The translations under genes and the position numbers were made by a program. 64,000 bases of DNA from an uncultured virus (IMG/VR IMGVR_UViG_2831345111_000005) (Duplodnaviria > Heunggongvirae > Uroviricota > Caudoviricetes), in IMG/VR virus record IMGVR_UViG_2831345111_000005; one strand, 5' to 3'. Positions 1-64,000 of the stretch are shown here, piece by piece. The notes under the pieces were generated by a model. It was not told the DNA's origin and did not search any database. It was given only the letters and a program-made list of their open reading frames with translations. Positions within the stretch are counted from its first letter, which is position 1, and each line of letters opens with the position of its first letter.

Positions 1-576
1 ATGGCTAAAAGAAACGCTAATCAACTTGAAGCCCAGCTCATTTCCCTCGCTGGCACGTTTATCTATCTCAAGAAAATTAGAGCTGTCCTGGACCGGAAGC
101 CCTTGATACCGCGCCACATGGAAGGCGTCATGGCCAGTGTGAAGCAAGAGCTGGGTACCCTGGATACGTCTTTCGACGGTGTAGAAGAGGCTACTCGAGT
201 GGTAAGTGAAAACCTCTTGCTGGACTGGCTACATGGCTTAGGCATGTCCATAGGCGGTTCACTCACTTGTCGCGTAGGTGGGGTGGGGATTGAGGTGAGC
301 GGCAGGATTGAATCCCTGTCCTTGTTCCCAGAGCTCATGGAAGGTAATTGGCGTGCGGTGGAGGTTTTGCTGGTACCGGCCAGCGTCATGCAATGGGGCG
401 AGTCGACCAACCTTGATAAAATTGAGAAAGCCTCATCCGACACAAAGAGACTCTTTCAATCCAGAGCGCATGTGGTGAATGGCCGGGCTGAAACGGCGGT
501 AGCCGTGCGCGTGCCAATCCAAGAGCTTCAGCGAGAGCGGCTTTCCCGCAGAACAGAGTCCATCCAGATATCTTAG
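1..576 (+). CDS. hypothetical protein (true start may lie outside the window)
   Basis: 191-aa ORF, co-oriented with the next gene, which has an AGGAGA RBS. Confidence 0.6.
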   Translation: MAKRNANQLEAQLISLAGTFIYLKKIRAVLDRKPLIPRHMEGVMASVKQELGTLDTSFDGVEEATRVVSENLLLDWLHGLGMSIGGSLTCRVGGVGIEVSGRIESLSLFPELMEGNWRAVEVLLVPASVMQWGESTNLDKIEKASSDTKRLFQSRAHVVNGRAETAVAVRVPIQELQRERLSRRTESIQIS

Positions 577-586
577 GAGACGTACA

Positions 587-973
587 ATGCGACTGATACT
601 CATAGCCCTAGCGGCTGCTTTTGTCAGTGGATGCAGCCAGCTGCCTGCCATTTTCCACAAGCCATCTTCGGCGCCAGCACCTAAGGCTGCAGAAGTGAAA
701 CCGGTTTCGGCCCCCATGGTGGTTTTATCAGCCGGCCAGACGGTCAGCCTTGGGGTCGAAACTCTGGCTATCTGGGGAGAAGACCCATGTCAGCCTGGAT
801 ATTCTGGACACGACAAGCTCGAATGCATCGTCATCACAGGGAAATCCAAGGTCCGCGTGCACTTCATTCGAAATGGCATGCTCACGGTCGAAGACTGGTC
901 GGTTATTCAGGTTGGGAGTAAATACAAACTGGTAACAGGGGATGGGATTGCTGCGCGCGAAGTGTTCGAATAA
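587..973 (+). CDS. putative lipoprotein
   Basis: Hydrophobic N-terminus with lipobox VSGC; RBS AGGAGA; followed by a terminator. Confidence 0.7.
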   Translation: MRLILIALAAAFVSGCSQLPAIFHKPSSAPAPKAAEVKPVSAPMVVLSAGQTVSLGVETLAIWGEDPCQPGYSGHDKLECIVITGKSKVRVHFIRNGMLTVEDWSVIQVGSKYKLVTGDGIAAREVFE

Positions 974-987
974 CAAAACATAGACGC

Positions 988-1016
988 AAAAAAGGCCTGC
1001 AATGCAGGCCTTTTTA
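988..1016. terminator. bidirectional intrinsic terminator
   Basis: AAAAAAGGCCTGCA-A-TGCAGGCCTTTTT between convergent genes. Confidence 0.8.
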
Positions 1017-1027
1017 ATTGGTGAGGC

Positions 1028-1945
1028 TTAGTCTTTCTGCTCGCCACCCAAGGCTTCAGTGATGGCGTAGAGCAGGTTTGTATATTCCCCGGTCATAAGG
1101 GCAAATTCAGCATTGAACATGTCCTCAGCATTATCGGCATCCTGTCCGACGTCGTCACCGATGTCGAGGACGACGAGCTTCTTCAGTTCCTGCCTTTCAG
1201 TGAGTTCGAATGACACGCGGTCCTTGTAGGTCAATGCCAGTCTAGTAGGTCGCTTGCCTTGACGCAGGTGGTCGCGAACATCCTGGCCATCCAGGGAGTG
1301 ACGGACATAACGAACAGCTGCCTTTTCTTCGGCTGGAGACTTCAATTCACAGTCGCGGTCGATGGTGAAATTGAGGGGAGCCTCACCAGCGGAAAGCCAA
1401 TCGGTCATGGCGGCGCCAGGGGCGAGCTCGGTTGACCAACGGCGAACCGGAAACTCATCCAGCGCCTTGCCCAAAAGCTCGAGCACGTGGTCAGACTTGG
1501 CGCCGACGCTTGCCTCGATGACGAGCCAGCCATCCGTGGGGTTGAGCCATACGCGAGTCGTCGAGTTGCTGAGGAATGCTTTAGGCAGCAGCTCCATGCG
1601 AACGGCTTCCTTCAATTCTTTCATCTGCTTGCGACCAGGTGCATGCCCTTGTTGGTCAGTGACCTCTCGTACACGCTCAGCAAGGGCATCCTTAACCACA
1701 GCGCCGGGCAATAAACGTTTCTGCTCCTGAACTGTAATGAGGTACTGGCCCCCAACAGCATGCACTAGCGGCTCATGTGGAAGGCCGCGGGGTTGCGTAA
1801 AGCCTTTTGAGGTTTCCTGCTGGCTTGTGCAGGGTTGGAATTGGAATTTGCTCAGCTTTTCATTGAGCTCGTCAGCACTCATGTGCCAGCCTTCGCCCAA
1901 GCGAAATGCCAATGCGGCTTTGAACATCACTTTCGATTTTGCCAT
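1028..1945 (-). CDS. rdgC: recombination-associated protein RdgC
   Basis: MFK..F/FQPCTSQQETSKGF, KRLLPGAVVK, LLPKAF, GKRPTRLAL..DRVSF, AEFALMTGE motifs; ~305 aa. Confidence 0.9.
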   Translation of the reverse strand: MAKSKVMFKAALAFRLGEGWHMSADELNEKLSKFQFQPCTSQQETSKGFTQPRGLPHEPLVHAVGGQYLITVQEQKRLLPGAVVKDALAERVREVTDQQGHAPGRKQMKELKEAVRMELLPKAFLSNSTTRVWLNPTDGWLVIEASVGAKSDHVLELLGKALDEFPVRRWSTELAPGAAMTDWLSAGEAPLNFTIDRDCELKSPAEEKAAVRYVRHSLDGQDVRDHLRQGKRPTRLALTYKDRVSFELTERQELKKLVVLDIGDDVGQDADNAEDMFNAEFALMTGEYTNLLYAITEALGGEQKD

Positions 1946-2049
1946 GGTCAATCCTTTGAATTAGTGGTGAAAGGTAATCTCACGTTTCGATTAACAGTAT
2001 ACCGCGAAAAAGGCATTATTGCTATTTTATGGTATACTTAAAACATAAT

Positions 2050-2568
2050 ATGATTCCCAACAGCTATATTTATGACCCTTCTGCAGCCGCCGCAAAGGCC
2101 GTTCAGCTCGCGCGTAAGGGAAAGAGCATGCCTATGGAGGATGGTCCTGTAGGTGACTTGCTGCGTGATGCCCTGGTAGAAGGGTTGGCCGACTGGGTTA
2201 AAGCTAAAACAGGCTATGTCTATCTAGCAAGTAATCCAGGAACGACTAACCTTTATAAAATTGGGCAAACGAGAAGCTCGCTCGAGCAGAGGATGAGGTC
2301 CTTGAATGGCGCTGGAGTCTTAGTTCCTTGGCAGGCTGTCATGGCCTGGCAGGTGTATGATGCGCCTGGCTTAGAGGCGAGAATACATGCGGCTTGTGCT
2401 GACCTTCGGATTAAAGGCGAATTGTTCCAGGCCCCATGGCGTGAGCTGGTAAGTCGAATTGAACGGGCACTGCAGGAGGATAGGCAGCACCTTACGGATG
2501 TGCTTTCGCCCTACGACTTGTCTGGCTCCCTATTTTCGGTAAATCCTGTCGAACAGCTTTTGCATTAA
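2050..2568 (+). CDS. GIY-YIG-like (T5orf172/MUG113-type) domain protein; start uncertain
   Basis: GYVYL..NP...YKIGQT....R...L...GV..P, LE..IH, GELF. Confidence 0.75.
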   Translation: MIPNSYIYDPSAAAAKAVQLARKGKSMPMEDGPVGDLLRDALVEGLADWVKAKTGYVYLASNPGTTNLYKIGQTRSSLEQRMRSLNGAGVLVPWQAVMAWQVYDAPGLEARIHAACADLRIKGELFQAPWRELVSRIERALQEDRQHLTDVLSPYDLSGSLFSVNPVEQLLH

Positions 2569-2717
2569 TTCCCCCTGACGCAGCACTCAGGGTTGAGGCA
2601 TATACTAAGTGCCGGCATAGCTAGTTAGATTGTTAACTGTCAACCCATGTCATTGCATTCACGTTAACAATTTGGCTGCCTGCTTCAGGCAACCTCAAAT
2701 CATAAAAAGGATGTTGT

Positions 2718-2960
2718 ATGAAAAAATTGCTGTCCCTCCTCGCACTTGCTCTCATTTCTACCAGTGTGTTTGCCGCAGAACCGGCGGCTGCCGGAGCAAA
2801 GGCGGGTGTGACTACTGAAGTGGCTAAGCCCGCAGACCTCAAGCCTGTTAAGCCTGAAGTAGTCAAAGTGCCTGCTGTTAAGGTAAAGGCTAAAAAGGTG
2901 TCTGCGGCAAAGGCTGAGAGTGCTGGTGTGCCCAGCGCAAAAGCAGTCCAACCCAAATAA
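2718..2960 (+). CDS. small secreted Lys/Ala/Pro-rich protein
   Basis: Signal peptide MKKLLSLL...VFA; AAGGA RBS. Confidence 0.7.
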   Translation: MKKLLSLLALALISTSVFAAEPAAAGAKAGVTTEVAKPADLKPVKPEVVKVPAVKVKAKKVSAAKAESAGVPSAKAVQPK

Positions 2961-3089
2961 CACGTCTAAACCATAAGGGCCATGGGTAATTCCATGGCCT
3001 TTACCTTTAAAATGGCCTTGCCATATAGTCTTTATTGTGATATAGTGCAACCACACTGTAATTCTTCAAAACAATATTAAGGAAATATT

Positions 3090-3578
3090 ATGCGTAAAGG
3101 TTTGATTGGTATCACCATGGCTTTCGCTTTCACCGCGCATGCGTATGCGGGTGACGCAAATCCTGTCGATATGGCGCACCAGGTTGGATTTACGGGGTGT
3201 GATAATCTCATCACTGATACTTTCGAGTTTGCGCTGAAGGCGAATAACCGGCGCGTTGGTACCAAGTTTTTCGATGAGTCCAAAAAAACCAATCTCACCA
3301 TCATTGCTTCCTTCGGCGACCCGGGTGATATCGTCACGACTACCGCCAGCTTTCATAAGTCCGCCGGCAAATGCATTGTTCAGCGCGAAGATATTCTCGC
3401 TGAGAAGGGTGTCTGCTCTGATATGTTGATGCGTGATAAGTACTTCAAGTTCAAGGACGAAATTGGCGGCGTCGTTATCGCTGAAAATGCAGGGGGTGTC
3501 GAAAAGCGATTGATGCAGGTTGAAGACGTTTGTCTTCAAGCGTACTACCGCGGTAATTCGATGCCGCTCCAACACTAA
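3090..3578 (+). CDS. secreted hypothetical protein
   Basis: Signal peptide ending AHAYA; AAGGA RBS; terminator at ~3593-3619. Confidence 0.7.
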   Translation: MRKGLIGITMAFAFTAHAYAGDANPVDMAHQVGFTGCDNLITDTFEFALKANNRRVGTKFFDESKKTNLTIIASFGDPGDIVTTTASFHKSAGKCIVQREDILAEKGVCSDMLMRDKYFKFKDEIGGVVIAENAGGVEKRLMQVEDVCLQAYYRGNSMPLQH

Positions 3579-3744
3579 GCCTTACATTGTAGAAAAAGCC
3601 GCAAAATGCGGCTTTTTTTATTTCTGGTGGACGCACCAGTCCTCGTTCAAATTGACGTTTTATATATTGATTGGTATACTAATATATTCAATGAATACCG
3701 TGAGCTATACCTGCCTGTAGGGCAAATTTTTTCACGGAGGGTAT

Positions 3745-4224
3745 ATGAAATCAATCACTGGCAATTTAATTAAACTAGCCAAAGCGGGACATTTCGATGT
3801 CATCGTTCATGGCTGCAATTGTTTTTGCACAATGGGTAAGGGGATTGCTAAATCCATTAAGGATGAGTTTCCCTTGGCTTATGAGGCGGACTGCCAGACG
3901 AAGTATGGCGACCGCAATAAGCTGGGCACCTTTACGCAAGCTTTTATCGCGGAACGTCCTTTTGCCTTCACGGTCGTCAACGCATATACGCAGTTCGACT
4001 ACCGAGGGGCAAATAACGCTGACTATGCTGCAATCAGGAAGGCGTTTCGAGCAATCAAGGGAAGCTTTCCTAATGCTCGAATTGGCTACCCAATGATTGG
4101 CGCTGGATTGGCGCAAGGCGACTGGTCAGTCATTTCCGGCATTATTGATGAAGAACTTGCTGGGGAAGACCATACCTTGGTCGTCTTCGACGGCGCGCCT
4201 GTCCGGAGGGGTTATGGCCGATAA
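3745..4224 (+). CDS. macrodomain (Appr-1''-p processing) ADP-ribosyl hydrolase, phage type
   Basis: GNL...IVHGCNCFCTMGKGIA, VNAYTQ, YPMIGAGLAQGDW. Confidence 0.9.
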   Translation: MKSITGNLIKLAKAGHFDVIVHGCNCFCTMGKGIAKSIKDEFPLAYEADCQTKYGDRNKLGTFTQAFIAERPFAFTVVNAYTQFDYRGANNADYAAIRKAFRAIKGSFPNARIGYPMIGAGLAQGDWSVISGIIDEELAGEDHTLVVFDGAPVRRGYGR

Positions 4225-5542
4225 GATGTTTTATGCCGGTATCGGCTCTCGTGAGACGCCGGCGCATGTTATGCGCTTGATGGTGTCCCTCGCGCGAGTT
4301 CTGGCTGGCTTTGGCTATGTCTTGAGGTCAGGTGCTGCAGATGGGGCTGATTCGGCCTTTGAAGCCGGTTGTGAGGCTGCGCAGGGGGAATCTGAAATCT
4401 GGTTGCCTTGGCGAGGATTCAATAACCACGCTGATACAGGTTTTTACCCCTCTGCGGAGCACGAAAGCATCGCGGCTACCGCGCATCCTGCATGGGAAAA
4501 GTTGTCTCGTGGACCTCGTGCACTGCACAGCAGAAATGTTGGGCAAGTGCTGGGCGCCGACTGCAAAACTCCCGTCAAGTTCGTTCTGTGCTGGACCGCG
4601 GATGGGTGTGAGCATGAATCGACACGCACATCTTCGACCGGTGGGACAGCGACAGCTATCGTTATCGCCAGCCGTATGGCCCTGCCGGTGGTTAACCTGG
4701 CCAACCCGAAAGCTCTGGAGCTCCTCGAGGAATTCCTTGGTTTGGATTTAAGGGTGGCTATTACAGAACTTACCGACGCAGACGCTCTTCGAGCTGAGTT
4801 GGCCTGTTCTCCAGGCATCAACATCTATAGCGGTGAAAAGGGTCTTGGCGGCGCATTGACGAACATGTCAGAGCGTGCGCGAGATAAGGGCTGCATCCGT
4901 CACAGTTATCCTGTGACGATTAATGGCCTGACCTATCCAGACTCCGAGGCTGCATACCAGGCCTTAAAACGGCCCGGGGATGCGCAGTACAACGATGGTT
5001 TGATGGTCGATATCATCTGCCTCAAGTTTCTGCAAAATCCGAAGCTGCAGGCACTGGTCACCCAGCGTGGCGGCGTCTCCTGGTTGGCACGCTGTAGCCA
5101 TATAACGGGAGCGAAATCTCCGGGATTCCAATCCTGGGAGGGGCAGGGAATCAATTCCCGCTTCATTCGCAACCTGATTCATGGCTATCAGAAGTCGTTG
5201 ACCAATGAAGGTCCTGAAACACGAGTGGTTCACGTCAAGGAAGCGCCGTATGACGTCTATATCGGTCGTGCCAATGGCAGCCTGGAAGAATCAATCTGGG
5301 CTAACCCTTGGGTGATTGGTAAAGACGGTACGCGTGACGATGTATTGCGCAAGTACTACCAACATGCGAGTACGAATCGAAAGCTTATGAGCAAAATTCA
5401 TGAGCTGAGATTCAAGACGCTGGCTTGCTGGTGTAACTCTCGTGCGGAACCCGATACCCAATGCCATGGGCACATTCTGGCGGCTTTAGCAGATGGCCGT
5501 CCATGGTCCCTGCCTGAGCCTGCTCAAAAAAGCTTGTTTTAA
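4214..5542 (+). CDS. SLOG/DprA-like + NADAR-like + DUF4326-like fusion protein
   Basis: N-term YAGIGSRETP..LRSGAADGAD..GGTATA; middle YP...G.TY.DSEAAYQALK..M....KFLQNPKL; C-term DVYIGR..WANPW..L.CWC...CHG. ATG at 4214 follows GGAGG. Confidence 0.75.
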   Translation: MADKMFYAGIGSRETPAHVMRLMVSLARVLAGFGYVLRSGAADGADSAFEAGCEAAQGESEIWLPWRGFNNHADTGFYPSAEHESIAATAHPAWEKLSRGPRALHSRNVGQVLGADCKTPVKFVLCWTADGCEHESTRTSSTGGTATAIVIASRMALPVVNLANPKALELLEEFLGLDLRVAITELTDADALRAELACSPGINIYSGEKGLGGALTNMSERARDKGCIRHSYPVTINGLTYPDSEAAYQALKRPGDAQYNDGLMVDIICLKFLQNPKLQALVTQRGGVSWLARCSHITGAKSPGFQSWEGQGINSRFIRNLIHGYQKSLTNEGPETRVVHVKEAPYDVYIGRANGSLEESIWANPWVIGKDGTRDDVLRKYYQHASTNRKLMSKIHELRFKTLACWCNSRAEPDTQCHGHILAALADGRPWSLPEPAQKSLF

Positions 5543-5557
5543 TAATCGAGGAATAAC

Positions 5558-6172
5558 ATGCGTAAATTCATTTCATTTGAAGGTATCGACGGCGCGGGCA
5601 AGAGTAGTCACATCCCCTGGATGGCCGACCTTTTGCGTGGCGCAGGCAAGTCGGTGGTTGTGAGCCGTGAGCCTGGCGGTACCCCACTTGGCGAGCGTTT
5701 GCGTGCCATGTTGTTGGGTGAGCCCATGTCGATTGATACAGAGTTGCTGTTGATGACGGCGGCGCGTGCTGAGCACCTGGCGCAGGTCATCCAGCCGGCG
5801 CTCGACCGCGGGGATATCGTTCTATGCGACCGCTTCCACGACAGCTCCTACGCGTTTCAGGGTGGCGGCCGGGGTATCAGCCTCGACCGACTGGAATCGC
5901 TGGATAAGTGGTGCGGCGGCGCACGTCCAGACCTGACCTTCCTATTTGATGTGCCCACGGCGGAGGCCCAGCGGCGCATGGATGGAAGTCGGGACCAAAA
6001 GGACCGGTTTGAGACTGAGGCAGAAGGCTTTCATGCTGCGGTACGCCGCGTGTATCTGGAGCGTGCGGCAGCAGAGCCTGGTCGTGTGGTCGTTATCGAT
6101 TCCACCCAGGCCATTGATGCTATCCGCGCTGAGCTCTCGGGTCATGTTCAAAAACTTGTTTTAGGGGAGTAA
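5558..6172 (+). CDS. tmk: thymidylate kinase
   Basis: FISFEGIDGAGKS, REPGGT, CDRF.DSS.AFQG, PDLT. Confidence 0.95.
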   Translation: MRKFISFEGIDGAGKSSHIPWMADLLRGAGKSVVVSREPGGTPLGERLRAMLLGEPMSIDTELLLMTAARAEHLAQVIQPALDRGDIVLCDRFHDSSYAFQGGGRGISLDRLESLDKWCGGARPDLTFLFDVPTAEAQRRMDGSRDQKDRFETEAEGFHAAVRRVYLERAAAEPGRVVVIDSTQAIDAIRAELSGHVQKLVLGE

Positions 6173-6176
6173 TTCT

Positions 6177-6887
6177 ATGAGAAGTATTTTGGGTTTGACC
6201 GGGCTGCGTGGCTCGGGCAAGGATACGGTGGCTAAGATGTTGCTGGCCAACGGGTGGAAGCGCTTGTCGTTCGGAGACGCGATTTATATCGAAGTCTCCG
6301 AAGCGTATGGCGTGTCTATCGATTTCTTGCAGAACCGGGACACCAAAGAGCTGCCGCTCGAGCGTATGGCGCTGAAGTATTGCACCAACCTCGAGTTCGT
6401 GGATGTTTTCCTGGCAGATGCTGGCTATAAGAAGTCGCTTCGCCGGGCGCTAAACGAGGACAAGGTGCTTGCTCGGCCTGGTATGCGTCGCCGACTAAAG
6501 AAAGCGCTTTCGAAGCCGCTTTCACCTCGCAAGGTCCTGCAGATTTGGGGGACCGAGTATCGGCGCGTGGTGTACCGCGACGACTACTGGCGCGAGCAAG
6601 TGCGCCTGGCCATCGTTGCGGAGCCTAATACCAACTTCGTGATTACCGACGTTCGATATCCGGATGAAGGGGAAATGTTGCGAAATATGGGCGCATCAAT
6701 CGCTAGGGTATCGCGACCAGGGTTGGGTGGTGCCGATGACCCGGGGCTGCAGCATCAATCGGAAACGATGATGCTGAATTACCCGGTCGATACCACCTTC
6801 ATCAATGAGGAGGGTGCGCAAGGCCTCGCCAAGCTGGAAGCCGTGGTACATAATACGTTGCTGCCAACGCTCGCGAAAGCGGCTTGA
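6177..6887 (+). CDS. deoxynucleoside monophosphate kinase (T4 gp1-like)
   Basis: GLTGLRGSGKDT, SFGD, PR..LQ.WGTE..R, VITDVRYPDE, H.SE. Confidence 0.85.
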   Translation: MRSILGLTGLRGSGKDTVAKMLLANGWKRLSFGDAIYIEVSEAYGVSIDFLQNRDTKELPLERMALKYCTNLEFVDVFLADAGYKKSLRRALNEDKVLARPGMRRRLKKALSKPLSPRKVLQIWGTEYRRVVYRDDYWREQVRLAIVAEPNTNFVITDVRYPDEGEMLRNMGASIARVSRPGLGGADDPGLQHQSETMMLNYPVDTTFINEEGAQGLAKLEAVVHNTLLPTLAKAA

Positions 6888-7075
6888 CGGGCGACTCACT
6901 CAACGCCTATAGGGATTTATCCCTGTAGGCGTTTTCTATTGCAACTTGCGCTAATAGCCATATTTATGTATACTAAATTCAGTACCGAAAGCACCGCGCA
7001 TCAAGTCAGAATTGCCATTTAGCGCGGAAGTGGCCTGGCTTGCTGCGTTTGATTAACCTTCAATGCAGGCCCATT

Positions 7076-7474
7076 ATGCACCACGCTATTCTTTATTCGC
7101 CAGCCGCCCAAGGACTACCAAACATTTCTTGGCATGCTGCACAAGCACCAGCGCACAAACCAGAAGCAGGAACCCTGCAAGTATTCCTTGCTGACGGCAG
7201 CACATTCTTTCTCGATGCAAAAAAAGTCCTCATCCAAGCTGCCGAAAAGGTGGCAATACAAGGCATCTCGCCTGCGCAGCACCTGGAACATCAAATCATT
7301 CCAGCCGTAAAACTGGAACCAGGCCTTCTCCTCACTATTACGAGGCAAATGGCCTGGCAGGATGTCCTTGCAATGGCGCATGGCCAATCCTGGCGCACTC
7401 CCATAGCGGTAACCGGCCCATCACTGTGGAGAACAGCTCAGGTATCCATGGCGCGCAGCCCAAGCCTCCACTAA
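7076..7474 (+). CDS. hypothetical protein
   Basis: ORF in gene-dense + strand context. Confidence 0.45.
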   Translation: MHHAILYSPAAQGLPNISWHAAQAPAHKPEAGTLQVFLADGSTFFLDAKKVLIQAAEKVAIQGISPAQHLEHQIIPAVKLEPGLLLTITRQMAWQDVLAMAHGQSWRTPIAVTGPSLWRTAQVSMARSPSLH

Positions 7475-7771
7475 AGTAAGTTAACATTTTCAGCAGAAAC
7501 TACTTGACAATATGCTAACTTTTAGGTATTATACTAACCATGGATTGCAGCAAAGGTTCGCTGCTCAAGTTTCTGCTGTTGTTTCCTCCGCGGTCCTAGC
7601 AAGACCATCCTGGCGGTAGAGTTTCGGCTCCCACTAGGCTCAGCCCGGTGCTTATTCGTAAGCTCCGGGCTTTTTTTATTATATTTTCAATCCGTACCAT
7701 GCTGGTTTGACGTCTGTGAGCTATACGCTAGTACAGCTACCTTATAGGCTGGATAACTGAGAGGAAATATC

Positions 7772-7870
7772 ATGCCTGATTTCGTTGATTTGGAAGATTT
7801 CGCTTTTGCTCTGGAACAAAATGGTCAAGGCGGCGAAATGCTTAGCTTCGAACCCAGCGAGGAAGAATAA
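7772..7870 (+). CDS. small acidic protein (32 aa; not in the ORF track)
   Basis: GAGGA RBS, MPDFVDLEDFAFALEQNGQGGEMLSFEPSEEE*, terminator-like hairpin follows. Confidence 0.55.
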   Translation: MPDFVDLEDFAFALEQNGQGGEMLSFEPSEEE

Positions 7871-8015
7871 CACATAACTTCTTACTAGCCCTCTGATGCT
7901 TCAGGGGGCTTTTTGCATTCTATGCTATACTTTTCCGCAGGAACATAATCTATTAACAGTCATTGTCTACTGGGTCACCCCCGGTGGGCATCACTTTTAT
8001 TTGAGGAAACATATC

Positions 8016-8846
8016 ATGGAAAAGAAAGTAGCTCAGCCTGAAACTCCCGATTGGTACTCGCTCCTGGATGAAGCTATCAAGGAGCCTGGTCAATTGGCAG
8101 CAGCACACAAGTTCTTCCACAAGTACAGCCTGGTCAATCGCTGGTTAGCCTCCAGTCAACTGCGCCATATGGGGCTCCCGCTTACGCCTATCAACACCTA
8201 TGGTACGCGTGACAAGGAATCCGGCGAAGGTAAGTCTGGCTGGCTGGCCCTCAAGCGCCAGGTGAAGAAGGGTGAGACCGCAAGCATCGCGCTTATCATG
8301 CCGGTGCCGGTTAAACGTACGGTCGAAAAGGAGGATGGAACGGAAGAGCGCGTCGTTGCGTTCAATCGCTTCATCCTGCGCAAGCAGTGGTTCCACATGG
8401 GGCAAACCGAAGGCGATGAAGTTGTCGTCGAGGCAAGCGCCGGGGATTGGCTGATGTCGTCTGCACTGGATTTCCTGGAAGTGACCGAGGTCCCTTTCAC
8501 GTTCACCAGTGTAACTGACACCCGTCTTGGCTTTGCGGAAGGCAGGACCATTGCGGTATCACCACTCGAAACCAATCCGACCTACGGTCGCATTCGCCAA
8601 TTGGCACGTGTCGTTCTGGGTCACACTGCCGAGACGCTCGGCAAGAATGTCCCAGAAGATGCCGCCATGCAGCAGGTTGAGGCGGAGACTACGGCTTACC
8701 TGGTTGGTGCGACGTTAGGCTTCTCTGGTCTCGAAACCACGCGTGCCGAGCTCCAGGCTGCCCTGGAAGGCAAACGTATTCCGGATAAGTTGGCTCAGCA
8801 TGCATTCGCTGCAGCAGACCGAATCCTGAACGCGGGGCTGTGCTAA
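8016..8846 (+). CDS. ArdC-like ssDNA-binding/antirestriction protein
   Basis: FHKYSL.N..L, W....RQVKKGE, E.EAE..AY.V; the metalloprotease HE..H motif is degenerate (RQLARVVLGH). Confidence 0.65.
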   Translation: MEKKVAQPETPDWYSLLDEAIKEPGQLAAAHKFFHKYSLVNRWLASSQLRHMGLPLTPINTYGTRDKESGEGKSGWLALKRQVKKGETASIALIMPVPVKRTVEKEDGTEERVVAFNRFILRKQWFHMGQTEGDEVVVEASAGDWLMSSALDFLEVTEVPFTFTSVTDTRLGFAEGRTIAVSPLETNPTYGRIRQLARVVLGHTAETLGKNVPEDAAMQQVEAETTAYLVGATLGFSGLETTRAELQAALEGKRIPDKLAQHAFAAADRILNAGLC

Positions 8847-8848
8847 TC

Positions 8849-9139
8849 ATGAAGGGAACACTCTTCATTGTGCCGGCACTCACCGACCAGGCAGGGCAAT
8901 GCACTATTGTGGGCTATCCCGGAAGGGATTACCCCGGTAAGAGCGCGCTCAATAGCTACCGCACCTTTCCGCATCTTTGGAAGGATGTTGGCCTCATGAA
9001 CTCCAGTGGAAAGTTGGTTTGCCTCGACGCGCAGTATGGCGCTTGTGGCGGAGCTGACGAACTGCGTGCGTGTGAGCCTTTAATGGCCGGGCTGGAGTTT
9101 GATGTTGACCTCGCTGACCCGGATGGAGGACTGGAATGA
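8849..9139 (+). CDS. hypothetical protein
   Basis: ORF tightly coupled to its neighbours. Confidence 0.6.
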   Translation: MKGTLFIVPALTDQAGQCTIVGYPGRDYPGKSALNSYRTFPHLWKDVGLMNSSGKLVCLDAQYGACGGADELRACEPLMAGLEFDVDLADPDGGLE

Positions 9140-9291
9140 AAGCCATTGTTCTGGTCCACCGAGACGGCGGTCGTCATCTCGCCTTTGTTAAAGACAGCAA
9201 GTTCGATACGCAAGCCTGGGCAAGTTCGCCATCCAGGAAGGCGTCGTTCAATTTGCTGGGCATCGTCAAGGTCGAGGAGCACTACCATTGA
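9136..9291 (+). CDS. small hypothetical protein (51 aa)
   Basis: ATGA overlap with the upstream stop; GGAGG RBS. Confidence 0.5.
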   Translation: MKAIVLVHRDGGRHLAFVKDSKFDTQAWASSPSRKASFNLLGIVKVEEHYH

Positions 9292-9401
9292 AGGCGCTGG
9301 CTTGGGTCATCGCAGTGGTGATGGTAACCCTTGAGTGGCTGACACCTAAGTGGCTCTGGCTGAAGTTCTGGCTATGGGTCGCCCGAAGGAAAGGATGGTA
9401 A
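9288..9401 (+). CDS. small Trp-rich membrane peptide (TTG start, 37 aa)
   Basis: GAGGAG RBS, overlap coupling, hydrophobic KALAWVIAVVMVTLEWLTPKWLWLKFWLWVARRKGW. Confidence 0.45.
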   Translation: MKALAWVIAVVMVTLEWLTPKWLWLKFWLWVARRKGW

Positions 9402-9403
9402 TC

Positions 9404-9826
9404 ATGATTCTCTTTGTTTGCAGCCAGGGAAAAATCCGCAGCCGTACCGCGGAGGTCATTGCAGTCATGGGCGGCGTTCATGCCCGTAGCTGTGGAACCG
9501 ATAAAGACGCCTTGGCGCCTATCACCAACGCATTATTGCGTGCGGCCGACACCATCATTTGCATGGAGCAGTCGCATGTAAAAGAGGTGAAGGAGTACAT
9601 GGGGGCCGAAGGTAAAAACATCGTTTCCCTTGGCATCGAGGATGTCTGGAACCCGTTTGACCCGATGCTCATCGAGCGTTTGATTTTGTTCGTTCGACAC
9701 CGGCTCGGGGATGACGTACTCTCATCGAGAATGCAACTTGGTCACCAGCGCATGCTGGCTGCCGGTATCGACTTCTTCGATGGCGGCGTTATTTCAGGGG
9801 CAAGCGAACTCGCTTTATTTCACTAG
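9404..9826 (+). CDS. low-molecular-weight protein-tyrosine-phosphatase-like protein
   Basis: ILFVCSQGKIRSRTAE (CX5R), AD.IICME..H, LGIED. Confidence 0.8.
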   Translation: MILFVCSQGKIRSRTAEVIAVMGGVHARSCGTDKDALAPITNALLRAADTIICMEQSHVKEVKEYMGAEGKNIVSLGIEDVWNPFDPMLIERLILFVRHRLGDDVLSSRMQLGHQRMLAAGIDFFDGGVISGASELALFH

Positions 9827-9957
9827 ACTGCATCATCTCAACCGCTCGGCTTCCCGGGCGGTTTTTCATTGCCAGAAGCCGTCAAATAAGAAAACCCAGT
9901 CCGAAGACTGGGTTTAAGAGATTAGGTTAAGTTTATGCTATAACCTGTTGTTATGTA

Positions 9958-12222
9958 TCAGAAAATCAACTCACAAACTCCGCCTGCGCAAGCTGCGCCT
10001 GCGAGGTTTCCGGTGTCCACAAATTCCTTTTGACCCAGCTCTGTCGAGAAATCGACTTCCTCAATCGTGCGCTGGATACGGACCCACTTATGCAAGTTGT
10101 AGACATCCTTGACGCAGAACGACGCTTTCTGAGTATTGCCATCGAAGAAATTCTGAGCGAACTTCTCAAAACGGCGGACCCAGTCACGACGCAGCAGGTC
10201 ACGCGCTTCATCGGTCAGCTTCAGGCCAAAGCCCATAGCCGTATCCGTTGCTTGCCACAGGTTGTTGTCGAAGGCGTGGAGGCCATCAACAATCAAGCCG
10301 GAGGCGAACATGGAGGCGTCACCGTACATCTGCAGGATTTCCTCGGCCGTGTGAACTTCCGTGAACGGAGCTTGGGCGTAGGCCTTGTCACCGCTAGCGG
10401 CGAGCAAGCTCACGCCGGCGAACCATTGGCGGTTGTCATACAGGTACTGTTCCACAGCAGCCCAATCATCCACGGTAATGGTGTTGGAGATGTTGTGACG
10501 CAGATGCTTGTCTACGCAGAGCTCGACGTTGGTGCCGTTCTCAACCCAATGCATCTGGGCCTTTTTCACGTATTCAAGCTGCTTGACGCCCAGCAGGTCC
10601 TTCTTCGTAATCGAACCTTCCTTCGTTTCCACGGGGAAGGCGACCACAAAGTCAGTGCCATTGGTCGACCACACACTGTTTTCAACCATGTCCGGATTGC
10701 GGTCCTTAATCAGGCGGCCGGCATCGGACTCCATATTGACTTGCACGTGACGGAAGTACCGTGCACTGTGCTCGCCATGGATGCCGGATGCGGTGCCCAA
10801 CAGGACAGATGCGTTACCAGACGGCTTTGCGCAGGTGGTACGAGCAGCCGGGTTGATGCCCAACAGCTTAGCCACCACACGGTTGGTCTCCTTCACGATT
10901 TCAGCACCCTTTTTCAGGATACGTTCGTCGAACAGGATAGCAGGATTATTCATCCAGCCCGTGATGGAAACACCCAGCAGCGCTTCACGTTCCGTAATCT
11001 GACGCGATGCGTCAGACAGGTACTTGAAGTTGGTGTAACCAGCTTGCAGGGTACCCAGGATTGCACCGGCACGGCAGGCCTTGTAGAAGGCTTCTTCCGA
11101 ATCGCACTTGCCACCATTGATTTCCGTCAGGTTGCAGAACTGGAAGCCAGTTTCGCCAGACTCAGCAATGGGGCGCATGCCGATTTCCACGCATGGGTTA
11201 TAAGCGAAGTCCAGGTCTTCAGTGAAGATAAACCCAGGTTCACCGAAATCACGGACCGAAGTCATGATTTCTGCCCACTTCTCACGCGTGAGCTTGGAAC
11301 GCTCCACCATAACCGAGTTGTTGCTACGGCCACGTTGCGGATTATCCACGAACCAGTTGCCGGTCTTGGCCTTCAACATGTCTTCATCATCGATGGAGAA
11401 CATGGCGATGGTTGCAGAGCGACGAACACCACCAGACAGAACCGCATCCGCGAGGTGCATCACGATGTCATAGACATCAATGGTGCGCAGGCGGGTTTCG
11501 CCACCAGCCAGACGGCGCTCGATGAGCTCCTCGACCTTCTGCAGCGAAGCACGCAGGCCATCAGGACCAGGGGCCTTGAAACCACCGGCAATGAAGGCGC
11601 CTTTCGGACGAATCTGGGTGTAGTCGAAGTGCACGGTATGGCCATGGAACTCACGGAACTCACCACCATCAGTGAAGTAGGAGGCGAGCAGAACTCCAGC
11701 TGCATCAGCCCAACCTTCGATACTGTCGGCGATGACATGAACCTTCACATCGCTGATAGAACGGAAAGCGATTTCCGGGAGCTTGGCCACGTGATGCTTT
11801 TGCACACTGAAACCAACACCGCAGCCGCACAGCAGCAGATACAGCGTTTCCTGAAAGAACCGGACACGGTCTGCATAGCTGACGCTGCAGTTGTACATCT
11901 TGGCTTCGTGCTTCAGCAGCGAGCTTTGCTTCATCTCGCCATTCACGACGGTAGCGGGGCCACCGAACTGGAATGACCGCTGAGAACCGAGTACACGACG
12001 AGACTTGTAGGCTTGCGCCGCTTCGTCCATCAGGTCCTTCAGCTCCGGCGTCATGCGGTCAGCATACTTCTCAGCATGCATGGCCATGACACGGTCGACA
12101 GCTTCCGACATCGTTTCACGACGGACTAAACCGTCTTCGTGAATTTCCTGCGTGTAGTCGCACATTTTGAATGCGGACATCATCGCCTTACCGATTGCGG
12201 ACTTGGTTGCATTAACTTGCAT
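9958..12222 (-). CDS. nrdJ: class II (adenosylcobalamin-dependent) ribonucleotide reductase
   Basis: YNCS, GCGVGFSV, SGGVRRSA, RGRSNNS, NPCVEI, CNLTEI, KPSGNAS, C-terminal CAGGVC; no nrdB in the window. Confidence 0.85.
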   Translation of the reverse strand: MQVNATKSAIGKAMMSAFKMCDYTQEIHEDGLVRRETMSEAVDRVMAMHAEKYADRMTPELKDLMDEAAQAYKSRRVLGSQRSFQFGGPATVVNGEMKQSSLLKHEAKMYNCSVSYADRVRFFQETLYLLLCGCGVGFSVQKHHVAKLPEIAFRSISDVKVHVIADSIEGWADAAGVLLASYFTDGGEFREFHGHTVHFDYTQIRPKGAFIAGGFKAPGPDGLRASLQKVEELIERRLAGGETRLRTIDVYDIVMHLADAVLSGGVRRSATIAMFSIDDEDMLKAKTGNWFVDNPQRGRSNNSVMVERSKLTREKWAEIMTSVRDFGEPGFIFTEDLDFAYNPCVEIGMRPIAESGETGFQFCNLTEINGGKCDSEEAFYKACRAGAILGTLQAGYTNFKYLSDASRQITEREALLGVSITGWMNNPAILFDERILKKGAEIVKETNRVVAKLLGINPAARTTCAKPSGNASVLLGTASGIHGEHSARYFRHVQVNMESDAGRLIKDRNPDMVENSVWSTNGTDFVVAFPVETKEGSITKKDLLGVKQLEYVKKAQMHWVENGTNVELCVDKHLRHNISNTITVDDWAAVEQYLYDNRQWFAGVSLLAASGDKAYAQAPFTEVHTAEEILQMYGDASMFASGLIVDGLHAFDNNLWQATDTAMGFGLKLTDEARDLLRRDWVRRFEKFAQNFFDGNTQKASFCVKDVYNLHKWVRIQRTIEEVDFSTELGQKEFVDTGNLAGAACAGGVCELIF

Positions 12223-12795
12223 AATTTGTTTCCCTTTATAAGTAAATAAAAATATGAACCTTTGAGTAGTTGTATAGCGCCTAAGGCGCAATAGTGCTAA
12301 GCGCAGGTCCATATCGAAATGAATGCCCCAAGGGATGGGGCAATGGGTTAAACCCTGAACAGCTTCAGCTGTTCTTTTGGTGTGAGTTTTTCAACTCTGG
12401 ATAGCAGCTTCCCGGCTTCCTTCGGGGAGAGCCGTGAAATTGCCTCTGCCCATCTTGATTGAATGACGGCGGCAATTGAAGTGCGGTCACCATCTCGAGC
12501 AACCGCTCCTGGTCGGATTGGATAGGGGCTAGTTCACGTTCATGCACCCATACAAATGCCCAGGGGAAACGCTTACCCTGCCAAAGAGCACCCTGGCTAA
12601 CAACACGAATAGGCCGGGGGCTTGAATGCTTAACAACCTTATGCATAACAACTCCTGTAGACGTACCTGTCCCTAGGTGGGAAGGCTTCATTTGGGTGTT
12701 GTTGGTTGTTAACTCATAGCTATTGAAGTATAGTGTCTAATGATATATCGGTCAACCTATACAGAGACTGGACATATTAATTTTCGGAGACCGAA

Positions 12796-14403
12796 ATGAA
12801 TCAGGACGATATTAAAATTATTCCCGCTTTGCAGGATTTTATTCAATTGCAGGCGGAAGGCCTGCAATTCTCTTCCAAGAAGGAAAAGCTTGTATGGCGT
12901 GATTTTGCGCTGGCATTACGCGCGCTATTTCGTAACTATCTTGCTAACGAAAAACCTCGGTTGTTCCAGGTCTGCGTGGACGGCTACATCGAGCTTTATG
13001 GTGGACATTTCATTCGCCGGGAAGGGGATGGAACAGTTGTTGGGTCCGTAGTTCCCCGCCGTTACGTTTCAAGCCTGGGGCATCATTTGGTGGATTTGGC
13101 TTATGACTCGTTGCTCTATGTTTACCGGGAGAAGGTGATGGAGACAGTGTTTTTAAAAGCTGAATCGTGGGGAATCACCCTTAGCTATAGTGCGCGTGAA
13201 TCTATTTCCGAGTGCTGGAAGTGGATGGTGAAGAACATGCCCGTTGCCTTGTGGTCGCGAAAGCATGGATTCCGGGTTGAAGCTAAGACGGTACAAAAGC
13301 GAATTTGGGATTGCAATATTCTTGACCGGGCTGTATTTGGTTTGAGTATCCGCATCCAGGGTAATTCTCCTACTTTGAGCTGCTACAACGCATGCATGAT
13401 TAATCGTGTGGATGTTGAAGCGCGTATCAAAGAGGCACCTAACTTGGCTTCGTATCTTATTCGCTACTGCAATAGGGGTGAGGAGGTGTACGCACAGAGC
13501 ACTGTATTTCAGGAAGCGCGTGATGAATTCATCATGGCGGGCGGTTCGGCAAAGGGTTGGCGCTGGCTTACCAAACAAGGATGGGGGACGGTATCCCGCC
13601 GGTTCCCAAGGGAATCCTGGTATCACTCAGCCAAACTTGCAACGGATTTAGCTGATGCTCAGGTGGGTAAGGTTCCTGTTGTTCTTTCGTTATGGCACCA
13701 CTCAACGAGCATTTTCATGCCTGGCTTGGCCAAGATAGTTGCTGAAACCTATAAGCAGCGCAAGGCAAAAGCATCAGAAATGAATCATTACGTTCCGCTC
13801 ATCTTTGATTTTCTTCGGGCTGAATGTGGTAAGTCGCTTTCTGTGTTTAAGGGAGCTACCTGGAAAAGTCTCGTACGCAGGCAAGAAGAATGGCATCGCA
13901 AGATTCAGCGCGAGCGCCGTGAAAAACTGCGGGAAAGTGGAAATCAATGGGCATGGGCTCCGGTTATCCAGGAGGTCGTCTCTAAATCGTTTGTGGCGAC
14001 CAGTCTCAACGATACAGAGTCACTCTGGGATGAAGGCGACTCAATGGGCCATTGTGTCGGCGGGTACTCGGAGTATTGCTTCAAGAACCGCTCTCGCATT
14101 TACTCCATCAAGAGTAAGGAGGGAGTTCGAGTGGCGACTCTGGAGCTAAAGCTGCAGAAGTCGAAGTGGACTATTGCTCAGCTCTATGGCCAGGGAAACT
14201 CACGAGTAACCGACCAGGAGGTAAGGCAGTTAGCCACAAAGGTCGCTAAACGTTGTAATGCGGCCGAGCTTCCCAAGATGGAAAATAACGTTGTGTTGAA
14301 GGGGCCGCAGTCAATGACGCATCATCAAGCGTTGACTGAGGTGCCCTTCGAGAATTTCCGTGCGCAAAATGATGATTTTATGGCCATGGAAATTCCCTTC
14401 TGA
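12796..14403 (+). CDS. PcfJ-domain-containing protein
   Basis: C-term L.DEG.SMGHCVGGY....SRIYSI...RVATLEL...QLYG.GN. Confidence 0.75.
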   Translation: MNQDDIKIIPALQDFIQLQAEGLQFSSKKEKLVWRDFALALRALFRNYLANEKPRLFQVCVDGYIELYGGHFIRREGDGTVVGSVVPRRYVSSLGHHLVDLAYDSLLYVYREKVMETVFLKAESWGITLSYSARESISECWKWMVKNMPVALWSRKHGFRVEAKTVQKRIWDCNILDRAVFGLSIRIQGNSPTLSCYNACMINRVDVEARIKEAPNLASYLIRYCNRGEEVYAQSTVFQEARDEFIMAGGSAKGWRWLTKQGWGTVSRRFPRESWYHSAKLATDLADAQVGKVPVVLSLWHHSTSIFMPGLAKIVAETYKQRKAKASEMNHYVPLIFDFLRAECGKSLSVFKGATWKSLVRRQEEWHRKIQRERREKLRESGNQWAWAPVIQEVVSKSFVATSLNDTESLWDEGDSMGHCVGGYSEYCFKNRSRIYSIKSKEGVRVATLELKLQKSKWTIAQLYGQGNSRVTDQEVRQLATKVAKRCNAAELPKMENNVVLKGPQSMTHHQALTEVPFENFRAQNDDFMAMEIPF

Positions 14404-14444
14404 AGTACAAGCCTCGTCAATGACGAGGCTTTTTTCTTTGCTTG

Positions 14445-15884
14445 CTACTTGAGCTTGGCTAGTCGCTTCCCACCAATCCAGCGGATGTGGCACCAGGACA
14501 TCATGGCGCTGATGAGCCAGGCCATCCCGACCATCACCACCCCATTTACCATCAGGTCCGTCACGTCCACAGCCTGGTTGGACCCCAAGCCCTTCCATAA
14601 AAGGACAACGGATGTAATAGCCAAAAACAGAAGAAGCCAGGTCGACTTGATGGCGGATTTCATCTGCTTCAGCGAAAGTAGCGCGCGTAACAGATATTCA
14701 GGCTGCAGCGCTTTGGCCAACTTATCCGACAGCGGTGCTAAGTCGGCCGCGACATGGAAGGATGCTGGGGCATGTTCGACGGCTTGCTGATGCACTTCCG
14801 ATTGCATGAAGCTCCTTCCAGCGCCCGCCAGGCCAAACATCTTCTTGATATTGAAAATTGAGAATGACAGCAAGGTCAGCTCCAGCGCCTCGAGGTCAGG
14901 GGTGACCAGTTGTTCTACCAGGGTTCCGGCGTCGGCGATTGCGCACTTGTTGCCATAGACCACCATCTTGGAGGTCTCGCTGGATACGGTCACATCGCTC
15001 TTGTAGACCTTGGTAGAGAAGGTTGCTTGCTCGGTAACGCAGCGTCTTGGCTCATCCCGAACAACGTCCCGATGGAGCAATGTTGCTACAGAATTAACTA
15101 CTGTCGGCAGGTCAGCACGAACAGTGAGCGCATAGGTCACATCGGCGTCATCTACGTTTATCGATACGACTTTGTAATCAGGCTTGAGAAAGTATTCGGC
15201 CTCTGCCACATTGGTGAAACGGCCATGACCTCCACAATCACCGCAGGTGAGCTTCCCTCGACCGCGGCAAGTGTTGCAAGTCATCCTGCCGGTGGTATCG
15301 CAATACATACAAGCTTCTCTGCGATGGCCTGTCTGAGCGTGACCGTTCGAATCATAGGTAGTGATGGTTCGCGTTTGATACCCTGTGCCATAACACCAGG
15401 AGCAAGACTGCTTACGGGTTCCATTGCAATAAGTGCAGTTATATTCCCCATCGCCGTAACAACGAGCGCAGGTGTAAGTTCGAATCACCCGCTTTGAATA
15501 ATGTCCGACCTTCTTTTGGTCGCGATAAGCGCCGTAGCCCTCCTGAACAATTTGAGGGGCGAGGTTGGCAAGAATGTTCGGATTATTTACCGCTTCTGAG
15601 ATGAGGCTGGTAACCGTAGCGTCGTACTCACCCGCAGATTGCACCACATAATCACCAGGATTCGCTTCGACAATACCGGTGTAGGTAGAGTGATTGGTGC
15701 CCATTTGAAGGACATGGCGGACTCTTACCTCGAATGTGACGTCGAGACAATTGTCACTGCTAAAGCTAACATTTTCTGGCTCAAAGCGAGTGGAGCGCTG
15801 GATGAACCGTTGAATTTCCTTGCGCGCTAAGCCGGCATATTCATCTTTTGTTTCAGTATCAGCTGCTACCACTTCGTTTTTCAT
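14445..15884 (-). CDS. membrane protein with DnaJ-type CxxCxGxG zinc-finger repeats
   Basis: Six CxxC(xGxG)-type motifs; two C-terminal hydrophobic helices. Confidence 0.7.
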   Translation of the reverse strand: MKNEVVAADTETKDEYAGLARKEIQRFIQRSTRFEPENVSFSSDNCLDVTFEVRVRHVLQMGTNHSTYTGIVEANPGDYVVQSAGEYDATVTSLISEAVNNPNILANLAPQIVQEGYGAYRDQKKVGHYSKRVIRTYTCARCYGDGEYNCTYCNGTRKQSCSWCYGTGYQTRTITTYDSNGHAQTGHRREACMYCDTTGRMTCNTCRGRGKLTCGDCGGHGRFTNVAEAEYFLKPDYKVVSINVDDADVTYALTVRADLPTVVNSVATLLHRDVVRDEPRRCVTEQATFSTKVYKSDVTVSSETSKMVVYGNKCAIADAGTLVEQLVTPDLEALELTLLSFSIFNIKKMFGLAGAGRSFMQSEVHQQAVEHAPASFHVAADLAPLSDKLAKALQPEYLLRALLSLKQMKSAIKSTWLLLFLAITSVVLLWKGLGSNQAVDVTDLMVNGVVMVGMAWLISAMMSWCHIRWIGGKRLAKLK

Positions 15885-15935
15885 ATTGCTCTTTCGAAAG
15901 TTAGCTAAAAAGTGAAGTATGCCTTGATTTTAGGG

Positions 15936-16382
15936 TTATCCGCCAGCGCGTTCAAGGTCACGCGCCTTTTGGTCTGCGCGCTTATCGTATTGCTTCTTCC
16001 CCTTAGCAAGGCCGATGAGCAGCTTGAGCTTGCGGCCGGCGCCTTCACGCTGTACTTCCAATGGGACGATGGTGTAGCCGCGCTCCACAACCTTCTTTTG
16101 AAGTTTGTTAAGCTCGGAACGATTGAGGAGAAGCTTACGGGTGCGAACAGCAGAAACGCCGTTCAGTGCGTTGCGCTGAACATGCGCATCTGGGGTGAGA
16201 TGGGTACCTTCAAGAAATGCTTCACCATCACGTATGGCGATAAAGGCACCACCCATGCCGAAATTGCCGCGGCCGGCGAGGATGCTCTTCACTTCCCAGC
16301 CTTCAAGAACCATCCCTGCAAGGAATGTATCCTCGATGTGATAGTTGTGACGCGCCTGACGATTTTCAGCAATGGTTTCCAT
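15936..16382 (-). CDS. smpB: SsrA-binding protein SmpB
   Basis: NRQARHNY.IE..AG.VL.GWEVKS, RKLLL, KGKKQYDKR. Confidence 0.95.
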   Translation of the reverse strand: METIAENRQARHNYHIEDTFLAGMVLEGWEVKSILAGRGNFGMGGAFIAIRDGEAFLEGTHLTPDAHVQRNALNGVSAVRTRKLLLNRSELNKLQKKVVERGYTIVPLEVQREGAGRKLKLLIGLAKGKKQYDKRADQKARDLERAGG

Positions 16383-16419
16383 GTTTTGTCCTTTGAAAAA
16401 AACAAAAGCCCCAGTTAAG

Positions 16420-16735
16420 GGGCCTCTGTGAAGGAATTGCTTAACAAGGCTCCTTCAAACCCCGGCTTGGTCAAGCGACCAGGCGATAAGATTCGTCGTT
16501 TGCGAATACTTTTTTGCTACTTCATGGCACAAGTGCCGCAGTGTTCGCCTACTGCCGTTGCCGCCTTCATCTCCCAACGCTGTCGAAGCCTGGCGCCCCC
16601 GTCAGAAGAGTTGTTAGGTTAGTAGGCCATTCCAGTATTAGTGGACATCCGGCAAACCGACAGCTCTTTTGGTGGAGGCGGGGGGAATCGAACCCCCTTC
16701 CAACGCCGTTTAACTCCAGAGGAATTACAACGATT
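16420..16735 (-). ncRNA. ssrA: circularly permuted two-piece tmRNA. Acceptor piece ~16735-16670, intervening segment 16669-16601, coding piece 16600-~16420
   Basis: The 3' end GGGGGTTCGATTCCCCCCGCCTCCACCA is transcribed before the 5' end GGGGGCGCCAGGCTTCGAC; 7-bp acceptor with G3-U70; tag ORF 16503-16471 = ANDESYRLVA*; adjacent to smpB. Outer ends approximate. Confidence 0.9.
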
Positions 16736-16855
16736 CAAGCAGTATATACAAAATAGACAGTTTTGTCAATAACTATTTCTATACTTAACAATCCATCCCT
16801 CTTAATCTTACCCATGTTCACTTCGCGCGCAGGCTCTGATACTAAATCCTCAAGC

Positions 16856-17302
16856 ATGACTAGGCTTGAGTTGTTGATGTTTACCTTGGGAACGTCCAAG
16901 GCATACGGTTCTCGGGAGCTGTATGGCATGGACATTTTCGATGTGCGTGAAATTCTGCAAACGCCTGTACTAACGACTGTTCCTTCGGCGCCGGTCGGGG
17001 TGAAGGGGATGGTTTCGTTGCGCGGTGTGATTATCCCAGTCCTTGCGCTAGCAGAATTGATGGGGCAAGAAACAGCCTCAAACAACACCATCATGATTGT
17101 TGCGGAGCATCAGAGTCGAATGCTGGCCATGCTTGTCGATACCGTTGACAACATTGTGAGGCTGGATGAGTCCAAATTACGCCAAGCACCTCCTATGCTA
17201 ACGAGCGGCCATCTCAAATCCATTGCCGACCTGGATGATGGCCGTCTTCTCCAGGTCCTCGATATGGGGTCGGTCCTGTCTCGATATAAGCCAGACGATT
17301 AA
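16856..17302 (+). CDS. cheW: chemotaxis coupling protein CheW-like
   Basis: YGMDI..VREI....T.VP.AP..VKG..SLRG.IIPV, VD.V..IV. Confidence 0.85.
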   Translation: MTRLELLMFTLGTSKAYGSRELYGMDIFDVREILQTPVLTTVPSAPVGVKGMVSLRGVIIPVLALAELMGQETASNNTIMIVAEHQSRMLAMLVDTVDNIVRLDESKLRQAPPMLTSGHLKSIADLDDGRLLQVLDMGSVLSRYKPDD

Positions 17303-17355
17303 ACAGCTATACCGGTCAGTGGGACCGTTAATTTTAGGAAATATAGGAGAAGGTT

Positions 17356-17643
17356 ATGGCTACAGTTGAACACATGCATCATCGTCCTGATGGCTCGGAA
17401 GTCCGGATTGTTGCGCAAGCTTGCTGGGGGAGTGGGTTAACCTGCTCAATTGATGTGGCGGTACATCGACGTGCCAGCGATAAGCACGACTGGCAGCTGA
17501 TGAGTAATCGGCCGCATCCGGCCTGGCGTTCCATGTCGATAAAGGATTATGCCCTGCATGGCCGCTCGGAAATGTTGCTGGCGGCATCACCGGCTGAAAT
17601 TCTGCGCGCGACCTCCGCGCTGCATACCGCTATCGCAAAGTAA
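17356..17643 (+). CDS. hypothetical protein
   Basis: AGGAGA RBS, 95 aa. Confidence 0.65.
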   Translation: MATVEHMHHRPDGSEVRIVAQACWGSGLTCSIDVAVHRRASDKHDWQLMSNRPHPAWRSMSIKDYALHGRSEMLLAASPAEILRATSALHTAIAK

Positions 17644-17694
17644 TACAACCTCAAGCCGTCGTTCCTTAAAGGTTCGACGGCTCACTTCATCTCG

Positions 17695-19341
17695 CTACAG
17701 CGTAAACTGCTTAACAGCTTTCTCCATCCGGTACACCAGCTTGGAGAGAGAGTCGACCAGTGTCTCGGTGTTATGCACTACGCTCACATTCTGTTCGGTC
17801 ATGCTAGCCACCTGCTCAACATTCTGCGCAAGCTCAGTCAATGCACGCTCTTCTTCGGTCGATGCATGGGAGATTTCAGTAATCATCTCTGCGGTCTTGG
17901 TCATCTCCGTGTTGATTGTACGGAGCACTTCTTCCGCCTGCCGTACTAGCGAAACCCCATCCTCAACTTGAGTGGCACCGGCACGCATGCCGCTGACGGC
18001 TGACTTGGTATCCTGTTGGATACTGCCAATCATGTCGCTGATTTCACGAGTGGCCTTACCGGTGCGTTCTGCGAGTTTTCGGACCTCGTCGGCTACAACC
18101 GCAAACCCTCGGCCCTGCTCCCCAGCGCGGGCGGCTTCGATGGCAGCATTCAGTGCGAGAAGATTTGTCTGGTCCGCAATATCCCCGATAACCCCAACAA
18201 TTTGGCTGATTTCTTCTGACCTCTGACTTAGGGCTTCCACCTGGTTGGCTGACAGCTTAACGGACGTCGCCATTTCAAGAATTGTTGTAGTAGCGCGCGC
18301 AGACAGCTCGGCGCCGGCGGCTGCTAACGTCACTGTCTTCTGCGCGTTACGCTGCGTTTCCTTTGCGTTGGATGCGACTTCGCCGATGGAAACTGTCACT
18401 TCCTCGACGGCTGCGGCAGCTGCTGCGGTCGATTCGCTTTGATAATGCGCGGCATCCTCAACGACTCGGATACCCTTGTCCACTGCCTTCGTAGCCTTCT
18501 CTACTTGGTGAGATACGTCTGCCATCCCCTGGATGGTGGCTTGCAGCGAGGAGACCATTCGGTCTGCGCGTTGGGCAATGACCCCAATCTGGTCACGTCG
18601 ATTCAGGTTAAGGCGATTCCCCAGGTTACCGGTGACAAGCAGAGATTCCAACCAGGCTGCCAGGCGGTCCAAGTCCCCTGTTACCCTGGGAGTGAAGAAA
18701 TAAAGGAAATAGAAGCTGTAAAGCAACCCAACCATCGCAAGCCCGCCAATACCAACCGAGCTGACGCTCACGGCTTTCGAGAGGTGGCGATACCACTCAC
18801 ATACCATCCAGGTGCTCGCCGACAACATAAGATAGCCCATCAGCCCCAGTTGAACATTCATAGAGGCCAGTTTAGCGGCAGCACTTGAGCGGCGATGAAC
18901 AACGCGGCCATCCTCAATGCACAAGGACTTGTCACCGTTTTTGATTTTCTTGTAGGCCGTTTCTGCAGCCGCAACTTCATCTCGGGTAGGCCTTGAGCGC
19001 ACAGACTGGTACCCGATGATTTGGCCGCCATCTCGCACAGGGGAGGTATTAGCTACAACCCAGTAAAAACCGCCATCCTTTCGCCTATTCTTAACGACGC
19101 CTCGCCACGGTCGACCTGCTTTGAGGTTGAGCCACATATCCGCAAACGCTTCCTCGGGCATATCGGGGTGTCGCACGATGTTATGAGGCTGACCCAACAT
19201 TTCGTCGCGCTCAAACCCACTGACATGCACAAATGCCTCGTTCGCCTCTTCGATGACGCCATTGAGATTGGTTCGTGAATAAATGAATTCACCTTCCGGC
19301 AGAAACGTTTCTACTGCAGTGACGGGATGGTTGTTTCGCAT
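17695..19341 (-). CDS. PAS-domain methyl-accepting chemotaxis protein (Aer-like)
   Basis: SRT...G.I..AN..F...SG....[68 protein letters not shown]. Confidence 0.92.
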
Positions 19342-19544
19342 ATAAGCCCTGAAAATGGATGTGTTTCACTTTTGCACATTTTTCAGTATATCGCAGTTTG
19401 CGACTCTTGGCGTAACTATTTAGGATATTTTTATCTTGTTAGTTAAGCATTGTCTTATATAAGGAAATTCGAATGAATTGCACATTTAGACTAAAAACAA
19501 AAAAGCCAGCGAGAAGCTGGCTTGGTAGTTTGGATAATGTAGAT

Positions 19545-19814
19545 TTAAGCGTCAACAGCGTTTGGCGGAGCCACTAGTGCCCAGCCTTGCTTGGCCAGTT
19601 TGGCCACTTCTTGCTTAACCGTTCGCTCGGCTTCCGCTACTGACATGCAGCGGGCATCCTTTAAGATACAGCGACCGACGGAACTTACAACCTTTACAGA
19701 GTCGCCCCCTGCTAGAAACTTGGGGAGCTTTATACCTTCTTGGCGCGAATGCTTGATTTCAATGACATCGCTACCTTTGACCAGCTGAACATTCTGAACA
19801 GAACTAATCGTCAT
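19545..19814 (-). CDS. hypothetical protein
   Basis: ORF with GAGGA-like RBS. Confidence 0.55.
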   Translation of the reverse strand: MTISSVQNVQLVKGSDVIEIKHSRQEGIKLPKFLAGGDSVKVVSSVGRCILKDARCMSVAEAERTVKQEVAKLAKQGWALVAPPNAVDA

Positions 19815-20018
19815 CTACCTATCCTCTGCAATCTTGATTCAAATTATTTCACTTGATTTGAGGCAAATTCTCTTGCCAACCAATCCATGAAGTTTACCAT
19901 TAATAGCATGTTATGTCAATCCATAACTTCTATTTAATGGTATATACAAGAATGCAGAAAACCGGTATTGAAGTGCTGCGCGGGCAGGATTTCCGGCTCC
20001 TGCCCACCGGGAAGAGTA

Positions 20019-20666
20019 TCAGATATCGACGGTCGACGCGATAATATTGGCGGCCAGCGCGTCGCAACGCTCGTTATTTACATCGCCGGCGTGCCCTTTA
20101 ACCCAGCGCACCGTAACCTTGCGCTTATCAGCAACCGCAAAGAGCTTCATCCAATGCTCTTTGTTAGCTACAGGGTCGCCAGATGCGGTCCGCCACCCAC
20201 GGTTAACCCATCCAGTTCGCCATTCAGACAAGCCTTTCAAGGTGTACTGGCTATCAGAGATAAGCACAATCTCGGTGCCTTCGGGGACACGAGACAATCC
20301 TTCTGTAGCGGCGACAATCTCGGCCACCTGGTTGGTCGCCACTCCGATGAAGCCTGCGGCCTCAGTGAGTACCGTTTCAGTCGCTTCATCAACCACCACT
20401 ACACCCCAGCCGGCAGGGCCTGGATTGCCTTTGCAGCCGCCGTCAGAATAAACCAGCACACGCCCGGACACCTTCACCTCAACCGCCGGGGCAGGCGCTG
20501 CCGTAGTCATAAGTGAGCTTATGTGGTCCAGGGTTTCCTGCGCCAACTGCTCACAAGCCTCACGACAGCGATTATAGGTGCCATCCGGCCGTGCTGGCGC
20601 GGCAATGAGTTCGAGCGCTGCAATTGCTTTCGCCAGCGCCACAGCAGCCATTGATGAGTTAGACAT
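20019..20666 (-). CDS. rnhA: ribonuclease HI with N-terminal extension
   Basis: YSDGGCKGNPGPAGWG, TNQVAE, SDSQY, WVKGHAG..NNERCD.LA. Confidence 0.9.
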   Translation of the reverse strand: MSNSSMAAVALAKAIAALELIAAPARPDGTYNRCREACEQLAQETLDHISSLMTTAAPAPAVEVKVSGRVLVYSDGGCKGNPGPAGWGVVVVDEATETVLTEAAGFIGVATNQVAEIVAATEGLSRVPEGTEIVLISDSQYTLKGLSEWRTGWVNRGWRTASGDPVANKEHWMKLFAVADKRKVTVRWVKGHAGDVNNERCDALAANIIASTVDI

Positions 20667-20964
20667 GCTCGAGTTCCTGTTCTTGTTTTTCGGCTACGGC
20701 GGCCGAAGTCAAAGCGGCTTCTGCCGCAGCTTTGGCGGCGCGCTCTTTCTTAACGACCCCACCTGAGAAGTAACCTGTTTCGTATGCTTGCTTGAGGGTG
20801 GTGTAAACACGAACGGCGGCTTCCGGGGTGCCTTGCAATGGCATCTCGAACCCTTCCACGGTGTACAAGGTTTTGCCAGTCAGCTTGCCGTACACCTGCT
20901 TGATTTGGATTCCCTCCGGAACGACGAATTCCTCGGTTGGAGTGGATGCTTGTTCTTTGCTCAT
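20659..20964 (-). CDS. hypothetical protein
   Basis: AGGAGA RBS; overlaps the rnhA start. Confidence 0.65.
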   Translation of the reverse strand: MSKEQASTPTEEFVVPEGIQIKQVYGKLTGKTLYTVEGFEMPLQGTPEAAVRVYTTLKQAYETGYFSGGVVKKERAAKAAAEAALTSAAVAEKQEQELEHV

Positions 20965-21086
20965 ATAGGTCTCCTGAATAATGATATTAGACCATATATT
21001 GCCTTTTTTGTCAAGGAAAGGCCCGTCTATGCAGGCTGTGACGCTAAGAAGAAATGCCCGGCAAACTAGGCTGCCGGGCGGATTGG

Positions 21087-21821
21087 TTATCGCTTCAACC
21101 AGCTGAGCAGTTCATCGGTGATGAGGAGTTCATTGAGTTCCTCGTCTGACTTCTCAACAAACCCATGCAAGTCTTCAATGCGCACAAATCCGGTGTTGTC
21201 GAAGACATCCCCGATGGAGCGGAGGAATTCGAATTTAACCTTTTGGTTGGAGATGCCCAGGAAGAGGAAATACACTTCATCCTTGCGGGCTTGCGACTCT
21301 TCCAGAACCATCCGTGTGCGGTCTGGGTCGTAGTTGTCGCCGTCGGTCGCAACAATAATGAGTGAGCGTCGCTTTTCAACCGTTTCAACAGGTTTTGCGC
21401 CAAAGAGTCGTTTAATGAATCCAGGCTGCTCAGGCTGGCGCCAACCGAAGTGCGTCAGCATCTTTTCCAAGAGATAGGAGTAATCGGTGCCACCGTTCCA
21501 GCCAATCACCTTGTTAACCACCTTGCGGGGGATGAACCCCTGGTAATTGGAGGCGTCTACGGGACCGACGTCGCATACATGTGCCGGACCATCGCTGAAA
21601 GTGAAGCAGTCGAGTTTTTTATCGGGGTCAAAGGCCAGCCCCCATGGCACCAGGCGCGTCAGCAGCACATCCGTAATTCCCGAACGATGCTCGTCCTCGA
21701 AGGACTTTGATACGTCCAGGCCAAACCCGACCTCCAGGATTGGTGGCTGGGTAATACCCGCCTTCTCGAGGCTCAGTACCAGCGCTTGTGCGGATTTTTC
21801 CAGATTTACGACGAGAGCCAT
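21087..21821 (-). CDS. Ter-associated von Willebrand A domain protein
   Basis: LDVSKSF (DxSxS MIDAS), GGTDY, TDG, F.FL..D..DN..F. Confidence 0.8.
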   Translation of the reverse strand: MALVVNLEKSAQALVLSLEKAGITQPPILEVGFGLDVSKSFEDEHRSGITDVLLTRLVPWGLAFDPDKKLDCFTFSDGPAHVCDVGPVDASNYQGFIPRKVVNKVIGWNGGTDYSYLLEKMLTHFGWRQPEQPGFIKRLFGAKPVETVEKRRSLIIVATDGDNYDPDRTRMVLEESQARKDEVYFLFLGISNQKVKFEFLRSIGDVFDNTGFVRIEDLHGFVEKSDEELNELLITDELLSWLKR

Positions 21822-22750
21822 GCGTGTTTCCTTTCAAAAAGTTGTACCAGGTCGTCGAGCTTGTCGACGGCCAGATAGCGTTGTGTTTCGCTTGCCTTAT
21901 CAGGAAGGTTTGCGAGTTGTGTGTAAACCGCAGGAAGCTTTAGCAGGGCGCCGTCCTGCACCAGCCCAATCAACTCCTGAACCCGATGTACGTCATTACC
22001 AATACTGAGAATGTGCTCCTGGAGCATCGCTTGTGACGATGTAAGCGCCAATTGACGCTGGTGGACCAGAGCGACCTTATCTGCTGGCAAGAGACCAACC
22101 AGGTACTCGGCGGCCAAGACGAGGGCGTTGAGTTGGAGGAACACCTCCTGGCTACGAGCTTCAATGTCAGTCAGTTGGGTGACAACCTCAAAGAGCTGAT
22201 TACTGGCCTTATCCAGCAGGCCGGCCAATTGCCGAATTTCCCCTTCATGCTTTTCCCATCCATGCTTTCCTGGGCGACGTATCAGGCCACCCTTTAGGGC
22301 GTCCAGAACCTCCATCAACAGGTTCTTAAGCTGTAGGAAATGTTGCGGGGTGGCTCTCAAGGCATCCTGGTTCAGAACGCTTAAGCGCTGCTCAAGGAGG
22401 CTGGTAACGTGCTCCTGTGACTCCACCCCGTAGTTGAGCCATGCTGGCGTATTCCACGCTTGAGGCGAGACCCCTTGCAAGATTGCACGTATGCGCACTA
22501 ACGCATCCGGGGAAGCCTCAGGTAGTGCCGTCGACAATTCTTCCAGTGTTGCCTCAATCGGCCTGCGCGGGGTGCCTGGAAGGGAGGAGGCGGACACCTC
22601 CACCTTGGGGCCTGGCGGCAGCGTCGAGGGGAGCACCGTGGGCTTAACCTCTGGAGCGGTTGGTGAAGTTTGCACATTCAGGCCGCCAAGATTTGTCGGG
22701 GCCGGGCGACCGGCGCCTGTGTTCCCGATAATGGTGGGCTTGACGGCCAT
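21806..22750 (-). CDS. helical protein, possibly a TelA-like partner in the Ter cluster
   Basis: Pro-rich N-term, NYG.ESQ and coiled coil; located within the Ter operon. Confidence 0.55.
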   Translation of the reverse strand: MAVKPTIIGNTGAGRPAPTNLGGLNVQTSPTAPEVKPTVLPSTLPPGPKVEVSASSLPGTPRRPIEATLEELSTALPEASPDALVRIRAILQGVSPQAWNTPAWLNYGVESQEHVTSLLEQRLSVLNQDALRATPQHFLQLKNLLMEVLDALKGGLIRRPGKHGWEKHEGEIRQLAGLLDKASNQLFEVVTQLTDIEARSQEVFLQLNALVLAAEYLVGLLPADKVALVHQRQLALTSSQAMLQEHILSIGNDVHRVQELIGLVQDGALLKLPAVYTQLANLPDKASETQRYLAVDKLDDLVQLFERKHAWLSS

Positions 22751-22755
22751 TTGGA

Positions 22756-23394
22756 TTAAGAGAAGTGAGCCAGAACCTGATTGAAGTCGCTGTTGAAGCC
22801 GACGCCAATACCGACAAAGGACGAGCCGGACGGTTCGACCATGATGGACCCCATCTGCACACCAACGAATTCGCCGAACTGGTCAGACAGGCTGACGTTC
22901 AGTAGCTCTTCGCCGGTCGAGTTTTCGACAATGACGCGAGCATTCTTCACGTTGCGGAAAGTGCGGCCGGCGTTTTGCGGGTGAATCATGGCGACCAGTG
23001 GAATTTCAATCGCACCTTGCTGCGGCGGCGTCAGGCGGTCCGGATTAATCAGAATCCATTCATCATCACCGTCGTTACTGTCGCCTTCGAGGGCATCCGG
23101 GCTGTGGGTGAGTGCGCCGCCATGAATCTCGAAGGTGCCATCCGCAGACTTTTCAAGCGTACCCACGGTCTGGCCGCGTATCGTTCGCTTCACGTTGTAG
23201 GTGGAGAGGATGTCGCCGAAGGAGGAAACCTTGGCGCCGTGACCGACGTTGATAGCGAGCAGGCCGTGCAGGTCGAGGTCAGTATCACCTTCCCACGACA
23301 GGCGAACCTTGAAGCGTTCACCCTTGTCCAGCGAGAGGCTCAGTTTGGGGGCGTCTTCGCCTTGTTTTAACAGATTGAGTTCAAGCATTGCCAT
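22756..23394 (-). CDS. TerD/TerA-family stress protein
   Basis: LSL.K, L.W...DLDL, HSPDALEG...DDEW; context. Confidence 0.65.
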   Translation of the reverse strand: MAMLELNLLKQGEDAPKLSLSLDKGERFKVRLSWEGDTDLDLHGLLAINVGHGAKVSSFGDILSTYNVKRTIRGQTVGTLEKSADGTFEIHGGALTHSPDALEGDSNDGDDEWILINPDRLTPPQQGAIEIPLVAMIHPQNAGRTFRNVKNARVIVENSTGEELLNVSLSDQFGEFVGVQMGSIMVEPSGSSFVGIGVGFNSDFNQVLAHFS

Positions 23395-23410
23395 TTGAGG
23401 CTCCTTGTTA

Positions 23411-24595
23411 TTACAGCGGGAATTCCGCCGATGGGTTCATGTTCCGGCCGAGCGACAGCATGTCTTCACGTGCTTTCGCCATAATTGCGCGCGCCTGGTT
23501 GAATTTTTCCTGGTTGATAGCGCGAGCACTTTCGGAGAGTTCGTACAGCGCCTTGGTATCGGCCACCACTGCCTCGAGCTGTTTCGCCTGCTCTTCGCGG
23601 TTCTTCCCGGGCGCATGCGCCGCAGTGCCGACAACGTCGTGCATCAATACGGAGCGGACTTTGTTCAGGTTGGCATCCAGGTCGGCACCTTGCTGGCCCA
23701 GGCGCTGGACGTCTTGCACCATGCGAGCACCGTGAATGGTCAGCAGCGTCATCTTGATGCTATTGAAGCGTGACGCCATGGTGGTGGCCAGCTCCTGCAG
23801 GGTCGAAACACCTGCATTCTGGAGTTGGCGAATCACCAACTGGTCTGCCGGCAATTTTGTCAGCGTGGCTTCAAGTGCCAAGGCACGGGATTCCAGTGCC
23901 TGCAGCTTGTCTTGTACTTCCGACCGCAACTGAACATCTTGGCCATCCAGGAGAGTCTGGGCTTGAACCCTCGCCTTTTCCAGAACGTTGTTGATGAACA
24001 GCGTCTCGATGGCAAACGCTTGGAAGCTATCGCGATAGCGGGCTTTCACCTGGTCCAGCTGGCGAAGTTCCTCGGCCACCTTGCCCATTTCGGTACGCAG
24101 TTTGGATTCCTGCTCACCAATCAGGTCGGAAAGTTTCTTGGACTTGCCGGAGGCAATACGGCGGGTTTCTTCATAAGCACGGTCCAGTGCCTTGTTCAGC
24201 GCCTTTTTACTGAACATACCGAGGATGCGTTCACCCAGCGTGGGTTTGGCATCCATGATTTGAGCTGCCAGTTCCGGCAGCTTTTCTTGCTCGACGGCGG
24301 TATTCAGCGCTGCAACCAGCTTGAAGATTTGCGGATTATCCTGCTTCTCGATACGCGCCAAAAAGCCATCCAGCGATTTGCTGAGTGCCATTTCTGGTTC
24401 GTGGCCGAGCGTCGCAATCTGCACCAGCGGCAGCGTATTGAAGTCGAACGCGGTAATGCGTTGGGTCAGTGCGGCGAGCTGCGACTGCTCCAGCTGAACC
24501 GGGAAGTTCTGCGGGAACACCAGCGTGCTGGGCATGGACTCCAGGGTTTGAGCGCTGATAACGCCGCTCGAAGAACCTAAGTTAGTTGGCATCAT
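23411..24595 (-). CDS. toxic anion resistance protein TelA/KlaB family
   Basis: ~390-aa coiled coil, QALESR..L...L, IRQLQN; Ter context. Confidence 0.7.
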   Translation of the reverse strand: MMPTNLGSSSGVISAQTLESMPSTLVFPQNFPVQLEQSQLAALTQRITAFDFNTLPLVQIATLGHEPEMALSKSLDGFLARIEKQDNPQIFKLVAALNTAVEQEKLPELAAQIMDAKPTLGERILGMFSKKALNKALDRAYEETRRIASGKSKKLSDLIGEQESKLRTEMGKVAEELRQLDQVKARYRDSFQAFAIETLFINNVLEKARVQAQTLLDGQDVQLRSEVQDKLQALESRALALEATLTKLPADQLVIRQLQNAGVSTLQELATTMASRFNSIKMTLLTIHGARMVQDVQRLGQQGADLDANLNKVRSVLMHDVVGTAAHAPGKNREEQAKQLEAVVADTKALYELSESARAINQEKFNQARAIMAKAREDMLSLGRNMNPSAEFPL

Positions 24596-24612
24596 AATGG
24601 ATTGCCTTTCGA

Positions 24613-25344
24613 TTAGGCTTCAGCCTTGGCCGGATGCGCTGCTTCAGCAGCGAGTTCACCACGCTTATTGATGTGGCGTGCTGCGGCAACCGTGAACACC
24701 ACAGCAACGAAGCCAGCGAGCTTGTAGGAGAGGTCCGTGTAACCGCCCATGGTCATATGCACACGGGTGATGTAATCAGTCAGAATCGGGTCGGTAATCA
24801 TCATTTCCGCACCCACCCAACCCAGCAAGCCTGCACCGAACCACACAATGACCGGGAAGCGGTCCATAAGCTTCATGATAGCTTGAGAGAACAGGACGAT
24901 AATGGGGATGGAGAACAGGATGCCGCCAACCGCATAGAGGTTGCTATGGGCACCAGCGCTTTGTGCGGAGCCTGCAACAGCTAAAACGTTGTCCGTGCTC
25001 ATGGCGAGGTCGGCGATAATGATAGTCTTCACAGCGGCCCACAAGCGGTCAGGCGCATCGACGTTTTCGTCATCATCACCTTCCTTGAGTAAACTGTAGC
25101 CGACATAAAGCAAGTAGGCGCCAGCGAAGAACTTCACATAGCTCATACCCATGAGAAAACTCGCAAAGACCAACAGAATTGCGCGCATCACGACGGCGCC
25201 GGCAGTACCGAACATCACGGCACGATTACGAACTTCAGGGGCCAGCGCAGCGCAGGCCAGAGCAATGAGAATGGCGTTGTCACCACCAAGGAGAATGTCG
25301 ATGCCGACGATTTTGAACAATGCGGCCCAATCAATACCAAACAT
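24613..25344 (-). CDS. TerC-family (YjbE-type) membrane protein
   Basis: IDILLGGDNAILIALA, TIIIADLAMSTDNVLAVAG. Confidence 0.9.
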   Translation of the reverse strand: MFGIDWAALFKIVGIDILLGGDNAILIALACAALAPEVRNRAVMFGTAGAVVMRAILLVFASFLMGMSYVKFFAGAYLLYVGYSLLKEGDDDENVDAPDRLWAAVKTIIIADLAMSTDNVLAVAGSAQSAGAHSNLYAVGGILFSIPIIVLFSQAIMKLMDRFPVIVWFGAGLLGWVGAEMMITDPILTDYITRVHMTMGGYTDLSYKLAGFVAVVFTVAAARHINKRGELAAEAAHPAKAEA

Positions 25345-25457
25345 AATAGTCCCTCTTCCTTCTTGTTAACGGGTATGAGTAATCATCATACTATATTAAG
25401 CGTGTTTTGTCAATTAACAATGAAGAAGCCCGAGCAATTGCCCGGGCAAAGAGTTAA

Positions 25458-25865
25458 CTATCTTCCTCCGTTATTAAACCATGAAGCCGCCTTTTCAAAA
25501 GACTCAAACGGGCCGGTGCCATTGGTAAATGAGTCATCGGCGGCATCGCCATAGACGAGGATGAATCGATTCCCTTGAATAGGAAGCTCGAGCACCCTAG
25601 CCTTCGAATAGTAATTAAGATGCCGCTCGATTTCGTTATCAATGTAGGGGTCCACCCAGCTGTCGCCTTTCGGGACCTTGGACCAAAGATGTGCGTTCCC
25701 ATCATCGAGTGCTTTCTTATATTCAATGAGCTTATTCGCTTCTAAGCTTTTGAGCTCACCTCGGCGGCCTTCCAGGCGGGTAACGTTTTCCTTAGTTTGG
25801 GCCTGAATCAGCCCCTCATCCAGATTGTGACGGATATTACCCGCACGTGTTGCTGCTTGTTCCAT
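25458..25865 (-). CDS. hypothetical protein
   Basis: AGGAG RBS, 135 aa. Confidence 0.6.
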   Translation of the reverse strand: MEQAATRAGNIRHNLDEGLIQAQTKENVTRLEGRRGELKSLEANKLIEYKKALDDGNAHLWSKVPKGDSWVDPYIDNEIERHLNYYSKARVLELPIQGNRFILVYGDAADDSFTNGTGPFESFEKAASWFNNGGR

Positions 25866-26015
25866 AAGAATGCTCCTAATGTCCTTTAAAAATGACTTCC
25901 TAGGAACGTATAGACCTGCTGGCGGCTGAGCATGTTATAACGTAGAATAGCATATACTGCTTGAGGCCTATAATTTGATGTGGCTTTATCTTTCTAACTA
26001 CCTAAAGGAATAATC

Positions 26016-26981
26016 ATGGCTGAAGCTCAGATGGAAAATTTTCATGAGATGTTGCGTCACATCATGAAGAATGGTGTTGACCAACTCAACAAACGTACCG
26101 GTGAAATTTGCCGGGCAGTCCCCGGTTACCAGTTGGTGTATGACCTTGCGGATGGATTCCCGGCAATCACGACAAAAAAACTGGCATTCAAGCAGTGCAA
26201 AGGTGAATTGCTCGGCTTTTTCCGGGGATATCAAAGCGCGGCAGACTTCCGCTCGATTGGTTGCACTGTTTGGGATGCGAATGCTAATGAAACTCCAGCC
26301 TGGCTTGCCAATCGGCACAGAAAAGGTCAAGAGGACTTTTTGGGTCGCATATATGGCGCGCAGTGGACTGATTGGCGTGACCGTCGCTTCGTCGACCAGG
26401 TTGAGCGTGACCATCTCCTAAACGAAGGATTCAAGCAGGTAATGTATGACCCTGTAGCCGGTCTTTATGGGATGGAACGTTCGATTAATCAATTGGAAAA
26501 CGCGCTTCGTACAATCCTAACCAATCCCAGCGACCGCCGGATTATCGTGTCTGGGTGGAATGTAGCAGAGTTGGATTTGATGGCGTTACCCCCGTGCCAC
26601 GTTTCGTACACCCTAGTTCCTTTCGAGGATACGAAGGAGCTCAATATTGTCCTCAGTCAGAGGTCATTTGATAGTGCACTTGCCTTCAATGTCCCTATGA
26701 CTGCGATATTCCTTGCGTTGATGGCGCGGCTTTCCGGGTACACGCCCAGACATGTTGTTTGTCAGTTTGCGAATACGCATGCCTACGAGTCGCATTTTGA
26801 GGGCATTAAGGAAATGCTTTCGCGTGAGCATTTCGCTTCACCTAAGCTGATTCTGTCCGACAACATTAAGACGGTGACCTTGGACGAAATTCCAGGAGCA
26901 TTCGCGCGAATCGAACCGGACGATATCCAGTTGGAAGGGTATGTGTCACATCCAGGCATTAAACTAAAAATGGCTGCATAA
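26016..26981 (+). CDS. thyA: thymidylate synthase
   Basis: GFP.ITTKK, GEL, LGRIYG.QW, RRIIVSGWN...L..MALPPCH, QRS.D, H.Y..H. Confidence 0.92.
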   Translation: MAEAQMENFHEMLRHIMKNGVDQLNKRTGEICRAVPGYQLVYDLADGFPAITTKKLAFKQCKGELLGFFRGYQSAADFRSIGCTVWDANANETPAWLANRHRKGQEDFLGRIYGAQWTDWRDRRFVDQVERDHLLNEGFKQVMYDPVAGLYGMERSINQLENALRTILTNPSDRRIIVSGWNVAELDLMALPPCHVSYTLVPFEDTKELNIVLSQRSFDSALAFNVPMTAIFLALMARLSGYTPRHVVCQFANTHAYESHFEGIKEMLSREHFASPKLILSDNIKTVTLDEIPGAFARIEPDDIQLEGYVSHPGIKLKMAA

Positions 26982-27075
26982 GCCGAAACTCCAGGCCGTC
27001 CTAGTGACGGCCTTTCTTCATGTTACAAAAACATGCATTCTATGGTATACTTTATCCATACCTATTGGATATTTT

Positions 27076-27816
27076 ATGCCAGAACGCATCGCCGAGCCAG
27101 GAGTGCAAGCTGCTGGCCGTCAATTTGTATTCGACCGCAGTATTCAGGAAGAAAAGTCCGGATTAACCCGGCTTTTCAGCCAACTCCCACCTTTTGCTTT
27201 GTCCCCATGGCACGACCTCCGCAACGACCGTGAATGGTGGGCTCGCGGCGTTGACTACATCCTCGAAGGAGGCGTTAAGGTCGATTTTAAGGTTGAAAAG
27301 CAGCGTGTGAGGAATTGCGCGGCTGAACTCATCAAGGCCGACCGGCCCTCTCTCCGCCCTGGTTGGCTACTATCCAGCGAATCGCATTGGATTATTCATT
27401 ACTTCGAACAGACAGGCGAAATCGTTTGCCTACCTACCCACGGTTATCGTGAGTTGGTTTTGAAGGGATGCCAATCAGGTGAACTTCGGGACGCCGTCTC
27501 CGCCGCAAATTATGGCCGCCGGGATTCTGAGTTACTTTATCTCACCTGGAATGCTTTGCTCCCAGTTAACAAGGCCCTTCGCTGCATTTCCGGCGCGTTT
27601 TGGAGCAAAATTGAAGGCCCTGTAACGCCCGGCATCCTCGACGAGGCTAGGGATGGTCTGGCGGTGCCCATTGAGTGGCTGTCGCTTTGGTTGCAGCAGG
27701 GGGCTATTGCACCGAAAGAGCACGACCCGCAATTGGCCGGCTTAGGGAGCCTGCTTGAAGTTCTTAAACCATACGATAGAGCCCGCCGGACTAACCAGCA
27801 ACACTATCGCAGCTGA
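27076..27816 (+). CDS. hypothetical protein, possible PD-(D/E)xK nuclease fold
   Basis: GVD....KVDFK.E...N..AE...PGWL. Confidence 0.4.
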   Translation: MPERIAEPGVQAAGRQFVFDRSIQEEKSGLTRLFSQLPPFALSPWHDLRNDREWWARGVDYILEGGVKVDFKVEKQRVRNCAAELIKADRPSLRPGWLLSSESHWIIHYFEQTGEIVCLPTHGYRELVLKGCQSGELRDAVSAANYGRRDSELLYLTWNALLPVNKALRCISGAFWSKIEGPVTPGILDEARDGLAVPIEWLSLWLQQGAIAPKEHDPQLAGLGSLLEVLKPYDRARRTNQQHYRS

Positions 27817-27870
27817 GCGTCAAAGTAAAAAGGCTCCACTCAGGGAGCCTTTTTATTTCAGCCGGGAGGG

Positions 27871-30336
27871 TTAGATGTCTTCCTCCTCACCATCTTCCAG
27901 TTGCACGTTCTCGTCAAACTCGAACAGCGTAGGTTGAGGTATTGGCGAAGCCTGGGCCGAACTCTCCGCGACTGGCAGTTCCCCCGAGACCACTTCGGCC
28001 GTGAATCCCGTAGCCAAAGCCTTCTCTGGGAGGAAAGCACCGGCGCGAGCGCGGTGGCCAATGTAGACCTCCAAGCCATCTGCCTCGATGACGAATTCCG
28101 TGAGTTTCTTGCGGCCGGCCGGCTGGGTAGAGACCTTCAGTTCCTCGATGCGGCCCTCGAAGGCGCCTGAGGCAATTAAGGTATCCTTGCCCTTCAAGGC
28201 CATCAACTGTACCCCACGGCCCTTGGCCATTTGCTTCATTTCGGTCAGCGGACAAATCAGCATCTTCCCGGCGCTAGAAGCAAATACGGCTTCACCAATC
28301 TCGGTCACGGCAGAGAGTTTCACTGGAGGCAGAATGACTTCACCTGCCTCCAGGGTCATGACGGCCTTACCCGCCTTTTGGCGCGTGACCAGGTCTTCAC
28401 CTGTGCAAATGAAGCCGTAGCCGCCGGTGCCTGAGAGCAGGTATTGGGCCTTGGCATCCAGCACAAACACATGAGCAATCTTGTTGTTGCCGATATCGGC
28501 CAACGAGGTCAGCGGAACCCCATCGCCATTGCCTTTCGGGAAGGCCGAGGCTGCTACATTGTAGGCGCGACCAGTCGTGTCGAAGAACACCACCGTCTGG
28601 CTCGTGCGTGTGTCGATAATGGCCAATGGCGCGTCGCCTACTTTCCATGTCAGCGTAGAGGTATCGACCTTATGCCCGGCACGAGCGCGCAGCCAACCAT
28701 GCTTCGATACGACCAGGGTCACTGGGTCGTCCGCCACAGAAACGGATTTAGCATCGGAGAGGGTTACTTTAGCCGCGGCTTCGATGATGGTGCGACGGTC
28801 ATCGCCATATTTCTTGGCGTCTTCATCGATTTCCGTGGCCACCAGCGTACGCAGGGCTTCGTCATTAGACAGCAGATGCTTGAGTCCCTTTGCCTCTTCA
28901 CGCAGCTTCTTCAGCTCTTCGCCAATCTTGATGCCTTCCAGGCGGGCTAATTGACGCAGGCGGATTTCAAGAATGTCTTCAGCCTGAATTTCCGTCAGCT
29001 TGAACTCACGCATCAAGTCAGCTTTAGGGTCATCCGATTCGCGAATAACCCGGATAGCACGGTCGATATCCAGCAGGATGGCTTGGCGGCCTTCCAGGAT
29101 GTGAATACGCTTCTCTGCGGCCTCCAGGCGATGCTGGGTGCGACGAATGACTGTCTGCAGGCGGAAGGCACACCATTCGCTCAGCATGCTGAACAGGCTG
29201 GCTTGGCGCGGCGCCCCGCCGGTACCCAGCACGGTTAGATTGATAGCTGCATTGGTTTCGAGGCTGGTATGAGCCAGCAGCAAACGAATCAGGTCGTCCT
29301 TATCCATGCGGGAGGATGCCGGCTCAATCACCAGGCGAACCTTGAATTCCTTGCCCGACTCATCGCGTACGCCATCGGAAGCAATCGCCGACAGGAAGGC
29401 AGCTTTCAGGTTGGTCTGCTCAGGCGTGAATACCTTCTTGCCTGCTTTCTCCTTGGGTACCGGGTTAGAGCAGGCTTCGATTTCAGACATCACCTGCGCG
29501 GTCGACACCCCGGGCGGCAACTCATTCACGACGAGGCGCCATTGGCCGCGCGCCAGGTTCTCAATCGTCCAGCGAGCACGCACACGCAGGCTACCGCGAC
29601 CGGTACGATATGCGGACTCAATCTCGTCGCGGGTCGAAATGATTTGAGCGCCACCGGGATAGTCCGGCGCAGGGATAGCTGCGAGGATGTCTTCTTCGGT
29701 AGTGTCCGGGTTCCGGATGAGTGAAGAAGCCGCAGAAGCAACTTCGCGCAGGTTATGGGAGGGCATTTCAGTCGCCATACCCACCGCAATGCCAGAGGCC
29801 CCATTCAGTAGAACAAACGGCAATCGCGCCGGCAATAAGCAGGGCTCGTCGTTAACACCGTCATAATTGGGGCGCCAGTCTACGGTGCCTTCATCCAGCT
29901 CGGACAGCAGCAGTTCGGCAATCGGGGTGAGGCGAGCCTCGGTGTATCGCATTGCCGCCGCGCCGTCGCCATCTCTGGAACCGAAGTTGCCCTGGCCATC
30001 TACAATCGGGTACCGCAGGCTCCAGTCCTGAGCCATGCGTACCATGGCTTCATAAACCGACGAGTCGCCGTGTGGGTGGTACTTACCGATAACATCGCCA
30101 ACCACGCGAGCGGATTTAACGTGTTTCGGGCTACGGTAGAGGCCCATGCGGTGCATGGCGTAGAGGATGCGTCGCTGTACCGGCTTCTGGCCATCCGCGA
30201 CCGAGGGTAGGGCGCGGCCGGTCACTACGCTCATCGCGTATTCCAGATAACGCTGTGAGGCATACTGGGCCGGTTGTGGCAAAGTGACTGGCATATTGCC
30301 GTTATCGCCTTCGTTCAATGTGAGCTCTTCAGACAT
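27871..30336 (-). CDS. parC: DNA topoisomerase IV subunit A
   Basis: [44 protein letters not shown]; ParC-type CTD without a GyrA box. Confidence 0.92.
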
Positions 30337-30351
30337 GTCGTGTCCTTAGGG

Positions 30352-30582
30352 TTAATGTTTCACCGGCTTGGCCGGGGAAAGGTCGTTAACGATGTTGCCG
30401 TGGGCGTCCACGAAGGTCAGCTGCAAGCCGTTTCGTGCGCGCTCGGAAATGAGTTGGTAGAGCCGAACAGCCTGCGCCAGCGCTGCATTAGGAGAGAGCT
30501 CGTGCGCCTCAGCCTCAGCCAGCAGCACCGCCATATGATTGTCAGGCAGGTGCAATTCGACGGGCGGAAATGAGTTAGGCAT
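30352..30582 (-). CDS. small hypothetical protein between parE and parC
   Basis: ATG overlaps the parE stop; 76 aa. Confidence 0.5.
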   Translation of the reverse strand: MPNSFPPVELHLPDNHMAVLLAEAEAHELSPNAALAQAVRLYQLISERARNGLQLTFVDAHGNIVNDLSPAKPVKH

Positions 30583-32527
30583 CAGCTTCCACCGTGCCGC
30601 CATCGCGTTCCATCCATTCGCGGCGGCCAGCCGCCTGATTCTTACCCATGAGCAAGGTGAAGGTGTCGCGCATGATTTCAATTTCTTCACGTGTCGCCTG
30701 GAATGGCACCATACGACGAGTATCCGGGCACAAGGTCGTTTCCCAGAGCTGCTCGGGATTCATTTCACCCAAGCCCTTGAATCGTGAAACAGTAATGCGA
30801 TGGTCGGAGACGCCTTCATCGCGCAGCTTCTTCATTGCCTGCTCTTTTTCAGACTCGTCCAGGCAGTAGACCTTCTTGGTATGGCCGCGCGTCTCGGCGT
30901 CCACCCGGTACAGAGGAGGCTGAGCCACATAAATGTTGCCGTTTTCCACCAACTTGGGGAAATGCTTTAGGAACAGGGTGAACAGCAGCACCTGAATGTG
31001 GGACCCGTCAACGTCAGCGTCCGACATCACGATGATGCGGCCATAGCGCAGATGGGCCAACAGGCCTTCCTTGTCCATGTCGGCGATATCGTGCGGGTCA
31101 ACCCCAATTGCGACAGAAATGTCATGGACTTCGTTGTTCTTGAACAACTGGTCGCGTTCCACTTCCCAAGTATTCAGCACCTTGCCGCGAAGCGGTAGCA
31201 CAGCTTGTGTTTCCTTGTCGCGGCCTTGTTTTGCGGAGCCGCCGGCAGAGTCCCCTTCCACCAGGAACACCTCGTTACGGGTGATATCGTCGGACTCGCA
31301 ATCCGTAAGCTTGCCGGGTAGGGTGGCGATGCCGGAGGACTTTTTCTTCTCGACCTTTTGAGTGGCGCGCATGCGGTTTTGAGCAGCCTTCACCGCCAGC
31401 TCAGCAATTTTCTTACCGTACTCTGCGTTGCTGTTGAGCCACAGCTCGACCGGGTCGCGAACCATGGCCGTAATGAGCTTGTAGGCATCGCGAGAGGTGA
31501 GCTTTTCCTTGGTCTGCCCTTGAAACTGTGGGTCCAGCACCTTAGCCGACAGGAGGAAGGTCATCCGGTTGCAGACGTCATCCTGAGCAAGCTTTACCTT
31601 GGCCGGCAGCATGGCGTGATGTTCTGCAAAAGCCTTTACCGCTTCAAATACGCCAGACTTCAATCCAGCCTCGTGGGTACCGCCCTCCAGCGTGGGAATC
31701 AGGTTGACATAGGACTCAGTAGAACTGCTTCCTTCTTCCGTCCAGGTGAGTGCCCATGACGCGCCTTCCCCTACTGCAAAACCGTTTTCAGTTTCGACAT
31801 ACTTCTCGCCTACGAAGATGGGCACCAGCGAGTCTGCGGTAAGCATTTCTGCCAGGTATTCCGCCATGCCGGTGGTGTAGCACCATTCTTTCTTCTCCTG
31901 CCCGTCGACTTCCAGGGTGACAGTAACGCCCGGCATCAACACTGCCTTCGAGCGCAACAGGTGCTCCAGTAGCCGGAGGTTTACCTTGGGGGAGTCGAAG
32001 TACTTAGGATTTGGCTGAATACGCACTGTGGTGCCAGAGGTCCGGGGGCCGCAATCGCCGACCTGCTGCAGCGGCTCAACAACGAAGCCGTCCTCAAAGG
32101 CCATCTGATACACACCGCCCTCACGCTTAACCTCAACCTCCAGTCTGGAGGAAAGCGCGTTGGTGACCGAGACGCCGACGCCGTGCAAACCGCCGGAAAA
32201 TCGATAAGCGTTCCCGGAATCCTTCTTGTTGAACTTGCCTCCAGCATGCAACTTGGAGAACACCAGCTCAACGGCAGGCTTGCCTTCTTCTGGATGGACA
32301 TCAACCGGAATACCACGACCGTTGTCGGAGACTTCAATCAAGCCGGATGCTTTTACTGTCACCGAGATACGCTTGGCAAACTTGGCCAGGGCTTCGTCGG
32401 CCGCGTTATCGATGACTTCCTGAATAATATGTGTCGGGTCATCCGTTCGGGTATACATGCCCGGACGTTCCTTCACTGGCTCAAGGTCTTTTAGAACCCG
32501 GATAGATGATGCTGAATAATCAGTCAT
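30575..32527 (-). CDS. parE: DNA topoisomerase IV subunit B
   Basis: LEPV.ERPGMYT, EVIDNAADEAL, LHAGGKF, EGDSAGGSAKQ, PLRGK, DADVDG, RFKGLGEM. Confidence 0.93.
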   Translation of the reverse strand: MTDYSASSIRVLKDLEPVKERPGMYTRTDDPTHIIQEVIDNAADEALAKFAKRISVTVKASGLIEVSDNGRGIPVDVHPEEGKPAVELVFSKLHAGGKFNKKDSGNAYRFSGGLHGVGVSVTNALSSRLEVEVKREGGVYQMAFEDGFVVEPLQQVGDCGPRTSGTTVRIQPNPKYFDSPKVNLRLLEHLLRSKAVLMPGVTVTLEVDGQEKKEWCYTTGMAEYLAEMLTADSLVPIFVGEKYVETENGFAVGEGASWALTWTEEGSSSTESYVNLIPTLEGGTHEAGLKSGVFEAVKAFAEHHAMLPAKVKLAQDDVCNRMTFLLSAKVLDPQFQGQTKEKLTSRDAYKLITAMVRDPVELWLNSNAEYGKKIAELAVKAAQNRMRATQKVEKKKSSGIATLPGKLTDCESDDITRNEVFLVEGDSAGGSAKQGRDKETQAVLPLRGKVLNTWEVERDQLFKNNEVHDISVAIGVDPHDIADMDKEGLLAHLRYGRIIVMSDADVDGSHIQVLLFTLFLKHFPKLVENGNIYVAQPPLYRVDAETRGHTKKVYCLDESEKEQAMKKLRDEGVSDHRITVSRFKGLGEMNPEQLWETTLCPDTRRMVPFQATREEIEIMRDTFTLLMGKNQAAGRREWMERDGGTVEADA

Positions 32528-32567
32528 GCGTTGTCTCCATTTTTATAGCTACATTCAGCAAGTCGTG

Positions 32568-33077
32568 TCAGTCCAAATAGGTGTCGGCAATGGCCGGCGG
32601 AAGCACTGTATAGCGAAAGGCTAGCGGGCCAAGCAGGGAAACCTTCAATAGATTCGAGTCGACCCATTTGATGGCGTAGAACACGCCTGCAAGTCTAAGC
32701 ATCCGAATCACCCAAGGATTTGGGGCAAGCACATCGGTTGCCGTAAGTTCGAGCTGGCGACCCATCCATGCAGCGGCGAATAACCCGGCCGCGACAGACC
32801 GTGAAGCCCCAGCTTCGCAATGGACCATGAGCGGGTGCGCCTTGTGGCGCTGGCAGAATCGAAGAAACTCACCGGCATGGCCAAGCGACATGGTGACGAA
32901 ATTACCGCCCTTGCGGTCGGTGTCGTGAAATCCAAGACGCAGCAAATCACTCCAGCCCGCTAACGCTGCCGGTGATTGGCGCGGGTTAGTAATCGAAACA
33001 CATACGGCGTCAGCTGAAGGGGTGTATTGCTCCGCCTTGAGGCGTGACAGCACCAAGATAGGACCTGGCTTGCTCAC
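32568..33077 (-). CDS. predicted protein-tyrosine-phosphatase-like protein
   Basis: SIT.P, L.F.D, VHCEAGASRS (CX5R), PN. Confidence 0.75.
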   Translation of the reverse strand: MSKPGPILVLSRLKAEQYTPSADAVCVSITNPRQSPAALAGWSDLLRLGFHDTDRKGGNFVTMSLGHAGEFLRFCQRHKAHPLMVHCEAGASRSVAAGLFAAAWMGRQLELTATDVLAPNPWVIRMLRLAGVFYAIKWVDSNLLKVSLLGPLAFRYTVLPPAIADTYLD

Positions 33078-33424
33078 TGAATCACCTTGCCGTTATGCTC
33101 AATGACGGCAGCGATAATGGGGTCTATGGCAGTCCGGTCGCACTCCACAAGCAAAAATGTGGTGTGCTGCGCTTGTCGCCACCGGAGAAAATAATCCTCA
33201 AGTGAAGGCGCGGCATTGGTGGGCAGGCTTGGCCCGTAAACAATACCACCCGCCAGAGTCACATGGGCCACATCTGGAATGCTATACAGGTCATAACTTT
33301 CATCGACCTCGTCACCATTAACACAAATTGTTTCTTCTTCGTGCCAAGTGGCACCCTCGTCATCCGGCCAGAAGTGAGGGTCTCGGTAGAACCGCTTGAA
33401 CTCTGCCCCTGATAAGTTAATCAT
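33074..33424 (-). CDS. hypothetical protein
   Basis: GGAG RBS; ATGA-coupled to the phosphatase gene. Confidence 0.65.
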   Translation of the reverse strand: MINLSGAEFKRFYRDPHFWPDDEGATWHEEETICVNGDEVDESYDLYSIPDVAHVTLAGGIVYGPSLPTNAAPSLEDYFLRWRQAQHTTFLLVECDRTAIDPIIAAVIEHNGKVIQ

Positions 33425-33671
33425 ACATACTCCAAATTCAAGTTATTGCGATTATAAGCCTATTGATGCCCATTGTCAAGCCATGTAAAAACCAGAATTT
33501 CTTTAGTTTTCAAGCGCAAATCGGCGTAAATTAAGGCTTTTACTGAATTTTATTAGCGTCAATTTAACAACCTTATTAGGATGCGAATGAATTTGTTAAC
33601 ATCAAAATTACGTTGACATTAATGCTTCTTTTTGGTATAGTTCTAATTCACCTGTATGCAAAGGTTTCATT

Positions 33672-34526
33672 ATGAATAATAAATATGCTGTGAGAGCATT
33701 TGCGTTAATTACTGCTTTAGCGCTATCTGTGGGGGTGGTGGCAGAAGCTGCTGCCAAATCGGGTGGTCGGTCTGGATTTTCATCCAGTAGTTCCCATTCC
33801 TCCATAAGCAGCTCGCGCTCGTATGGGAGTGCATCCAGACCATCAAGTGGCTCGTCATACCAGGCGGCGTCCTCGGGTTATAAGCCTGTCGCACCTGCGC
33901 CTCGTTCTGGGTTTTCTACCCCTGCGGCAGTGGCCGCAAAGCCTGCACCTTCCGCATTGGGAAGTGCGGTTTATGCGGCAAGCGCAAATAAGGCGGCGGT
34001 GGCTAGTTATACGGCTGCGACGGCCGCAAAGCAATCACCTCCTGTGGCTGGCAGCGGGACGACCTATCGGGCTGTGGCCCCTCAATCAGCGCCTGCCTAT
34101 GTCGCTCAGGCGCCGTCTTATGCTCCCCCGACTGTCATCCACCATACGACCGTAGTTCATGAATCGAGTGCTGGCAGTAGCAACTTCTTCTGGGGGTACC
34201 TGCTTGGGTCGGCGAGCCATCATGACCATGACCGTACCGTCGTCATCAACAATGGCACTCCTGGCGGCTATGCTCAGTCTGCTGGAGTGGCACCGGGTTA
34301 CACCGTTAATTCGGACTCGCCTGGTGTAACGCAAGCCGCTGCGGTGCGGCAACCGGTGGCGGCTCCAGCGCAGCAATTAGCTCAGCCGCAAGAGGAATCA
34401 CACTTCTTCCGCAATCTGTTGCTGTTGCTGGGTACTGGCGCATTAATCTTCGGTGGCTATCGCTTGTGGTCGGCGCGTACGGCTCGTATTCAAAAGCTCA
34501 CGCCCAAGCATAACTACTCCCTTTAA
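33672..34526 (+). CDS. secreted/membrane low-complexity Ser/Ala-rich protein
   Basis: Signal peptide, SGGRSGFSS, FFWGYLLG, C-terminal TM helix; sigma70-like promoter TTGACA(33614)-TATAGT upstream. Confidence 0.7.
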   Translation: MNNKYAVRAFALITALALSVGVVAEAAAKSGGRSGFSSSSSHSSISSSRSYGSASRPSSGSSYQAASSGYKPVAPAPRSGFSTPAAVAAKPAPSALGSAVYAASANKAAVASYTAATAAKQSPPVAGSGTTYRAVAPQSAPAYVAQAPSYAPPTVIHHTTVVHESSAGSSNFFWGYLLGSASHHDHDRTVVINNGTPGGYAQSAGVAPGYTVNSDSPGVTQAAAVRQPVAAPAQQLAQPQEESHFFRNLLLLLGTGALIFGGYRLWSARTARIQKLTPKHNYSL

Positions 34527-34546
34527 GTTGAGCCAAGGATTATCTG

Positions 34547-35341
34547 ATGAGTATTTTTGAATTAGGGCGCCGCATTCTGGATAAGAAGCTGGATGCCCAT
34601 GCGCAAGCGGCTGTTAAGGCTGAGCGTGAAGATAAAGGCTTGCCGTTGGGCGCGCGCATCGGCTCTCTGCTGGAATTGCCTGTGGCAGATTTCGCCCTCT
34701 TAAACAAGTCGCTGATGCGCGTCCCCGCTAAGCAGCAACAGGTAGTGGCATTGAGTCGCTTGCATCTCGATGAAGCGGAGGATATCGGGCTCTACCGTTT
34801 GTATACCGATTGCGGTAGCGACCGGGCAGGGGATGGCGCAAGCTTCCTGCAAGTGTTGACCTCCGGGAGCGAAGTTCAGGAGGCGACTTACTACCAATTC
34901 CTGTTTCGCTCGATTCCTGTGACGGAAGAAGAGCAGGCGCCGTATCTCGGCGAAGGCTTTGGCTTGGGTGAGCAGCTTTACAGCATGGCGGACGACCAGC
35001 TGGAATTAATCGGGCTGGATAGCAGCCAGATTGAAAATTTGCTGGGGGATGCGGAAGCGCTCGATTTTGTCCGTGACACCCCGGGTGGCGACTATGTTCC
35101 GCCCATCCTCGCTACCGAAAATCGTATCGACGACCAGTTTGGCGACAAGGGCCTGTCGCAGACCATCCGCTTCATGCAATACATGCGTGTGCTGCCGGAA
35201 GACGGGTTGGGTTCGAAGGAAGAGCGCTTGCTGATTTCATTTTCAGTGGTTGACTCCCTGGATGGCCAAAAGGCCCCAATGGTGCACATTGATTTCATGA
35301 TTGGCATTCCGCTGTCGCTCTCCAAAATCAAGGTGTACTAA
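34547..35341 (+). CDS. DUF2491/YjfK-like protein
   Basis: LPLG.RIG, RL.L...LYRLY, FLQV, MQY.R, E.LLIS, F.IG; adjacent to pspA-like gene. Confidence 0.6.
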   Translation: MSIFELGRRILDKKLDAHAQAAVKAEREDKGLPLGARIGSLLELPVADFALLNKSLMRVPAKQQQVVALSRLHLDEAEDIGLYRLYTDCGSDRAGDGASFLQVLTSGSEVQEATYYQFLFRSIPVTEEEQAPYLGEGFGLGEQLYSMADDQLELIGLDSSQIENLLGDAEALDFVRDTPGGDYVPPILATENRIDDQFGDKGLSQTIRFMQYMRVLPEDGLGSKEERLLISFSVVDSLDGQKAPMVHIDFMIGIPLSLSKIKVY

Positions 35342-35395
35342 GCAAAGTTTTACCGTAACCGTAACAACAATCTCAATAATCGTTAGGAGACTATT

Positions 35396-36154
35396 ATGTC
35401 TGGATGGACCAATTCTTTCTCTCTGCTCGCAAAACATGGCCAGAAGCTTGGTGATTCGCTGTTCGCATTCCTCGCCGCAAGTGACCCGGAAACGGCATTG
35501 GAGGTAGACCGCGAAAAGCTGGAACAAGACCTGCATGATGCCGCTGTTAAGCTGGCAGCAGCAAACCGTAAGCGTGATGATGCCCAGGCTGCTCTGACCA
35601 AACTGCAAAATGACATCGCCAACGACCAGAAGGCCGCCGGCGTTCTACTGCAAAAGCTGGATGCCAAGGAAATCGATGAGTCCGTCGTCACTGACTTCAC
35701 CGACAACCTGGAAGACATGCAAAAGCGCCTGCCTGATGCTGTTCAAGACGCGGCTGACGCCAAGGAATACGCCGACACCCTAAACGAAATCGTCACTTCG
35801 GTGAAATCTCGTTTGGAAGACTTCGACCGCGCCGCCAAGCAGGCTACCCGCGACATCGACCGTGCCAAGGCGGATGTTGAACGTCAGCAAATGCGTGCCG
35901 CGCAAGCCCAGGAACTGGAAGCTATGCGTAATGGTACGGGCACCGTCTCCACAGCATTGGGTGCGCTGGGCCAGAAGGCGACACAACTGCGCGACGAAGC
36001 CGCTGCGCTGCAAACCGTCAATGATGTGAAGGCGAAGCCTGAAGCGCGTGCAAACGCAGTGGAAGAAGCCCGTCGCATTGCTGCTGGCACGTCCACCCAA
36101 GGGGAGTCGGCCGCAGACCGACTGCGTCGCTTAGCTGGCGGCCAGAGCGTATAA
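35396..36154 (+). CDS. PspA/IM30-family coiled-coil protein
   Basis: DPE near N-term, long coiled coil, C-term ADRLRRL. Confidence 0.65.
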   Translation: MSGWTNSFSLLAKHGQKLGDSLFAFLAASDPETALEVDREKLEQDLHDAAVKLAAANRKRDDAQAALTKLQNDIANDQKAAGVLLQKLDAKEIDESVVTDFTDNLEDMQKRLPDAVQDAADAKEYADTLNEIVTSVKSRLEDFDRAAKQATRDIDRAKADVERQQMRAAQAQELEAMRNGTGTVSTALGALGQKATQLRDEAAALQTVNDVKAKPEARANAVEEARRIAAGTSTQGESAADRLRRLAGGQSV

Positions 36155-36317
36155 CTTGTAGTAACCCATGGACCGGGTCAGGTGACCCGGTCCAATTTCT
36201 AAGTACGCATCCCCTCATCCACGTCTAGCATTTCGACTACGCTGCCCCTTAAATATCCTACTTGAGTAAAACATTCAGTTATACTAGGATAGGATTTTTG
36301 ATTGTCAGGAGGTTCCT

Positions 36318-36563
36318 ATGCTTCAGACCCTACGCAAAGCGGGCGGCTCGCTCGTAATGACTGTGCCAAAGGCATTTATCGACCAGAATGCATTGAGCGA
36401 AGGCTCGCAGGTTGAACTACACCTGCAGGGAAAGAAATTGACGGTGGAAGCACCGACCCGGCCTCGCTACAAACTGGCTGACCTTATGGCTGAGATGCCT
36501 CAAGGACTGCCGCGTATTGATGGATGGGAAGACATGCCCTCGGTAGGATTGGAAAACAGTTGA
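36318..36563 (+). CDS. mazE: AbrB/MazE-family antitoxin
   Basis: LRKAGGSLVMTVPK, RPRYKL.DL, W.D..VG.E. Confidence 0.85.
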   Translation: MLQTLRKAGGSLVMTVPKAFIDQNALSEGSQVELHLQGKKLTVEAPTRPRYKLADLMAEMPQGLPRIDGWEDMPSVGLENS

Positions 36564-36910
36564 TGGCGTATCTGCCGAACCGTGGCGACATCGTGCATCT
36601 CGACTTCGACCCCTCCTCAGGCCGAGAGATAAAAGGCCCGCATTTCGGTCTTGTTCTGAGCGGCAAAGTCTTCAACCAGCAAGGGCTAGTAATGATATGC
36701 CCGATTTCTCAGGGCGCAGCTGCCGCCTCCCGAACGTACGGTACAGTTGTTACGCTGATGGGGTCAGGCACCGAAACGCAAGGCGCTGTTCATTGCCACC
36801 AGTTGAAGTCTCTTGACTGGCGGGCGCGGAATGTTAGTTTCAAGGAAACGGTGCCGCAGTATATCGTCGATGAGGCCCTAGCCAGAATTGAAGCCATCTT
36901 GTTTGAATGA
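36563..36910 (+). CDS. mazF: MazF/PemK/ChpB-family endoribonuclease toxin
   Basis: PNRGDIV.LDFDP..GREI, LVLS..FN, CPIS, QLKSLDW.AR; TGATG overlap with the antitoxin. Confidence 0.9.
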   Translation: MAYLPNRGDIVHLDFDPSSGREIKGPHFGLVLSGKVFNQQGLVMICPISQGAAAASRTYGTVVTLMGSGTETQGAVHCHQLKSLDWRARNVSFKETVPQYIVDEALARIEAILFE

Positions 36911-37014
36911 GGTTATTGCGTCAGAAGAGATAAAGAACAAATCTCCACCAGACCACACACGAAGCATAGAAAAAGCCACCCTGAGAAATTGGGGTGGCTT
37001 TTTATTGAGGTTGC

Positions 37015-38616
37015 TTAATCGCGCACGTGAATATCTTGTGCGATTCCGTTGACCACATTAACTACGAACACCTTACGCGTAGACGGTAGCTCAGGTGTTC
37101 GGATATCGCCAAGGAATACAGCCTTGGATAACACGGTTTCCCCTGTCGTCCATTCCCAGCCGCTATCCCCTTCAACAACCAGGTTCTCGCCGAAGTCATA
37201 CGACTCATACGCAGCGTCAGCAACCTTCCGTAGCGCATCGATGCTCTGATTTGCCTTGGAGTCTGCCGGGGTCAACCCATTGTACTGGCGATAGCTGTGG
37301 AGCCACGCCTCCTGTTCATCTTCCAAGGAGTCGTCGAAGTCAGCAGCATAATGAGTTTTCACCCAAAATTTTGCATCCTCAAGATTGATGCCAAGTGTCT
37401 CTGCAAGCTCAGTGAGGTGCTCGGTATGGTCAGCGCAATTACCGCACTTCCCATCCCATCCTTCACCGTCATCCAAAGGCTTGCCGCATTGAGCGCAGTG
37501 CGATTCATCTCCATCGTTAGCTTCAATGGCGTGAACGACCCATTCCCAATATCCAAGCTTGGTATCCCCCCGTGCGACTTCTTCCTTCCAGTCGGAGCGG
37601 GTGTAAAAGCCGTGCTCTTCATACCAACGCTGCTGCAGTTCCTCGATTGCTTCGTCCATCGGGGACTTTTGGTTGAGCTTGGCAGCCTCAGCCAGAGATA
37701 CCCACTTAGCATCTTGCTTTGCAGTGATAGGCAAAAAGACTTTGGCAGAAGAGGTGGCATTCTTTATGGAAGCTGAAAATGGTGTTGCTTCTGATAGCTC
37801 AGTCCAACCATTTGTCTGATTCCAGAATCCAGCCCCTTCCTCGGCTTCTGCTGCTGAGTAGATGACATACATGGATGTGTCAGCTGCCTTGGCCATTCCG
37901 GCGTCATAATTCTCGGTAGAAACTTCCGGGAACTCTGCTTCCAGAATAACGCCGCGGATATCATCCGAAGTCCAGTCATAGACATGACTCGGATAATCAC
38001 CAGCCTCCAATACATCCAGTAACGCATCGCGCGACATAGCACCCAGCTCGAAGCTACGCTCAGAATACGAACCATTTTCAGATTCGACCACAAGCGTCTC
38101 CTCGATAAGCTGCATCTGCTCCACCAAACTCAGGTTCGCCCAGTCGTGACCGGTTAACCCTTTAATACGGGCAACCTTGTCTGCAGCAATTGTCCAAACA
38201 TCGGAAATGGCTTCATCCATGGAGTTAAAGCTAGCCTCACACCCATCGCTGCCGTTCTTCCAAACCCACATCCCTGGTTGGTCTGCGTCCGGATAGACGC
38301 TGTATCCCAGTTTCCCAAGAAGTAAGGCTTTGGCGGTTTCAACGGAATGCTCGGCAGCCAAAAGACTTGGAGCCTTTGCCATTTCCTGGCGCTGAAGCAC
38401 CACATCCTGGTCGGGTTCACCCAGCGTAGGCTTTTCCGCCTTCAGTGCTGCAACGAGACTGTGCTCTTCACGATACCCTGCGAGCGCGGCCATCAGCTTC
38501 AGGCCCTGGCTGGCCACCATCGGCTTTCCGTTCTTCTGGAATCCCATGGTATTGGCACAGGCGGCAATCCGTGAAGCCAGGTCGTTCATGTTTGCTGCGG
38601 TGATAGTTACGTTCAT
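37015..38616 (-). CDS. large acidic multi-domain hypothetical protein
   Basis: 533 aa, Asp/Glu/Trp-rich, CxxC..CxxC; AAGGA RBS. Confidence 0.7.
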   Translation of the reverse strand: MNVTITAANMNDLASRIAACANTMGFQKNGKPMVASQGLKLMAALAGYREEHSLVAALKAEKPTLGEPDQDVVLQRQEMAKAPSLLAAEHSVETAKALLLGKLGYSVYPDADQPGMWVWKNGSDGCEASFNSMDEAISDVWTIAADKVARIKGLTGHDWANLSLVEQMQLIEETLVVESENGSYSERSFELGAMSRDALLDVLEAGDYPSHVYDWTSDDIRGVILEAEFPEVSTENYDAGMAKAADTSMYVIYSAAEAEEGAGFWNQTNGWTELSEATPFSASIKNATSSAKVFLPITAKQDAKWVSLAEAAKLNQKSPMDEAIEELQQRWYEEHGFYTRSDWKEEVARGDTKLGYWEWVVHAIEANDGDESHCAQCGKPLDDGEGWDGKCGNCADHTEHLTELAETLGINLEDAKFWVKTHYAADFDDSLEDEQEAWLHSYRQYNGLTPADSKANQSIDALRKVADAAYESYDFGENLVVEGDSGWEWTTGETVLSKAVFLGDIRTPELPSTRKVFVVNVVNGIAQDIHVRD

Positions 38617-38825
38617 TTTGATGTCCTTAAGTAGTCGGCAAAGCCGGTTGAATGTCAGGTGTTCGCGTTGCCAACAAAGCTTTGCCTTTATTAAAGACAG
38701 AAGATTTTGTTGCCTTGAGTTTTACGGACGCGCCATACCGGTAACCGGTGCGAACTAGCGTTTCCTCGTCAGTATAGGTTGGCGCTATACGGTGACTGGT
38801 AAATCACTTTTATAGAGGAAACATC

Positions 38826-39161
38826 ATGTTCAACTTCATCAAGACCGTAATTTGTATGCTGTGCCTGGCCTGGCTATTTTCACCACAGGCTAATGCTGGT
38901 ACGACCTATCCGATGTTCGTGGTAGCGCATGATATTGAAGCCCGCCAGATTGAAGGTGAGTTTCGTTTCTGCGAGCGGGTCAATCTGAAAAACGGTGTGT
39001 GCTACCAGAAGGTTAACTTCTTCGGTAAAACCAAGCGCATGCCGCAGGACTGGTGGAGCCCGGAAACTTATGTTTCCGCTTACACTGGTATCGAAAGCCC
39101 CGTAGTGGTAAGTATCGAGCCAACGGCAGATGGCCGCGGCGTTATCATTTACTACCAATAG
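38826..39161 (+). CDS. secreted hypothetical protein
   Basis: Signal peptide; GAGGA RBS. Confidence 0.7.
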   Translation: MFNFIKTVICMLCLAWLFSPQANAGTTYPMFVVAHDIEARQIEGEFRFCERVNLKNGVCYQKVNFFGKTKRMPQDWWSPETYVSAYTGIESPVVVSIEPTADGRGVIIYYQ

Positions 39162-39170
39162 GAGGTCGTC

Positions 39171-39350
39171 ATGTCCCTTCAAGCTGCACACATCGATTGG
39201 CCGTCCATCAACTTTGGCCCCGTCAATCTCTGGAGTTTGGCCTGGTACCGTCCGGTCACTCAGCCCTCGCATTCTCCAACCAGGAGTAAGCCGGTGATTT
39301 CAGCACGCCAGCATCAGGAGATGAAACGCGTTTTGGGTCTTCGAGGCTAA
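39171..39350 (+). CDS. small hypothetical protein (59 aa)
   Basis: AGGAGG RBS directly after the upstream stop. Confidence 0.5.
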   Translation: MSLQAAHIDWPSINFGPVNLWSLAWYRPVTQPSHSPTRSKPVISARQHQEMKRVLGLRG

Positions 39351-39429
39351 AAAGCAAAATAGTTCCTATACAGGTTCACTCATTCACACAGCGCCTGCTA
39401 AGGCGCTGTTTTTCCGACTGGAGATTTGC

Positions 39430-41268
39430 GTGGACCTCGGTTCTATTGTTAAAGCGTGGCTGGCCACTGACGCCGGCACGTGTGCCTTATTTGGATTTTC
39501 CGCTTATGCCCTATGGACATCTTGGCGCAAGTTGGCGACTCGCTGGGATAAGTGGTTCCCCCTCGCAACGAAGGTCGCCAAATGGACCCTGTATGCTGCG
39601 GCATTTGGCGTCCTGATTCTTTTCTTCCAGGCGCTTGGCAGCAACTTGTTTGCCATGCCTAACGGCCTGTTTGCGTTGTTCGGCGCAGGCATCATCCCGC
39701 TGGCCAACCTTGGCATTCGTCGCTTGCGCCCGAAAGAGAAGGTGCGCCGCGGTTCCGAGGTGGGGACGCCTTCCGATGTGAATAAGGCGACGTCAAAAGC
39801 ACTGCCTAGTTCAGACTTTCAGGAGAGCTTTAATATTGGAGGGGTCAACATTCCTCGCTCGGCGGAGCCCTATCACTTCTTTGTGGTGGGCTCTACGGGC
39901 TCAGGCAAGTCTGTCTTCATTACCAGCCTCATCGACCACCTGGAAGCGCGCGGAGATATCGCGATAATTGTCGACTCAGGCGGTGAATTCAGCTCTCGCT
40001 ACATGAAGCCCGGTCGAGACCACATCCTGAATCCTTTCGACGACCGCTGCGTGCCCTGGTCGCCTACCGCTGAAATGGCCGGGCCTTGGGATGCAGAAGC
40101 ACTGGCCAAGTCAATGATTCCGGACGGGGTAGGGGAGTCCAAGGATTGGAATAGCTATGCGCAAACGCTAGTGACCTCGATACTGCGCCGCCTGGTAGAA
40201 CGTAAGCAGCTCTCCATCAAGGACCTGCTCTATTATGTTCAGGCCGCGCCAATTTCCGAGCTGGAACCATTGTTGGCGGGCACACCGGCCGCTGCTCAGT
40301 TAGGCTCCGATAAGACCTTTGGCTCCATCCGCACGATTGCAGCCAACTATCTTGGAACCTACGCCTACCTTGAAGACAATGCGAATCCATTCTCTGTCGC
40401 CAATTTCATCAAGGCAGAAAAACCTGGCTTCCTGTTCCTGACCTACCGGGATGACCAGCTGGATTCCTTGCGCAACATGATGTCTTGCATCCTGGACATT
40501 GCCGCACGGACCATTTTAGCTTTGCCGGCCAGTCCTACGCGTCGCGTATGGCTCATCATCGACGAATTCGCCTCAATTGGTAAGGTGCAGTCGATTGAAG
40601 CCGTCGCCACCAAGGCACGAAAGATGGGTGGCTGCTTGCTGCTGGGCCTGCAGTCGGTATCTCAACTGCAAGACCGATATGGAGATAAGGCTGCTCAGAC
40701 TATCCTTTCCTGCCTTTCCTCCTGGATGGTGCTGCGATGCTCGGATGCTGAAACTTCTGAGTATGTATCAAAATATATTGGCGATTCTGAAATCTCGCGC
40801 ATGACTCGAGGGGAGAGCAGCTCTGAATCTGGAGGGTCGGATTCCTTAAACGAGCAGATTCAAACTCAACGGGCAGTGATGCCGGTGGAACTCCAGCGGC
40901 TGGCCAATTTGCAAGGCTTCTTCAAGTTGGCGGGGGACTATCCAATTTGCTCGCTAAAACTGCCGTTCCCCAAGAAGCGGGATAAGAGGGCAAAGAATTA
41001 CGTCGACCGCGACTTTGTGGCGCGTCCAATGCTGGACCTCATTCCAAAGGGGGATGCGAGCCAACCACAGAGTGGCGGAGTGGGGCTGGTGGCCGCACTC
41101 CCGGAAACGCCCGCCGCAGCACCGGCGCCAGCGCAACCGGTAATGCAGGAGGAAGCTGCCCCAGCAAAACCCGCTCCGCTGAAGTTCCGAAAGAATCCTA
41201 TGGACTCGGGTCCGGCCGAGTTCCAGGCGATACTCACAGAACTGGCGGAACTGGACGAAGAAATGTAG
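39430..41268 (+). CDS. type IV secretion coupling protein (TraD/TrwB family)
   Basis: N-terminal TM helices, GSTGSGKS, D.GGEF, NPFDDR..WSP, IIDEFAS, RK.GG....G.QS..QL...YG. Confidence 0.9.
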   Translation: MDLGSIVKAWLATDAGTCALFGFSAYALWTSWRKLATRWDKWFPLATKVAKWTLYAAAFGVLILFFQALGSNLFAMPNGLFALFGAGIIPLANLGIRRLRPKEKVRRGSEVGTPSDVNKATSKALPSSDFQESFNIGGVNIPRSAEPYHFFVVGSTGSGKSVFITSLIDHLEARGDIAIIVDSGGEFSSRYMKPGRDHILNPFDDRCVPWSPTAEMAGPWDAEALAKSMIPDGVGESKDWNSYAQTLVTSILRRLVERKQLSIKDLLYYVQAAPISELEPLLAGTPAAAQLGSDKTFGSIRTIAANYLGTYAYLEDNANPFSVANFIKAEKPGFLFLTYRDDQLDSLRNMMSCILDIAARTILALPASPTRRVWLIIDEFASIGKVQSIEAVATKARKMGGCLLLGLQSVSQLQDRYGDKAAQTILSCLSSWMVLRCSDAETSEYVSKYIGDSEISRMTRGESSSESGGSDSLNEQIQTQRAVMPVELQRLANLQGFFKLAGDYPICSLKLPFPKKRDKRAKNYVDRDFVARPMLDLIPKGDASQPQSGGVGLVAALPETPAAAPAPAQPVMQEEAAPAKPAPLKFRKNPMDSGPAEFQAILTELAELDEEM

Positions 41269-41423
41269 TTAACAAAGGGGCGAAAGCCCCTTTAGTCATC
41301 AAGCCAAAATCTTGTTGCATGAACGCAACAATGAAGCAGCACGATGGTTAACTTTTTCAGCCATTGAAAATCAATGACTTATGCAAAAAGTTAAACTTTT
41401 TTGAGATTTTCTGTAAAAAGACG

Positions 41424-41452
41424 TTGACAGAACGCATGAGTTTGACTATACT
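41424..41452 (+). promoter_or_regulatory. sigma70-type promoter at the head of the tRNA array
   Basis: TTGACA-17 nt-TATACT. Confidence 0.8.
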
Positions 41453-41725
41453 TGTTCGTAGACGTTGAGCAAGAGGCCGACGTCGAACTAATTTTTAAGG
41501 ATACTGGAATTCAAATGTTAACCCAATTCAACAACCATGACGTCACATGCGTCCCAGCAAGTCTGGGATGTGGCGCCACGTTTACGCGAATTAGCGTAGA
41601 TGCGGGTTGGGGGAACATGTATGAGCCCAATTATCAGCGCCCGTCATCCCTTAAAAAGGAGGCGCTACCGAAGGCATAATGTGTAAATACAGCGTGCCTT
41701 GATACCTGAAAAGGTGTCGGTCAAG

Positions 41726-41757
41726 AACCCGGTAGCCAAAAGCTAACCGGGTTTTTT
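41726..41757 (+). terminator. intrinsic terminator within the array leader (possible attenuator)
   Basis: AACCCGGTAGC-CAAAA-GCTAACCGGGTTTTTT. Confidence 0.8.
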
Positions 41758-42095
41758 GTTATGTATTCAGTAGCTTGAACAAACAAATCATCTCGGGAGC
41801 TTGGCTCCGAAGGTGGACGCAAGCAAACAGAAGTAACGTGCATACGCGGAACGAGACCGCGGCCAACACGTAAAAGGCAGGGCAGTAAAACACTGGATAG
41901 CAGTGTTCCTTGCAGGCTGAATAGGCGGAGTCCCGGATTGAAACTGTGGCGAGAACGCAGGAGTAAAATGGGCAGTGGAGGGATGGCCTCCACACTTTCT
42001 AAAGCGTCTTGGTCTTCAAGCGAGTTTAGCGCAACCTCGCAACAGGACTAGGATGCTTCAGAAAGGCGATTATGCAAGTAATCGTTAACAATTTT

Positions 42096-42175
42096 GGGGA
42101 TTGGGACTGCTATGGGGTGGTCGCCGCACTTGCAATGCGGATTTCAGTCGGGTTCGAAACCCGAAATCTCCACCA
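42096..42175 (+). tRNA. tRNA-Ala(UGC)
   Basis: GGGGATT/AATCTCC with G3-U70, CCGCA-CTTGCAA-TGCGG, CCA. Confidence 0.85.
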
Positions 42176-42283
42176 TAATTTGGAGGTTCACTCGAACGCT
42201 GCGGCCTGCGGCCTTCGATTGCGAGACTTGAGTTTTCAAGGCTTCAATCGCAGTTCGAAACCCGAAATCTCCACTAAGTTTAC

Positions 42284-42372
42284 GGAGTGTGAAATAAGTC
42301 AGGCTGGGCCTGAGACTGGCTGTAACCCAGTTCCCTCGCGGCGAGCGGTTCGATTCCTGCCATGCTCCACCA
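42284..42372 (+). tRNA. tRNA-Tyr(GUA), divergent
   Basis: ACTGG-CTGTAAC-CCAGT, long V arm, CCA. Confidence 0.75.
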
Positions 42373-42378
42373 TACATT

Positions 42379-42463
42379 GGAAGATGAACCCTCAGGGAGG
42401 GAGACTGCCTTGAAAACAGTTGAACCGAAAGGTTTGGGCTTCGATTGCACCCTTCTTCCGCCA
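42379..42463 (+). tRNA. tRNA-Ser(UGA), divergent
   Basis: CT-TGA-AA loop, long V arm, GCCA end. Confidence 0.7.
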
Positions 42464-42474
42464 TATAACGTAAC

Positions 42475-42559
42475 GCCCAGGTGGTGGAATAGGGAGACAC
42501 ACTGGATTTAGATTCCAGCGCCTTACAGCGTGAGGGTTCGACCCCCTCTCTGGGCACCA
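42475..42559 (+). tRNA. tRNA-Leu(UAG)
   Basis: CTGGA-TTTAGAT-TCCAG, CCA. Confidence 0.9.
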
Positions 42560-42568
42560 ACAGATTAT

Positions 42569-42645
42569 CTCGCAGTCGGTTAGCGGCTATACCACCTGCT
42601 TTGGGAGCAGGCACATCGTGAGTTCGAGTCTCACCTGCGAGACCA
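42569..42645 (+). tRNA. tRNA-Pro(UGG)
   Basis: CCTGC-TTTGGGA-GCAGG, CCA. Confidence 0.9.
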
Positions 42646-42801
42646 CTAATTAAGCCGGAAGGAACGCCGGCAAAGTAAACACCGCCTCCGGTCACGGAGG
42701 GATGAAACGCGTTAGGGTATCGAACCCCGAGGTAATCACCGACCACGAGTGAGCGCGAAAAAACAGCGGTGCGGTAAAAGTCCGAAGTGACGCGAATTTA
42801 T

Positions 42802-42877
42802 GCGGTATTAGCTCAGCTGGTAGAGCGCGACGTTGCCATCGTCGAGGTCGCCGATTCGAATTCGGCATACCGCTCCA
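42802..42877 (+). tRNA. tRNA-Gly(GCC)
   Basis: Cloverleaf, TCCA end. Confidence 0.9.
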
Positions 42878-42886
42878 AGTTAATAT

Positions 42887-42959
42887 GCGGGTGGTCAAGT
42901 GGCGTACGTCTGGCCTTCCAAGCCGGAACAGGCGAGTTCAAATCTCGTCGCCCGCTCCA
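42887..42959 (+). tRNA. tRNA-Gly(UCC)
   Basis: CTGGC-CTTCCAA-GCCGG, TCCA end. Confidence 0.85.
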
Positions 42960-42966
42960 AATTTAT

Positions 42967-43041
42967 AGTCGGTTGGTATAGTGGCTGTGCACCCTCCTTA
43001 CAAGTGGGCATAGGCGTGTTCGATTCACGCACCGACTACCA
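42967..43041 (+). tRNA. tRNA-Val(UAC)
   Basis: AGTCGGT/ACCGACT, CTTACAA loop, CCA. Confidence 0.85.
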
Positions 43042-43046
43042 GTAAC

Positions 43047-43148
43047 GCGCTTATAGTTCAAAGGTAGAACACACCCCCAAAGGGTTGCTCGGCTTTGCGG
43101 CCGGCCGTATGGCAAAGAGACCGTGGTTCGATTCCACGAGGCGCACCA
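43047..43148 (+). ncRNA. tRNA-like RNA lacking a canonical anticodon arm
   Basis: Acceptor, D arm TAGTTCAAAGGTAGAAC, T arm CGTGGTTCGATTCCACG, ACCA end; ~50-nt non-canonical middle. Confidence 0.7.
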
Positions 43149-43175
43149 ACATAACCTGGATGGATAGGAATTCAA

Positions 43176-43340
43176 ATGTTAACTAAGGAAGTCGACCTGG
43201 CAAAGGGCCTCACGTTTTCAATTGATGTGAAGTTCTCCCTGGCGCCACGCCTCGTTGCCTCCAGCAACATCCTGCGAGCCCTGGCTAATGAGATGGGGAC
43301 TGTCTTCTTTGATGAACAACGTTTTCCTGTGAAGTTATAA
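43176..43340 (+). CDS. small hypothetical protein (54 aa)
   Basis: ATG after TAGGA; uninterrupted frame between RNA genes. Confidence 0.4.
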   Translation: MLTKEVDLAKGLTFSIDVKFSLAPRLVASSNILRALANEMGTVFFDEQRFPVKL

Positions 43341-43353
43341 GCTTCACAGTTTT

Positions 43354-43495
43354 GGGTGGTGTGACAGCAGGTGATTGTCTCTCAGTCCGTTTTCGTAACC
43401 GTGCATCGCATGGCGGAGAGCTGGGATGGGCACATCAGGGGTGACCTTGACGGATTAAGTCCCAATACGGAGTTCGATTCTTCGACCATCCACCA
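43354..43495 (+). ncRNA. tRNA-like RNA with Ala-type acceptor (G3-U70) and an expanded central domain
   Basis: GGGTGGT/ACCATCC-ACCA; T arm CGGAGTTCGATTCTTCG; 142 nt. Confidence 0.7.
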
Positions 43496-43504
43496 ATTTT
43501 CAAT

Positions 43505-43581
43505 GCCCGTTTAGCTCAGCTGGTTAGAGCGCTGTCTCGATAAGGCAGGGGTCCCTGGTTCAAATCCAGGAACGGGCACCA
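43505..43581 (+). tRNA. tRNA-Ile(GAU), C33
   Basis: CTGTC-TCGATAA-GGCAG, CCA. Confidence 0.85.
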
Positions 43582-43668
43582 TATGGTTCCGGGTGATGCC
43601 CCGAGGAAAACACGGCCAAGTTTGAGGTGAGTCCATCTTAAACTGTTGGGAGCCTAACGCATCATGAT

Positions 43669-43743
43669 GTGGGGTTGGCTGATTGGCGAGGCACTGGACT
43701 GCAAATCCAGGTTAGACCGGTTCGATTCCGGTACCCCACTCCA
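43669..43743 (+). tRNA. tRNA-Cys(GCA)
   Basis: CTGGA-CTGCAAA-TCCAG, TCCA end. Confidence 0.9.
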
Positions 43744-43820
43744 ATACTTTTAACGTCGAGAAAGGAGCGCGCAAATGAATAGCGCAGATGGCCAACAGCA
43801 GGCCCAATTGCTGACTCAGG

Positions 43821-43893
43821 AGGGGTGTCGCCTAGAGGCCTAAGGCAACAGGTTTTGACCCTGTCATCGACCGTTCGAATCGGTCCGCCCCCG
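43821..43893 (+). tRNA. tRNA-Gln(UUG), CCA not encoded
   Basis: ACAGG-TTTTGAC-CCTGT. Confidence 0.85.
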
Positions 43894-43959
43894 CCTTTGA
43901 AAAGTGTTTTTAATCAGAACTTTTCTCAAAGGTATTAAAGTATAACATCATATTTTTAT

Positions 43960-44032
43960 GGCGGGTTCCAGTGGTGGACTCGGGCCTCATAAGCCCAGAT
44001 GGAAGAGGTGTTCAACTCCCTCGCCCGCAACC
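43960..44032 (+). tRNA. tRNA-Met(CAU), initiator-like, divergent
   Basis: 1:72 mismatch, G-C-rich anticodon stem, CTCATAA loop. Confidence 0.7.
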
Positions 44033-44056
44033 CGAAATTTAGTAAAAGTCCATTGC

Positions 44057-44141
44057 TCCGACGTGCCCGGAGATGGTAACGGCCCTGCCTGTTAAGCAGT
44101 GAGCGCGAAAGCGGACGCTGGTTCGAGCCCAGCCGTCGGAG
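44057..44141 (+). tRNA. tRNA-Asn(GUU) with a long variable arm; CCA not encoded
   Basis: TCCGACG/CGTCGGA, CTGC-CTGTTAA-GCAG, V arm CGC-GAAA-GCG. Confidence 0.75.
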
Positions 44142-44904
44142 CAATGGACTTTTTGGCATCATATTCCAATACCAATCGAACAAGTTCTTCGTATGTTAAG
44201 GATGACTTTGTTTTCTTCCTGTTGTTGTCTGCCCAAGGCATAAGTTCGCAATTCATGGGATGCTTTATGTAATACGGGTCGTACCCATTTTTAATTGCTG
44301 ATGCAACTGAAATTTTGTGGTCTCTAGTAATTCCGGATGTGTTGTTGTATGACCACATTCCATATTTGCGTAAAAGGGCAAGCTCTGACGCCGAAAACGC
44401 GGAAGAGTTATCTCTTATTGAAAATGTGAAGGCGTACCGATTGCGATTGTTTCGTTTGTATAGGTCGGCATGTTGGCTGCAATATTTGATAGCCTGTCTA
44501 TTTAGAAATCGCAATCCACAGTGTGCGCACTGGCAATTTTTGAGTTTGGAATAGGCAGCTTGAGCCTGTTTTGGATGCAGTAGCGCCCTACGCAGTAGGG
44601 TTTGACTAGTTTTCCGCTTGGAAGCTTCGCTTCTTGGGGCTTTAGCCTTGTTGTTAAATGAAGCGGCGCAATTTTGAGAGCAAAACTTTATTGAATAATT
44701 TGCTCTATGTTTCTCATATTGAATAACAATTGAGCAATTTTTGCAAATTTTAGGTGAAAGATAATATTTTTCTTTTGCTGCTTCCGCCCACTTAAGCCCA
44801 TTCGTTCTATTTACCTCGACAAAGTCATCGTTGTGTGTGCGTAGATGGCCATTAAGGGCATAAATAGATTTGAAATTTCTACTACATTGGATGCATGAAA
44901 ACAT
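44092..44904 (-). CDS. free-standing zinc-finger/HNH-like homing endonuclease
   Basis: N-term C2H2 (CIQC..H...H), CxxC..FCS..C, C-term RDHKIS....HP.NC.L....NN.KK; AT-rich, antisense within the tRNA array. Confidence 0.7.
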   Translation of the reverse strand: MFSCIQCSRNFKSIYALNGHLRTHNDDFVEVNRTNGLKWAEAAKEKYYLSPKICKNCSIVIQYEKHRANYSIKFCSQNCAASFNNKAKAPRSEASKRKTSQTLLRRALLHPKQAQAAYSKLKNCQCAHCGLRFLNRQAIKYCSQHADLYKRNNRNRYAFTFSIRDNSSAFSASELALLRKYGMWSYNNTSGITRDHKISVASAIKNGYDPYYIKHPMNCELMPWADNNRKKTKSSLTYEELVRLVLEYDAKKSIAPTAGLEPASAFALTA

Positions 44905-44930
44905 CCAATGTATAGCTTTAAAGTCTCAAT

Positions 44931-45008
44931 ACTCGTATCGTCTAATTGGACTAGGACCCCTGGCTTTCACCCAGGTAAATACGGATTCGAATTCCGTTGC
45001 GAGTACCA
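44931..45008 (+). tRNA. tRNA-Glu(UUC)
   Basis: CCTGG-CTTTCAC-CCAGG, CCA. Confidence 0.9.
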
Positions 45009-45427
45009 CTTTACCAGCAATAAAACCGCCCGATATCCCCTTGAGCAGGTCACTCCTGCAAGCAAACGGCGGCGCCGCCAGTCTTCGATACGTTGAGGGC
45101 TGGTCCAACCTTGAGTTGGATATTAAGAGAGTAGGGGAGGCACGAAAGTGCACTAGGCATTCAATTGGCTGGTCGATTGATTGTCGCAATTACCCAGTTG
45201 GATGCACTGTAAGCATCCGCCGCTCTCCAGCGGATGAGCCGTAGAACGCTCTGCCTCGCCCATGACTCCTCATGGGCTCAGATGCGTAAGTCGGCAGGAG
45301 AGGCTCTGTGAGCCTTCCGTAAGGTAAAGAAACAGACGTGTGCGCCACGCGACTCGGCTAGAACCTGAAGGCGACGACTGACAAAGTGTTCGAGGTATGG
45401 GGCCTGGTAAGCCTGCATACCAACCTT

Positions 45428-45514
45428 GCCCAGGTGGCGGAATTTGGTAGACGCCCTGGTTTCAGATACCAGTGTCCCCTGGACGTGCGAGTTCGAGCCT
45501 CGCCTTGGGCACCA
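45428..45514 (+). tRNA. tRNA-Leu(CAG)
   Basis: CTGGT-TTCAGAT-ACCAG, long V arm, CCA. Confidence 0.9.
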
Positions 45515-45532
45515 TAATTTTAAGGAGTGGTA

Positions 45533-45850
45533 ATGGAGTTACCTTTCTCGTTTGAGCCACCCAGGTTGACTTCCTACGAAATGTCGCCGGCCGTCCGTGA
45601 GCGCATGACTAAGCTGCAAGACCGGTTAACTGCGTCCGGGTGCGTAAACCTGCATATTTCTTGGAACCGTGAATCCCTTGCAAGCGGAAAATACAGCGTT
45701 GATGAGGTTGTAACTTCGGTTTGCAGCAATCTTGAAGCAATTCTGGATGGTGATGTCACTCCACTTGTCTTTGATGACCGGGATTTTCCTGTCCCAGCAC
45801 CGGACATTTCCAGCGAGCTGCGCACGCTCGTGAATAGCGTTTCGATTTAA
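45533..45850 (+). CDS. hypothetical protein
   Basis: AAGGAG RBS. Confidence 0.6.
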   Translation: MELPFSFEPPRLTSYEMSPAVRERMTKLQDRLTASGCVNLHISWNRESLASGKYSVDEVVTSVCSNLEAILDGDVTPLVFDDRDFPVPAPDISSELRTLVNSVSI

Positions 45851-45855
45851 CCAGT

Positions 45856-45929
45856 ATCCAGCTAGCTCAGTGGTAGAGCAAAGGTCTCCAAAACCTAAGA
45901 CGGGGGTCCGATTCCCTCACTGGATGCCA
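45856..45929 (+). tRNA. tRNA-Trp(CCA)
   Basis: AGGT-CTCCAAA-ACCT, GCCA end. Confidence 0.85.
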
Positions 45930-46002
45930 TTGGATGTGACAATGTTTACATGAGCAAGCAATATCTGGCTTGTTGTTTACTCATGTAAGCAAAACGATTA
46001 AT

Positions 46003-46089
46003 GGAGAGTTGGCGAAATTGGTAGCCGCACGGGTTTGCTAAACCCGCAGCTGAAAGGCTGTGTGAGTTCAAGTCTCACACTCTCCGCCA
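46003..46089 (+). tRNA. tRNA-Ser(GCU)
   Basis: CGGGT-TTGCTAA-ACCCG, long V arm. Confidence 0.9.
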
Positions 46090-46095
46090 TCTTCA

Positions 46096-46171
46096 GGAGT
46101 AGGTACATCGCCCCTAACTAAAAGGGTTTGGAGGCCTTTGAACGCATCCAGCCGATGTGCTGAAACAGTTT
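46096..46171 (+). ncRNA. GGAGTAG...TGAAACAGTTT element, copy A
   Basis: Conserved flanks around stem GTACATCG/CGATGTGC. Confidence 0.6.
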
Positions 46172-46175
46172 CTGA

Positions 46176-46252
46176 TGGGGATTAGCCAAGTTGGTAAGGC
46201 ACCTGGTTCTGAGCCAGGCTATGCGTAGGTTCGAGCCCTACATCCCCCGCCA
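46176..46252 (+). tRNA. tRNA-Gln(CUG)
   Basis: CCTGG-TTCTGAG-CCAGG, GCCA end. Confidence 0.9.
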
Positions 46253-46259
46253 AACATCC

Positions 46260-46381
46260 GGAGTAGATAGCAGCGACAATTGTCGTTTAACGGTAAGGAC
46301 GCCTCTTATATGAGGGAGGAGATGCGGAGTCGATGCCCGCCGGCCACCTGGAGGTGGTGCTTGCTGCTATTGAAACAGTTT
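46260..46381 (+). ncRNA. GGAGTAG...TGAAACAGTTT element, copy B (encloses tRNA-like D/T arms)
   Basis: Stem ATAGCAGCG/TGCTGCTAT; GTCGTTTAACGGTAAGGACG D-arm-like. Confidence 0.65.
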
Positions 46382-46384
46382 TTC

Positions 46385-46511
46385 GGAGTAGGTTGAATCC
46401 CCGTTAGGTGTCGTCTAATGGCAGGATATCCCCAAGCGAAGGGGAAGATGGTGGCATCGATGTCATCCGCCGGTCCCTGTGAAGGACTAGGGTATTCAAC
46501 TGAAACAGTTT
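46385..46511 (+). ncRNA. GGAGTAG...TGAAACAGTTT element, copy C (encloses tRNA-like D/T arms)
   Basis: Stem GTTGAAT/ATTCAAC; GTCGTCTAATGGCAGGATA D-arm-like. Confidence 0.65.
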
Positions 46512-46513
46512 TT

Positions 46514-46586
46514 CTCCTTGCCAATGGACAGGGCCCGACGCTACGAACGTCAGGATAGGTGAGTTCGATTCTCCCCGAGGAGGCCA
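46514..46586 (+). tRNA. tRNA-Arg(ACG), shortened D arm
   Basis: CTCCTTG/CGAGGAG, GACG-CTACGAA-CGTC, GCCA end. Confidence 0.7.
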
Positions 46587-46592
46587 GTATAT

Positions 46593-46726
46593 GCTTCTGT
46601 AGCTCAGTCTTAGAGCACTTCCATTAGCAGGATGAGTCCGCTACGAATAAGCGACTGGTGGCCCTTGGGTCCCGGCTGGTCGATAAATCGCGGTATGCCC
46701 TGGTTAAACTCCAGGCAGAAGCACCA
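46593..46726 (+). ncRNA. tRNA-like RNA with an expanded central domain
   Basis: GCTTCTG/CAGAAGC-ACCA, D arm TAGCTCAGTCTTAGAGC, T arm CCTGGTTAAACTCCAGG. Confidence 0.7.
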
Positions 46727-46740
46727 ATTATTAGGCTATA

Positions 46741-46830
46741 GGTGAGGTGCCTGAGAGGCTTAAGGGCGCACATTGGAAATGTGATGGGGGCGCAAGTCCC
46801 ACCAGAGTTCGAATCTCTGTCTCACCGCCA
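46741..46830 (+). tRNA. tRNA-Ser(GGA)
   Basis: CACA-TTGGAAA-TGTG, long V arm, GCCA end. Confidence 0.9.
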
Positions 46831-46989
46831 TATCAAGAAAATTCAGTCGACCACTACGGCCAGCGGCCTTCGTCTGCGCGACTTGAATTATTTCGGTGAG
46901 GGTTCGCATTTCGAATCTCTGTCTCACCGCCAACTATTTTACCAGCTAGCGGGGAAAGCCTCGGCTTCAGGCTGAGGAGGATGTCAAAT

Positions 46990-47077
46990 GGGCTTGTGGC
47001 GGAATTTGGTATACGCGCAACGATGAGAGCGTTGTGTCCGAAAGGACGTGTGGGTTCGAGGCCCACCTAGCCCACCA
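46990..47077 (+). tRNA. tRNA-Leu(GAG)
   Basis: CAACG-ATGAGAG-CGTTG, long V arm. Confidence 0.9.
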
Positions 47078-47083
47078 GTTAAT

Positions 47084-47168
47084 CGAGAGATGCCTGAGCG
47101 GTTATAGGAGCGGCCTCATAAGCCGTGGCAGAAATGTCTCACTGGTTCGAATCCAGTTCTCTCGACCA
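47084..47168 (+). tRNA. tRNA with CAU anticodon (Met or Ile2) and a long variable arm
   Basis: CGAGAGA/TCTCTCG, GCGGC-CTCATAA-GCCGT, V arm GGCA-GAAA-TGTC. Confidence 0.8.
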
Positions 47169-47176
47169 AAATTCAT

Positions 47177-47253
47177 GCTGATTTAGCTCATGTTGGCAGA
47201 GCGCCTGTTTCGTACTCAGGAGGTGGACAGTTCGAGACTGTCAATCAGCACCA
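47177..47253 (+). tRNA. tRNA-Thr(CGU)
   Basis: Cloverleaf, TTCGTAC loop, CCA. Confidence 0.85.
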
Positions 47254-47334
47254 CCCTCTCAAGCTAAGGATTATAGATGCATATGCCTCACGTGACTTGC
47301 TCCCGATTATGACCTTTCATAACGGGAGACACAA

Positions 47335-47652
47335 ATGGCGAGAACCGTACGCCGCAAGCACTACACCCCTGCATGGGTGACAGAAGATTCCTACTACTTC
47401 ATCGACCCGGTTTTCAATGTTGAATGCTATGGCGGACACATTGAGCTGGATGGGGATGAGCGAGCCAATAAGTTGCGCTGGTGGCACGAAGATAAGAGCT
47501 GCTGGTGGGGTGAGAGGCCTCCGAAACCTTATCGTCAGTGTATTGAAGTTCAGCACCGCATGACTGCAAAAACCGAACTGTGCCGATGGAAAAAGAATCC
47601 TGAGCACGAGGTTCAGTTGCTTCGAAAGGGGCTGTTGGGTTATTGGAATTGA
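47335..47652 (+). CDS. small basic hypothetical protein
   Basis: GGGAG RBS in a hairpin; MARTVRRK...; terminator-like hairpin after. Confidence 0.65.
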   Translation: MARTVRRKHYTPAWVTEDSYYFIDPVFNVECYGGHIELDGDERANKLRWWHEDKSCWWGERPPKPYRQCIEVQHRMTAKTELCRWKKNPEHEVQLLRKGLLGYWN

Positions 47653-47698
47653 CACAAAAAAGCCGTAATTTACCGGCTTTATCTTCTTGAGCAACTAT

Positions 47699-47777
47699 GG
47701 TGCGCGGGTCTGCATGGTGTGGACGCTTGCCTGTCACGCAAGATATCAGAGGGGCTCGGTACCCCTGCGCATCGCCA
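47699..47777 (+). tRNA. tRNA-Asp(GUC)
   Basis: CTTGC-CTGTCAC-GCAAG, GCCA end. Confidence 0.85.
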
Positions 47778-47783
47778 TTTAAC

Positions 47784-47858
47784 GCCGGCATAGCTCACCA
47801 GGTGAGAGCGCCAGTTTGAAACACTGGAGGGCAGGGTTCAATTCCCGTGACGGCACCA
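47784..47858 (+). tRNA. tRNA-Phe(GAA)
   Basis: CCAGT-TTGAAAC-ACTGG, CCA. Confidence 0.85.
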
Positions 47859-47864
47859 AACATC

Positions 47865-47939
47865 GCTCCGATAGCACAGTGGTAGTGCAATTCCTTGGTA
47901 AGGAAGAGGTCGGCAGTCCGATTCTGTCTCGGAGCACCA
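47865..47939 (+). tRNA. tRNA-Thr(GGU)
   Basis: TTCC-TTGGTAA-GGAA, CCA. Confidence 0.9.
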
Positions 47940-48071
47940 TTAGCGCTGAGTCGAGATTGAACCAATCGGCCTGGGCCTACGGCGGGGAGATTTACCTCTT
48001 CCGAGGTTGGCTTCGCATTCCAATTCAAGCTCGGAGCACCATCATTTAACGACATCGAAGAGCACTTCGGC

Positions 48072-48148
48072 GTGGCCATAGCTCAACTGGATAGAGCCCA
48101 GGAATGTGACTCCTGTGGTTGAGAGTTCGAACCTCTCTGGTCACCCCA
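48072..48148 (+). tRNA. tRNA-His(GUG); encoded -1 base is C, not G
   Basis: CAGGA-ATGTGAC-TCCTG, C73, CCA. Confidence 0.9.
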
Positions 48149-48293
48149 AAGTGCTTTTAAGCAGCAACATCCAATCATTTTATCAGGAGCAATCATGCGA
48201 AAACCTACCAAGTCCGTCGACCTCGACGGCAAACGCATGGCTCTCTAACGAACTACTCCAGGGTGGTTCGCGAGAGAGCCTAAAAATCTCTCT

Positions 48294-48369
48294 CCCTGTC
48301 TGGCGCAACTGATAGCGCAGCGGACTCTTACTCCGACGGTTGTGGGTTTGACTCCCACGGCAGGGACCA
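48294..48369 (+). tRNA. tRNA-Lys(CUU)
   Basis: CGGA-CTCTTAC-TCCG, CCA. Confidence 0.85.
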
Positions 48370-48373
48370 CTCT

Positions 48374-48450
48374 GGAAGTGTAGCTCAAGTAGGCAGAGCA
48401 TCCGGCTTTTACCCGGGCGGTTGGGAGTTCGAGGCTCCCCACTTCCACCA
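48374..48450 (+). tRNA. tRNA-Lys(UUU)
   Basis: CCGG-CTTTTAC-CCGG, CCA. Confidence 0.9.
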
Positions 48451-48727
48451 ACCCTAATCGAATGTATCTTGTTGGTCTGCTGCAGGGTCTATCCGATTAC
48501 GATTCACCGTTTTAAGGCATGCTGCAGGGCCTTCCGCGTCGCCCAATCGACTCGCCGGAGGTGTGTCCCATCCTTCTCGATGGTATCGCCGCTATCGAGC
48601 GCCTGGCGCTCCTGGCTGGTCAGCCGTTGATTACGAATGGCTATTGGAATCCAGTAGCCCTGAAATTTCTTTTCGAGTGCGGTCTTCATACCTCTAATGG
48701 GACAGCATGTCGCAGTTTTTGATACTT

Positions 48728-48803
48728 GGGGCCATAGCTCAGTTGGGAGAGCGCTTCCTCGGCAGGGAAGAGGTCATGGATTCGACTTCCATTGGCTCCA
48801 CCA
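48728..48803 (+). tRNA. tRNA-Ala(GGC), C33
   Basis: G3-U70, CTTCC-TCGGCAG-GGAAG. Confidence 0.9.
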
Positions 48804-48822
48804 CTTCAACCAAGGAGGCAAC

Positions 48823-49452
48823 ATGGCCGTTGCAATTAATATCGTTGGCGCCGGCGTGTTCGGGACTTTCCTGCGCACTGTCCTGGCGCCTTTTTGCTTG
48901 TTTAGCGAGGATGCTGATATCGCCATCCTTGCCGTCCCTTTTGACGCATACGAAGACGTTGCCTCGGCGCATGCCGGTAAGCACCTGGTCAACGTCTGCT
49001 CAGTTCAGGATGCTACCAATAGCATTTGTTTGCGCCACAGCGACCGCGTGACGGGTATTCACCCTATGTTCGGCCCTCGCTCGCCGGCTGCCGGCCGCAC
49101 TAGCATCGTGACGCTCACGAACAGTTGCAGTGATGAGGTGTTAGAAGTGTTTGGCAGCATCAGCTCCTTGGTTGAGTTTGCCAATGGCGAACGCATTACT
49201 GGGGAGACCCACGACCGCATGATGGCGAAAACGCATCTCCAGGTGGTACGGCTGGCGGACAAAATCAACGCCATTGTGGCGGATGCCTCCGATATCCCGG
49301 ATGAATGCTTGCCGACGTCGTTCAAGCGACTGAAAGCCATGGCTGAGCAGTTCCTCGACATGCCGCCGGGCACCAAGTCCAGCATTCTGGCAAACAGTCA
49401 TTGGAGCTCCTCCGCAAAGTTAGGCGGAAATGTCGTCAAACTTAAAGTCTAA
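48823..49452 (+). CDS. prephenate/arogenate dehydrogenase-like (TyrA family), compact
   Basis: IVGAGVFG Rossmann motif, AVP, V.SV, GIHPMFGP, HDRMMA; AAGGAGG RBS. Confidence 0.75.
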   Translation: MAVAINIVGAGVFGTFLRTVLAPFCLFSEDADIAILAVPFDAYEDVASAHAGKHLVNVCSVQDATNSICLRHSDRVTGIHPMFGPRSPAAGRTSIVTLTNSCSDEVLEVFGSISSLVEFANGERITGETHDRMMAKTHLQVVRLADKINAIVADASDIPDECLPTSFKRLKAMAEQFLDMPPGTKSSILANSHWSSSAKLGGNVVKLKV

Positions 49453-49466
49453 TTTTGAAGATTTAT

Positions 49467-49543
49467 GCCCTTGTAGCTCAGTTGGAAGAGTAGCGCACTT
49501 GTAATGCGACGGTCGACGGTTCAAATCCTGTCCTTGGGCACCA
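49467..49543 (+). tRNA. tRNA-Thr(UGU)
   Basis: CGCA-CTTGTAA-TGCG, CCA. Confidence 0.9.
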
Positions 49544-49547
49544 TTTT

Positions 49548-49646
49548 GCAGAGTGAGTCCGGTAGGCTGCCGGTATGAATCAATAAGAGTTGTGCTTGGT
49601 GGTTCCAGGCCCAGCCCGCGCAGTTCGATACTGCAACTCTGCACCA
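49548..49646 (+). ncRNA. tRNA-like RNA without a recognisable anticodon arm
   Basis: GCAGAGT/ACTCTGC-ACCA, T arm GCAGTTCGATACTGC. Confidence 0.65.
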
Positions 49647-49654
49647 TTTTAAAA

Positions 49655-49732
49655 CGGGATATAGCGCAGCCTGGTTAGCGCGCCGGTCTGGGGGACCGGA
49701 GGCCCCGAGTTCAAATCTCGGTATCCCGACCA
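49655..49732 (+). tRNA. tRNA-Pro(GGG)
   Basis: CCGGT-CTGGGGG-ACCGG, CCA. Confidence 0.9.
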
Positions 49733-49834
49733 TTTTCTGAGAAAGCTGCAACTGTAGATATTCGAGCGGAAGGAGAGTGCAGCCCCGCGCAGAGCCAATT
49801 AAAAATCCAGGCCATGAAGACCTGGATTTGAGTG

Positions 49835-50167
49835 TTAAGCCGTTGCCCACTTGGCGCTTGGCCGTGTGTATTGCCAGCTTGGGTCGTACTCATGCATGAA
49901 GGTTATTGCCCGGCTGGAGACTTCATACCACTGGTTGTTAGTCCCCTTGAAGCTTGTGCCCGGAATTACATCCGTGACGACACGCGTTATCGGGGGACTC
50001 CTATCCAGCCATACCTGCTCAATCACGCCGTAGCGCAAAGCGGCGGGAAGTACCCGGCTGAATTCTGGGGCAAGAGCACCATAGATGGGATGCTCAGCGA
50101 CCTTGCGAATCAGCGCGACTTGCTTTTCCGTGATGCCATACTTTTTCAACAACGCTTTCTTGTCCAT
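49835..50167 (-). CDS. hypothetical protein
   Basis: AAGGA RBS, 110 aa. Confidence 0.6.
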   Translation of the reverse strand: MDKKALLKKYGITEKQVALIRKVAEHPIYGALAPEFSRVLPAALRYGVIEQVWLDRSPPITRVVTDVIPGTSFKGTNNQWYEVSSRAITFMHEYDPSWQYTRPSAKWATA

Positions 50168-50282
50168 ACCTGTCCTTTGAAGTTAATAACTGTCACTTGG
50201 AGGTATAGGAAAAAAGGCGAAGATTGCCGCTTGTAAACGGATTGTTGGGATATACGTTATTCAGCTACCTACTGGAGGACGT

Positions 50283-50534
50283 ATGTACCCGATTCATCTC
50301 ATCCCGTCGCTTAAAGCCGCGGGATTTAAAATTACCAACGAGCCGGACCTTGTCGACAGGCTTTCTGAAGCTAAGGACTGGCAAGCGGCCTTGGTGACGT
50401 TATTGCGGCATGGCGAGCGTATCGGCATCGAGGTCACCCGTAATCCACTGGCTGGAGCAAGCGTAAGCGCTATCGCACATCAGTTTCACTTGAGCCCGAC
50501 GGTAGAGTCTGAGCTCAACGCTGTGCTGCACTGA
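50283..50534 (+). CDS. hypothetical protein
   Basis: GGAGG RBS; bidirectional terminator at ~50543-50582. Confidence 0.6.
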   Translation: MYPIHLIPSLKAAGFKITNEPDLVDRLSEAKDWQAALVTLLRHGERIGIEVTRNPLAGASVSAIAHQFHLSPTVESELNAVLH

Positions 50535-50593
50535 AGAGACAACAAAAAGCCCCGGCAACTTTGAAGTTGGTCGGGGCTTTGTTGAGATACGCG

Positions 50594-50746
50594 TTAAACC
50601 AGATTGCGTCGCTCCAGCTCGTCTTGAGCGAGGTCGGCGTAATCTTGACGGTTTGCAGCCTTTTCTTTTTCCAGGACGCCATAGACCTGTCGGTCGGTAC
50701 AGGCTTTGAGATAGTCCTTGAATTCTTGTCGGTCTTTTGCAGTCAT
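50594..50746 (-). CDS. small hypothetical protein
   Basis: GAGGA RBS; convergent on the terminator. Confidence 0.55.
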   Translation of the reverse strand: MTAKDRQEFKDYLKACTDRQVYGVLEKEKAANRQDYADLAQDELERRNLV

Positions 50747-51010
50747 GATGTCCTCTCTGTTCGCCCTATCCTTTGCTAAAGCCAAAGTATAAAGCATGTG
50801 TTTAACAATTCCACTGATGTACCCTGGATGAGTGCCTCAGTCAGTATAGGCTTGGGATAGTGCAATACTGTCCATCCAGAATTCGGCTAGACGCCCGCGT
50901 TGAGTCTTGTTACTCCGTGGTGCGAGACAACCCCGTAAGGCCTCCCGGGAGGATAGCGGGACTGCCGAACCTATACTTGACCTGGCAATACAGCCAGTTG
51001 AGGGAAAATC

Positions 51011-51280
51011 ATGAAATCGAAGATTATTAAATTTGTCGTTGATGGGTTCGTAAGTGTCGCGATTCTAGGGCTATTTGCGGTGGTGATGGCCAGTTGTTCA
51101 AAAGCCCCGCCTGCGGTGCAAGCAAGGGCTGACGCAGCAGAGCGCGCCGCAGTACTGCGCAATCTGGAATACTTCAAGGACAAGTTCGGTCTCTGTTACA
51201 CCGACCTGACCGACATTGATTCTCATGGGCACAAAACACACAGCATCACCAATGTTCCCTGTAACCGAGTTGGTCTTTAA
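51011..51280 (+). CDS. putative lipoprotein
   Basis: Hydrophobic segment then MASC lipobox-like motif. Confidence 0.6.
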   Translation: MKSKIIKFVVDGFVSVAILGLFAVVMASCSKAPPAVQARADAAERAAVLRNLEYFKDKFGLCYTDLTDIDSHGHKTHSITNVPCNRVGL

Positions 51281-51312
51281 CTCACTACGCCACTGCATAA
51301 GTGGCGTTTTTT

Positions 51313-51504
51313 ATGGAGATTCCAATGCCGGAAACCAACCAGTCGCTATCCGACCGCAAGAAGCAGCACGACGACTTTATGGCGCTACTCGAAACAGGCG
51401 CGCACCTCGATACGACCTTCCTGCCCATCGAGCCTTATCTGGTTGGATTATCGAATATCAGGGATGTGACTTTGCCTGTAGCGAGCGTACACAGAAAATC
51501 ATGA
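51313..51504 (+). CDS. small hypothetical protein
   Basis: Short ORF; start uncertain. Confidence 0.4.
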   Translation: MEIPMPETNQSLSDRKKQHDDFMALLETGAHLDTTFLPIEPYLVGLSNIRDVTLPVASVHRKS

Positions 51505-51518
51505 TGACCTAACACGAT

Positions 51519-51591
51519 ACCCCCGTAGCTCAGTGGAAGAGTATCGGCATCCGAAGCCGATGGTCGGTGAGTTCAAGTCTCCCCGGGGGTG
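51519..51591 (+). tRNA. tRNA-Arg(CCG), CCA not encoded
   Basis: TCGGC-ATCCGAA-GCCGA. Confidence 0.85.
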
Positions 51592-51599
51592 CCCTTGTA

Positions 51600-51628
51600 T
51601 TGACATATTTGGCTATTTGTGGCATAAT
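51600..51628 (+). promoter_or_regulatory. sigma70-type promoter upstream of the ncRNA block
   Basis: TTGACA-17 nt-CATAAT. Confidence 0.65.
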
Positions 51629-51666
51629 TAACAAACTGACTGAGGCGAACGGTAATTCGTCTTTAG

Positions 51667-51827
51667 GCTTATCTGCCCAGCAGCGAAAGAATCCGCGCAG
51701 GCTGAGTTGGCAACTCCAGCCGAGCAAACCTCGACCAGGCAAACTTGGGCTAGGCGTGCGCGAGATACCGCAAAGCAGGTCGCCAACCTGTCCTTGCCCT
51801 TACGGGCAGGCTGCTGGGCAGATAAGC
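51667..51827 (+). ncRNA. structured RNA closed by a perfect 18-bp stem
   Basis: GCTTATCTGCCCAGCAGC / GCTGCTGGGCAGATAAGC. Confidence 0.55.
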
Positions 51828-51828
51828 T

Positions 51829-52036
51829 TGATGTCATTTGCAATGTCGTAGCTCAGATAAACGAAGGGTTTGGCGTGATTACGGCCGTAGTCGCGTCGAG
51901 CTTCTAGTTGCGATAAAGCGCTTGAAAGTCGATGAGTGCGCACGATTCGATAAGTAGGGCGTGGAAAGCTTTAGAGAGCGCCATCACGTGGAGTGGTGGA
52001 GGTCGTCCCGGCGGACCGGCATTGCAAATGGCATCA
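51829..52036 (+). ncRNA. structured RNA closed by a 20-bp stem (2 G-U pairs)
   Basis: TGATGTCATTTGCAATGTCG / CGGCATTGCAAATGGCATCA. Confidence 0.55.
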
Positions 52037-52041
52037 AAATT

Positions 52042-52132
52042 GGCGAGGTGGCTGAGTGGTTTAAAGCGCGCGTCTCGAAAATGCGAGGTCGTGATGAACG
52101 GCCCCAGGGTTCGAATCCCTGCCTCGCCGCCA
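52042..52132 (+). tRNA. tRNA-Ser(CGA)
   Basis: CGCGT-CTCGAAA-ATGCG, long V arm, GCCA end. Confidence 0.9.
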
Positions 52133-52214
52133 GTTAACTTAACATTGATATTGCCAATATGCTTATTTTGCATATACTGCCAATTCAATTGCTCTTTAAC
52201 AAAAAAACGAACTC

Positions 52215-52493
52215 GCATTACACAGCTGCGGCGTGGATAGGACACGCTAGGCACGGTGCAGAAACATGAAATCCAGACTCGAAAAGACTCATATCCGGCT
52301 CCTAGTGAGAAGCGGTGGTTAGTTAGAGCCTACACGCCAATTAGCGTTGGCTATCGGTATCGTTCACGAGATTCAGTTGGACTGCGAAGGTGCTGATAGG
52401 AAAATGGAGTGGGCTACGCTGACGAGCGCCCCACCGGAGGGCACTGGCAGTGTGTGTCTGAGCTGGAATCAAGCCCAGCCGGCTGTGTAATGC
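52215..52493 (+). ncRNA. large tRNA-like RNA, paralogue 1
   Basis: Closing stem GCATTACACAGCTG/CGGCTGTGTAATGC, D-like GCGTGGATAGGACACGC, T-like GCTGGAATCAAGCCCAGC. Confidence 0.6.
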
Positions 52494-52499
52494 AAGTTT

Positions 52500-52700
52500 T
52501 GAATATAGTTTCGACAGCCGCGGCGTGGTTTGACACGCTACGAAGCTGGTAAGTAAGCGAGTGGAAAGGCGCAACGCATCTGGAGGCATCCGGATTAAGT
52601 CGAGGTAGCCCACTCCGGGGTTGACTGTCTCAGCCATGGTTTGCAGCCATGTACCTCCCCAAAGCAGGGTTCGCTCTGCCGGCTGTCGAAACTATATTCA
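52500..52700 (+). ncRNA. large tRNA-like RNA, paralogue 2
   Basis: Perfect 21-bp closing stem; D-like GCGTGGTTTGACACGC, T-like GCAGGGTTCGCTCTGC. Confidence 0.6.
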
Positions 52701-52744
52701 GCGCGATTCTGCATGTGCTTGCACAGGCATGGCGCGATGAATAT

Positions 52745-53608
52745 TCCCGCATGGGGGTGATAGCTGCAGTGATGCAGTCAAAGCGAGGTAGCCCACTAAC
52801 TCGCGCCTGTCCGCAAACAGGTCAATCCATGCAAGCCTCCCTGGCGCCGTGAGGCGCGCTTCGCTGACAAGAGCGGCGGAGCTAGGGGTAAAGCGTGTGG
52901 ATGGGAAAGAACTTTGCCTTACGGGCCGGCCTTACGGCTGGGAACCCGTGGTATTGAACAGCAGCGGGTGGTGCCGCGGTCCAGCCAAACCAAACACGTT
53001 AATCCGGACGGGAAAGGGTAGCGTTGTTGTCGTAGATGCCCTCAATGGCGACAACGCAGATTTAAGGGTAATGGCATAGGCCCCGCTGGGACCATGACAG
53101 AATCCTGAAAATCGGTTGAGTATCCGGCAGGAGAAAGACATGCTGCGAAGCGTATTCTGTGTCTCAAAAGGACATGGAGCGTTTGGACACGCTCGCGGCG
53201 GTGGGTTGCAATAGCTCAATTGGAAGAGCGTCAGAATTGATAATCTGAAGGCTGTGGATTCGAACTCCACTCGCATTTAAACGCAAAGTCGTGTCCGACA
53301 GCACATGAAAGTGGCTTAATTCTGCCCACGGCGACGTGAAGGCAGACATCCAAAGCTCGCAAAGCTGAGGGTGTTGATTGGAATCCGCACGTAGAGGCTG
53401 CAACCTCGAACGGCTCGCAAGGTCGGCGGTAGGACGATAATCGAGTAGTGTGTTGTGTCATGGAGGAAGCCTTCCTTGGCGAAAGCCTAAAACGGCAGCC
53501 ACGGTGCCCGACTCCTTTGAGGGGTGGATAAGCCAGAAACGCTGGGACGCAAGCCCGGCGATAACCTGAGCGAACGGGGTGCTATTAAAGCTGTAATCTC
53601 AAGCTTTT
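52745..53608 (+). ncRNA. GOLLD-like large ncRNA (5' boundary uncertain) with an embedded tRNA-Ile(GAU)-like module at ~53205-53278
   Basis: ~0.9 kb with no credible ORF and dense hairpins, inside a tRNA array, with an embedded tRNA. 3' motif order CTCGCAAGG..CGAGTAGTG..CTAAAAC..GTGGATAAG..GAAAC..CTGTAATCTCAAGC resembles the GOLLD 3' domain as I recall it; not verified by a covariance-model search. Confidence 0.65.
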
Positions 53609-53725
53609 ATCTCAAGAGTGAATGCTTTTGAGGATGTGCTCATCGAGGACATCCTTAAGTGTAGTTACTACCGCCGCGAGTTAAACCCCGCGTCGAATAG
53701 CAGAGCGACTCAAAAGCGTCGCTCA

Positions 53726-53900
53726 ATCCATGGAGCACTGGCGTGCAACAGTTCTTATAAAACTGTGTTGAAATGTCATATGTTGGCGCAACTCCAACCT
53801 TCGCCGTCGATGGTGATGTCGCCCAGTAGCCGGGCGTCGCAGGACAGCTTCCTGCGGCTCGACAGCTAAACAAGCCGGTTCAATTCCGGCGCCATGGTTC
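53726..53900 (+). ncRNA. tRNA-like RNA with a UAU anticodon arm and a ~110-nt variable region
   Basis: D arm GCAC-TGGC-GTGC, CAGTT-CTTATAA-AACTG, T arm GCCGGTTCAATTCCGGC, CCATGG pairing. Confidence 0.55.
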
Positions 53901-53917
53901 AGTATGAAATGACAATG

Positions 53918-54411
53918 ATGGAACTTGAGGCCTACGGGCAACTTTACGCAATACGAAACTCAGGCTTGACCTATGTTGGTCAGGCTTTGGGGTCTTCATT
54001 GCGTAGGTGGCGGAACATTTGAGATTGCTTCAGTGTGGAAGACATCATTGTCGGCCTCTTCAAAGGGTATTTGACGAAGTTGGCCTTGTTGGGGTGACAT
54101 TCCAAGTTCTAAAAGATATGGTTCCGCATACCATGTTGGATTATGAGGAATTTACCTTTACCGTGAACCTGGGTGGCATTAATGCGCCTCCTGTTAAAGC
54201 CGTGAAAGAAAAAACAAAGCAAGAAATTATTGGTGAGCTAAAAAATGGTGATGCCTATCGCACTATTGCGGCGAAGCATAATGTGTCTTTGGGCTATATA
54301 TCAAAAATAAAGACTCAATATCTACCAGTGCGAACAAGGTCCGCATGCTTGAAGCGTCATTTTGAACTTGGCTTCAGAGCGGGGTTTAGGTCATGCGGCT
54401 CTCGTTGTTGA
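53918..54411 (+). pseudogene. frameshifted GIY-YIG homing-endonuclease-like gene with a C-terminal HTH-like region
   Basis: Frame 1 reads MELEAYGQLYAIRNSGLTYVGQALGSSLRRW (stop at 54020-54022); the -1 frame continues AEHLRLLQCGRHHCRPLQRVFDEVG..FQVL. Confidence 0.65.
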
Positions 54412-54935
54412 ACAGGCCTTCTGGGTATCACCAGTAGGCCATCTGAAACACAATCGGCCTTAATTTGGGATGCCTACTGCAGTTGGCTAACCAGACGGCT
54501 CGGGGCCGCAGAATACCGAGCCGGCATATTGAATTCAGGTGAAACCCTTGCATAAGGGCCGGGAGGGATGTCTCTCTTTGGGGTGATGGGCACATCATGA
54601 GTAACCTAAATCTGCTTCTTCTTGGCGCTTCGGCGCGACAAAGGTGGACCTGCGAGCCGGAGAAGTAGTATCGGGGCCAAATTCTCAAAGCGCGTTATCT
54701 CACGCTTCCATTGCAGTTGATGACATCCTGTCATCTATCTCTGCATCACCGACATAATGCTGTCGGTACATTAATCCAAATAAAATTTTGCGCACCTGCG
54801 CTTTAACGCTTAGGTTATTGAGCTCAGCCATTCAATTCCATTATTAAATGTAAGGTTGCTTTACAGGACATAAATATCTGCATATACTGTAACTAACAAT
54901 ATAGTATTTGTCTACGATAGTTCCACCTGTACGCC

Positions 54936-55850
54936 ATGCCTAAATTTAACAAGATATTTGTTGCCTCACTGCTCTCGCTTTTTGCGTGCGCAGCCATCCC
55001 TGCCACTTGGGGGGTCGTAAAAAATGTTGGCTCAGCCAACATGACCTGGCATGCTGTTTCGTCAGGCAATACAGCAAATCTTACCTGGCATAAGCTAGGC
55101 TCTATTACTTGCACCTTCTCCAATAAGGTTACCTTTACAGCAAACACGTCCTGGACGGTTCCGGGGACAGGCTGCGGAACTATACGCGTGAAAGCCTGGG
55201 GAGCTGGAGGTAATGGTGGTGCCTTCAATTATTATGGCGGCGGCGGCGGATTTGGTCAGGCAGATGTACCTGCCCCCGCAGGCTCAACCCTATTGGTTGC
55301 TGTCGGGGGTGGTGCCAAATACCTTGCTGGGGCATCTGCTGGCGGTACTAATGGAGGGGGCGGTAGTTCCTCGAACACCTCAACTGGAGGTGGAGGTTAT
55401 TCTGGGGTATTTAAGAATAATTCAGCCTCCCAAGCTAATGCATTGGTCATGGCTGGGGGTGGCGGGGGTGGCGTTCTTGCTGCGGGTGGTGCGGGAGGTG
55501 GCTCTGCTGGTGCGGCAGGTGGTGGGTCAAGTTGTGGGGGAGGCGGAACACAATCTGGAGGAGGTGGCTCAGGTGGGTCTATGGGCTCTGCTGGGTCTGC
55601 TCTCCAAGGCGGTAGTGGGCTCTCAAATCTATCGGGGGCAGGAGGCGGTGGCGGCTATTTCGGCGGGGGCGCTGGCTATGCAGGTGGCGGCGGTTCTGGC
55701 TATATCGTCCCCGGGGCGTCTAACTCAAGACTACTGAATGGCTCCGGTTCGGCTGTAGCTAATTCAGGAGATACGGACTACGTCGCAGGAAAGGGGAACG
55801 GGGTTCAAGCCACAAACGCTCAGCCTGGATATGTTGTAATATACTATTAA
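54936..55850 (+). CDS. secreted glycine-rich protein (adhesin/fibre-like)
   Basis: Signal peptide, TWHKLG, WTVP...RVKAWGAGG, Gly-rich body, C-term GYVVIYY. Confidence 0.75.
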   Translation: MPKFNKIFVASLLSLFACAAIPATWGVVKNVGSANMTWHAVSSGNTANLTWHKLGSITCTFSNKVTFTANTSWTVPGTGCGTIRVKAWGAGGNGGAFNYYGGGGGFGQADVPAPAGSTLLVAVGGGAKYLAGASAGGTNGGGGSSSNTSTGGGGYSGVFKNNSASQANALVMAGGGGGGVLAAGGAGGGSAGAAGGGSSCGGGGTQSGGGGSGGSMGSAGSALQGGSGLSNLSGAGGGGGYFGGGAGYAGGGGSGYIVPGASNSRLLNGSGSAVANSGDTDYVAGKGNGVQATNAQPGYVVIYY

Positions 55851-55882
55851 ATATGCTATAGTTTAACCTTCACAAAATCATC

Positions 55883-55959
55883 CGGGGTATAGCTCAGCTT
55901 GGTAGAGCGCTGCGTTCGGGACGCAGAGGCCGCGTGTTCAAATCACGCTACCCCGACCA
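55883..55959 (+). tRNA. tRNA-Pro(CGG)
   Basis: CTGCG-TTCGGGA-CGCAG, CCA. Confidence 0.9.
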
Positions 55960-55967
55960 AATTTTCC

Positions 55968-56043
55968 GGGCCAATAGCTCAGTTGGGAGAGCGCCGCGTT
56001 CGCAACGCGGAGGTCGGGAGTTCGAACCTCCTTCGGTCCACCA
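55968..56043 (+). tRNA. tRNA-Ala(CGC)
   Basis: G3-U70, CCGCG-TTCGCAA-CGCGG, CCA. Confidence 0.9.
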
Positions 56044-56060
56044 AGATTGAGTCATACATC

Positions 56061-56309
56061 ATGCGCCATAACTACATCAAACAAGGCTCTGGAGCACATT
56101 GGGCAGCCAACACCGACGGGTATGGGCGCATCCTGGTACAACTGGGAGATACCTTTGGAGACCAGGCACGTGTAGTGCTTACACAAGAAGAGGCTCTAGC
56201 TCTCATCCAGGGTATTCTGACTACCGCTCTGAAAGCTGCCGCTGAGCCTAAAATCGAGGAGCTGTATGGCCTCATCAGTCGATATCCAGAAACGTCAAAG
56301 GAATTGTAA
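56061..56309 (+). CDS. hypothetical protein
   Basis: ORF after the tRNA; the track's upstream extension is tRNA sequence. Confidence 0.5.
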   Translation: MRHNYIKQGSGAHWAANTDGYGRILVQLGDTFGDQARVVLTQEEALALIQGILTTALKAAAEPKIEELYGLISRYPETSKEL

Positions 56310-56424
56310 TGCTCGCTTCTAAATTATCCCTCAACAAGTTCATCCTGCGGTAGGCCGACAGCTCTTGAGTAGCGCGGGAGGGTCCCGCGTGGCGGTCGGT
56401 CACCGTCCCTAGAGGACGAGCAAG

Positions 56425-56646
56425 ATGAACAAATCAATGAAACGCGCCTTGCGTCGGCATCATGCCGCGCGAGTGAAGAAAAACCGTCGATATCACTGGG
56501 GCCGGGATATGAGCCTCGAGCCTACTATGTGGGCTGTTCTTATTAACACGCCAACCCCATGCTCATGTGCATCATGTGGTAATCCAAGGAAATATCTGGG
56601 AGAGCTCACCATCCAGGAGCTACGTCACCTCCAGCTTGATGAGTGA
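56425..56646 (+). CDS. small basic CxCxxC protein
   Basis: RALRRHH..R, TPTPCSCASCGNPRK..LTIQE; GAGGA RBS in a hairpin. Confidence 0.7.
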   Translation: MNKSMKRALRRHHAARVKKNRRYHWGRDMSLEPTMWAVLINTPTPCSCASCGNPRKYLGELTIQELRHLQLDE

Positions 56647-56698
56647 CTAAATACCAGGATGTTTCCTATACATCCTAGTATTTTACTTGGGTATTCTT

Positions 56699-57601
56699 AT
56701 GCGTTACTTTGCAAAACTCATGTTGGGCATTTTGGCCGCTATGTCATGTGCGGCCTCGGCGGCTGTATGGTCACCAATTTCAAGCTTCACTGCGGCGAAT
56801 AAATGGAACGGCATCTGCGTAACTTCTGGAGCGGCGAACACTTGGCACAAGCTGGGCCCCTGTTCTGCCTATGATATTGCGCTTACAGTAAGTTCCAACC
56901 AAACAAATTACAACGTCAGAACCGCAGCTATTGCCGCTGGATGGGACGGAGTCACCCCGGTCAGTGTGGGCGTCACCATCAATAGTGGTGTTGTTATCTC
57001 CTCATCAACGACAAGCACTGCGGCATTTGTATCTGGGTCATTCCCGGCTGGAAGTTCGCTCACCATCGCTAATAGCGGTCGTATTGAAGGCCGGGGCGGT
57101 AATGGGGGTAAAGGTGGGGGGCTTGGAGGCGCAGGCTCTGCGGGGGGAGCTGGAGGTGCGGCAGTTAGCGTTACCGTTCCAACGACCATTAATAACATCG
57201 GAACCATTTATGGGGGAGGTGGAGGTGGCGGTGGCGGACAAGTCGCAGGCACACACCTTAACTCTGGTGGCGGCGGTGGTGGTGGCGGTGTAGGGGTCTC
57301 ATCCGGTGGAGCTGGCGGTACAGGCGCTGCAGCGGGCGCTTCATCAGGAGCGGGCGGAACAATTTCAGCTGCTGGCGCAGGTGGCGCCGGAGGTAATAAC
57401 GGCGGGGGTTACATCGGCGGAAGCGGAGGTGCTGGCGGCGGTTATGGAGCAGCCGGGGCATCCGGCGGAACAGCATCAACCACTGGGCCATACGGCCCCT
57501 ATGCGGGTGGTGCTGCAGGTGCTGCCGTACAGGCTAATGGATATACGCTGACCTGGACGTCCGGGAATAATTCCACCCAGGTTAAAGGCCCGATTCAATG
57601 A
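56699..57601 (+). CDS. secreted glycine-rich protein (adhesin/fibre-like), related to 54936-55850
   Basis: Signal peptide, TWHKLG, N.G.I.G.GG.GG motifs, Gly-rich body. Confidence 0.75.
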   Translation: MRYFAKLMLGILAAMSCAASAAVWSPISSFTAANKWNGICVTSGAANTWHKLGPCSAYDIALTVSSNQTNYNVRTAAIAAGWDGVTPVSVGVTINSGVVISSSTTSTAAFVSGSFPAGSSLTIANSGRIEGRGGNGGKGGGLGGAGSAGGAGGAAVSVTVPTTINNIGTIYGGGGGGGGGQVAGTHLNSGGGGGGGGVGVSSGGAGGTGAAAGASSGAGGTISAAGAGGAGGNNGGGYIGGSGGAGGGYGAAGASGGTASTTGPYGPYAGGAAGAAVQANGYTLTWTSGNNSTQVKGPIQ

Positions 57602-57626
57602 TGCTCTTGAAATTGTAAAACATGAG

Positions 57627-57710
57627 GTCCCGGTGGCGGAATTTGGTAGACGCGCCGTTCTCAAAAATCGGTTCGAAAGAGTGCGGGTTCGAATCCCGCC
57701 TGGGACACCA
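57627..57710 (+). tRNA. tRNA-Leu(CAA)
   Basis: CTCAAAA loop, Leu-type D arm, CCA. Confidence 0.9.
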
Positions 57711-57737
57711 TCTTAATTGTTCGTTTTGGTACTAATA

Positions 57738-58268
57738 ATGCGCATATTTTACGATACCGAATTCACGTCTCTGTCAGCAGCGGCCGAACTTATTTCCGCT
57801 GGATTCGTCACCGAACACGGGCAAGAGTTCTACATTGAGTTCGATGGCATTGCAAAGTCCGAGTGTTCGGACTTTGTACTCGAAATCGTCTACCCGATGC
57901 TACGCGCACCTGGCGTTATCGTCAGCTCTCCCTTGATGGCCGCCCAGCACATCATCGACTGGCTCGCTGCTCAAGCTGCGTATGTGCGGCTGGTCTCGGA
58001 CAACAATTATGACAGCTACTTGATGAGCAAACTGTTTCACAAACTGCTCGATTACAAGTCCAAAATAGAAGGTTACCGTCAAGAGGTTTCGCCCAATCTC
58101 AACATCAAATACGAACACCTAGGCTTTCCCGACTATGTGGCGGCAAAGGAATTTAAGAGGGCCTGTGAAGACTACTTCCTGGACCATCCTGACTGCCAAC
58201 ACCATGCGCTCCATGACGCCCGCTCACTCAAGCATGGGGTCATGCGAAGTGAGGGGTATTACTCTTGA
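57738..58268 (+). CDS. DEDDh 3'-5' exoribonuclease-like protein
   Basis: IFYDTEFT, LIS.G.V, FY, YD, HHALHDAR. Confidence 0.8.
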   Translation: MRIFYDTEFTSLSAAAELISAGFVTEHGQEFYIEFDGIAKSECSDFVLEIVYPMLRAPGVIVSSPLMAAQHIIDWLAAQAAYVRLVSDNNYDSYLMSKLFHKLLDYKSKIEGYRQEVSPNLNIKYEHLGFPDYVAAKEFKRACEDYFLDHPDCQHHALHDARSLKHGVMRSEGYYS

Positions 58269-58335
58269 CAATTTTAGCTATTTTTGCTACTATTTAGGCT
58301 CACGATACGCACTTGTTAACAAGTGGCGTTATCAA

Positions 58336-58629
58336 TTGTGCCATCGGGCGGTAGGCTTAGAAGCAGCCAGCTGGGCGAGACCCAGCAATCCGATAATGAG
58401 TGGTGATAGGCGCACGTGACCGTGGAGAGATTCACCCTGATGAATCCCACAGACCCGTGAGACTCGCGGGAACTGGAAGCAGGGCAAAGGCGAATGTTAC
58501 TGAAGGACCTGGTTGGGATGAGCATGAGACTCTTCCGGGTGAAGGAAGTCGCTTGGAAACAAGGTTGCTAGGGCGTAGCTCCCTGAAATGTCCAATAACC
58601 TTTAGCGTAGCAGCACACCTTTGGCACAA
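58336..58629 (+). ncRNA. ncRNA containing a split 23S rRNA L11-binding-domain (H43/H44) mimic
   Basis: GTAGGCTTAGAAGCAGCCA (58351-58369) and AGCGTAGCAGCACAC (58604-58618), closed by TTGTGCCA/TGGCACAA. Confidence 0.65.
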
Positions 58630-58634
58630 CAATT

Positions 58635-58712
58635 GGGCCTTAAGCTCATACGGTATGAGCACCCGACTCATAATCGGAAGGTACATGGGTTCGAACCCCT
58701 GAAGGCCCACCA
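58635..58712 (+). tRNA. tRNA(CAU), probably Ile2 (lysidine) type
   Basis: GGGCCTT/AAGGCCC, CCGA-CTCATAA-TCGG, ACCA. Confidence 0.8.
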
Positions 58713-58717
58713 CACAT

Positions 58718-58838
58718 GCTGGTGTGATGGAATCGGTAGACATATGCGGTGGCCACCCGGGCGTCAGAACCGGAGCACGAGCCTTCTCGGGAATCGGAGA
58801 GCCGCAGGCAATTGCGAGTTCGAGCCTCGCCACCAGCG
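58718..58838 (+). ncRNA. tRNA-like RNA (Leu-type D arm) with the anticodon loop replaced by a ~55-nt branched domain
   Basis: GCTGGTG/CACCAGC, TGCGG...CCGCA stem, T arm GCGAGTTCGAGCCTCGC. Confidence 0.7.
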
Positions 58839-58861
58839 CCCCTATAGAGATTGGAGTCGAT

Positions 58862-59140
58862 ATGTCCTACGTCGCCCCCACTGATGAACAGTTGACACGT
58901 TGGCGAGCCATTTATACCAAGCATGCCACGCCCACTTTAGCCCGACAGCGACCAGCCAATAGACGTTATGTGATGACGATGATGCAAAGGGCTGAGCAGC
59001 TGGCTCGTGAGGGGCAAGAGCTCTCCGATATGGACCTGCTCAACATATTTGTTTACTCGGTCAGACCGGGGTTTGTCTATCGGGATGATGAAACAATTGC
59101 TGCCTGTCGCCGCATGATGCGTGAAGCGGCAGAAATTTAA
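58862..59140 (+). CDS. hypothetical protein
   Basis: GGAG RBS before the ATG at 58862. Confidence 0.6.
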   Translation: MSYVAPTDEQLTRWRAIYTKHATPTLARQRPANRRYVMTMMQRAEQLAREGQELSDMDLLNIFVYSVRPGFVYRDDETIAACRRMMREAAEI

Positions 59141-59141
59141 T

Positions 59142-59219
59142 GCCGCGCTGACGGGAATTGGTAAACCTCCTGTCCTTAAAATTCAGGGTCTCCGCGTTCG
59201 AGTCGCGGGCGCGGTACCA
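59142..59219 (+). tRNA. tRNA-Leu(UAA), short variable loop
   Basis: CTTAAAA loop, Leu-type D arm, CCA. Confidence 0.8.
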
Positions 59220-59239
59220 CTTACAAAAAGGAAAAAACG

Positions 59240-59707
59240 ATGTCCTTACTTGATACCATCCAGGCAGCAAGTCTCTCGGCGCGAAAGGCTCGCAATACGG
59301 ACGAAGCTGCGTTACTGACAACCTTATTCGCTGAAGCTGCTCGCGTCGGCAAGGACGACGGCAATCGCGTGTCGACCGATGCTGAAGTTCAGGAAGTTGT
59401 GCGCAAGTTCATCAAGAACAACAACGACACCATCCAAGCTCTCTGGATTCCGGAGAAGATTGACTTGGACGAAGCCCGTGTGGCGCGCCGTACCAAGCTC
59501 CAGCTCGAGCAGGCTGTCCTGATGTCGTTCCTGCCTAAGCAAGCAGCGCCTGAAGAGCTGCAGGCCGCCGTAAGTGAGATTGTGGCCGCGCTGCCGGATA
59601 AGTCCACCAAGCACATGGGGGCTGTGATGGGCCAGCTTAACAAGCGCTTTGGCGCCAACTTCGACAAACGTTTCGCCAGTGAATTGGTGAAGCATGCGCT
59701 TCAGTAA
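59240..59707 (+). CDS. GatB/YqeY domain protein
   Basis: ARKARN..A.LL.TL..E, D.EV..V.RK.IK, E..VL..FLPKQ, MG.VMG.L. Confidence 0.85.
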   Translation: MSLLDTIQAASLSARKARNTDEAALLTTLFAEAARVGKDDGNRVSTDAEVQEVVRKFIKNNNDTIQALWIPEKIDLDEARVARRTKLQLEQAVLMSFLPKQAAPEELQAAVSEIVAALPDKSTKHMGAVMGQLNKRFGANFDKRFASELVKHALQ

Positions 59708-59751
59708 TTGCGGCATGTGTTGCGCTTGTCCAAGGGAGTGAATACGCTATT

Positions 59752-60009
59752 ATGACCAGCAAGATTGACCAACTTCCAGCACTACCTGATGACTCATGGG
59801 GTTACGCCGCGCATAGCTCGAATGAGAATGTCATCCATATTGCATGGAGTGGAAGAGGTGCGGTGTCGATAAACTTCAAGCTGCGCTCCATTGAACTGGG
59901 GTGGTGTGTACCAGGGCCGAATAACCAATCTGAAGCCCACTCCGGTAAGGGTTGGAGTGAGGCTCTTGTGAGAGCGGCTATCAGCAAGCTTCAAGCGGCC
60001 TGGGCGTAA
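59752..60009 (+). CDS. hypothetical protein
   Basis: 85-aa ORF. Confidence 0.5.
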   Translation: MTSKIDQLPALPDDSWGYAAHSSNENVIHIAWSGRGAVSINFKLRSIELGWCVPGPNNQSEAHSGKGWSEALVRAAISKLQAAWA

Positions 60010-60032
60010 CCATCAATGCAATTAAAAAATCT

Positions 60033-60107
60033 CTCCCCGCGCTCCGGAGTGCCCGGCGGCCTTCTAAGCCGTACCGGTTATGAGTTCGAATCTCTACGGG
60101 GAGGCCA
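60033..60107 (+). tRNA. tRNA-Arg(UCU), divergent D arm
   Basis: CTCCCCG/CGGGGAG, CGGC-CTTCTAA-GCCG, GCCA end. Confidence 0.8.
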
Positions 60108-60116
60108 ATCAATACC

Positions 60117-60404
60117 ATGGATTTGACGTATCTTTTAGGCAAGCCTGGCAAACGGGTGAAAATGTCTCCCAACCTAAAAAAGGCACTCAAGGTCAGCGCT
60201 AGGCAGGGGCGTCGGGAAACGGTCTACCGCATGCTGAAAAAGCGTCAGGCCGGACATGTCCCATGTGCGCTTTGTGGCGCCTTGGTGTCAGAAAAGGAAG
60301 CGGCGCTGACTGATTTTGATGCCAAATCCATGGCTTGCGAGTCGGTCGATGGTTTTGTCATCATCCACAAAGCCTGCCCTGGAAATTGTTCAGTACCCTC
60401 GTAG
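60117..60404 (+). CDS. hypothetical protein (CxxC...HxxC)
   Basis: 95 aa; the 3' end overlaps the start of tRNA-Arg(CCU). Confidence 0.5.
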   Translation: MDLTYLLGKPGKRVKMSPNLKKALKVSARQGRRETVYRMLKKRQAGHVPCALCGALVSEKEAALTDFDAKSMACESVDGFVIIHKACPGNCSVPS

Positions 60405-60466
60405 CTCAGCGGAAGAGCGACGGGCTCCTATCCCGTAGGCCGGACGTTCGATTCGTCTCGAGGGTG
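60395..60466 (+). tRNA. tRNA-Arg(CCU), CCA not encoded
   Basis: ACGGG-CTCCTAT-CCCGT. Confidence 0.85.
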
Positions 60467-60772
60467 CCCTCCATAGCAACGGGAGCATATGCTCCCGTAA
60501 TTCATTCGCAATTCGCGATTAGCGATTGCAAACGTACATCGTTACTTCAAAACCAAAACGCATTTCGGTTACTTCAGGCTTGGTCCACATGTTAAGTCTC
60601 CTTAGGAATTAATTGAATGGGAGATGTCCCATCTGTAGGCTTTGAGTGAGGCTATCGCCTGAGGTTCTGCTCCAGCCCTAGAGGGCATCCTGATTCATGC
60701 CTAAAGAAAACCATTAACGTCGTGCTTGCGCGCTATACCTCGTGTGTTTAATTAACTTTACGAGGAAAAATC

Positions 60773-61225
60773 ATGCAAGCATTTATTCAGGAGCTTGACG
60801 CTCAATTTGGGACCGACCAAGCGATGGGCGTGTACTTCGATGTGGAAGGGATGAAGGTGAGCGCTGCGGACTTTGACGCTCGAGCTGACGAATTTCAGGA
60901 TAAGGAATATTTCAGCTGCTTACCTGATGGCTCCAGCGCAACCTGCTGCACCAATTATGCCGTTCAGGTGCGTAATGCCTACCCGGGACGTGTGCAGATA
61001 GTTGGGTTTCACAATGAGAATAACCCGACGTCCCGCGTTGCCATTGAAGGTATTCATCCTGGTGGGCACGACTTTGCGATTCTCGACGACCGCTACCTGA
61101 TTGACCCGTGGATTAAGTTGGTCGCCGCAGATACGGACCAGATAATCTATGACCTGCAGGACCCGGATGATGCCGCAAAAGTAGCAATCAACTATGGCCC
61201 AGCTAGTTGCTGGGAACCTGTTTAA
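60773..61225 (+). CDS. hypothetical protein (possible Cys-His-Asp papain-like fold)
   Basis: CTNYA...GHDFA...LIDPW; GAGGA RBS; terminator after. Confidence 0.6.
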   Translation: MQAFIQELDAQFGTDQAMGVYFDVEGMKVSAADFDARADEFQDKEYFSCLPDGSSATCCTNYAVQVRNAYPGRVQIVGFHNENNPTSRVAIEGIHPGGHDFAILDDRYLIDPWIKLVAADTDQIIYDLQDPDDAAKVAINYGPASCWEPV

Positions 61226-61362
61226 CATTTCTCAAGCCGTCCTTTTTGGGGCGGCTTTTCTTCACTTGACGATTTATCATTTATTGGTATAATCGTGCAA
61301 GTTAAATCCATTCATTCTATACCTTCTAAGGACATATTTTTAACTTAGGAGGAGGTATTATT

Positions 61363-63576
61363 ATGCAATTCGTAAATCTGGAAGTAGGCACCTTGTATTT
61401 GACGTCAGGCTTGCCTGGCGCCGGCAAGTCCACGTGGCTGGGAAGCGGCAACATTTTACCCAGCATGATTCTATCTGCGGATGCAATTCGTGAGTCCGTG
61501 CTTGGCCATAAAATGGTCGGTGGCTTGAAGCATATTTTTCAGGACAGGAATGATGTTGTCTGGTCATTACTGAATCAAATCCTGGAAGTTCGCCTCAAGG
61601 AAAAGCTCACGACGTTCGTGGATGCAACGTTACTCAACGATGCTGAGCGTGAGCCTTTGGTGAAGCTCGCCCAGAAGCATGGCGTGAAAGTGGTAGTGCT
61701 GATTTTTGACCGCCCCTTTGACACGTGTATGGTGCAAAACATTTCCCGGCAAGACCGGGTCTCCGAGTATCGGATGAATGAGATGTCCAAGGAGTTTCAG
61801 CTGGACAGCATGTATCCGTTCGTGCGTGTGCCGGAATTCACGGTGCCTCGGTTGGTGTCTCGCGACCTGCCTGACACCAACTTCGATGTCATCGGGGATG
61901 TTCATGGCCTGCTTGACGACTTGAAGGTGTTGCTGGGCAAGCTCGGGTATTCCCTCGAGTCTGGTGTGCCCGTACATCCGCAGGGCCGTAAGCTGCTTTT
62001 CCTGGGTGACGTCGTTGACCGTGGGCCTCAATCCATTGAGACCTTGAAGTTCGTCCGCCAGGCTATAGCGGTTGGGCACTTGATGGTCGCAGGTAATCAT
62101 GAGCGCAAATTGCTGCAGTTCTGGGATTCACTCCAGACTGGGGCACCTCGCGCAAATTCTCCATCTGCTGCTGAAACGGCCATGGAGTTCATGAAGCTGC
62201 GTGAGGAAGAACAGCAGGCTTTGATTCAGTTTGTCCGAAACCTGCCTGGCTTCTACACTGTGACCGACGGGCCACTCCAGCTTGCGTTTGCGCATGCACC
62301 GCAGACGGCTTTTCATCCTTTCACGATTCTGCATTCTGAATGCCTGTATGGCGGGAATGAGTTGCCGGATTATGGCGATGAGGACGCCGACGGGATGTAT
62401 GCGGAGAGCTATCGCAGCGGCGAATCACGGCACATGCTTATCCATGGGCACATCCCGTTGACGAGTATGCATCATTGCGTGTTCTCACTGGACGCCCACC
62501 AAGCGTTTGCCGGAAACATGCTGGCCTTGCGCCTGGATGGATTCTTGGCTGACTGTCGCGAAAAGATGGCTCAAGAGGCCTTCAATGACAATCTCGTTTC
62601 CCAAAAGTGCGAGTTTGACTTCGACGTACACAGCGCCAAGTTTGAACTGAAGCGTTCGCTGGATAAGCTGAAGACCGCCAAGATGGTGACCGTGCAAACG
62701 GAGCCGTCGGCCGGCCTATCGCTCTACAAGTATTCGAAGCGTGTGTTTTTCGATGCATTGTGGGGTGAGAGCCCTTATCTCCTGAAGGCTCGCGGTATCG
62801 TGCTTGACCTGGCTGGAAACATTGTCGTGCATCCGTTCGACAAGGTGTTTAACTATGGTGAAAACGGTGCCGGTCTCGATATCGCAGACGACCATCCGGT
62901 CTACGCGGTTGAGAAGATGAATGGCTTCCTAGGCTGCATCAGTCGCCATCCTTGGAAGAATGAACTGCTGGTGACGAGCTCCGGGTCATTCGACTCGCCG
63001 TTCGTTGACTACATCAAGTCGTTCATCACGCCGGCATTGAAGGGGCTGCTCCTCTCGTACTTCTCGCGCAACAACGTGACGCTCATGTTCGAGGTTCTGC
63101 ATCCGGAAGACCCGCACATCATCCAGTACCGGCCGCAAGACATGGGCCTTTGGTTGATTGGTGGGCGAGGTAAGGAGCAGGGCGCTGAGCCGATAACGGA
63201 AGATGAGTTGGACGAAATCGGGTTGATGTTGACCGTGAATCGTCCGGAGTGGTTCTACACGTCGTTCGGGCAGCTGAAGGAAAAGGTGGCCACCTCCCGA
63301 CTGGAAGGCTATATGGTTCGGGATGCGAAGTCACACAAGACGCTCTTGAAGTTCAAGACGCCTTATTACCTTGTGACCAAGTTCCTCGGCCGTATGAGCG
63401 ACACCAAGGTACGGCACATGTTCTGTCATCCTAAGGGATTCAAGAAGGACATCGATGAGGAGTTCTACCCGTTGGTCGACCACCTGGTCACCACAACCTC
63501 GGAGACTGACTTCTTGGCGCTGCCGGATACAGAACGTGTAGTCCTGGTGCGAGACGCAATTCAAGCACTGCGCTAA
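61363..63576 (+). CDS. polynucleotide kinase-metallophosphatase-RNA ligase (Rnl1-like) fusion for RNA repair
   Basis: GLPGAGKST + VDAT kinase; GDVHG/GDVVDRG/GNHE/HGH phosphoesterase; ARG..PFDKVFN, EKMNG, FE, EGY, K.K ligase motifs. Confidence 0.9.
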   Translation: MQFVNLEVGTLYLTSGLPGAGKSTWLGSGNILPSMILSADAIRESVLGHKMVGGLKHIFQDRNDVVWSLLNQILEVRLKEKLTTFVDATLLNDAEREPLVKLAQKHGVKVVVLIFDRPFDTCMVQNISRQDRVSEYRMNEMSKEFQLDSMYPFVRVPEFTVPRLVSRDLPDTNFDVIGDVHGLLDDLKVLLGKLGYSLESGVPVHPQGRKLLFLGDVVDRGPQSIETLKFVRQAIAVGHLMVAGNHERKLLQFWDSLQTGAPRANSPSAAETAMEFMKLREEEQQALIQFVRNLPGFYTVTDGPLQLAFAHAPQTAFHPFTILHSECLYGGNELPDYGDEDADGMYAESYRSGESRHMLIHGHIPLTSMHHCVFSLDAHQAFAGNMLALRLDGFLADCREKMAQEAFNDNLVSQKCEFDFDVHSAKFELKRSLDKLKTAKMVTVQTEPSAGLSLYKYSKRVFFDALWGESPYLLKARGIVLDLAGNIVVHPFDKVFNYGENGAGLDIADDHPVYAVEKMNGFLGCISRHPWKNELLVTSSGSFDSPFVDYIKSFITPALKGLLLSYFSRNNVTLMFEVLHPEDPHIIQYRPQDMGLWLIGGRGKEQGAEPITEDELDEIGLMLTVNRPEWFYTSFGQLKEKVATSRLEGYMVRDAKSHKTLLKFKTPYYLVTKFLGRMSDTKVRHMFCHPKGFKKDIDEEFYPLVDHLVTTTSETDFLALPDTERVVLVRDAIQALR

Positions 63577-63643
63577 GCAATAACGCTATACCCTCATGCC
63601 CCGCACATTTGTGTGGGGCGTTTTTCCATCCAAGGAGTACATC

Positions 63644-64000
63644 ATGAAATTAACGCTGGAGATTCGCGCCGCCGAGGGCGGTGAAGATGCCAAGCTCCTG
63701 GTTCATGACCAGGCAGCCATTTATCAACGCTATGCCGCACGTAACGGCATCAAGGCGTCTGTGGAGACACGGGGCCACCTTTGACCTGGTAACTCTCGAG
63801 GGACCAGCAGAAATTCTTGCCATCCTGCGCAATGAGGCCGGCGGCCATCGCTGGCAACGCGTACCTCCGACCGAACGCAAGGGCAGGATGCAAACCAGTA
63901 CCGTCACCGTTGCCGTAATGGAGGGTGAAAAATACGCTCCTTTACAGCTGAATGTGAACGATATCCAGGAGAGAGTAACAAAGGGGACTGGTCCAGGCGG
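63644..64000 (+). CDS. class I peptide chain release factor homologue (RF1-type PxT, lacking domain 1) with a programmed +1 frameshift at 63779-63785; truncated by the window end
   Basis: LEIRAAEGGEDA in frame 0; after CTT-TGA-C the +1 frame gives NEAGGHRWQRVPPTERKGRMQTSTVTVAV...KGTGPGG. Confidence 0.85.

Follow-up and report, generated by a model that had tools for sequence, protein, structure and literature searches.

An uncatalogued family of small structured RNAs with a conserved terminal clamp in the tRNA array of a mobile element

Large tRNA arrays of phages and conjugative elements are increasingly viewed as counter-measures to tRNA-directed defence; the non-tRNA RNAs embedded in these arrays are, to our knowledge, almost unexplored. 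Stable non-tRNA RNAs of phage tRNA clusters are represented by the species 1 and 2 RNAs of T4. Y RNAs and their bacterial counterpart YrlA are accompanied by an orthologue of Ro60 (TROVE domain) in the genome, usually encoded nearby, and their Ro-binding helix is formed from the 5' and 3' ends of the RNA. Non-canonical cloverleaf variants, the allo-tRNAs, occur in polycistronic bacterial and phage tRNA clusters and some have been proposed to be regulatory (Mukai et al., PMC5389517). For the locus analysed here, the nearest described setting is that of conjugative elements that carry tRNA arrays, of which the Acidithiobacillus ICE is an example (PMC4758250).

The locus belongs to a stretch of 64,000 nucleotides (hereafter, the window), corresponding to positions 4213-68212 of a 225-kb contig (C7) in a 3.69-Mb assembly (G000). 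About 38 tRNA genes occupy approximately 42.1-60.5 kb of the window, on the + strand throughout (ARAGORN), and three small RNA units (A, B and C) are located among them, in a tRNA/translation island of a mobile element. Apart from gyrase A and B, Ter proteins, thymidylate synthase, MazE/PemK and a YqeY-like protein, the window carries the following features.

about 16.4 kb, - strand, permuted tmRNA (Rfam and ARAGORN)
39430-41268, TrwB/TraD-type coupling protein
46003-46089, + strand, tRNA-Ser(gct), directly 5' of copy A (Rfam and ARAGORN)
46176-46252, + strand, tRNA-Gln(ctg), between A and B, beginning 4 nt past the 3' flank of A (Rfam and ARAGORN)
46511-46586, + strand, irregular tRNA-Arg(acg), directly 3' of copy C (ARAGORN)
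53142-53605, GOLLD RNA (RF02032), in the same tRNA array (Rfam 15 model, 174.8 bits)
61363-63576, gene for a kinase/phosphoesterase (phosphatase)/Rnl1-type RNA ligase
63596-63998, RF2-like gene, PCRF domain split across two frames

Several irregular tRNA genes are present in the tRNA arrays. The tRNA-Arg beside copy C gave no match to the Rfam tRNA model in the whole window at gathering scores; by our reading, its acceptor stem would consist of 46514-46520 paired with 46576-46582, followed by G and CCA.

The initial annotation had recognised three copies with invariant flanks, GGAGTAG and TGAAACAGTTT, and both the coordinates and the motifs proved correct: the 5' word stands on the + strand at 46096, 46260 and 46385, and the 3' word at 46161, 46371 and 46501. 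Its further observation that the adjoining stems (GTACATCG/CGATGTGC, ATAGCAGCG/TGCTGCTAT and GTTGAAT/ATTCAAC) differ from each other and yet pair is likewise borne out in the sequence. These flank-adjacent helices comprise 8, 10 and 7 consecutive pairs in A, B and C, respectively (9, 11 and 8 when the invariant G.U is included), and share no sequence. The anatomy of the three copies, all on the + strand, is given below, with scores from a covariance model (R2) that was used in place of an earlier one (R1) built on copy A alone, which was too weak and split the longer units.

46096-46171, + strand, copy A, 56.8 bits
46096-46102, 5' clamp of A
46102-46110 with 46153-46161, helix P1 of A
46112-46126, hairpin H1 of A
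46128-46151, hairpin H2 of A, loop CUUUGAAC
46161-46168, 3' clamp of A, UGAAACAG, then UUU
46260-46381, + strand, copy B, 42.5 bits
46260-46266, 5' clamp of B
46266-46276 with 46361-46371, helix P1 of B
46281-46301, D-arm-like hairpin of B
46302-46319, central hairpin of B
46324-46340, GUCGAUG-loop hairpin of B
46343-46358, last hairpin of B
46371-46378, 3' clamp of B, then UUU
46385-46511, + strand, copy C, 101.7 bits
46385-46391, 5' clamp of C
46391-46398 with 46494-46501, helix P1 of C
46400-46402 (CCC) with 46490-46492 (GGG), extension of P1 in C
46410-46427, D-arm-like hairpin of C
46429-46445, central hairpin of C
46450-46471, GGUGG/CCGCC arm of C, with AUCGAUG within the loop
46472-46488, last hairpin of C, loop CUGUGAA
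46501-46508, 3' clamp of C, then UUU

Four further copies were found on the tRNA strand of an IMG/VR contig of 129.6 kb (IMGVR_UViG_3300013105_000843, hereafter G001), which is classed as a provirus by IMG/VR.

G1-a, G1-b and G1-c, tRNA strand of G001, 3' of tRNA-Ser(cga); G1-a abuts G1-b and a spacer precedes G1-c
G1-d, tRNA strand of G001, between tRNA-Met and tRNA-Ser(gga), beside a GOLLD RNA of 189.6 bits

The TrwB proteins of the window and G001 are 65% identical, and gyrA/B, TerC, RNase H, other genes and GOLLD are common to both and syntenic (tblastx); on this comparison, G001 is judged to be a diverged relative of the window's element. In whole-locus searches, R2 drops B and G1-b because the modelled flanks overlap in tandem copies, and both were recovered by using separate loci.

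Across the seven copies the consensus reads (C)GGAGUAG - P1 - interior - P1' - UGAAACWG - N-Y-U-rich tail. The two conserved strands, which together make up the clamp, are invariant except for W (U only in G1-b) and the preceding base (C in six of the seven, A in copy A). AGUA/GAA is the consensus word pair of the sarcin-ricin/loop E bulged-G motif, in which an A.G pair is expected, then U.A with a bulged G, and then A.A. The initial annotation had placed this word pair at a helix end, where it is indeed present in every copy: AGUA lies opposite GAA and is stacked directly on the invariant G.U closing P1, giving the arrangement AGUA-G[P1]...[P1']U-GAA in 7/7 cases. We infer that the clamp strands would form an S-turn of the sarcin-ricin/loop E type. 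Alternatively, the downstream UUY might form weak pairs with GGAG or GAAA, and UGAAA also fits a T-loop pentamer. Below the clamp loop, pairing is limited to a G-C with perhaps one or two pairs more; the outer flanks are without covariation.

Each unit contains a P1 of 7-11 pairs in which the sequence is free and the pairing is kept, closed by the invariant G.U and bracketed by the clamp. The sequence of P1 differs in all seven copies, and in a clamp-anchored, aligner-independent comparison, pairing with the copy's own strand is found at 48 of 49 variable P1 positions, the exception being an A.G in G1-b; a cross-copy control gave a mean of 3.76 of 7 pairs with a maximum of 6 (n=42). In the R2-fitted alignment of the seven copies, which is biased towards the structure since it was fitted to that structure, 96.8% of 62 cells pair, both sides change in 8/9 P1 pairs, the covariation score was reached by none of 500 shuffles, and slid registers pair at 24-54%. 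G.U or U.G occupies 11 of the 56 P1 cells, the closing G.U being invariant. As these cells would be C.A on the opposite strand, the signal is placed on the RNA of the tRNA strand, and all copies are co-oriented with the tRNAs in both elements.

The 5' word alone is not rare (5 matches to GGAGTAG in the window, 4.13 expected), and the exact 11-mer TGAAACAGTTT has four occurrences in the window, three of them in these copies. The signal is the combination, namely three flank pairs on the + strand in a span of 416 nt, with a helix beginning directly inside each pair. The window, together with 40 kb from G001 and 18 kb from an Achromobacter relative (loci L201, L202 and L205), was scanned on both strands (~250 kb in all) with a looser definition (AGTA, a helix of at least 8 pairs, GAA), and six of the seven known copies were returned and nothing else. 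The three best-scoring chance matches for R2 (17-24 bits) lie inside open frames of 962, 270 and 565 aa, and their loci hold no tRNA. A chance origin of the units is excluded by these controls together with the pattern scans of IMG/VR described below.

The interiors fall into three types. Constrained folds yield two hairpins in A, G1-a and G1-c, as three-way junctions (P1, H1 and H2), other hairpin sets in G1-b and G1-d, and an acceptor-less cloverleaf shape in B and C, as five-way junctions (P1, D-arm-like hairpin, central hairpin, UCGAUG-loop arm and last hairpin). The interior is exchangeable between copies, that of copy A being shorter than those of B and C and different from them; G1-d additionally contains a nested AGUAG-GC-CUUU-GC-UGAAAU. 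Folding energies are no better than those of shuffles (z = -1.24 for A, -0.81 for B, -0.24 for C and -0.16 for G1-d). As the initial annotation described, B and C hold GTCGTYTAAYGGYARG, a central hairpin, a TCGATG-loop hairpin and one extra hairpin, with no CCA, and an alignment of the two interiors gives GTCGTYTAAYGGYARGA, the central hairpin, AGATG, TCGATG, CCGCCGG and the last hairpin as shared parts. Its view of the RNAs as mimics of the tRNA elbow does not define the family: the cloverleaf is found in B, C and a partial B-like metagenome copy, and is missing in 5/7 copies, the cargo being of another kind in A and in all four copies of G001. No tRNA was called at A, B or C by ARAGORN or matched there by the Rfam tRNA model (RF00005). 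A tRNA would be expected to have a 7-bp acceptor stem, free 5' and 3' ends with CCA or a discriminator, and an anticodon loop with U33 and R37; the units have no CCA, and the central loop is AAGCGAA in C and of 6 or 8 nt in B. Local alignments of all seven units against 125 tRNAs scored 20-26, shuffled controls having means of 19.8-22.6 and maxima of 24-32. The tRNA-likeness of B and C is one of shape and short motifs only.

Next to the 3' strand of P1, a hairpin loop of the form CUNKGAA(C) recurs in A, C, G1-a, G1-b, G1-d and two metagenome variants. The 7-nt loops are CUUUGAAC in A, CUUGAAC in G1-a, CUGGAAC in G1-b, CCUGAAC in G1-d, CUGUGAA in C and CUUUGAA in C' (run X1); the corresponding loop differs in G1-c (AUUUGG) and B (UGGA). 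These loops appear to fit both the anticodon-loop pattern (Y-U-NNN-A-N) and the T-loop pentamer (U-K-R-A-A). A scan of IMG/VR for the interior motifs of B and C returned three phage loci, which were judged coincidental because a tRNA-Asn is called at the matching place in all three; the match in L211 overlaps the 5' part of an ordinary tRNA-Asn.

Several other readings were considered and set aside. An origin of the B hairpin from a T arm was not supported by an alignment above shuffled controls. An unconventional tRNA-Ser(UGA) was entertained, as none of the three arrays encodes the Ser(tga) tRNA, which the chromosome does; the units, however, are without an acceptor end, and other isoacceptors are likewise missing from the arrays. 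A K-turn would need the G.A pairs in another order, and the words of the hammerhead core differ. The CRISPR-repeat-like tail AUUGAAAC occurs in B only, a short ORF after GGAG has no start codon, and no covariation supports the H2 loop as a pairing partner for the 3' tail.

The initial annotation was unable to name the RNA family, and a covariance-model scan of the catalogue agrees with it. With Rfam 15 at gathering scores, the whole window matched only tRNA, tmRNA and GOLLD, none of them at A, B or C; over 46050-46560 at E<=10, only tRNA-Gln and the cut end of tRNA-Ser were matched. Searches of an open-access library for tRNA arrays and GOLLD, for conjugative elements including ICEAfe1, and for tRNA-like RNAs of tRNA clusters yielded no account of such units, and among the matches listed for the two clamp words together there were only unrelated papers, on microRNA and other subjects. 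The available portions of PMC4758250, PMC8421152 and PMC5389517 contain no description of clamp units. The three copies of the window and those of G001 constitute a genuine, previously uncatalogued small RNA family.

With respect to its distribution, the family is tiny and rare, with seven full copies in two elements plus fragments in four runs from three studies. The initial annotation had proposed a pattern search for homologues that keep the flanks with covarying stems; run on IMG/VR, it found them in the four copies of G001, the only contig to keep both the flanks and the adjacent helix. Three such pattern scans returned 84, 68 and 33 stretches, among which those with at least 6 flank-adjacent pairs were all from G001 and the remainder had 0-5 pairs; across four clamp-pattern scans of IMG/VR, G001 alone was found besides chance matches. 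R2 detected only A, B and C in G000, and had no matches in 150 relatives, 150 genomes of the class or 150 further genomes from the order of the Achromobacter relative, these 450 genomes being searched with stricter filters for large sets. A single TrwB protein query for relatives found nothing, and a TrwB alignment query returned G001, Achromobacter anxifer and four metagenome loci, among which R2 matched only in G001. By blastn, only tRNAs were matched when 46000-46600 was compared with phages and when 46090-46515 and 39400-63900 were compared with plasmids. The units are absent from the examined part of the related array of Achromobacter anxifer (L205/L222), which carries GOLLD, and from the examined parts of the related arrays L206 and L208; the units are thus dispensable for such elements.

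No RNA run was listed among the public runs that contain the stretch. Natural variants were read from contigs of four metagenome runs (X1-X4), probably representing DNA. Run X4 provided a nearly identical contig across 46349-46483 (a single contig at depth 2), in which T46429C and A46445G turn U-A into C-G at the first pair of the central hairpin of C. Runs X1-X3, from two studies, contain diverged relatives with the same order of tRNA-Ser, A', tRNA-Gln and B'. In run X1, the interior of copy A is replaced by 66 other letters, and all listed differences in 46159-46271 fall within tRNA-Gln (46203-46239), none being in the 3' clamp of A or the 5' clamp of B. At the loose ends of the diverged contigs, GGCCUUUGAAC is retained in A', GUCGUCUAAUGGUAAGGAC in B', and a CCC/GGG hairpin with the loop CUUUGAA in C'; the P1 strands of A' and C' are different ones. 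The clamp is thus no less conserved than the adjoining tRNA, and the stems drift with compensation.

The reading favoured here, to which we assign a probability of roughly 55%, is that A, B and C are uncatalogued structured non-coding RNAs which are co-transcribed with the tRNAs and carry the clamp as a docking platform of the sarcin-ricin type. No sigma-70-like promoter or terminator-like site was found on the + strand at 45841-47658; since the units lack such sites of their own and abut tRNAs or each other, they are taken to be made within the tRNA polycistron. Their ends would mostly arise where the following tRNA is cut by RNase P and where the preceding one is processed on its 3' side. 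The 5' side of A would thereby be set by 3' processing of tRNA-Ser(gct), and an RNase P cut at the start of tRNA-Arg (46514) would leave C ending in ...UGAAACAGUUUUU, a 3' oligo-U tail. B and C, like G1-a and G1-b, are separated by 6-7 nt with no tRNA between them, and these pairs would either remain joined or require another cut. Pairing of P1 would bring together the two conserved strands as an S-turn stacked on the G.U, thereby closing the clamp, which may offer a docking site to a protein or RNA partner and also cap the helix end. The initial annotation had suggested a conserved protein-binding base; the conserved base stands in 7/7 copies, and protein binding stays an inference. A partner was sought among ORFs common to C7 and G001 and missing from 194 kb of the Achromobacter contig, where absence is unreliable since that contig starts inside the element, and the comparison gave no RNA-binding candidate.

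The interior would be cargo under its own, weaker constraint. More speculatively, the frame might display non-chargeable parts of tRNA (a GG D-loop, and loops of 7 nt that resemble an anticodon or T loop in shape), and these might divert or titrate factors binding tRNA or the sarcin-ricin loop. This is drawn from the context only, namely the tRNAs, the tmRNA, the RF2-like gene and the RNA kinase/phosphatase/ligase on the element. Extended further, clamp and P1 would be a portable display frame whose swapped tRNA-piece cargo serves as decoys or titrators for factors of the host or a rival by which tRNAs or the sarcin-ricin loop of the ribosome are attacked or sensed, such as anticodon nucleases, VapC-type toxins or elbow-binding proteins, as an RNA-based counter-defence module that evolves by exchange of its cargo; we consider this extension rather unlikely.

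Other explanations of the same observations place the function at the boundaries of the units. The clamp could be a self-cleaving core or an endonuclease site that cuts the polycistron at places without RNase P or RNase Z sites from a tRNA, for example between B and C, the interior being stuffing. The conserved nucleotides do coincide with the two boundaries of each unit, a gap of just 6-7 nt separates B from C and G1-a from G1-b, the interiors vary greatly, and a conserved core of ~15 nt in an internal loop has the size of known small ribozyme cores. However, hammerhead, hatchet, pistol, twister and HDV-like models of Rfam gave no match at E<=10, the interior hairpins and loops are themselves conserved or compensated, and we know of no catalytic role for an AGUA/GAA loop, which makes small ribozymes or processing punctuation improbable. 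A related proposal treats the units as substrates of excision and ligation, in which the clamp is cut on both strands and the ends are sealed, for instance by the Rnl1-type ligase/kinase/phosphatase of the element, to give circular or re-joined RNAs, as a bacterial counterpart of bulge-helix-bulge processing in archaea. It would make sense of a clamp that joins the 5' and 3' boundaries of the unit and of the kinase/phosphatase/RNA-ligase gene at 61363-63576 in the same array, but no homologue of that gene is present in the 129.6 kb examined of G001, where the RNAs do occur, no endonuclease candidate was found and the motif is not a bulge-helix-bulge; we hold this to be very improbable.

Little weight, of the same low order, is given to the view that the units are themselves functionless, being tRNA pseudogenes in decay and hairpins of the spacers. 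The D-arm-like hairpin, the 7-nt-loop hairpin and the UCGAUG loop of B and C would be accounted for in this way, as would the irregular tRNA genes of the arrays and the related arrays without units. Decay is nevertheless difficult to reconcile with a clamp that is invariant in seven copies across elements whose TrwB is only 65% identical and unchanged where the adjoining tRNA-Gln has changed, with the covariation of P1, or with the compensatory change inside C in run X4. The units are inverted repeats bracketed by short conserved words on a mobile host element with TrwB, as DNA-level elements (inverted-repeat mobile elements, attC-like sites or protein-binding palindromes) might be; the arms, however, differ in every copy, unlike those of transposed copies such as MITE, REP or attC, the 11 G.U cells would be C.A mismatches on the other strand and weaken a cruciform, and in the two elements every unit runs in the direction of the tRNAs, leaving a DNA-level origin with almost no credibility. 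The initial annotation had likened the RNAs in concept to Y RNA/YrlA, which would make them tethers of a Ro60-like ring protein through the conserved base, showing a tRNA-like module. The units do have a conserved terminal module and base helix, and B and C a tRNA-like module, but the comparison fails where it was checked: TROVE (PF05731) had no match in G000 (Deinococcus and Bacteroides control genomes being positive) and is absent among the 71 ORFs of the window, Y-RNA models gave no match at E<=10, five of the seven copies have no cloverleaf, and the topology is different. A Y RNA/YrlA-type tether is accordingly regarded as extremely unlikely.

The design of the family is unusually clean, combining an invariant internal loop of 15 nt, a sarcin-ricin signature, a freely covarying helix and interchangeable interiors, and it makes the family readily testable through a single conserved site and natural cargo variants. 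If the clamp recruits a partner, it would be a new RNA-recognition module and could explain some of the non-tRNA units in arrays; if it is only a stabilising cap, the family is still a new entry for RNA family catalogues.

In comparison with known systems, GOLLD and ROOL RNAs share the niche of the units, GOLLD being present in the same array of the window, in G001 and in the Achromobacter relative. GOLLD is, however, a separate RNA of >400 nt with no shared motif, and the Achromobacter element has GOLLD and none of the units. Allo-tRNAs are similar as irregular cloverleaf-type RNAs within tRNA gene clusters, but they keep a free-ended acceptor stem and aminoacylation (PMC5389517), whereas the units have neither acceptor end nor CCA. 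The likeness to YrlA and other bacterial Y RNAs consists of a conserved basal module together with a non-chargeable tRNA-like module (B and C); here it is the acceptor end that is replaced and not the anticodon stem, the cargo is not always tRNA-like and there is no Ro60/TROVE. The sarcin-ricin/loop E motif is resembled in having AGUA opposite GAA, stacked on a helix, in all seven copies, though the putative motif of the units closes a helix that is long and variable, not a GAGA tetraloop, and is located where a small RNA has its open end. The species 1 and 2 RNAs of T4 are also small structured RNAs, encoded among tRNA genes in the tRNA orientation and presumably freed by the enzymes that process tRNAs; the units are set apart by their defining clamp and exchangeable interiors.

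Irregular tRNAs lie directly 3' of two clamped small RNAs, namely C (46385-46511, +) in the array of the window and G1-c on G001 (IMG/VR contig IMGVR_UViG_3300013105_000843), a diverged relative of the window's element, and other genes of tRNA-like shape are present in the array:

46511-46586, plus strand: irregular tRNA directly after C, acceptor CUCCUUG/CGAGGAG followed by G and CCA
about 1236-1170 of L155 (the locus carrying G1-c), minus strand: irregular tRNA directly after G1-c, acceptor CUCCCCG/CGGGGAG followed by G and CCA
46592-46727, plus strand: tRNA-shaped gene with an insertion, having acceptor, D arm, T arm and CCA
49544-49654, plus strand: irregular, conserved tRNA-like gene flanked by tRNA-Thr(tgt) and tRNA-Pro(ggg)

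The tRNA after C is called by ARAGORN only (as tRNA-Arg(acg)), while the one after G1-c is called by neither ARAGORN nor Rfam. The gene at 46592-46727, likewise without a call from ARAGORN or Rfam, has acceptor strands GCTTCTG/CAGAAGC followed by A and CCA; its D and T arms are normal, and about 60 nt are inserted 3' of the anticodon arm. The words TCGCGGTAT of this insertion are also found in the inter-tRNA gaps of L206 and L208, two related tRNA-array loci in which no clamped RNAs were found. In metagenome runs X1-X3, which hold diverged relatives of the array, the sequence from 46592 on is retained, unlike the directly upstream stretch 46560-46591, which is swapped for 111 other letters. 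The gene at 49544-49654 (acceptor GCAGAGT/ACTCTGC, then A and CCA) combines a normal T arm with an odd 5' half; it is uncalled by ARAGORN and by Rfam, and column identity with its copies in G001 and L208 averages 77%.

As regards anticodon content, Ser(tga) is absent from the tRNA arrays of C7 (the contig containing the window), G001 and the Achromobacter anxifer relative but is found on the chromosome. Beyond the window, within the ARAGORN range to C7:74186, the array of C7 also has an ARAGORN call for an ochre-reading tRNA (anticodon tta, 'Stop'). Other RNA and protein genes of the window are as follows:

53142-53605, plus strand: GOLLD RNA inside the tRNA array
16380-16783, minus strand: permuted two-piece tmRNA with tag ANDESYRLVA
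9958-12312, minus strand: 784-aa protein with no Pfam match
61363-63576, plus strand: protein with AAA_33 kinase, calcineurin-like phosphoesterase and T4 Rnl1-type RNA ligase domains
63596-63998, plus strand: release-factor (PCRF) domain split over two overlapping frames

GOLLD embeds a tRNA-like unit (53204-53279) with an odd, 4-base anticodon call; both G001 and the Achromobacter anxifer relative carry GOLLD too, the latter having its own tmRNA within its array. The 784-aa protein is among the best conserved unknown proteins of the element family of the window and G001 (67% identity to a G001 protein over 766 aa). The three-domain protein, encoded where the tRNA array ends, is a Pnkp-like enzyme for RNA healing and sealing; no homologue of it was detected in the 129.6 kb of G001 examined. 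The release-factor gene has a G001 homologue with 66% identity. One of its frames covers positions 101-139 of the PCRF profile and the following frame positions 164-194, an arrangement resembling an RF2 gene, encoded by the element, that uses the classical programmed +1 frameshift.

Follow-up and report, generated by a model that had tools for sequence, protein, structure and literature searches.

A predicted RNA of phages and megaplasmids that mimics the uL11-binding domain of 23S rRNA

The window analyzed here, a DNA stretch of 64,000 nucleotides, harbors at 58336..58629 on the plus strand a predicted non-coding RNA of ~294 nt, which mapping and comparison with homologous copies identify as a mimic of 23S rRNA helices 42-44. 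The RNA family to which it belongs is real, widespread and apparently undescribed, and the support for its fold is unusually strong for a comparative prediction. Covariation shows that selection acts on this free-standing gene family to maintain the fold of the uL11-binding domain, at the secondary as well as the tertiary level; the kink-turn used by uL10 is absent. We lean, by a modest degree, towards the view that a ribosome domain has been domesticated by phages and megaplasmids as a trans-acting mini GTPase-associated centre, which would bind uL11, disarm stress or defence signalling that runs through the ribosome (RelA, or toxins directed at helices 43-44) and carry an exchangeable cargo domain at one fixed site.

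The element contains the complete uL11-binding domain in three pieces

Position numbering was taken from E. coli rrlB. The 58-nt uL11-binding domain of 23S rRNA (E. coli 1051-1108) is complete in 58336-58629, where it is present as three pieces, and all 58 rRNA positions map in order onto the element. Its first part (58336-58350, equivalent to 1044-1058) comprises the 5' strand of a plain closing helix (1044-1055, without kink-turn 42) followed by 1056-1058. Positions 1059-1077 (58351-58369) form helix 43, which includes U1060, the A1067 loop and the triple bases G1071 and C1072. After A1077 an optional insert of 19 nt (insert 1, 58370-58388), which forms a 6-bp hairpin, precedes the equivalents of 1078-1090 (58389-58401), in which A1088 is kept. 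Insert 2 (58402-58604, 203 nt) lies between U1090 and G1091 and consists of a closing stem that begins directly after U1090 (58402 onward pairs with 58600 backward), a branched structured domain and a 4-nt linker (58601-58604). It is followed by 1091-1103 (58605-58617), corresponding to helix 44 with the A1095 loop and a family-specific A1101, and by the 3' strand of the closing helix (1104-1115, 58618-58629). All parts lie on the plus strand.

A sequence-only reading had placed two rRNA motifs at 58351-58369 and 58604-58618, in this order, and sequence inspection confirmed both. The 8-bp stem 58336-58343/58622-58629 that it described is likewise present and extends helix 42 in register. It had further proposed that the domain is split by one insertion of ~230 nt; the split is real, but the spacer consists of the two inserts of 19 and 203 nt. 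The middle part, 1078-1090 at 58389-58401, had been missed. Moreover, A58604, the first base of the second motif as placed there, does not correspond to rRNA A1090 but is the last linker base, and position 1090 is U58401.

The core is identical to the host 23S rRNA, which sits on another contig, at 40 of 58 positions. In the window copy C1057-G1081 and A1082-U1086 are compensatory with respect to the host 23S rRNA, and G1058-C1080 with respect to E. coli. The 19-mer at 58351-58369 is unique in the genome apart from the host 23S rRNA, where it occurs with one mismatch, and the match is therefore not due to chance. As had been claimed, no other rRNA was detected in an Rfam scan of the 64-kb window. 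No Rfam family covers the element at E-values up to 10, and an LSU rRNA gene was rejected, since extended homology to RF02541 at the gathering score was not found. The expectation that an Rfam search would give partial LSU matches only was borne out for 9 of 20 homologous loci, all below threshold (17-33 bits versus 50), but not for the window copy, which gave none.

Upstream of the element a sigma-70-like promoter is predicted by consensus match only (58265..58293, plus strand), with TTGACA at 58265, as noted before, a 17-nt spacer, TACTAT ending at 58293 and an extended TG. It matches the consensus at 10 of 12 positions and extends over the stop codon of the ORF that precedes it. One such site was found in 1.7 kb with 1.3 expected by chance, thus the promoter is weak evidence on its own. 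Within the presumed 5' leader, 16 nt at 58310..58325 (plus strand) form a palindrome or hairpin according to self-match and folding. The tRNA that had been reported just downstream as tRNA-Ile2 was recovered 5 nt after the RNA (58635..58709, plus strand) by Rfam, and by ARAGORN only at a relaxed threshold; its CAU anticodon would suit Ile2 or Met.

Copies are found in phages, megaplasmids and bacterial assemblies

With a strict parse, at least 256 distinct copies were obtained from 479 examined loci, which include many duplicates and some chance matches. Phage contigs contribute members, as do cultured jumbo phages, bacterial assemblies and one further megaplasmid. Unannotated members were found in Serratia phage BF, Xanthomonas phages XacN1 and XaC1, Aeromonas phage 4_4572, Acinetobacter phage ME3, Yersinia phage fHe-Yen9-04 and a 910-kb Pseudomonas plasmid. 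Matches to full-length members were obtained for GAP32 and CBB. A Vibrio phage and the Pseudomonas putida phage pf16, whose copy sits between tRNA-Asn and tRNA-Pro, showed the 5' module and the middle one, whereas the 3' module was not matched by the search pattern. In a scan of viral contigs at least 118 loci matched the 5' 19-mer, and nearly all of them have the middle and 3' modules downstream. The 3' motif alone gave 54 matches in the genome collection, 34 of which are preceded by a 5' module that deviates at no more than 4 positions, and at least 120 loci in viral contigs, of which 89 of those listed could be parsed. Both halves are thus kept among homologues.

The closest relatives of the window copy are locus L193 (identical in sequence to L508) and loci L504-L507. 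When the window copy was used as blastn query, nothing was obtained in the phage collection and one chance match in plasmids. Against 60 related genomes it gave only matches of 19-26 nt, mostly at the rRNA motif. In 400 genomes from the order to which the host belongs, the 3' motif was matched 6 times, never together with a 5' module, and no other member was found. One locus holds two tandem copies of the RNA with one tRNA between them (L068:1501-2060).

At least six stand-alone copies lack any insert (L030, L080, L547, L548, L554 and L559). Of the 19 matches in the scan for insert-less copies, 11 were set aside as belonging to a distinct family or arising by chance, and 2 as rRNA fragments. 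In L080 rRNA-like bases are kept upstream, but a plain helix replaces kink-turn 42, as if it had been captured recently. The insert-less copies, one of them with such rRNA-like flanking bases, suggest repeated capture from 23S rRNA. A match in Paenibacillus phage Pd_22F was dropped as a true rRNA fragment. The two abundant and highly transcribed non-coding RNAs described for phage PA5oct (PMC7318152) are not family members (L321:1264-1499 and 14952-15402). A different conserved viral element, which has an inverted repeat and lacks a helix-43 module, matched the insert-less pattern by chance in viral contigs (L546, L549, L550, L552, L553, L555-L558, L561, L563 and L564).

Covariation supports an rRNA-like secondary structure

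Base pairing was analyzed in 114 copies that are non-redundant by insert, from which weaker second parses in L075 and L156 were left out. The pair 1058-1080 was formed in 97% of the copies, compared to 41% in shuffles, with a mutual information (MI) of 1.53 against a shuffle maximum of 0.16. The pair 1082-1086 was formed in 89% (MI 0.95), and the closing-helix pairs of 1050-1055 with 1104-1109 in 87-96%. In addition, an alignment of 65 rows was scored for 20 rRNA-derived pairs and 4 insert pairs. It contained the window copy, whose row is partly misaligned because of its extra hairpin, and 64 copies chosen for an insert of 60-135 nt and the absence of insert 1, of which 20 were U1072 variants. 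In this alignment 93.7% of the cells pair, versus 66.1% in shuffles and 34-57% with slid partners, and 498 double-change cells were counted, versus 170 in shuffles and at most 122 with slid partners. Covariation was thereby obtained for the top of helix 42, helix 43, the 1082-1086 pair and the helix 44 pairing of the uL11-binding fold.

Folding calculations did not favour this core thermodynamically, as the rRNA-like constrained fold of the window copy has -90.8 kcal/mol compared to -106.0 kcal/mol for the minimum free energy structure. The RNAalifold consensus of a 7-row subfamily also pairs the core differently from rRNA. The uL11-binding domain depends on non-canonical contacts, Mg2+ and uL11, all of which are omitted by nearest-neighbour folding models.

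These data also bear on whether the element is an assembly chimera or the non-functional leftover of a 23S rRNA gene that had been captured. Phage records do contain a few genuine rRNA fragments (L319, L551 and L562). However, flanking rRNA was absent from all of the 118 loci listed (118/118), none of which aligned with the host rRNA contig over more than 85 bases, and copies sit in finished genomes of cultured phages. The insert, which would have to align to 23S rRNA in a degenerate rRNA fragment, scored no better than shuffles: 17 of 100 shuffles scored as high against E. coli 23S rRNA and 37 of 100 against the host rRNA contig. Compensatory changes occur in secondary as well as tertiary pairs, and covariation refutes this origin, the chance of which we consider negligible. 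The earlier proposal of a stand-alone RNA mimicking the uL11-binding domain is hence strongly supported, as the insert does not align to rRNA and homologues keep both halves.

A base triple of the rRNA is exchanged as a unit

In rRNA, positions 1072, 1092 and 1099 form a base triple (PMC2952862, PMC8614978). In two cultured phages U1072 co-occurs with U1092-A1099, and given the known rRNA triple this co-occurrence was tested as a prediction. In a complete scan that fixed only U1072 (93 loci), all 66 distinct parsed copies, which fall into 34 insert clusters, have U1092; position 1099 is A in 56 of them and G in 10. A second complete scan fixed U1092-A1099 (76 loci, 63 distinct). Here 15 of the 63 distinct copies lacked a 5' module, and U1072 was found in 46 of the 48 with it. 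Overall the triple states of 256 copies are C·C-G in 169, U·U-A in 74, U·U·G in 10 and mixed in 3. Further exceptions are three related insert-less copies that combine U1072 with C1092-G1099. Since the triple switches as a unit, the tertiary fold is under selection. Among the C-type copies, relatives were found for twelve U-type inserts, which suggests that the triple was switched more than once.

Further tertiary positions are conserved without covariation: U1060 in 117 of 117 copies, G1071 in 116 of 117 and A1088 in 70 of 70, and G1071·G1091-C1100 is retained. In the rRNA domain U1060 pairs with A1088.

The family keeps the uL11 site and drops the uL10 contact

The signature of kink-turn 42 (GA/GA at 1047-1048 and 1110-1111) was found in none of 174 copies. 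Kink-turn 42 is contacted by uL10 (PMC2952862). Several positions are relaxed in the 256 copies, with A1067 changed to G in 53, G1068 to A in 56, A1070 to G in 43 and A1096 to G in 48, while these four positions are invariant in the 150 matches listed of 285 rRNA matches in the host's phylum. A1067, a direct thiostrepton contact in the rRNA (PMC8614978), is kept in 200 of 256 copies and A1095 in 250 of 256; both are present in the window copy. Some invariant positions are fixed by the scan patterns or the parser, e.g. G1093, U1094, A1098 and A1101 in the set of 256. A1101 occurs in all inserted copies (parser-fixed in that set) and in 91 of 91 copies of the set found via the 5' module, there also within a restricted pattern, whereas in insert-less copies position 1101 is U or G.

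The absence of kink-turn 42 together with the relaxation of A1067 suggests that the ligand is uL11 rather than uL10 or thiostrepton. Titration of the uL10-(bL12)n stalk complex, or a sponge for thiopeptide antibiotics, would agree with the conservation of the 1082-1086 loop, the three-way junction and A1095. Yet with kink-turn 42 absent from 174 of 174 copies and A1067 changed in 56 of 256, we regard either as very unlikely, and uL10 and thiostrepton, both named as possible ligands by the sequence-only reading, are now disfavoured.

Insert 2 is variable in sequence and fixed in position

The length of insert 2 varies between 27 and 358 nt (median 143 nt), and insert 1 is also present in 19 of 256 copies. 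The inserts fall into 114 clusters without a shared core. The stem of insert 2 starts at the base after U1090, and its first pair is paired in 100% of the 114 non-redundant copies (MI 1.20). The linker reads TTTG in 147 of 177 copies and TTTA in 21. In the subfamily of the window copy compensatory change was observed in 21 of 68 predicted pairs. Two sub-motifs recur in inserts that are not otherwise related. A hairpin located 14-18 nt before the 3' end of the insert is found in 9 of 114 (L024, L029, L067, L070, L079, L099, L112, L170 and L222), whereas 5 of 114 share an internal-loop motif (L041, L089, L134, L173 and L176).

This selected structure of the insert, with its conserved linker, recurring sub-motifs and an A1101 that goes along with it, would suit an RNA in which the compact rRNA fold, capped by uL11, serves as a scaffold, i.e. 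as a stability handle or an access to the translation machinery, while the variable insert acts as effector. On the other hand, 114 clusters spanning 27-358 nt share no core, the folding z-scores are modest (median -1.0, n=58) and at least six stand-alone copies manage without any insert, so that a scaffold role seems doubtful.

Group I introns start after U and end in G. As insert 2 begins after U and usually ends in G, it might be excised intron-like from a precursor, with a ligated mini-domain of 60-90 nt as the product, and both the insert-less copies and the RNA ligase genes on the contig fit this possibility. However, the terminal G is not invariant, as A takes its place in 21 of 177 copies, among them that of the window. 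Inserts down to 27 nt are too short for a ribozyme core, and no Rfam intron family scored in the window copy or in 20 homologous loci. A group I intron at L1090 was rejected on these grounds, and such a precursor is highly improbable.

The element resides in a tRNA array on a megaplasmid-like contig

ARAGORN detected 39 tRNA or tmRNA genes in the window, which together with the CAU tRNA found by Rfam make up a 40-tRNA array; a GOLLD RNA lies in the same array. Annotation of the contig (225 kb) was based on 46 ORFs of the window and 62 further ORFs. It encodes the F-type conjugation proteins TraC, TraF, TraH, TraN and TrbI, two coupling proteins, a weak TrfA match and an actin-like protein, as well as its own gyrase, DNA polymerase and ligase and a gene of the polyA/CCA polymerase family. 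From its gene content the contig reads as conjugative megaplasmid-like. The single uL11 gene and the RelA/SpoT genes of the host are all located on other contigs.

A Pnkp-like RNA-repair gene lies 2.7 kb downstream of the RNA in the window (61363-63576, plus strand) and encodes a kinase/phosphatase/RNA-ligase fusion. A YqeY protein (59240-59707) and a weak RNase AS-like exonuclease (57717-58268) are encoded on the same strand. Judged by these similarities, the three proteins in the tRNA array read as an RNA repair and processing kit.

Among 121 copies with full flanks, 79 have a tRNA on the same strand within 1 kb and about a third are without. A tRNA within 25 nt was found for 40 of 118 copies compared to 3 of 23 control loci, and those 3 look like members missed by the parser. 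No recurrent protein family beyond scattered HNH and GIY-YIG nucleases was detected among the 116 nearest ORFs, nor any ribosomal protein, which argues that the RNA is not the leader of one gene. The paired ends and the tRNA neighbours suggest that the RNA may be released from a tRNA precursor by normal processing. It would be co-transcribed with the tRNAs and freed by tRNA processing, and 5' processing of the downstream tRNA would set its 3' end. As covariation shows, the RNA folds as the uL11-binding domain of 23S rRNA with a plain closing helix and a variable structured domain branching at U1090/G1091.

A uL11-binding decoy is the preferred functional model

The RNA is probably expressed and likely binds host uL11 via its conserved helix-43 face, as judged from its conservation. 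Activation of RelA requires the N-terminus of uL11 (PMC4974054), and withdrawal of uL11 would therefore blunt (p)ppGpp synthesis. As a decoy the RNA would draw uL11 off ribosomes, the loss of uL11 would weaken RelA activation and lower the synthesis of (p)ppGpp, and translation and stable-RNA synthesis would not be shut down while the element runs its own tRNA set. A uL11-binding decoy that probably damps RelA activation is the explanation we prefer, although our confidence in it stays a little short of even. Cells without uL11 grow very poorly (PMC2175356), so that heavy titration would cost the element too. Since most uL11 is already ribosome-bound, the effect of a decoy would presumably be limited in a short lytic cycle. 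The decoy model would also leave unexplained why an insert of 27-358 nt occurs at one fixed site in nearly all copies and why A1095 is conserved in 250 of 256.

The RNA might instead be a decoy substrate, either for enzymes of the host or of competitors that attack the GTPase-associated centre or for sensors that read it; candidates are a Tre23-like ADP-ribosyltransferase and a ribotoxin directed against phages or plasmids. Binding of uL11 would then merely complete the mimic. Tre23 modifies helix 44 at 1095-1098 (PMC8661411), and the helix 44 loop is well kept, with G1093, U1094 and A1098 invariant but parser-fixed in addition to A1095. Furthermore, tRNA arrays have been proposed as anti-defence units (PMC12803027), and the Pnkp-like RNA-repair gene is close by. 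A toxin decoy should, however, resemble the host surface, yet 1067, 1068, 1070, 1096 and 1097 drift and the core retains only 40 of 58 host bases. The literature search gave no anti-phage toxin aimed at the helices 43-44 site. We therefore consider a toxin decoy rather unlikely. The uL11-binding decoy or, if it applies, the absorption of toxins would provide mobile elements with a direct route to switch off the stringent response or to neutralize ribosome-targeting toxins.

Relation to known RNAs

The element shares with 23S helices 42-44, which are part of RF02541, the same secondary structure, the 1082-1086 pair, U1060/A1088 and the 1072·1092-1099 triple. It differs from 23S rRNA in being free-standing on mobile elements, in lacking kink-turn 42, and in its branch at 1090/1091, A1101 and relaxed 1067 loop. 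Leaders of ribosomal-protein mRNAs (e.g. the uL1 site in the rplK-rplA leader) likewise mimic an rRNA protein-binding site (PMC10931766). Such leaders act in cis upstream of ribosomal-protein genes, whereas the element lies among tRNAs, has ends that pair with each other and imitates the site of uL11. A ribosomal-protein leader was excluded, since a tRNA follows in the window and there is no fixed downstream gene among the 116 ORFs. GOLLD and ROOL are also structured non-coding RNAs of phages and prophages near tRNA arrays (PMC5737381, PMC12286853). They are larger RNA-only cages, for which the accessible text of these sources describes no rRNA-derived domain, and the element matches neither Rfam model, so that identity with them was rejected. 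OLE RNA has been proposed to sequester the ribosomal protein bS21/RpsU (PMC12286853), but is unrelated in sequence and structure and is not a homologue of an rRNA domain.

No published description of the RNA family was found in the full-text literature, most subscription journals lying outside the search. The text of a huge-phage survey (PMC7162821) does not mention 23S or L11, nor does the accessible text, without supplement, of a screen that reported 224 motifs (PMC5737381). In a screen for viral structured RNAs no rRNA prediction overlapped the candidates (PMC10690425), and our motifs are absent from its 7 supplement files, although one half could be among the unnamed candidates in files 1-2. 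Genes for tRNAs, tmRNA and ribosomal proteins are known from phages, but we found no report of a working piece of rRNA as a phage's own gene. The family spans phages of several phyla as well as plasmids and is unannotated even in cultured jumbo phages. The domain is a classic model for RNA folding, and the hundreds of variants that nature supplies here reveal where it tolerates large insertions.

Further features of the window

A tRNA-like element with extended D and variable regions and a UCA anticodon, which would read UGA, is located at 58718-58837 (plus strand); it gave only a weak tRNA-Sec match (E 3.9) and was missed by ARAGORN at default settings. The GOLLD RNA (174.8 bits) lies at 53142-53605 on the plus strand and has an embedded tRNA (53205-53278) with an 8-nt anticodon loop. 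A plasmid-borne permuted tmRNA of the betaproteobacterial type with the tag ANDESYRLVA is encoded at 16402-16783 on the minus strand. Finally, three glycine-rich, secreted-looking proteins were noticed (54936-55850 and 56687-57601 in the window, and L495:5020-5943), one of which matches the phage adhesin Gp38 although the contig is of conjugative plasmid type.

What the first reader, a model, noticed from the sequence alone, without database searches (positions are those of the whole stretch)
63644..64000. RF1-type release factor controlled by an RF2-style CTT-TGA-C +1 frameshift, next to an RNA-repair enzyme
Seen: ORF 63644 (AAGGAG RBS) reads MKLTLEIRAAEGGEDAK...RGHL and stops at CTT TGA C (63779-63785), preceded by an SD-like CGGGGC three nt upstream. 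The +1 frame continues with no stop to the window end: ...NEAGGHRWQRVPPTERKGRMQTSTVTVAV...KGTGPGG. Known: an internal SD plus CTT-TGA-C is the prfB (RF2) autoregulatory frameshift, RF2 carries SPF and reads UGA, and RF1 carries PxT and reads UAG/UAA. PrfH also lacks domain 1 and is paired with the RtcB2 ligase. Inference: this PxT factor would not terminate at its own UGA, so it would be made when host RF2 or UGA termination is impaired. That is a cross-regulatory sensor rather than autoregulation. Its position after a PNKP-ligase suggests a ribosome rescue/RNA repair module analogous to RtcB2-PrfH. The ORF track misses it.
Basis: partly seen in the sequence, partly recalled or inferred. Interest (0 to 1): 0.9.

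Follow-up and report, generated by a model that had tools for sequence, protein, structure and literature searches.

The report
Frameshift-gated short RF1 on plasmid island
A plasmid-like element that carries its own set of tRNA genes also carries a shortened translation-termination factor whose gene can be read only if the ribosome slips one base at a UGA stop, the trick so far known only from bacterial release factor 2.

Summary
ATG 63644 opens a 46-codon frame that ends CAC CTT TGA C (63776-63785) behind a GGGG run. The +1 frame runs on past the window to a stop at 64314-64316, and GGQ starts at 63996. Read with one +1 slip, the product is a 223-aa RF1-type factor without domain 1: RF1 model 174 bits, RF2 89, PrfH 44.

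The slip is not an assembly error. Of 101 short relatives from phage-like contigs, plasmids and bacterial genomes, 27 need the same CTT-stop +1 shift, at two different codon positions. Another 66 carry one or two in-frame stops instead, almost always TGA, and only 8 are uninterrupted. None of 75 standard-code full-length prfA control genes is interrupted.

The factor keeps an RF1-type P-x-T motif, and the host prfB has its own GGAGG-TAT-CTT-TGA-C site. Gating by host RF2 rather than self-regulation is therefore the best inference, but it is untested.

The proposed PNKP-ligase/PrfH-like repair module is not supported. That neighbour recurs in only 5 of 94 loci, whereas tRNA arrays recur in 62 of 94.

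I found nothing in print on this. Earlier agents of this scan noted the same family on other DNA.

The parts
61363..63576 (+). Upstream neighbour: a fusion of kinase (AAA_33), metallophosphatase and T4 Rnl1-type RNA ligase, 737 aa. It resembles Pnkp in its first 390 residues. It is not a conserved partner of the release factor.
   Evidence: phrog_8238 RNA ligase. Relatives lie in the flanks of 5 of 94 short-RF loci.
63596..63626 (+). Terminator-like hairpin (11 pairs) followed by a T run, lying between the ligase gene and the release-factor gene.
   Evidence: L001 2596-2621 plus TTTTT; sequence.
63632..63637 (+). AAGGAG ribosome-binding site, 6 nt before the ATG.
63644..63781 (+). Frame-0 part of the release-factor gene: 46 codons, MKLTLEIRAAEGGEDAK...RGHL. 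This is the start of RF domain 2, including the helix-5 tip.
   Evidence: It aligns to RF1 models and to 1zbt continuously across the junction. It is 65-80% identical to frame 0 of L006, L008 and L012.
63771..63774 (+). Internal SD-like GGGG (within CGGGGC), 4 nt before CTT counted from the last G, or 3 nt from the end of CGGGGC.
   Evidence: Duplex with the anti-SD tail is -6.4 kcal/mol. 21 of 26 frameshift-type relatives reach -6 or lower, against 2 of 68 in-frame-stop sites.
63779..63785 (+). Shift site CTT TGA C. The P-site Leu codon CUU re-pairs on UUU, and the UGA-C stop is bypassed in the +1 frame.
   Evidence: All 27 frameshift-type relatives have CTT before the stop (25 TGA, 2 TAG).
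63783..64000 (+). +1-frame part of the gene (DLVTLEG...). It runs beyond the window to codon 223, with the stop at window-equivalent 64314-64316. It holds the PPT motif at 63864-63872 and the start of GGQ at 63996.
   Evidence: (PCRF 102-194/194, RF-1 5-116/116).
42096..60469 (+). Array of 38 tRNA genes upstream, the conserved context of this gene family. A 39th tRNA lies beyond the window.

Best explanation
Shown by sequence and comparison: the locus encodes a 223-aa class-I release factor of RF1 type that lacks domain 1. It sits in the translation island of a plasmid-like element, together with 39 tRNA genes, a second (permuted) tmRNA, a PTH2 hydrolase and a Pnkp-like RNA ligase. The full protein can be made only by a programmed +1 ribosomal frameshift at GGGG-N4-CUU-UGA-C.

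Mechanism, inferred from the prfB paradigm: a ribosome with Leu-tRNA on CUU in the P site pauses at the weak UGA-C stop, and the internal SD-like element pairs with 16S rRNA. Either RF2 terminates, giving a 46-aa peptide, or the tRNA re-pairs on UUU and reading goes on in the +1 frame.

Inferred: the product has an RF1-type P-x-T reader, so it should not read UGA. The gate would then be set by host RF2 activity. The factor would be made at a low level normally and at a higher level when UGA termination is slow. That would add UAA/UAG termination capacity and relieve RF2 of UAA work.

Across the family the constant feature is an early UGA that must be bypassed. The means of bypass varies: a frameshift in GC-richer, SD-using settings, and readthrough elsewhere.
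For: Gene and product:
- One +1 step gives an uninterrupted 223-aa protein.
- It matches Pfam PCRF and RF-1.
- It scores 174 bits on the RF1 model, 89 on RF2 and 44 on PrfH, as a single stretch across the junction.
- In the PDB, RF1 scores 131.8 bits, RF2 about 49 and PrfH 39.

Frameshift is real:
- 18 of the first 22 related loci change from frame 1 to frame 2 at CTT TGA or CTT TAG.
- The final tally of 101 short genes is 27 frameshift, 57 single in-frame stop, 9 double in-frame stop and 8 continuous. Among 38 clusters at 60% identity, 33 are interrupted.
- All 27 frameshift sites use CTT.
- SD-like pairing reaches -6 kcal/mol or lower at 21 of 26 frameshift sites, against 2 of 68 readthrough sites.
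- 10 of 27 have no start codon available in the +1 frame upstream of the site.
- Every recoded gene gives a complete protein of 219-232 aa.
- None of 75 standard-code full-length prfA loci is interrupted.

Not another genetic code:
- Neighbours of the in-frame-stop genes are TGA-free and use TGG. 53 of 62 such loci hold a stop-free ORF of 250 aa or more, with 675 TGG in 39,497 codons in the subset below 50% GC.
- The same genes keep TGG at their other Trp positions.

RF2 gating:
- The gate codon is UGA at 25 of 27 frameshift sites and at all but 2 readthrough stops, and is never UAA.
- PPT is present in 86 of 95 relatives.
- The host prfB carries GGAGG TAT CTT TGA C.
- Passages of PMC1586002 say that truncated RF1 works in vitro and in vivo.
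Against: - There is no experimental evidence here for frameshifting, for the product, or for its codon specificity.
- No sequencing run could be listed.
- The family differs from canonical RF1 in both codon-reading elements. It has Pro as the middle residue of PxT (0 of 72 canonical genes have this) and Asp where canonical RF1 has Glu at the helix-5 tip. UGA reading by the factor itself is therefore not excluded.
- Four relatives use UAG as the gate (L021, L171, L117, L130) with the same PPT motif. An RF1-type factor would read that codon itself, so the cross-regulation logic is not universal.
- The SD-like element here (GGGG, -6.4 kcal/mol) is weaker than in most relatives (-9 to -10).
- A gate may simply hold expression low, without any sensing role.
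Confidence: 0.62

Rival explanations
1. Classical autoregulation, as in prfB. The short factor has acquired UGA (or all-stop) recognition, terminates at its own gate codon, and so limits its own synthesis.
For: All known release-factor recoding cases are self-regulating: prfB (PMC12421855 passages) and the Mimivirus RF (PMC3521657 abstract). The family has two fixed differences from canonical RF1 in the decoding elements, PPT and Asp at the helix-5 tip. Both UGA and UAG gates occur with the same motif, which an all-stop reader would explain.
Against: The Thr of PxT, the RF1-type second-base reader, is kept. Overall similarity is clearly to RF1 and not RF2: 174 against 89 bits, and 131.8 against about 49 bits. 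UAA, which every bacterial class-I factor reads, is never the gate.
Confidence: 0.15
2. A fixed translational throttle without a sensing role. The early stop only keeps the yield of a potentially harmful, RF3-independent factor low when the gene lies in a strongly transcribed tRNA array. UGA is used because it is the leakiest stop, and because at one common position readthrough restores the native Trp.
For: 46 genes have TGA exactly where canonical RF1 has a conserved Trp (in the code-4 controls L045, L048 and L059 TGA encodes that Trp). RF overexpression lowers fitness (PMC12421855 passages). The gene sits among tRNA genes in 62 of 94 loci.
Against: A throttle could be obtained by a weak RBS. 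Instead a full prfB-like cassette (SD-like element, CTT, UGA, C or G) was built at two different codons, and it interconverted with readthrough at least 10 times on the tree. Any such gate responds to RF2 level by its chemistry, so this rival differs from the best explanation only in whether that response is used.
Confidence: 0.15
3. The gate reports a suppressor or recoding state of the element, not RF2. A UGA-reading tRNA encoded elsewhere on these elements allows passage.
For: RF1 genes accompany suppressor tRNAs in TGA-recoded phages (Borges preprint passages). This element carries an odd tRNA with anticodon UUA.
Against: No tRNA with anticodon UCA lies in the flanks of any of 94 loci. In this genome only the chromosomal tRNA-Sec has it. 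A suppressor does not explain the frameshift variants. Only about 5 kb of flank were examined on each side.
Confidence: 0.05
4. Artefact or decay: a 1-nt assembly error, a pseudogene, or two separately translated pieces.
For: Standard gene calling splits the gene. No reads could be laid on the site.
Against: The same shift, with CTT, occurs in 27 independent assemblies. Both halves are conserved as protein. 10 of 27 lack any +1-frame start. The 46-aa part carries essential domain-2 elements.
Confidence: 0.03

Closest known systems
prfB (RF2) autoregulatory +1 programmed frameshift
   Same: Same cassette: an SD-like element a few nt upstream, a CUU slippery codon, in-frame UGA, and C after the stop. 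It sits in a class-I release factor gene. The host's own prfB has it.
   Different: The gene is of RF1 type (PxT), so the stop is probably read by another protein's product. The site lies in domain 2 (codon 46/47, or 36/37 in other clades), not in domain 1, which this protein lacks. It is therefore an independent origin. UAG occurs as the gate in 2 of 27, against 0 of 8,164 for prfB (PMC12421855 passages). RECODE's CUU-stop +1 sites are all prfB (PMC10885494 passages).
Mimivirus/Megavirus release-factor gene with a frameshift and a readthrough (PMC3521657, abstract read)
   Same: A virus-borne termination factor gene that needs recoding at internal stops. Both recoding modes occur.
   Different: That factor is an eRF1-type, all-stop factor in a eukaryotic virus, and both events occur in one gene. 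Here the factor is a bacterial RF1-type, with one mode per gene, on phages and plasmids.
PrfH (RFH) with RtcB2
   Same: A class-I RF paralogue without domain 1, carried on accessory DNA and seen near RNA-repair genes.
   Different: The PrfH model scores 44 bits against a cutoff of 167. The PDB PrfH chain scores 39 bits against 131.8 for RF1. There is no RtcB next door. The ligase neighbour here is Rnl1-type and is not conserved (5 of 94). No frameshift in RFH genes is mentioned in the passages I read from PMC1586002.
RF-1, Pth and tmRNA genes noted inside tRNA arrays of Mycobacterium and its phages (PMC5966550, passages read)
   Same: The same themed island: tRNA array, tmRNA, peptidyl-tRNA hydrolase and an RF1-like gene on mobile DNA.
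   Different: That paper reports annotation only. The passages I read mention no recoding and no loss of domain 1.
RF1 genes of TGA-recoded phages (Borges et al. preprint 10.1101/2021.08.26.457843, passages read)
   Same: A phage-borne RF1 linked to the handling of UGA.
   Different: Those phages reassign TGA genome-wide, and their code-change module is written in standard code. Here the neighbours use the standard code and only the RF gene carries the UGA.

Membership tests
Bacterial class-I release factor, RF1 type (prfA) | GGQ motif in the RF-1 (peptidyl-hydrolase) domain | tested here: met
   GPGGQ at residues 116-120. Pfam RF-1 68.6 bits, cutoff 35.
Bacterial class-I release factor, RF1 type (prfA) | P-x-T codon-reading tripeptide (not SPF) | tested here: met
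   QRVPPTE at residues 71-77. PPT in 86 of 95 relatives. The middle Pro is not seen in any of 72 canonical genes.
Bacterial class-I release factor, RF1 type (prfA) | N-terminal domain 1 and a full-length match above the curated cutoff | tested here: not met
   The match starts at RF1 model position 106 of 347. Scores are 174 bits against cutoff 400 and 158 against 423. The protein starts 4 residues before the domain-2 strand.
prfB-type programmed +1 frameshift cassette | CUU followed by an in-frame stop and a weak 3' context, with an SD-like element a few nt upstream | tested here: met
   CGGGGC CAC CTT TGA C, with anti-SD duplex -6.4 kcal/mol.
prfB-type programmed +1 frameshift cassette | Conserved among homologues at the same codon | tested here: met
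   6 genes at this codon (L001, L006, L008, L012, L030, L124) and 21 at a second codon. All have CTT.
prfB-type programmed +1 frameshift cassette | Autoregulation: the stop is read by the gene's own product | not testable with these tools
   Inferred not met from the PxT motif and RF1 similarity. It needs release assays.
prfB-type programmed +1 frameshift cassette | Frameshifting shown at the protein level | not testable with these tools
   No run was listed for the locus. There is no proteomic resource.
PrfH (RFH) | Match to TIGR03072 above cutoff | tested here: not met
   44.3 bits against cutoff 166.65.
PrfH (RFH) | Invariably preceded by an rtcB-type gene (PMC1586002 abstract passage) | tested here: not met
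   The upstream gene is a kinase-phosphatase-Rnl1 fusion. This neighbour is present in 5 of 94 loci.
ArfB | GGQ domain with a C-terminal tail and no codon-reading domain | tested here: not met
   23.6 bits against cutoff 100, over the GGQ stretch only. The PCRF domain is present.

The most novel reading that the evidence does not exclude
Phages and plasmids that bring their own tRNA sets also bring a minimal RF1 whose synthesis is wired to the failure of UGA termination. The early UGA, bypassed by frameshift or by readthrough, would act as a sensor of host RF2 activity that switches on a backup termination factor. This would be the first release factor regulated across specificities. It would also be the first natural case of the readthrough-type control of a release-factor gene that was proposed before prfB was sequenced and reported as never found (PMC5009743 passage).
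Probability: 0.45. Interest if true: 0.88.

Novelty: new variant of a known kind. Interest (0 to 1): 0.8.

Why it matters
The CUU-UGA +1 frameshift has stood for decades as a device peculiar to RF2 and tied to self-regulation. A recent survey of more than 12,000 genomes found no programmed frameshift in prfA (PMC12421855 passages). Here the same cassette sits in an RF1-type gene, at a different place in the protein, and has arisen or moved more than once. In sister clades it is replaced by in-frame UGA codons.

If host RF2 sets the gate, mobile elements read the state of the host's termination machinery and answer with their own factor. That is directly testable with reporters and RF2 titration.

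There is also a practical point. Current annotation splits or truncates these genes in RefSeq records of Burkholderia, Paraburkholderia and Variovorax and in phage catalogues. The family, and its place in the translation toolkits of large phages and plasmids, therefore goes unseen.

Tried and rejected
1. Alternative code (TGA = Trp) as the reason for the in-frame TGAs in relatives: rejected. Neighbouring long ORFs are TGA-free and rich in TGG, and the genes keep TGG at other Trp sites. My first ORF-length comparison between code 11 and code 4 and the coverage statistics could not discriminate and were dropped.
2. A suppressor tRNA next to the gene: none with anticodon UCA lies in the flanks of 94 loci. 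Only the flanks were searched.
3. A conserved pairing with the Pnkp-like ligase: 5 of 94 loci.
4. Independent start of the downstream piece: 10 of 27 loci have no start codon available.
5. Megablast of 61300-64000 against phage records: no match.
6. Sequencing runs: none was listed, and no RNA holder was listed.
7. Rfam on the locus: only sub-threshold hits at the terminator after the gene.
8. Search of 150 genomes of the same family: the listed matches are full-length prfA or prfB. 145 weaker matches were not listed, so absence of the short gene there is likely but not proven.
The fold is inferred from profile and PDB sequence matches only.
10. Literature: 8 full-text searches found no paper describing recoding in an RF1-type gene of a phage or plasmid. 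Subscription journals are not covered, and the supplements of the bioRxiv preprint were not seen.

Full report
**1. The observation**

- AAGGAG lies at 63632-63637 and ATG at 63644.
- Forty-six codons (MKLTLEIRAAEGGEDAK...TRGHL) end in CGG GGC CAC CTT TGA C. CTT is 63779-63781 and TGA is 63782-63784.
- The window is G000:C7:4213-68212, so the contig could be read past the window end.
- The +1 frame runs from GAC at 63783 without a stop to window-equivalent 64314-64316. It contains PPT (63864-63872) and GPGGQ, which starts at 63996.
- Read with a single four-base step at the stop, the gene gives a 223-aa protein (P0001).

**2. What the protein is**

- Pfam finds the C-terminal half of PCRF (profile positions 102-194 of 194) and a whole RF-1 domain.
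- NCBIfam gives RF1 174 bits, prfA 158, prfB 89, PrfH 44 and ArfB 24. All are below the full-length cutoffs, because the match begins at RF1 model position 106.
- Against PDB sequences, RF1 chains score 105-132 bits, RF2 chains about 49 and PrfH 39.
- The alignments to the RF1 model and to 1zbt run as a single stretch through the junction ...RGHL|DLVTLEG.... The two reading frames therefore encode one domain.
- The protein is an RF1-type factor without domain 1. It is not PrfH.

**3. Is the shift programmed?**

The first searches gave 22 related loci.
- 18 change from frame 1 to frame 2 at CTT TGA (CTT TAG in one), usually behind GGAGG or GGGGG.
- The other four continue in frame through TGA codons.

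A profile of 22 recoded proteins (A1) brought 80 more viral loci, out of 276 relatives, and 80 genomic loci. The genomic loci are nearly all ordinary prfA and served as controls.

I removed six loci that repeat contigs already held. I read by tblastn the six viral loci that my classifier had missed. The tally of short genes is then 101:

| Type | Genes |
|---|---|
| +1 frameshift | 27 |
| One in-frame stop | 57 |
| Two in-frame stops | 9 |
| Uninterrupted | 8 |

- At 60% identity these form 38 clusters, of which 33 are interrupted.
- All 27 frameshift sites have CTT before the stop: 25 TGA and 2 TAG, followed by C in 21 and G in 6.
- None of the 75 full-length prfA genes in standard-code genomes is interrupted. 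Three more controls, from TGA=Trp organisms, carry TGA at a Trp codon.
- SD-like pairing of -6 kcal/mol or lower precedes 21 of 26 frameshift sites but only 2 of 68 in-frame stops.
- In 10 of 27 frameshift genes no ATG, GTG or TTG exists in the +1 frame between the last upstream stop and the site. The downstream piece cannot start on its own there.

An assembly error, a pseudogene or a split gene is thus excluded for practical purposes. This holds although no reads could be laid on this locus, because no run was listed.

**4. The family picture**

The site occupies two different codons.
- This window's gene and five relatives have it 42 residues after the start of the [LIV]E[LIV]R strand. The five include genes from Achromobacter anxifer, Thiobacillus denitrificans and a Hydrogenophilales MAG.
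- 21 others have it at residue 32.
- The proteins have the same length between conserved landmarks, so these are two distinct sites.

Sister lineages carry in-frame TGA at the same two positions.
- 46 genes carry GGY TGA A at residue 31, exactly where canonical RF1 has a conserved Trp.
- Nine low-GC genes carry two TGAs.

These are not TGA=Trp genomes.
- 53 of 62 such loci hold stop-free ORFs of 250 aa or more in their flanks.
- In the subset below 50% GC there are 675 TGG codons in 39,497 codons of such ORFs.
- Three true code-4 control loci gave one such ORF, and it has no TGG.
- The RF genes themselves keep TGG at other Trp positions.

A quick maximum-likelihood tree was built from 95 short genes and 15 of 73 canonical genes, taking every fifth (LG+G4, SH-aLRT only). 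Duplicates and the six unclassified loci were left out.
- It puts the short family on one side of a branch with support 100.
- Four uninterrupted genes branch at the base.
- A clade of 91 genes (support 97) contains 89 interrupted ones.
- At least 10 changes among frameshift, readthrough and none are needed.
- Frameshift loci are GC-richer (median 0.57) than single-stop loci (0.43) and double-stop loci (0.34).

The constant feature is therefore an early stop, nearly always UGA and never UAA, that must be bypassed.

**5. Context in this genome**

The window and the 20 kb beyond it look like a large plasmid-like or conjugative element.
- Element-type genes: a TrwB-type coupling protein (39430-41265), a PcfJ-like protein, MazEF, a weak TrfA-like match and a ParM-like actin.
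- Housekeeping-type genes: gyrase-like subunits, thymidylate synthase and kinase, and TerC/TerD proteins.
- The element holds 39 of the genome's 92 tRNA genes and a permuted tmRNA. The standard tmRNA is on another contig.
- It also holds a YqeY-like protein, a PTH2 hydrolase 2.2 kb downstream of the RF gene, and a well-formed tRNA with anticodon UUA.
- The chromosome has normal prfA and prfB, and prfB carries GGAGG TAT CTT TGA C.
- Among 150 other genomes of the same family, the listed matches are all full-length prfA or prfB. The short gene is accessory.

**6. The proposed repair module**

The upstream 737-aa protein joins a kinase, a metallophosphatase and an Rnl1-type ligase.
- A relative lies within the flanks of only 5 of 94 short-RF loci.
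- Here a terminator-like hairpin (63596-63621 plus a T run) lies between the two genes.
- By contrast, 62 of 94 loci have at least one tRNA gene in the flanks, 43 have five or more, and 28 have ten or more. The prfA control loci give 8 of 73 with one or more and 0 of 73 with five or more.

The factor travels with tRNA arrays, not with a ligase. The analogy to RtcB2-PrfH is thematic only.

**7. How it most likely works**

Shown: the cassette, its conservation and the RF1-type product.

Inferred from the prfB paradigm (PMC12421855 and PMC10885494 passages):
- The ribosome pauses at UGA-C with Leu-tRNA on CUU, and the upstream G-run pairs with 16S rRNA.
- RF2-mediated termination then competes with re-pairing on UUU.

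Inferred further:
- The product has P-P-T and is far closer to RF1 than to RF2, so it should not read UGA.
- Host RF2 would therefore set the yield.
- A plausible logic is homeostatic. When RF2 is limiting, extra UAA/UAG capacity frees RF2 for UGA.

Points against certainty:
- PPT occurs in 86 of 95 family members and in 0 of 72 canonical genes.
- The helix-5 tip reads EGG(E/D)D where canonical RF1 reads GG(D/E)E. Specificity may therefore have shifted.
- Four relatives use UAG with the same motif.
- A gate can serve merely as a throttle.

I put the programmed frameshift at about 0.93. I put gating by RF2 with a non-UGA-reading product at about 0.6-0.65.

**8. What is known**

- The 2016 review PMC5009743 (passage) states that no RF2 gene has an early in-frame UGA continued in the same frame. 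It also states that the counterpart with UAG and RF1 genes is unknown, and it cites only the giant-virus case (PMC3521657, abstract read).
- PMC12421855 (passages) found 34 prfA pseudogenes without any conserved motif and concluded that RF1 is not regulated in this way.
- PMC10885494 (passage) notes that all CUU-stop +1 entries of RECODE are prfB.
- PMC5966550 (passages) mentions RF-1, Pth and tmRNA genes in mycobacterial tRNA arrays, without recoding.
- The Borges preprint (passages) reports RF1 in TGA-recoded phages.
- PMC6514570 contains neither 'frameshift' nor 'phage'.
- Eight full-text searches found no description of this family's recoding.

Earlier agents of this scan noted the same family on other DNA: a frameshifted short RF1 beside a ligase, UGA-gated phage RF genes, and association with tRNA arrays rather than RtcB. 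I read those notes after my own classification. They agree with it but are not independent evidence.

**9. Verdict**

It is a new variant of a known device: the RF2-type frameshift cassette, and its readthrough equivalent, in a mobile, domain-1-less RF1 family. What remains open, and is testable, is who reads the UGA.

Noticed in passing
L001 8899-8974 (G000:C7:74111-74186; window-equivalent 69899-69974, beyond the window): A well-formed 76-nt tRNA with a 7-nt anticodon loop, anticodon UUA (would read UAA) and an encoded CCA end. It lies 5.6 kb downstream of the release-factor gene. It is the only suppressor-like tRNA in the flanks of 94 related loci.
   Followed up: partly
window 53204-53279 (+): A tRNA-like gene with an 8-nt anticodon loop (ARAGORN reads the anticodon as 'tgat') and a mismatched acceptor stem, inside the array. 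It could be a four-base decoder or a decayed copy.
   Followed up: partly
window 16380-16762 (-): A permuted (two-piece) tmRNA with tag ANDESYRLVA on the element. The genome's standard tmRNA (tag ANDETYALAA) is on contig C13.
   Followed up: partly
L001 5566-6057 (+) (window-equivalent 66566-67057): A PTH2-type peptidyl-tRNA hydrolase (Pfam 99 bits), an archaeal/eukaryotic-type enzyme. It sits 2.2 kb after the release factor and is followed by an HNH endonuclease.
   Followed up: no
window 56687-57601 (+) and L001 7807-8733 (+): Two roughly 305-aa proteins with long Gly-rich runs lie among the tRNA genes. Pfam gives weak matches to GP38 adhesin (first) and the ALK/LTK glycine-rich domain (second). 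Function unknown.
   Followed up: no
L028 11971-12675 (Variovorax sp. SRS16 plasmid 2, NZ_LR594667.1) and three sister plasmids: A relative sits inside a 34-tRNA array on an 800-kb plasmid of a standard-code bacterium. It has a single in-frame TGA (GGC TGA CTC) and continues in the same frame. RefSeq annotates it as two CDS, a hypothetical protein and a 'release factor-like protein'.
   Followed up: partly
L007, L014, L015, L029, L118, L119, L120, L122, L136: Low-GC phage-like contigs in which the short RF gene carries two in-frame TGA codons 8 to 13 codons apart, while neighbouring ORFs of up to 1,106 aa have none.
   Followed up: partly
window 27871-32524 (-), 26016-26978 (+), 5558-6884 (+): The element carries its own GyrA- and GyrB-like subunits, thymidylate synthase, thymidylate kinase and a dNMP kinase. 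This phage-like nucleotide and topology kit sits next to a T4SS coupling protein (39430-41265) and a MazEF pair (36318-36907).
   Followed up: no
window 59240-59704 (+): A YqeY-like (GatB/YqeY domain) protein sits between tRNA genes, adding another translation-related gene to the island.
   Followed up: no
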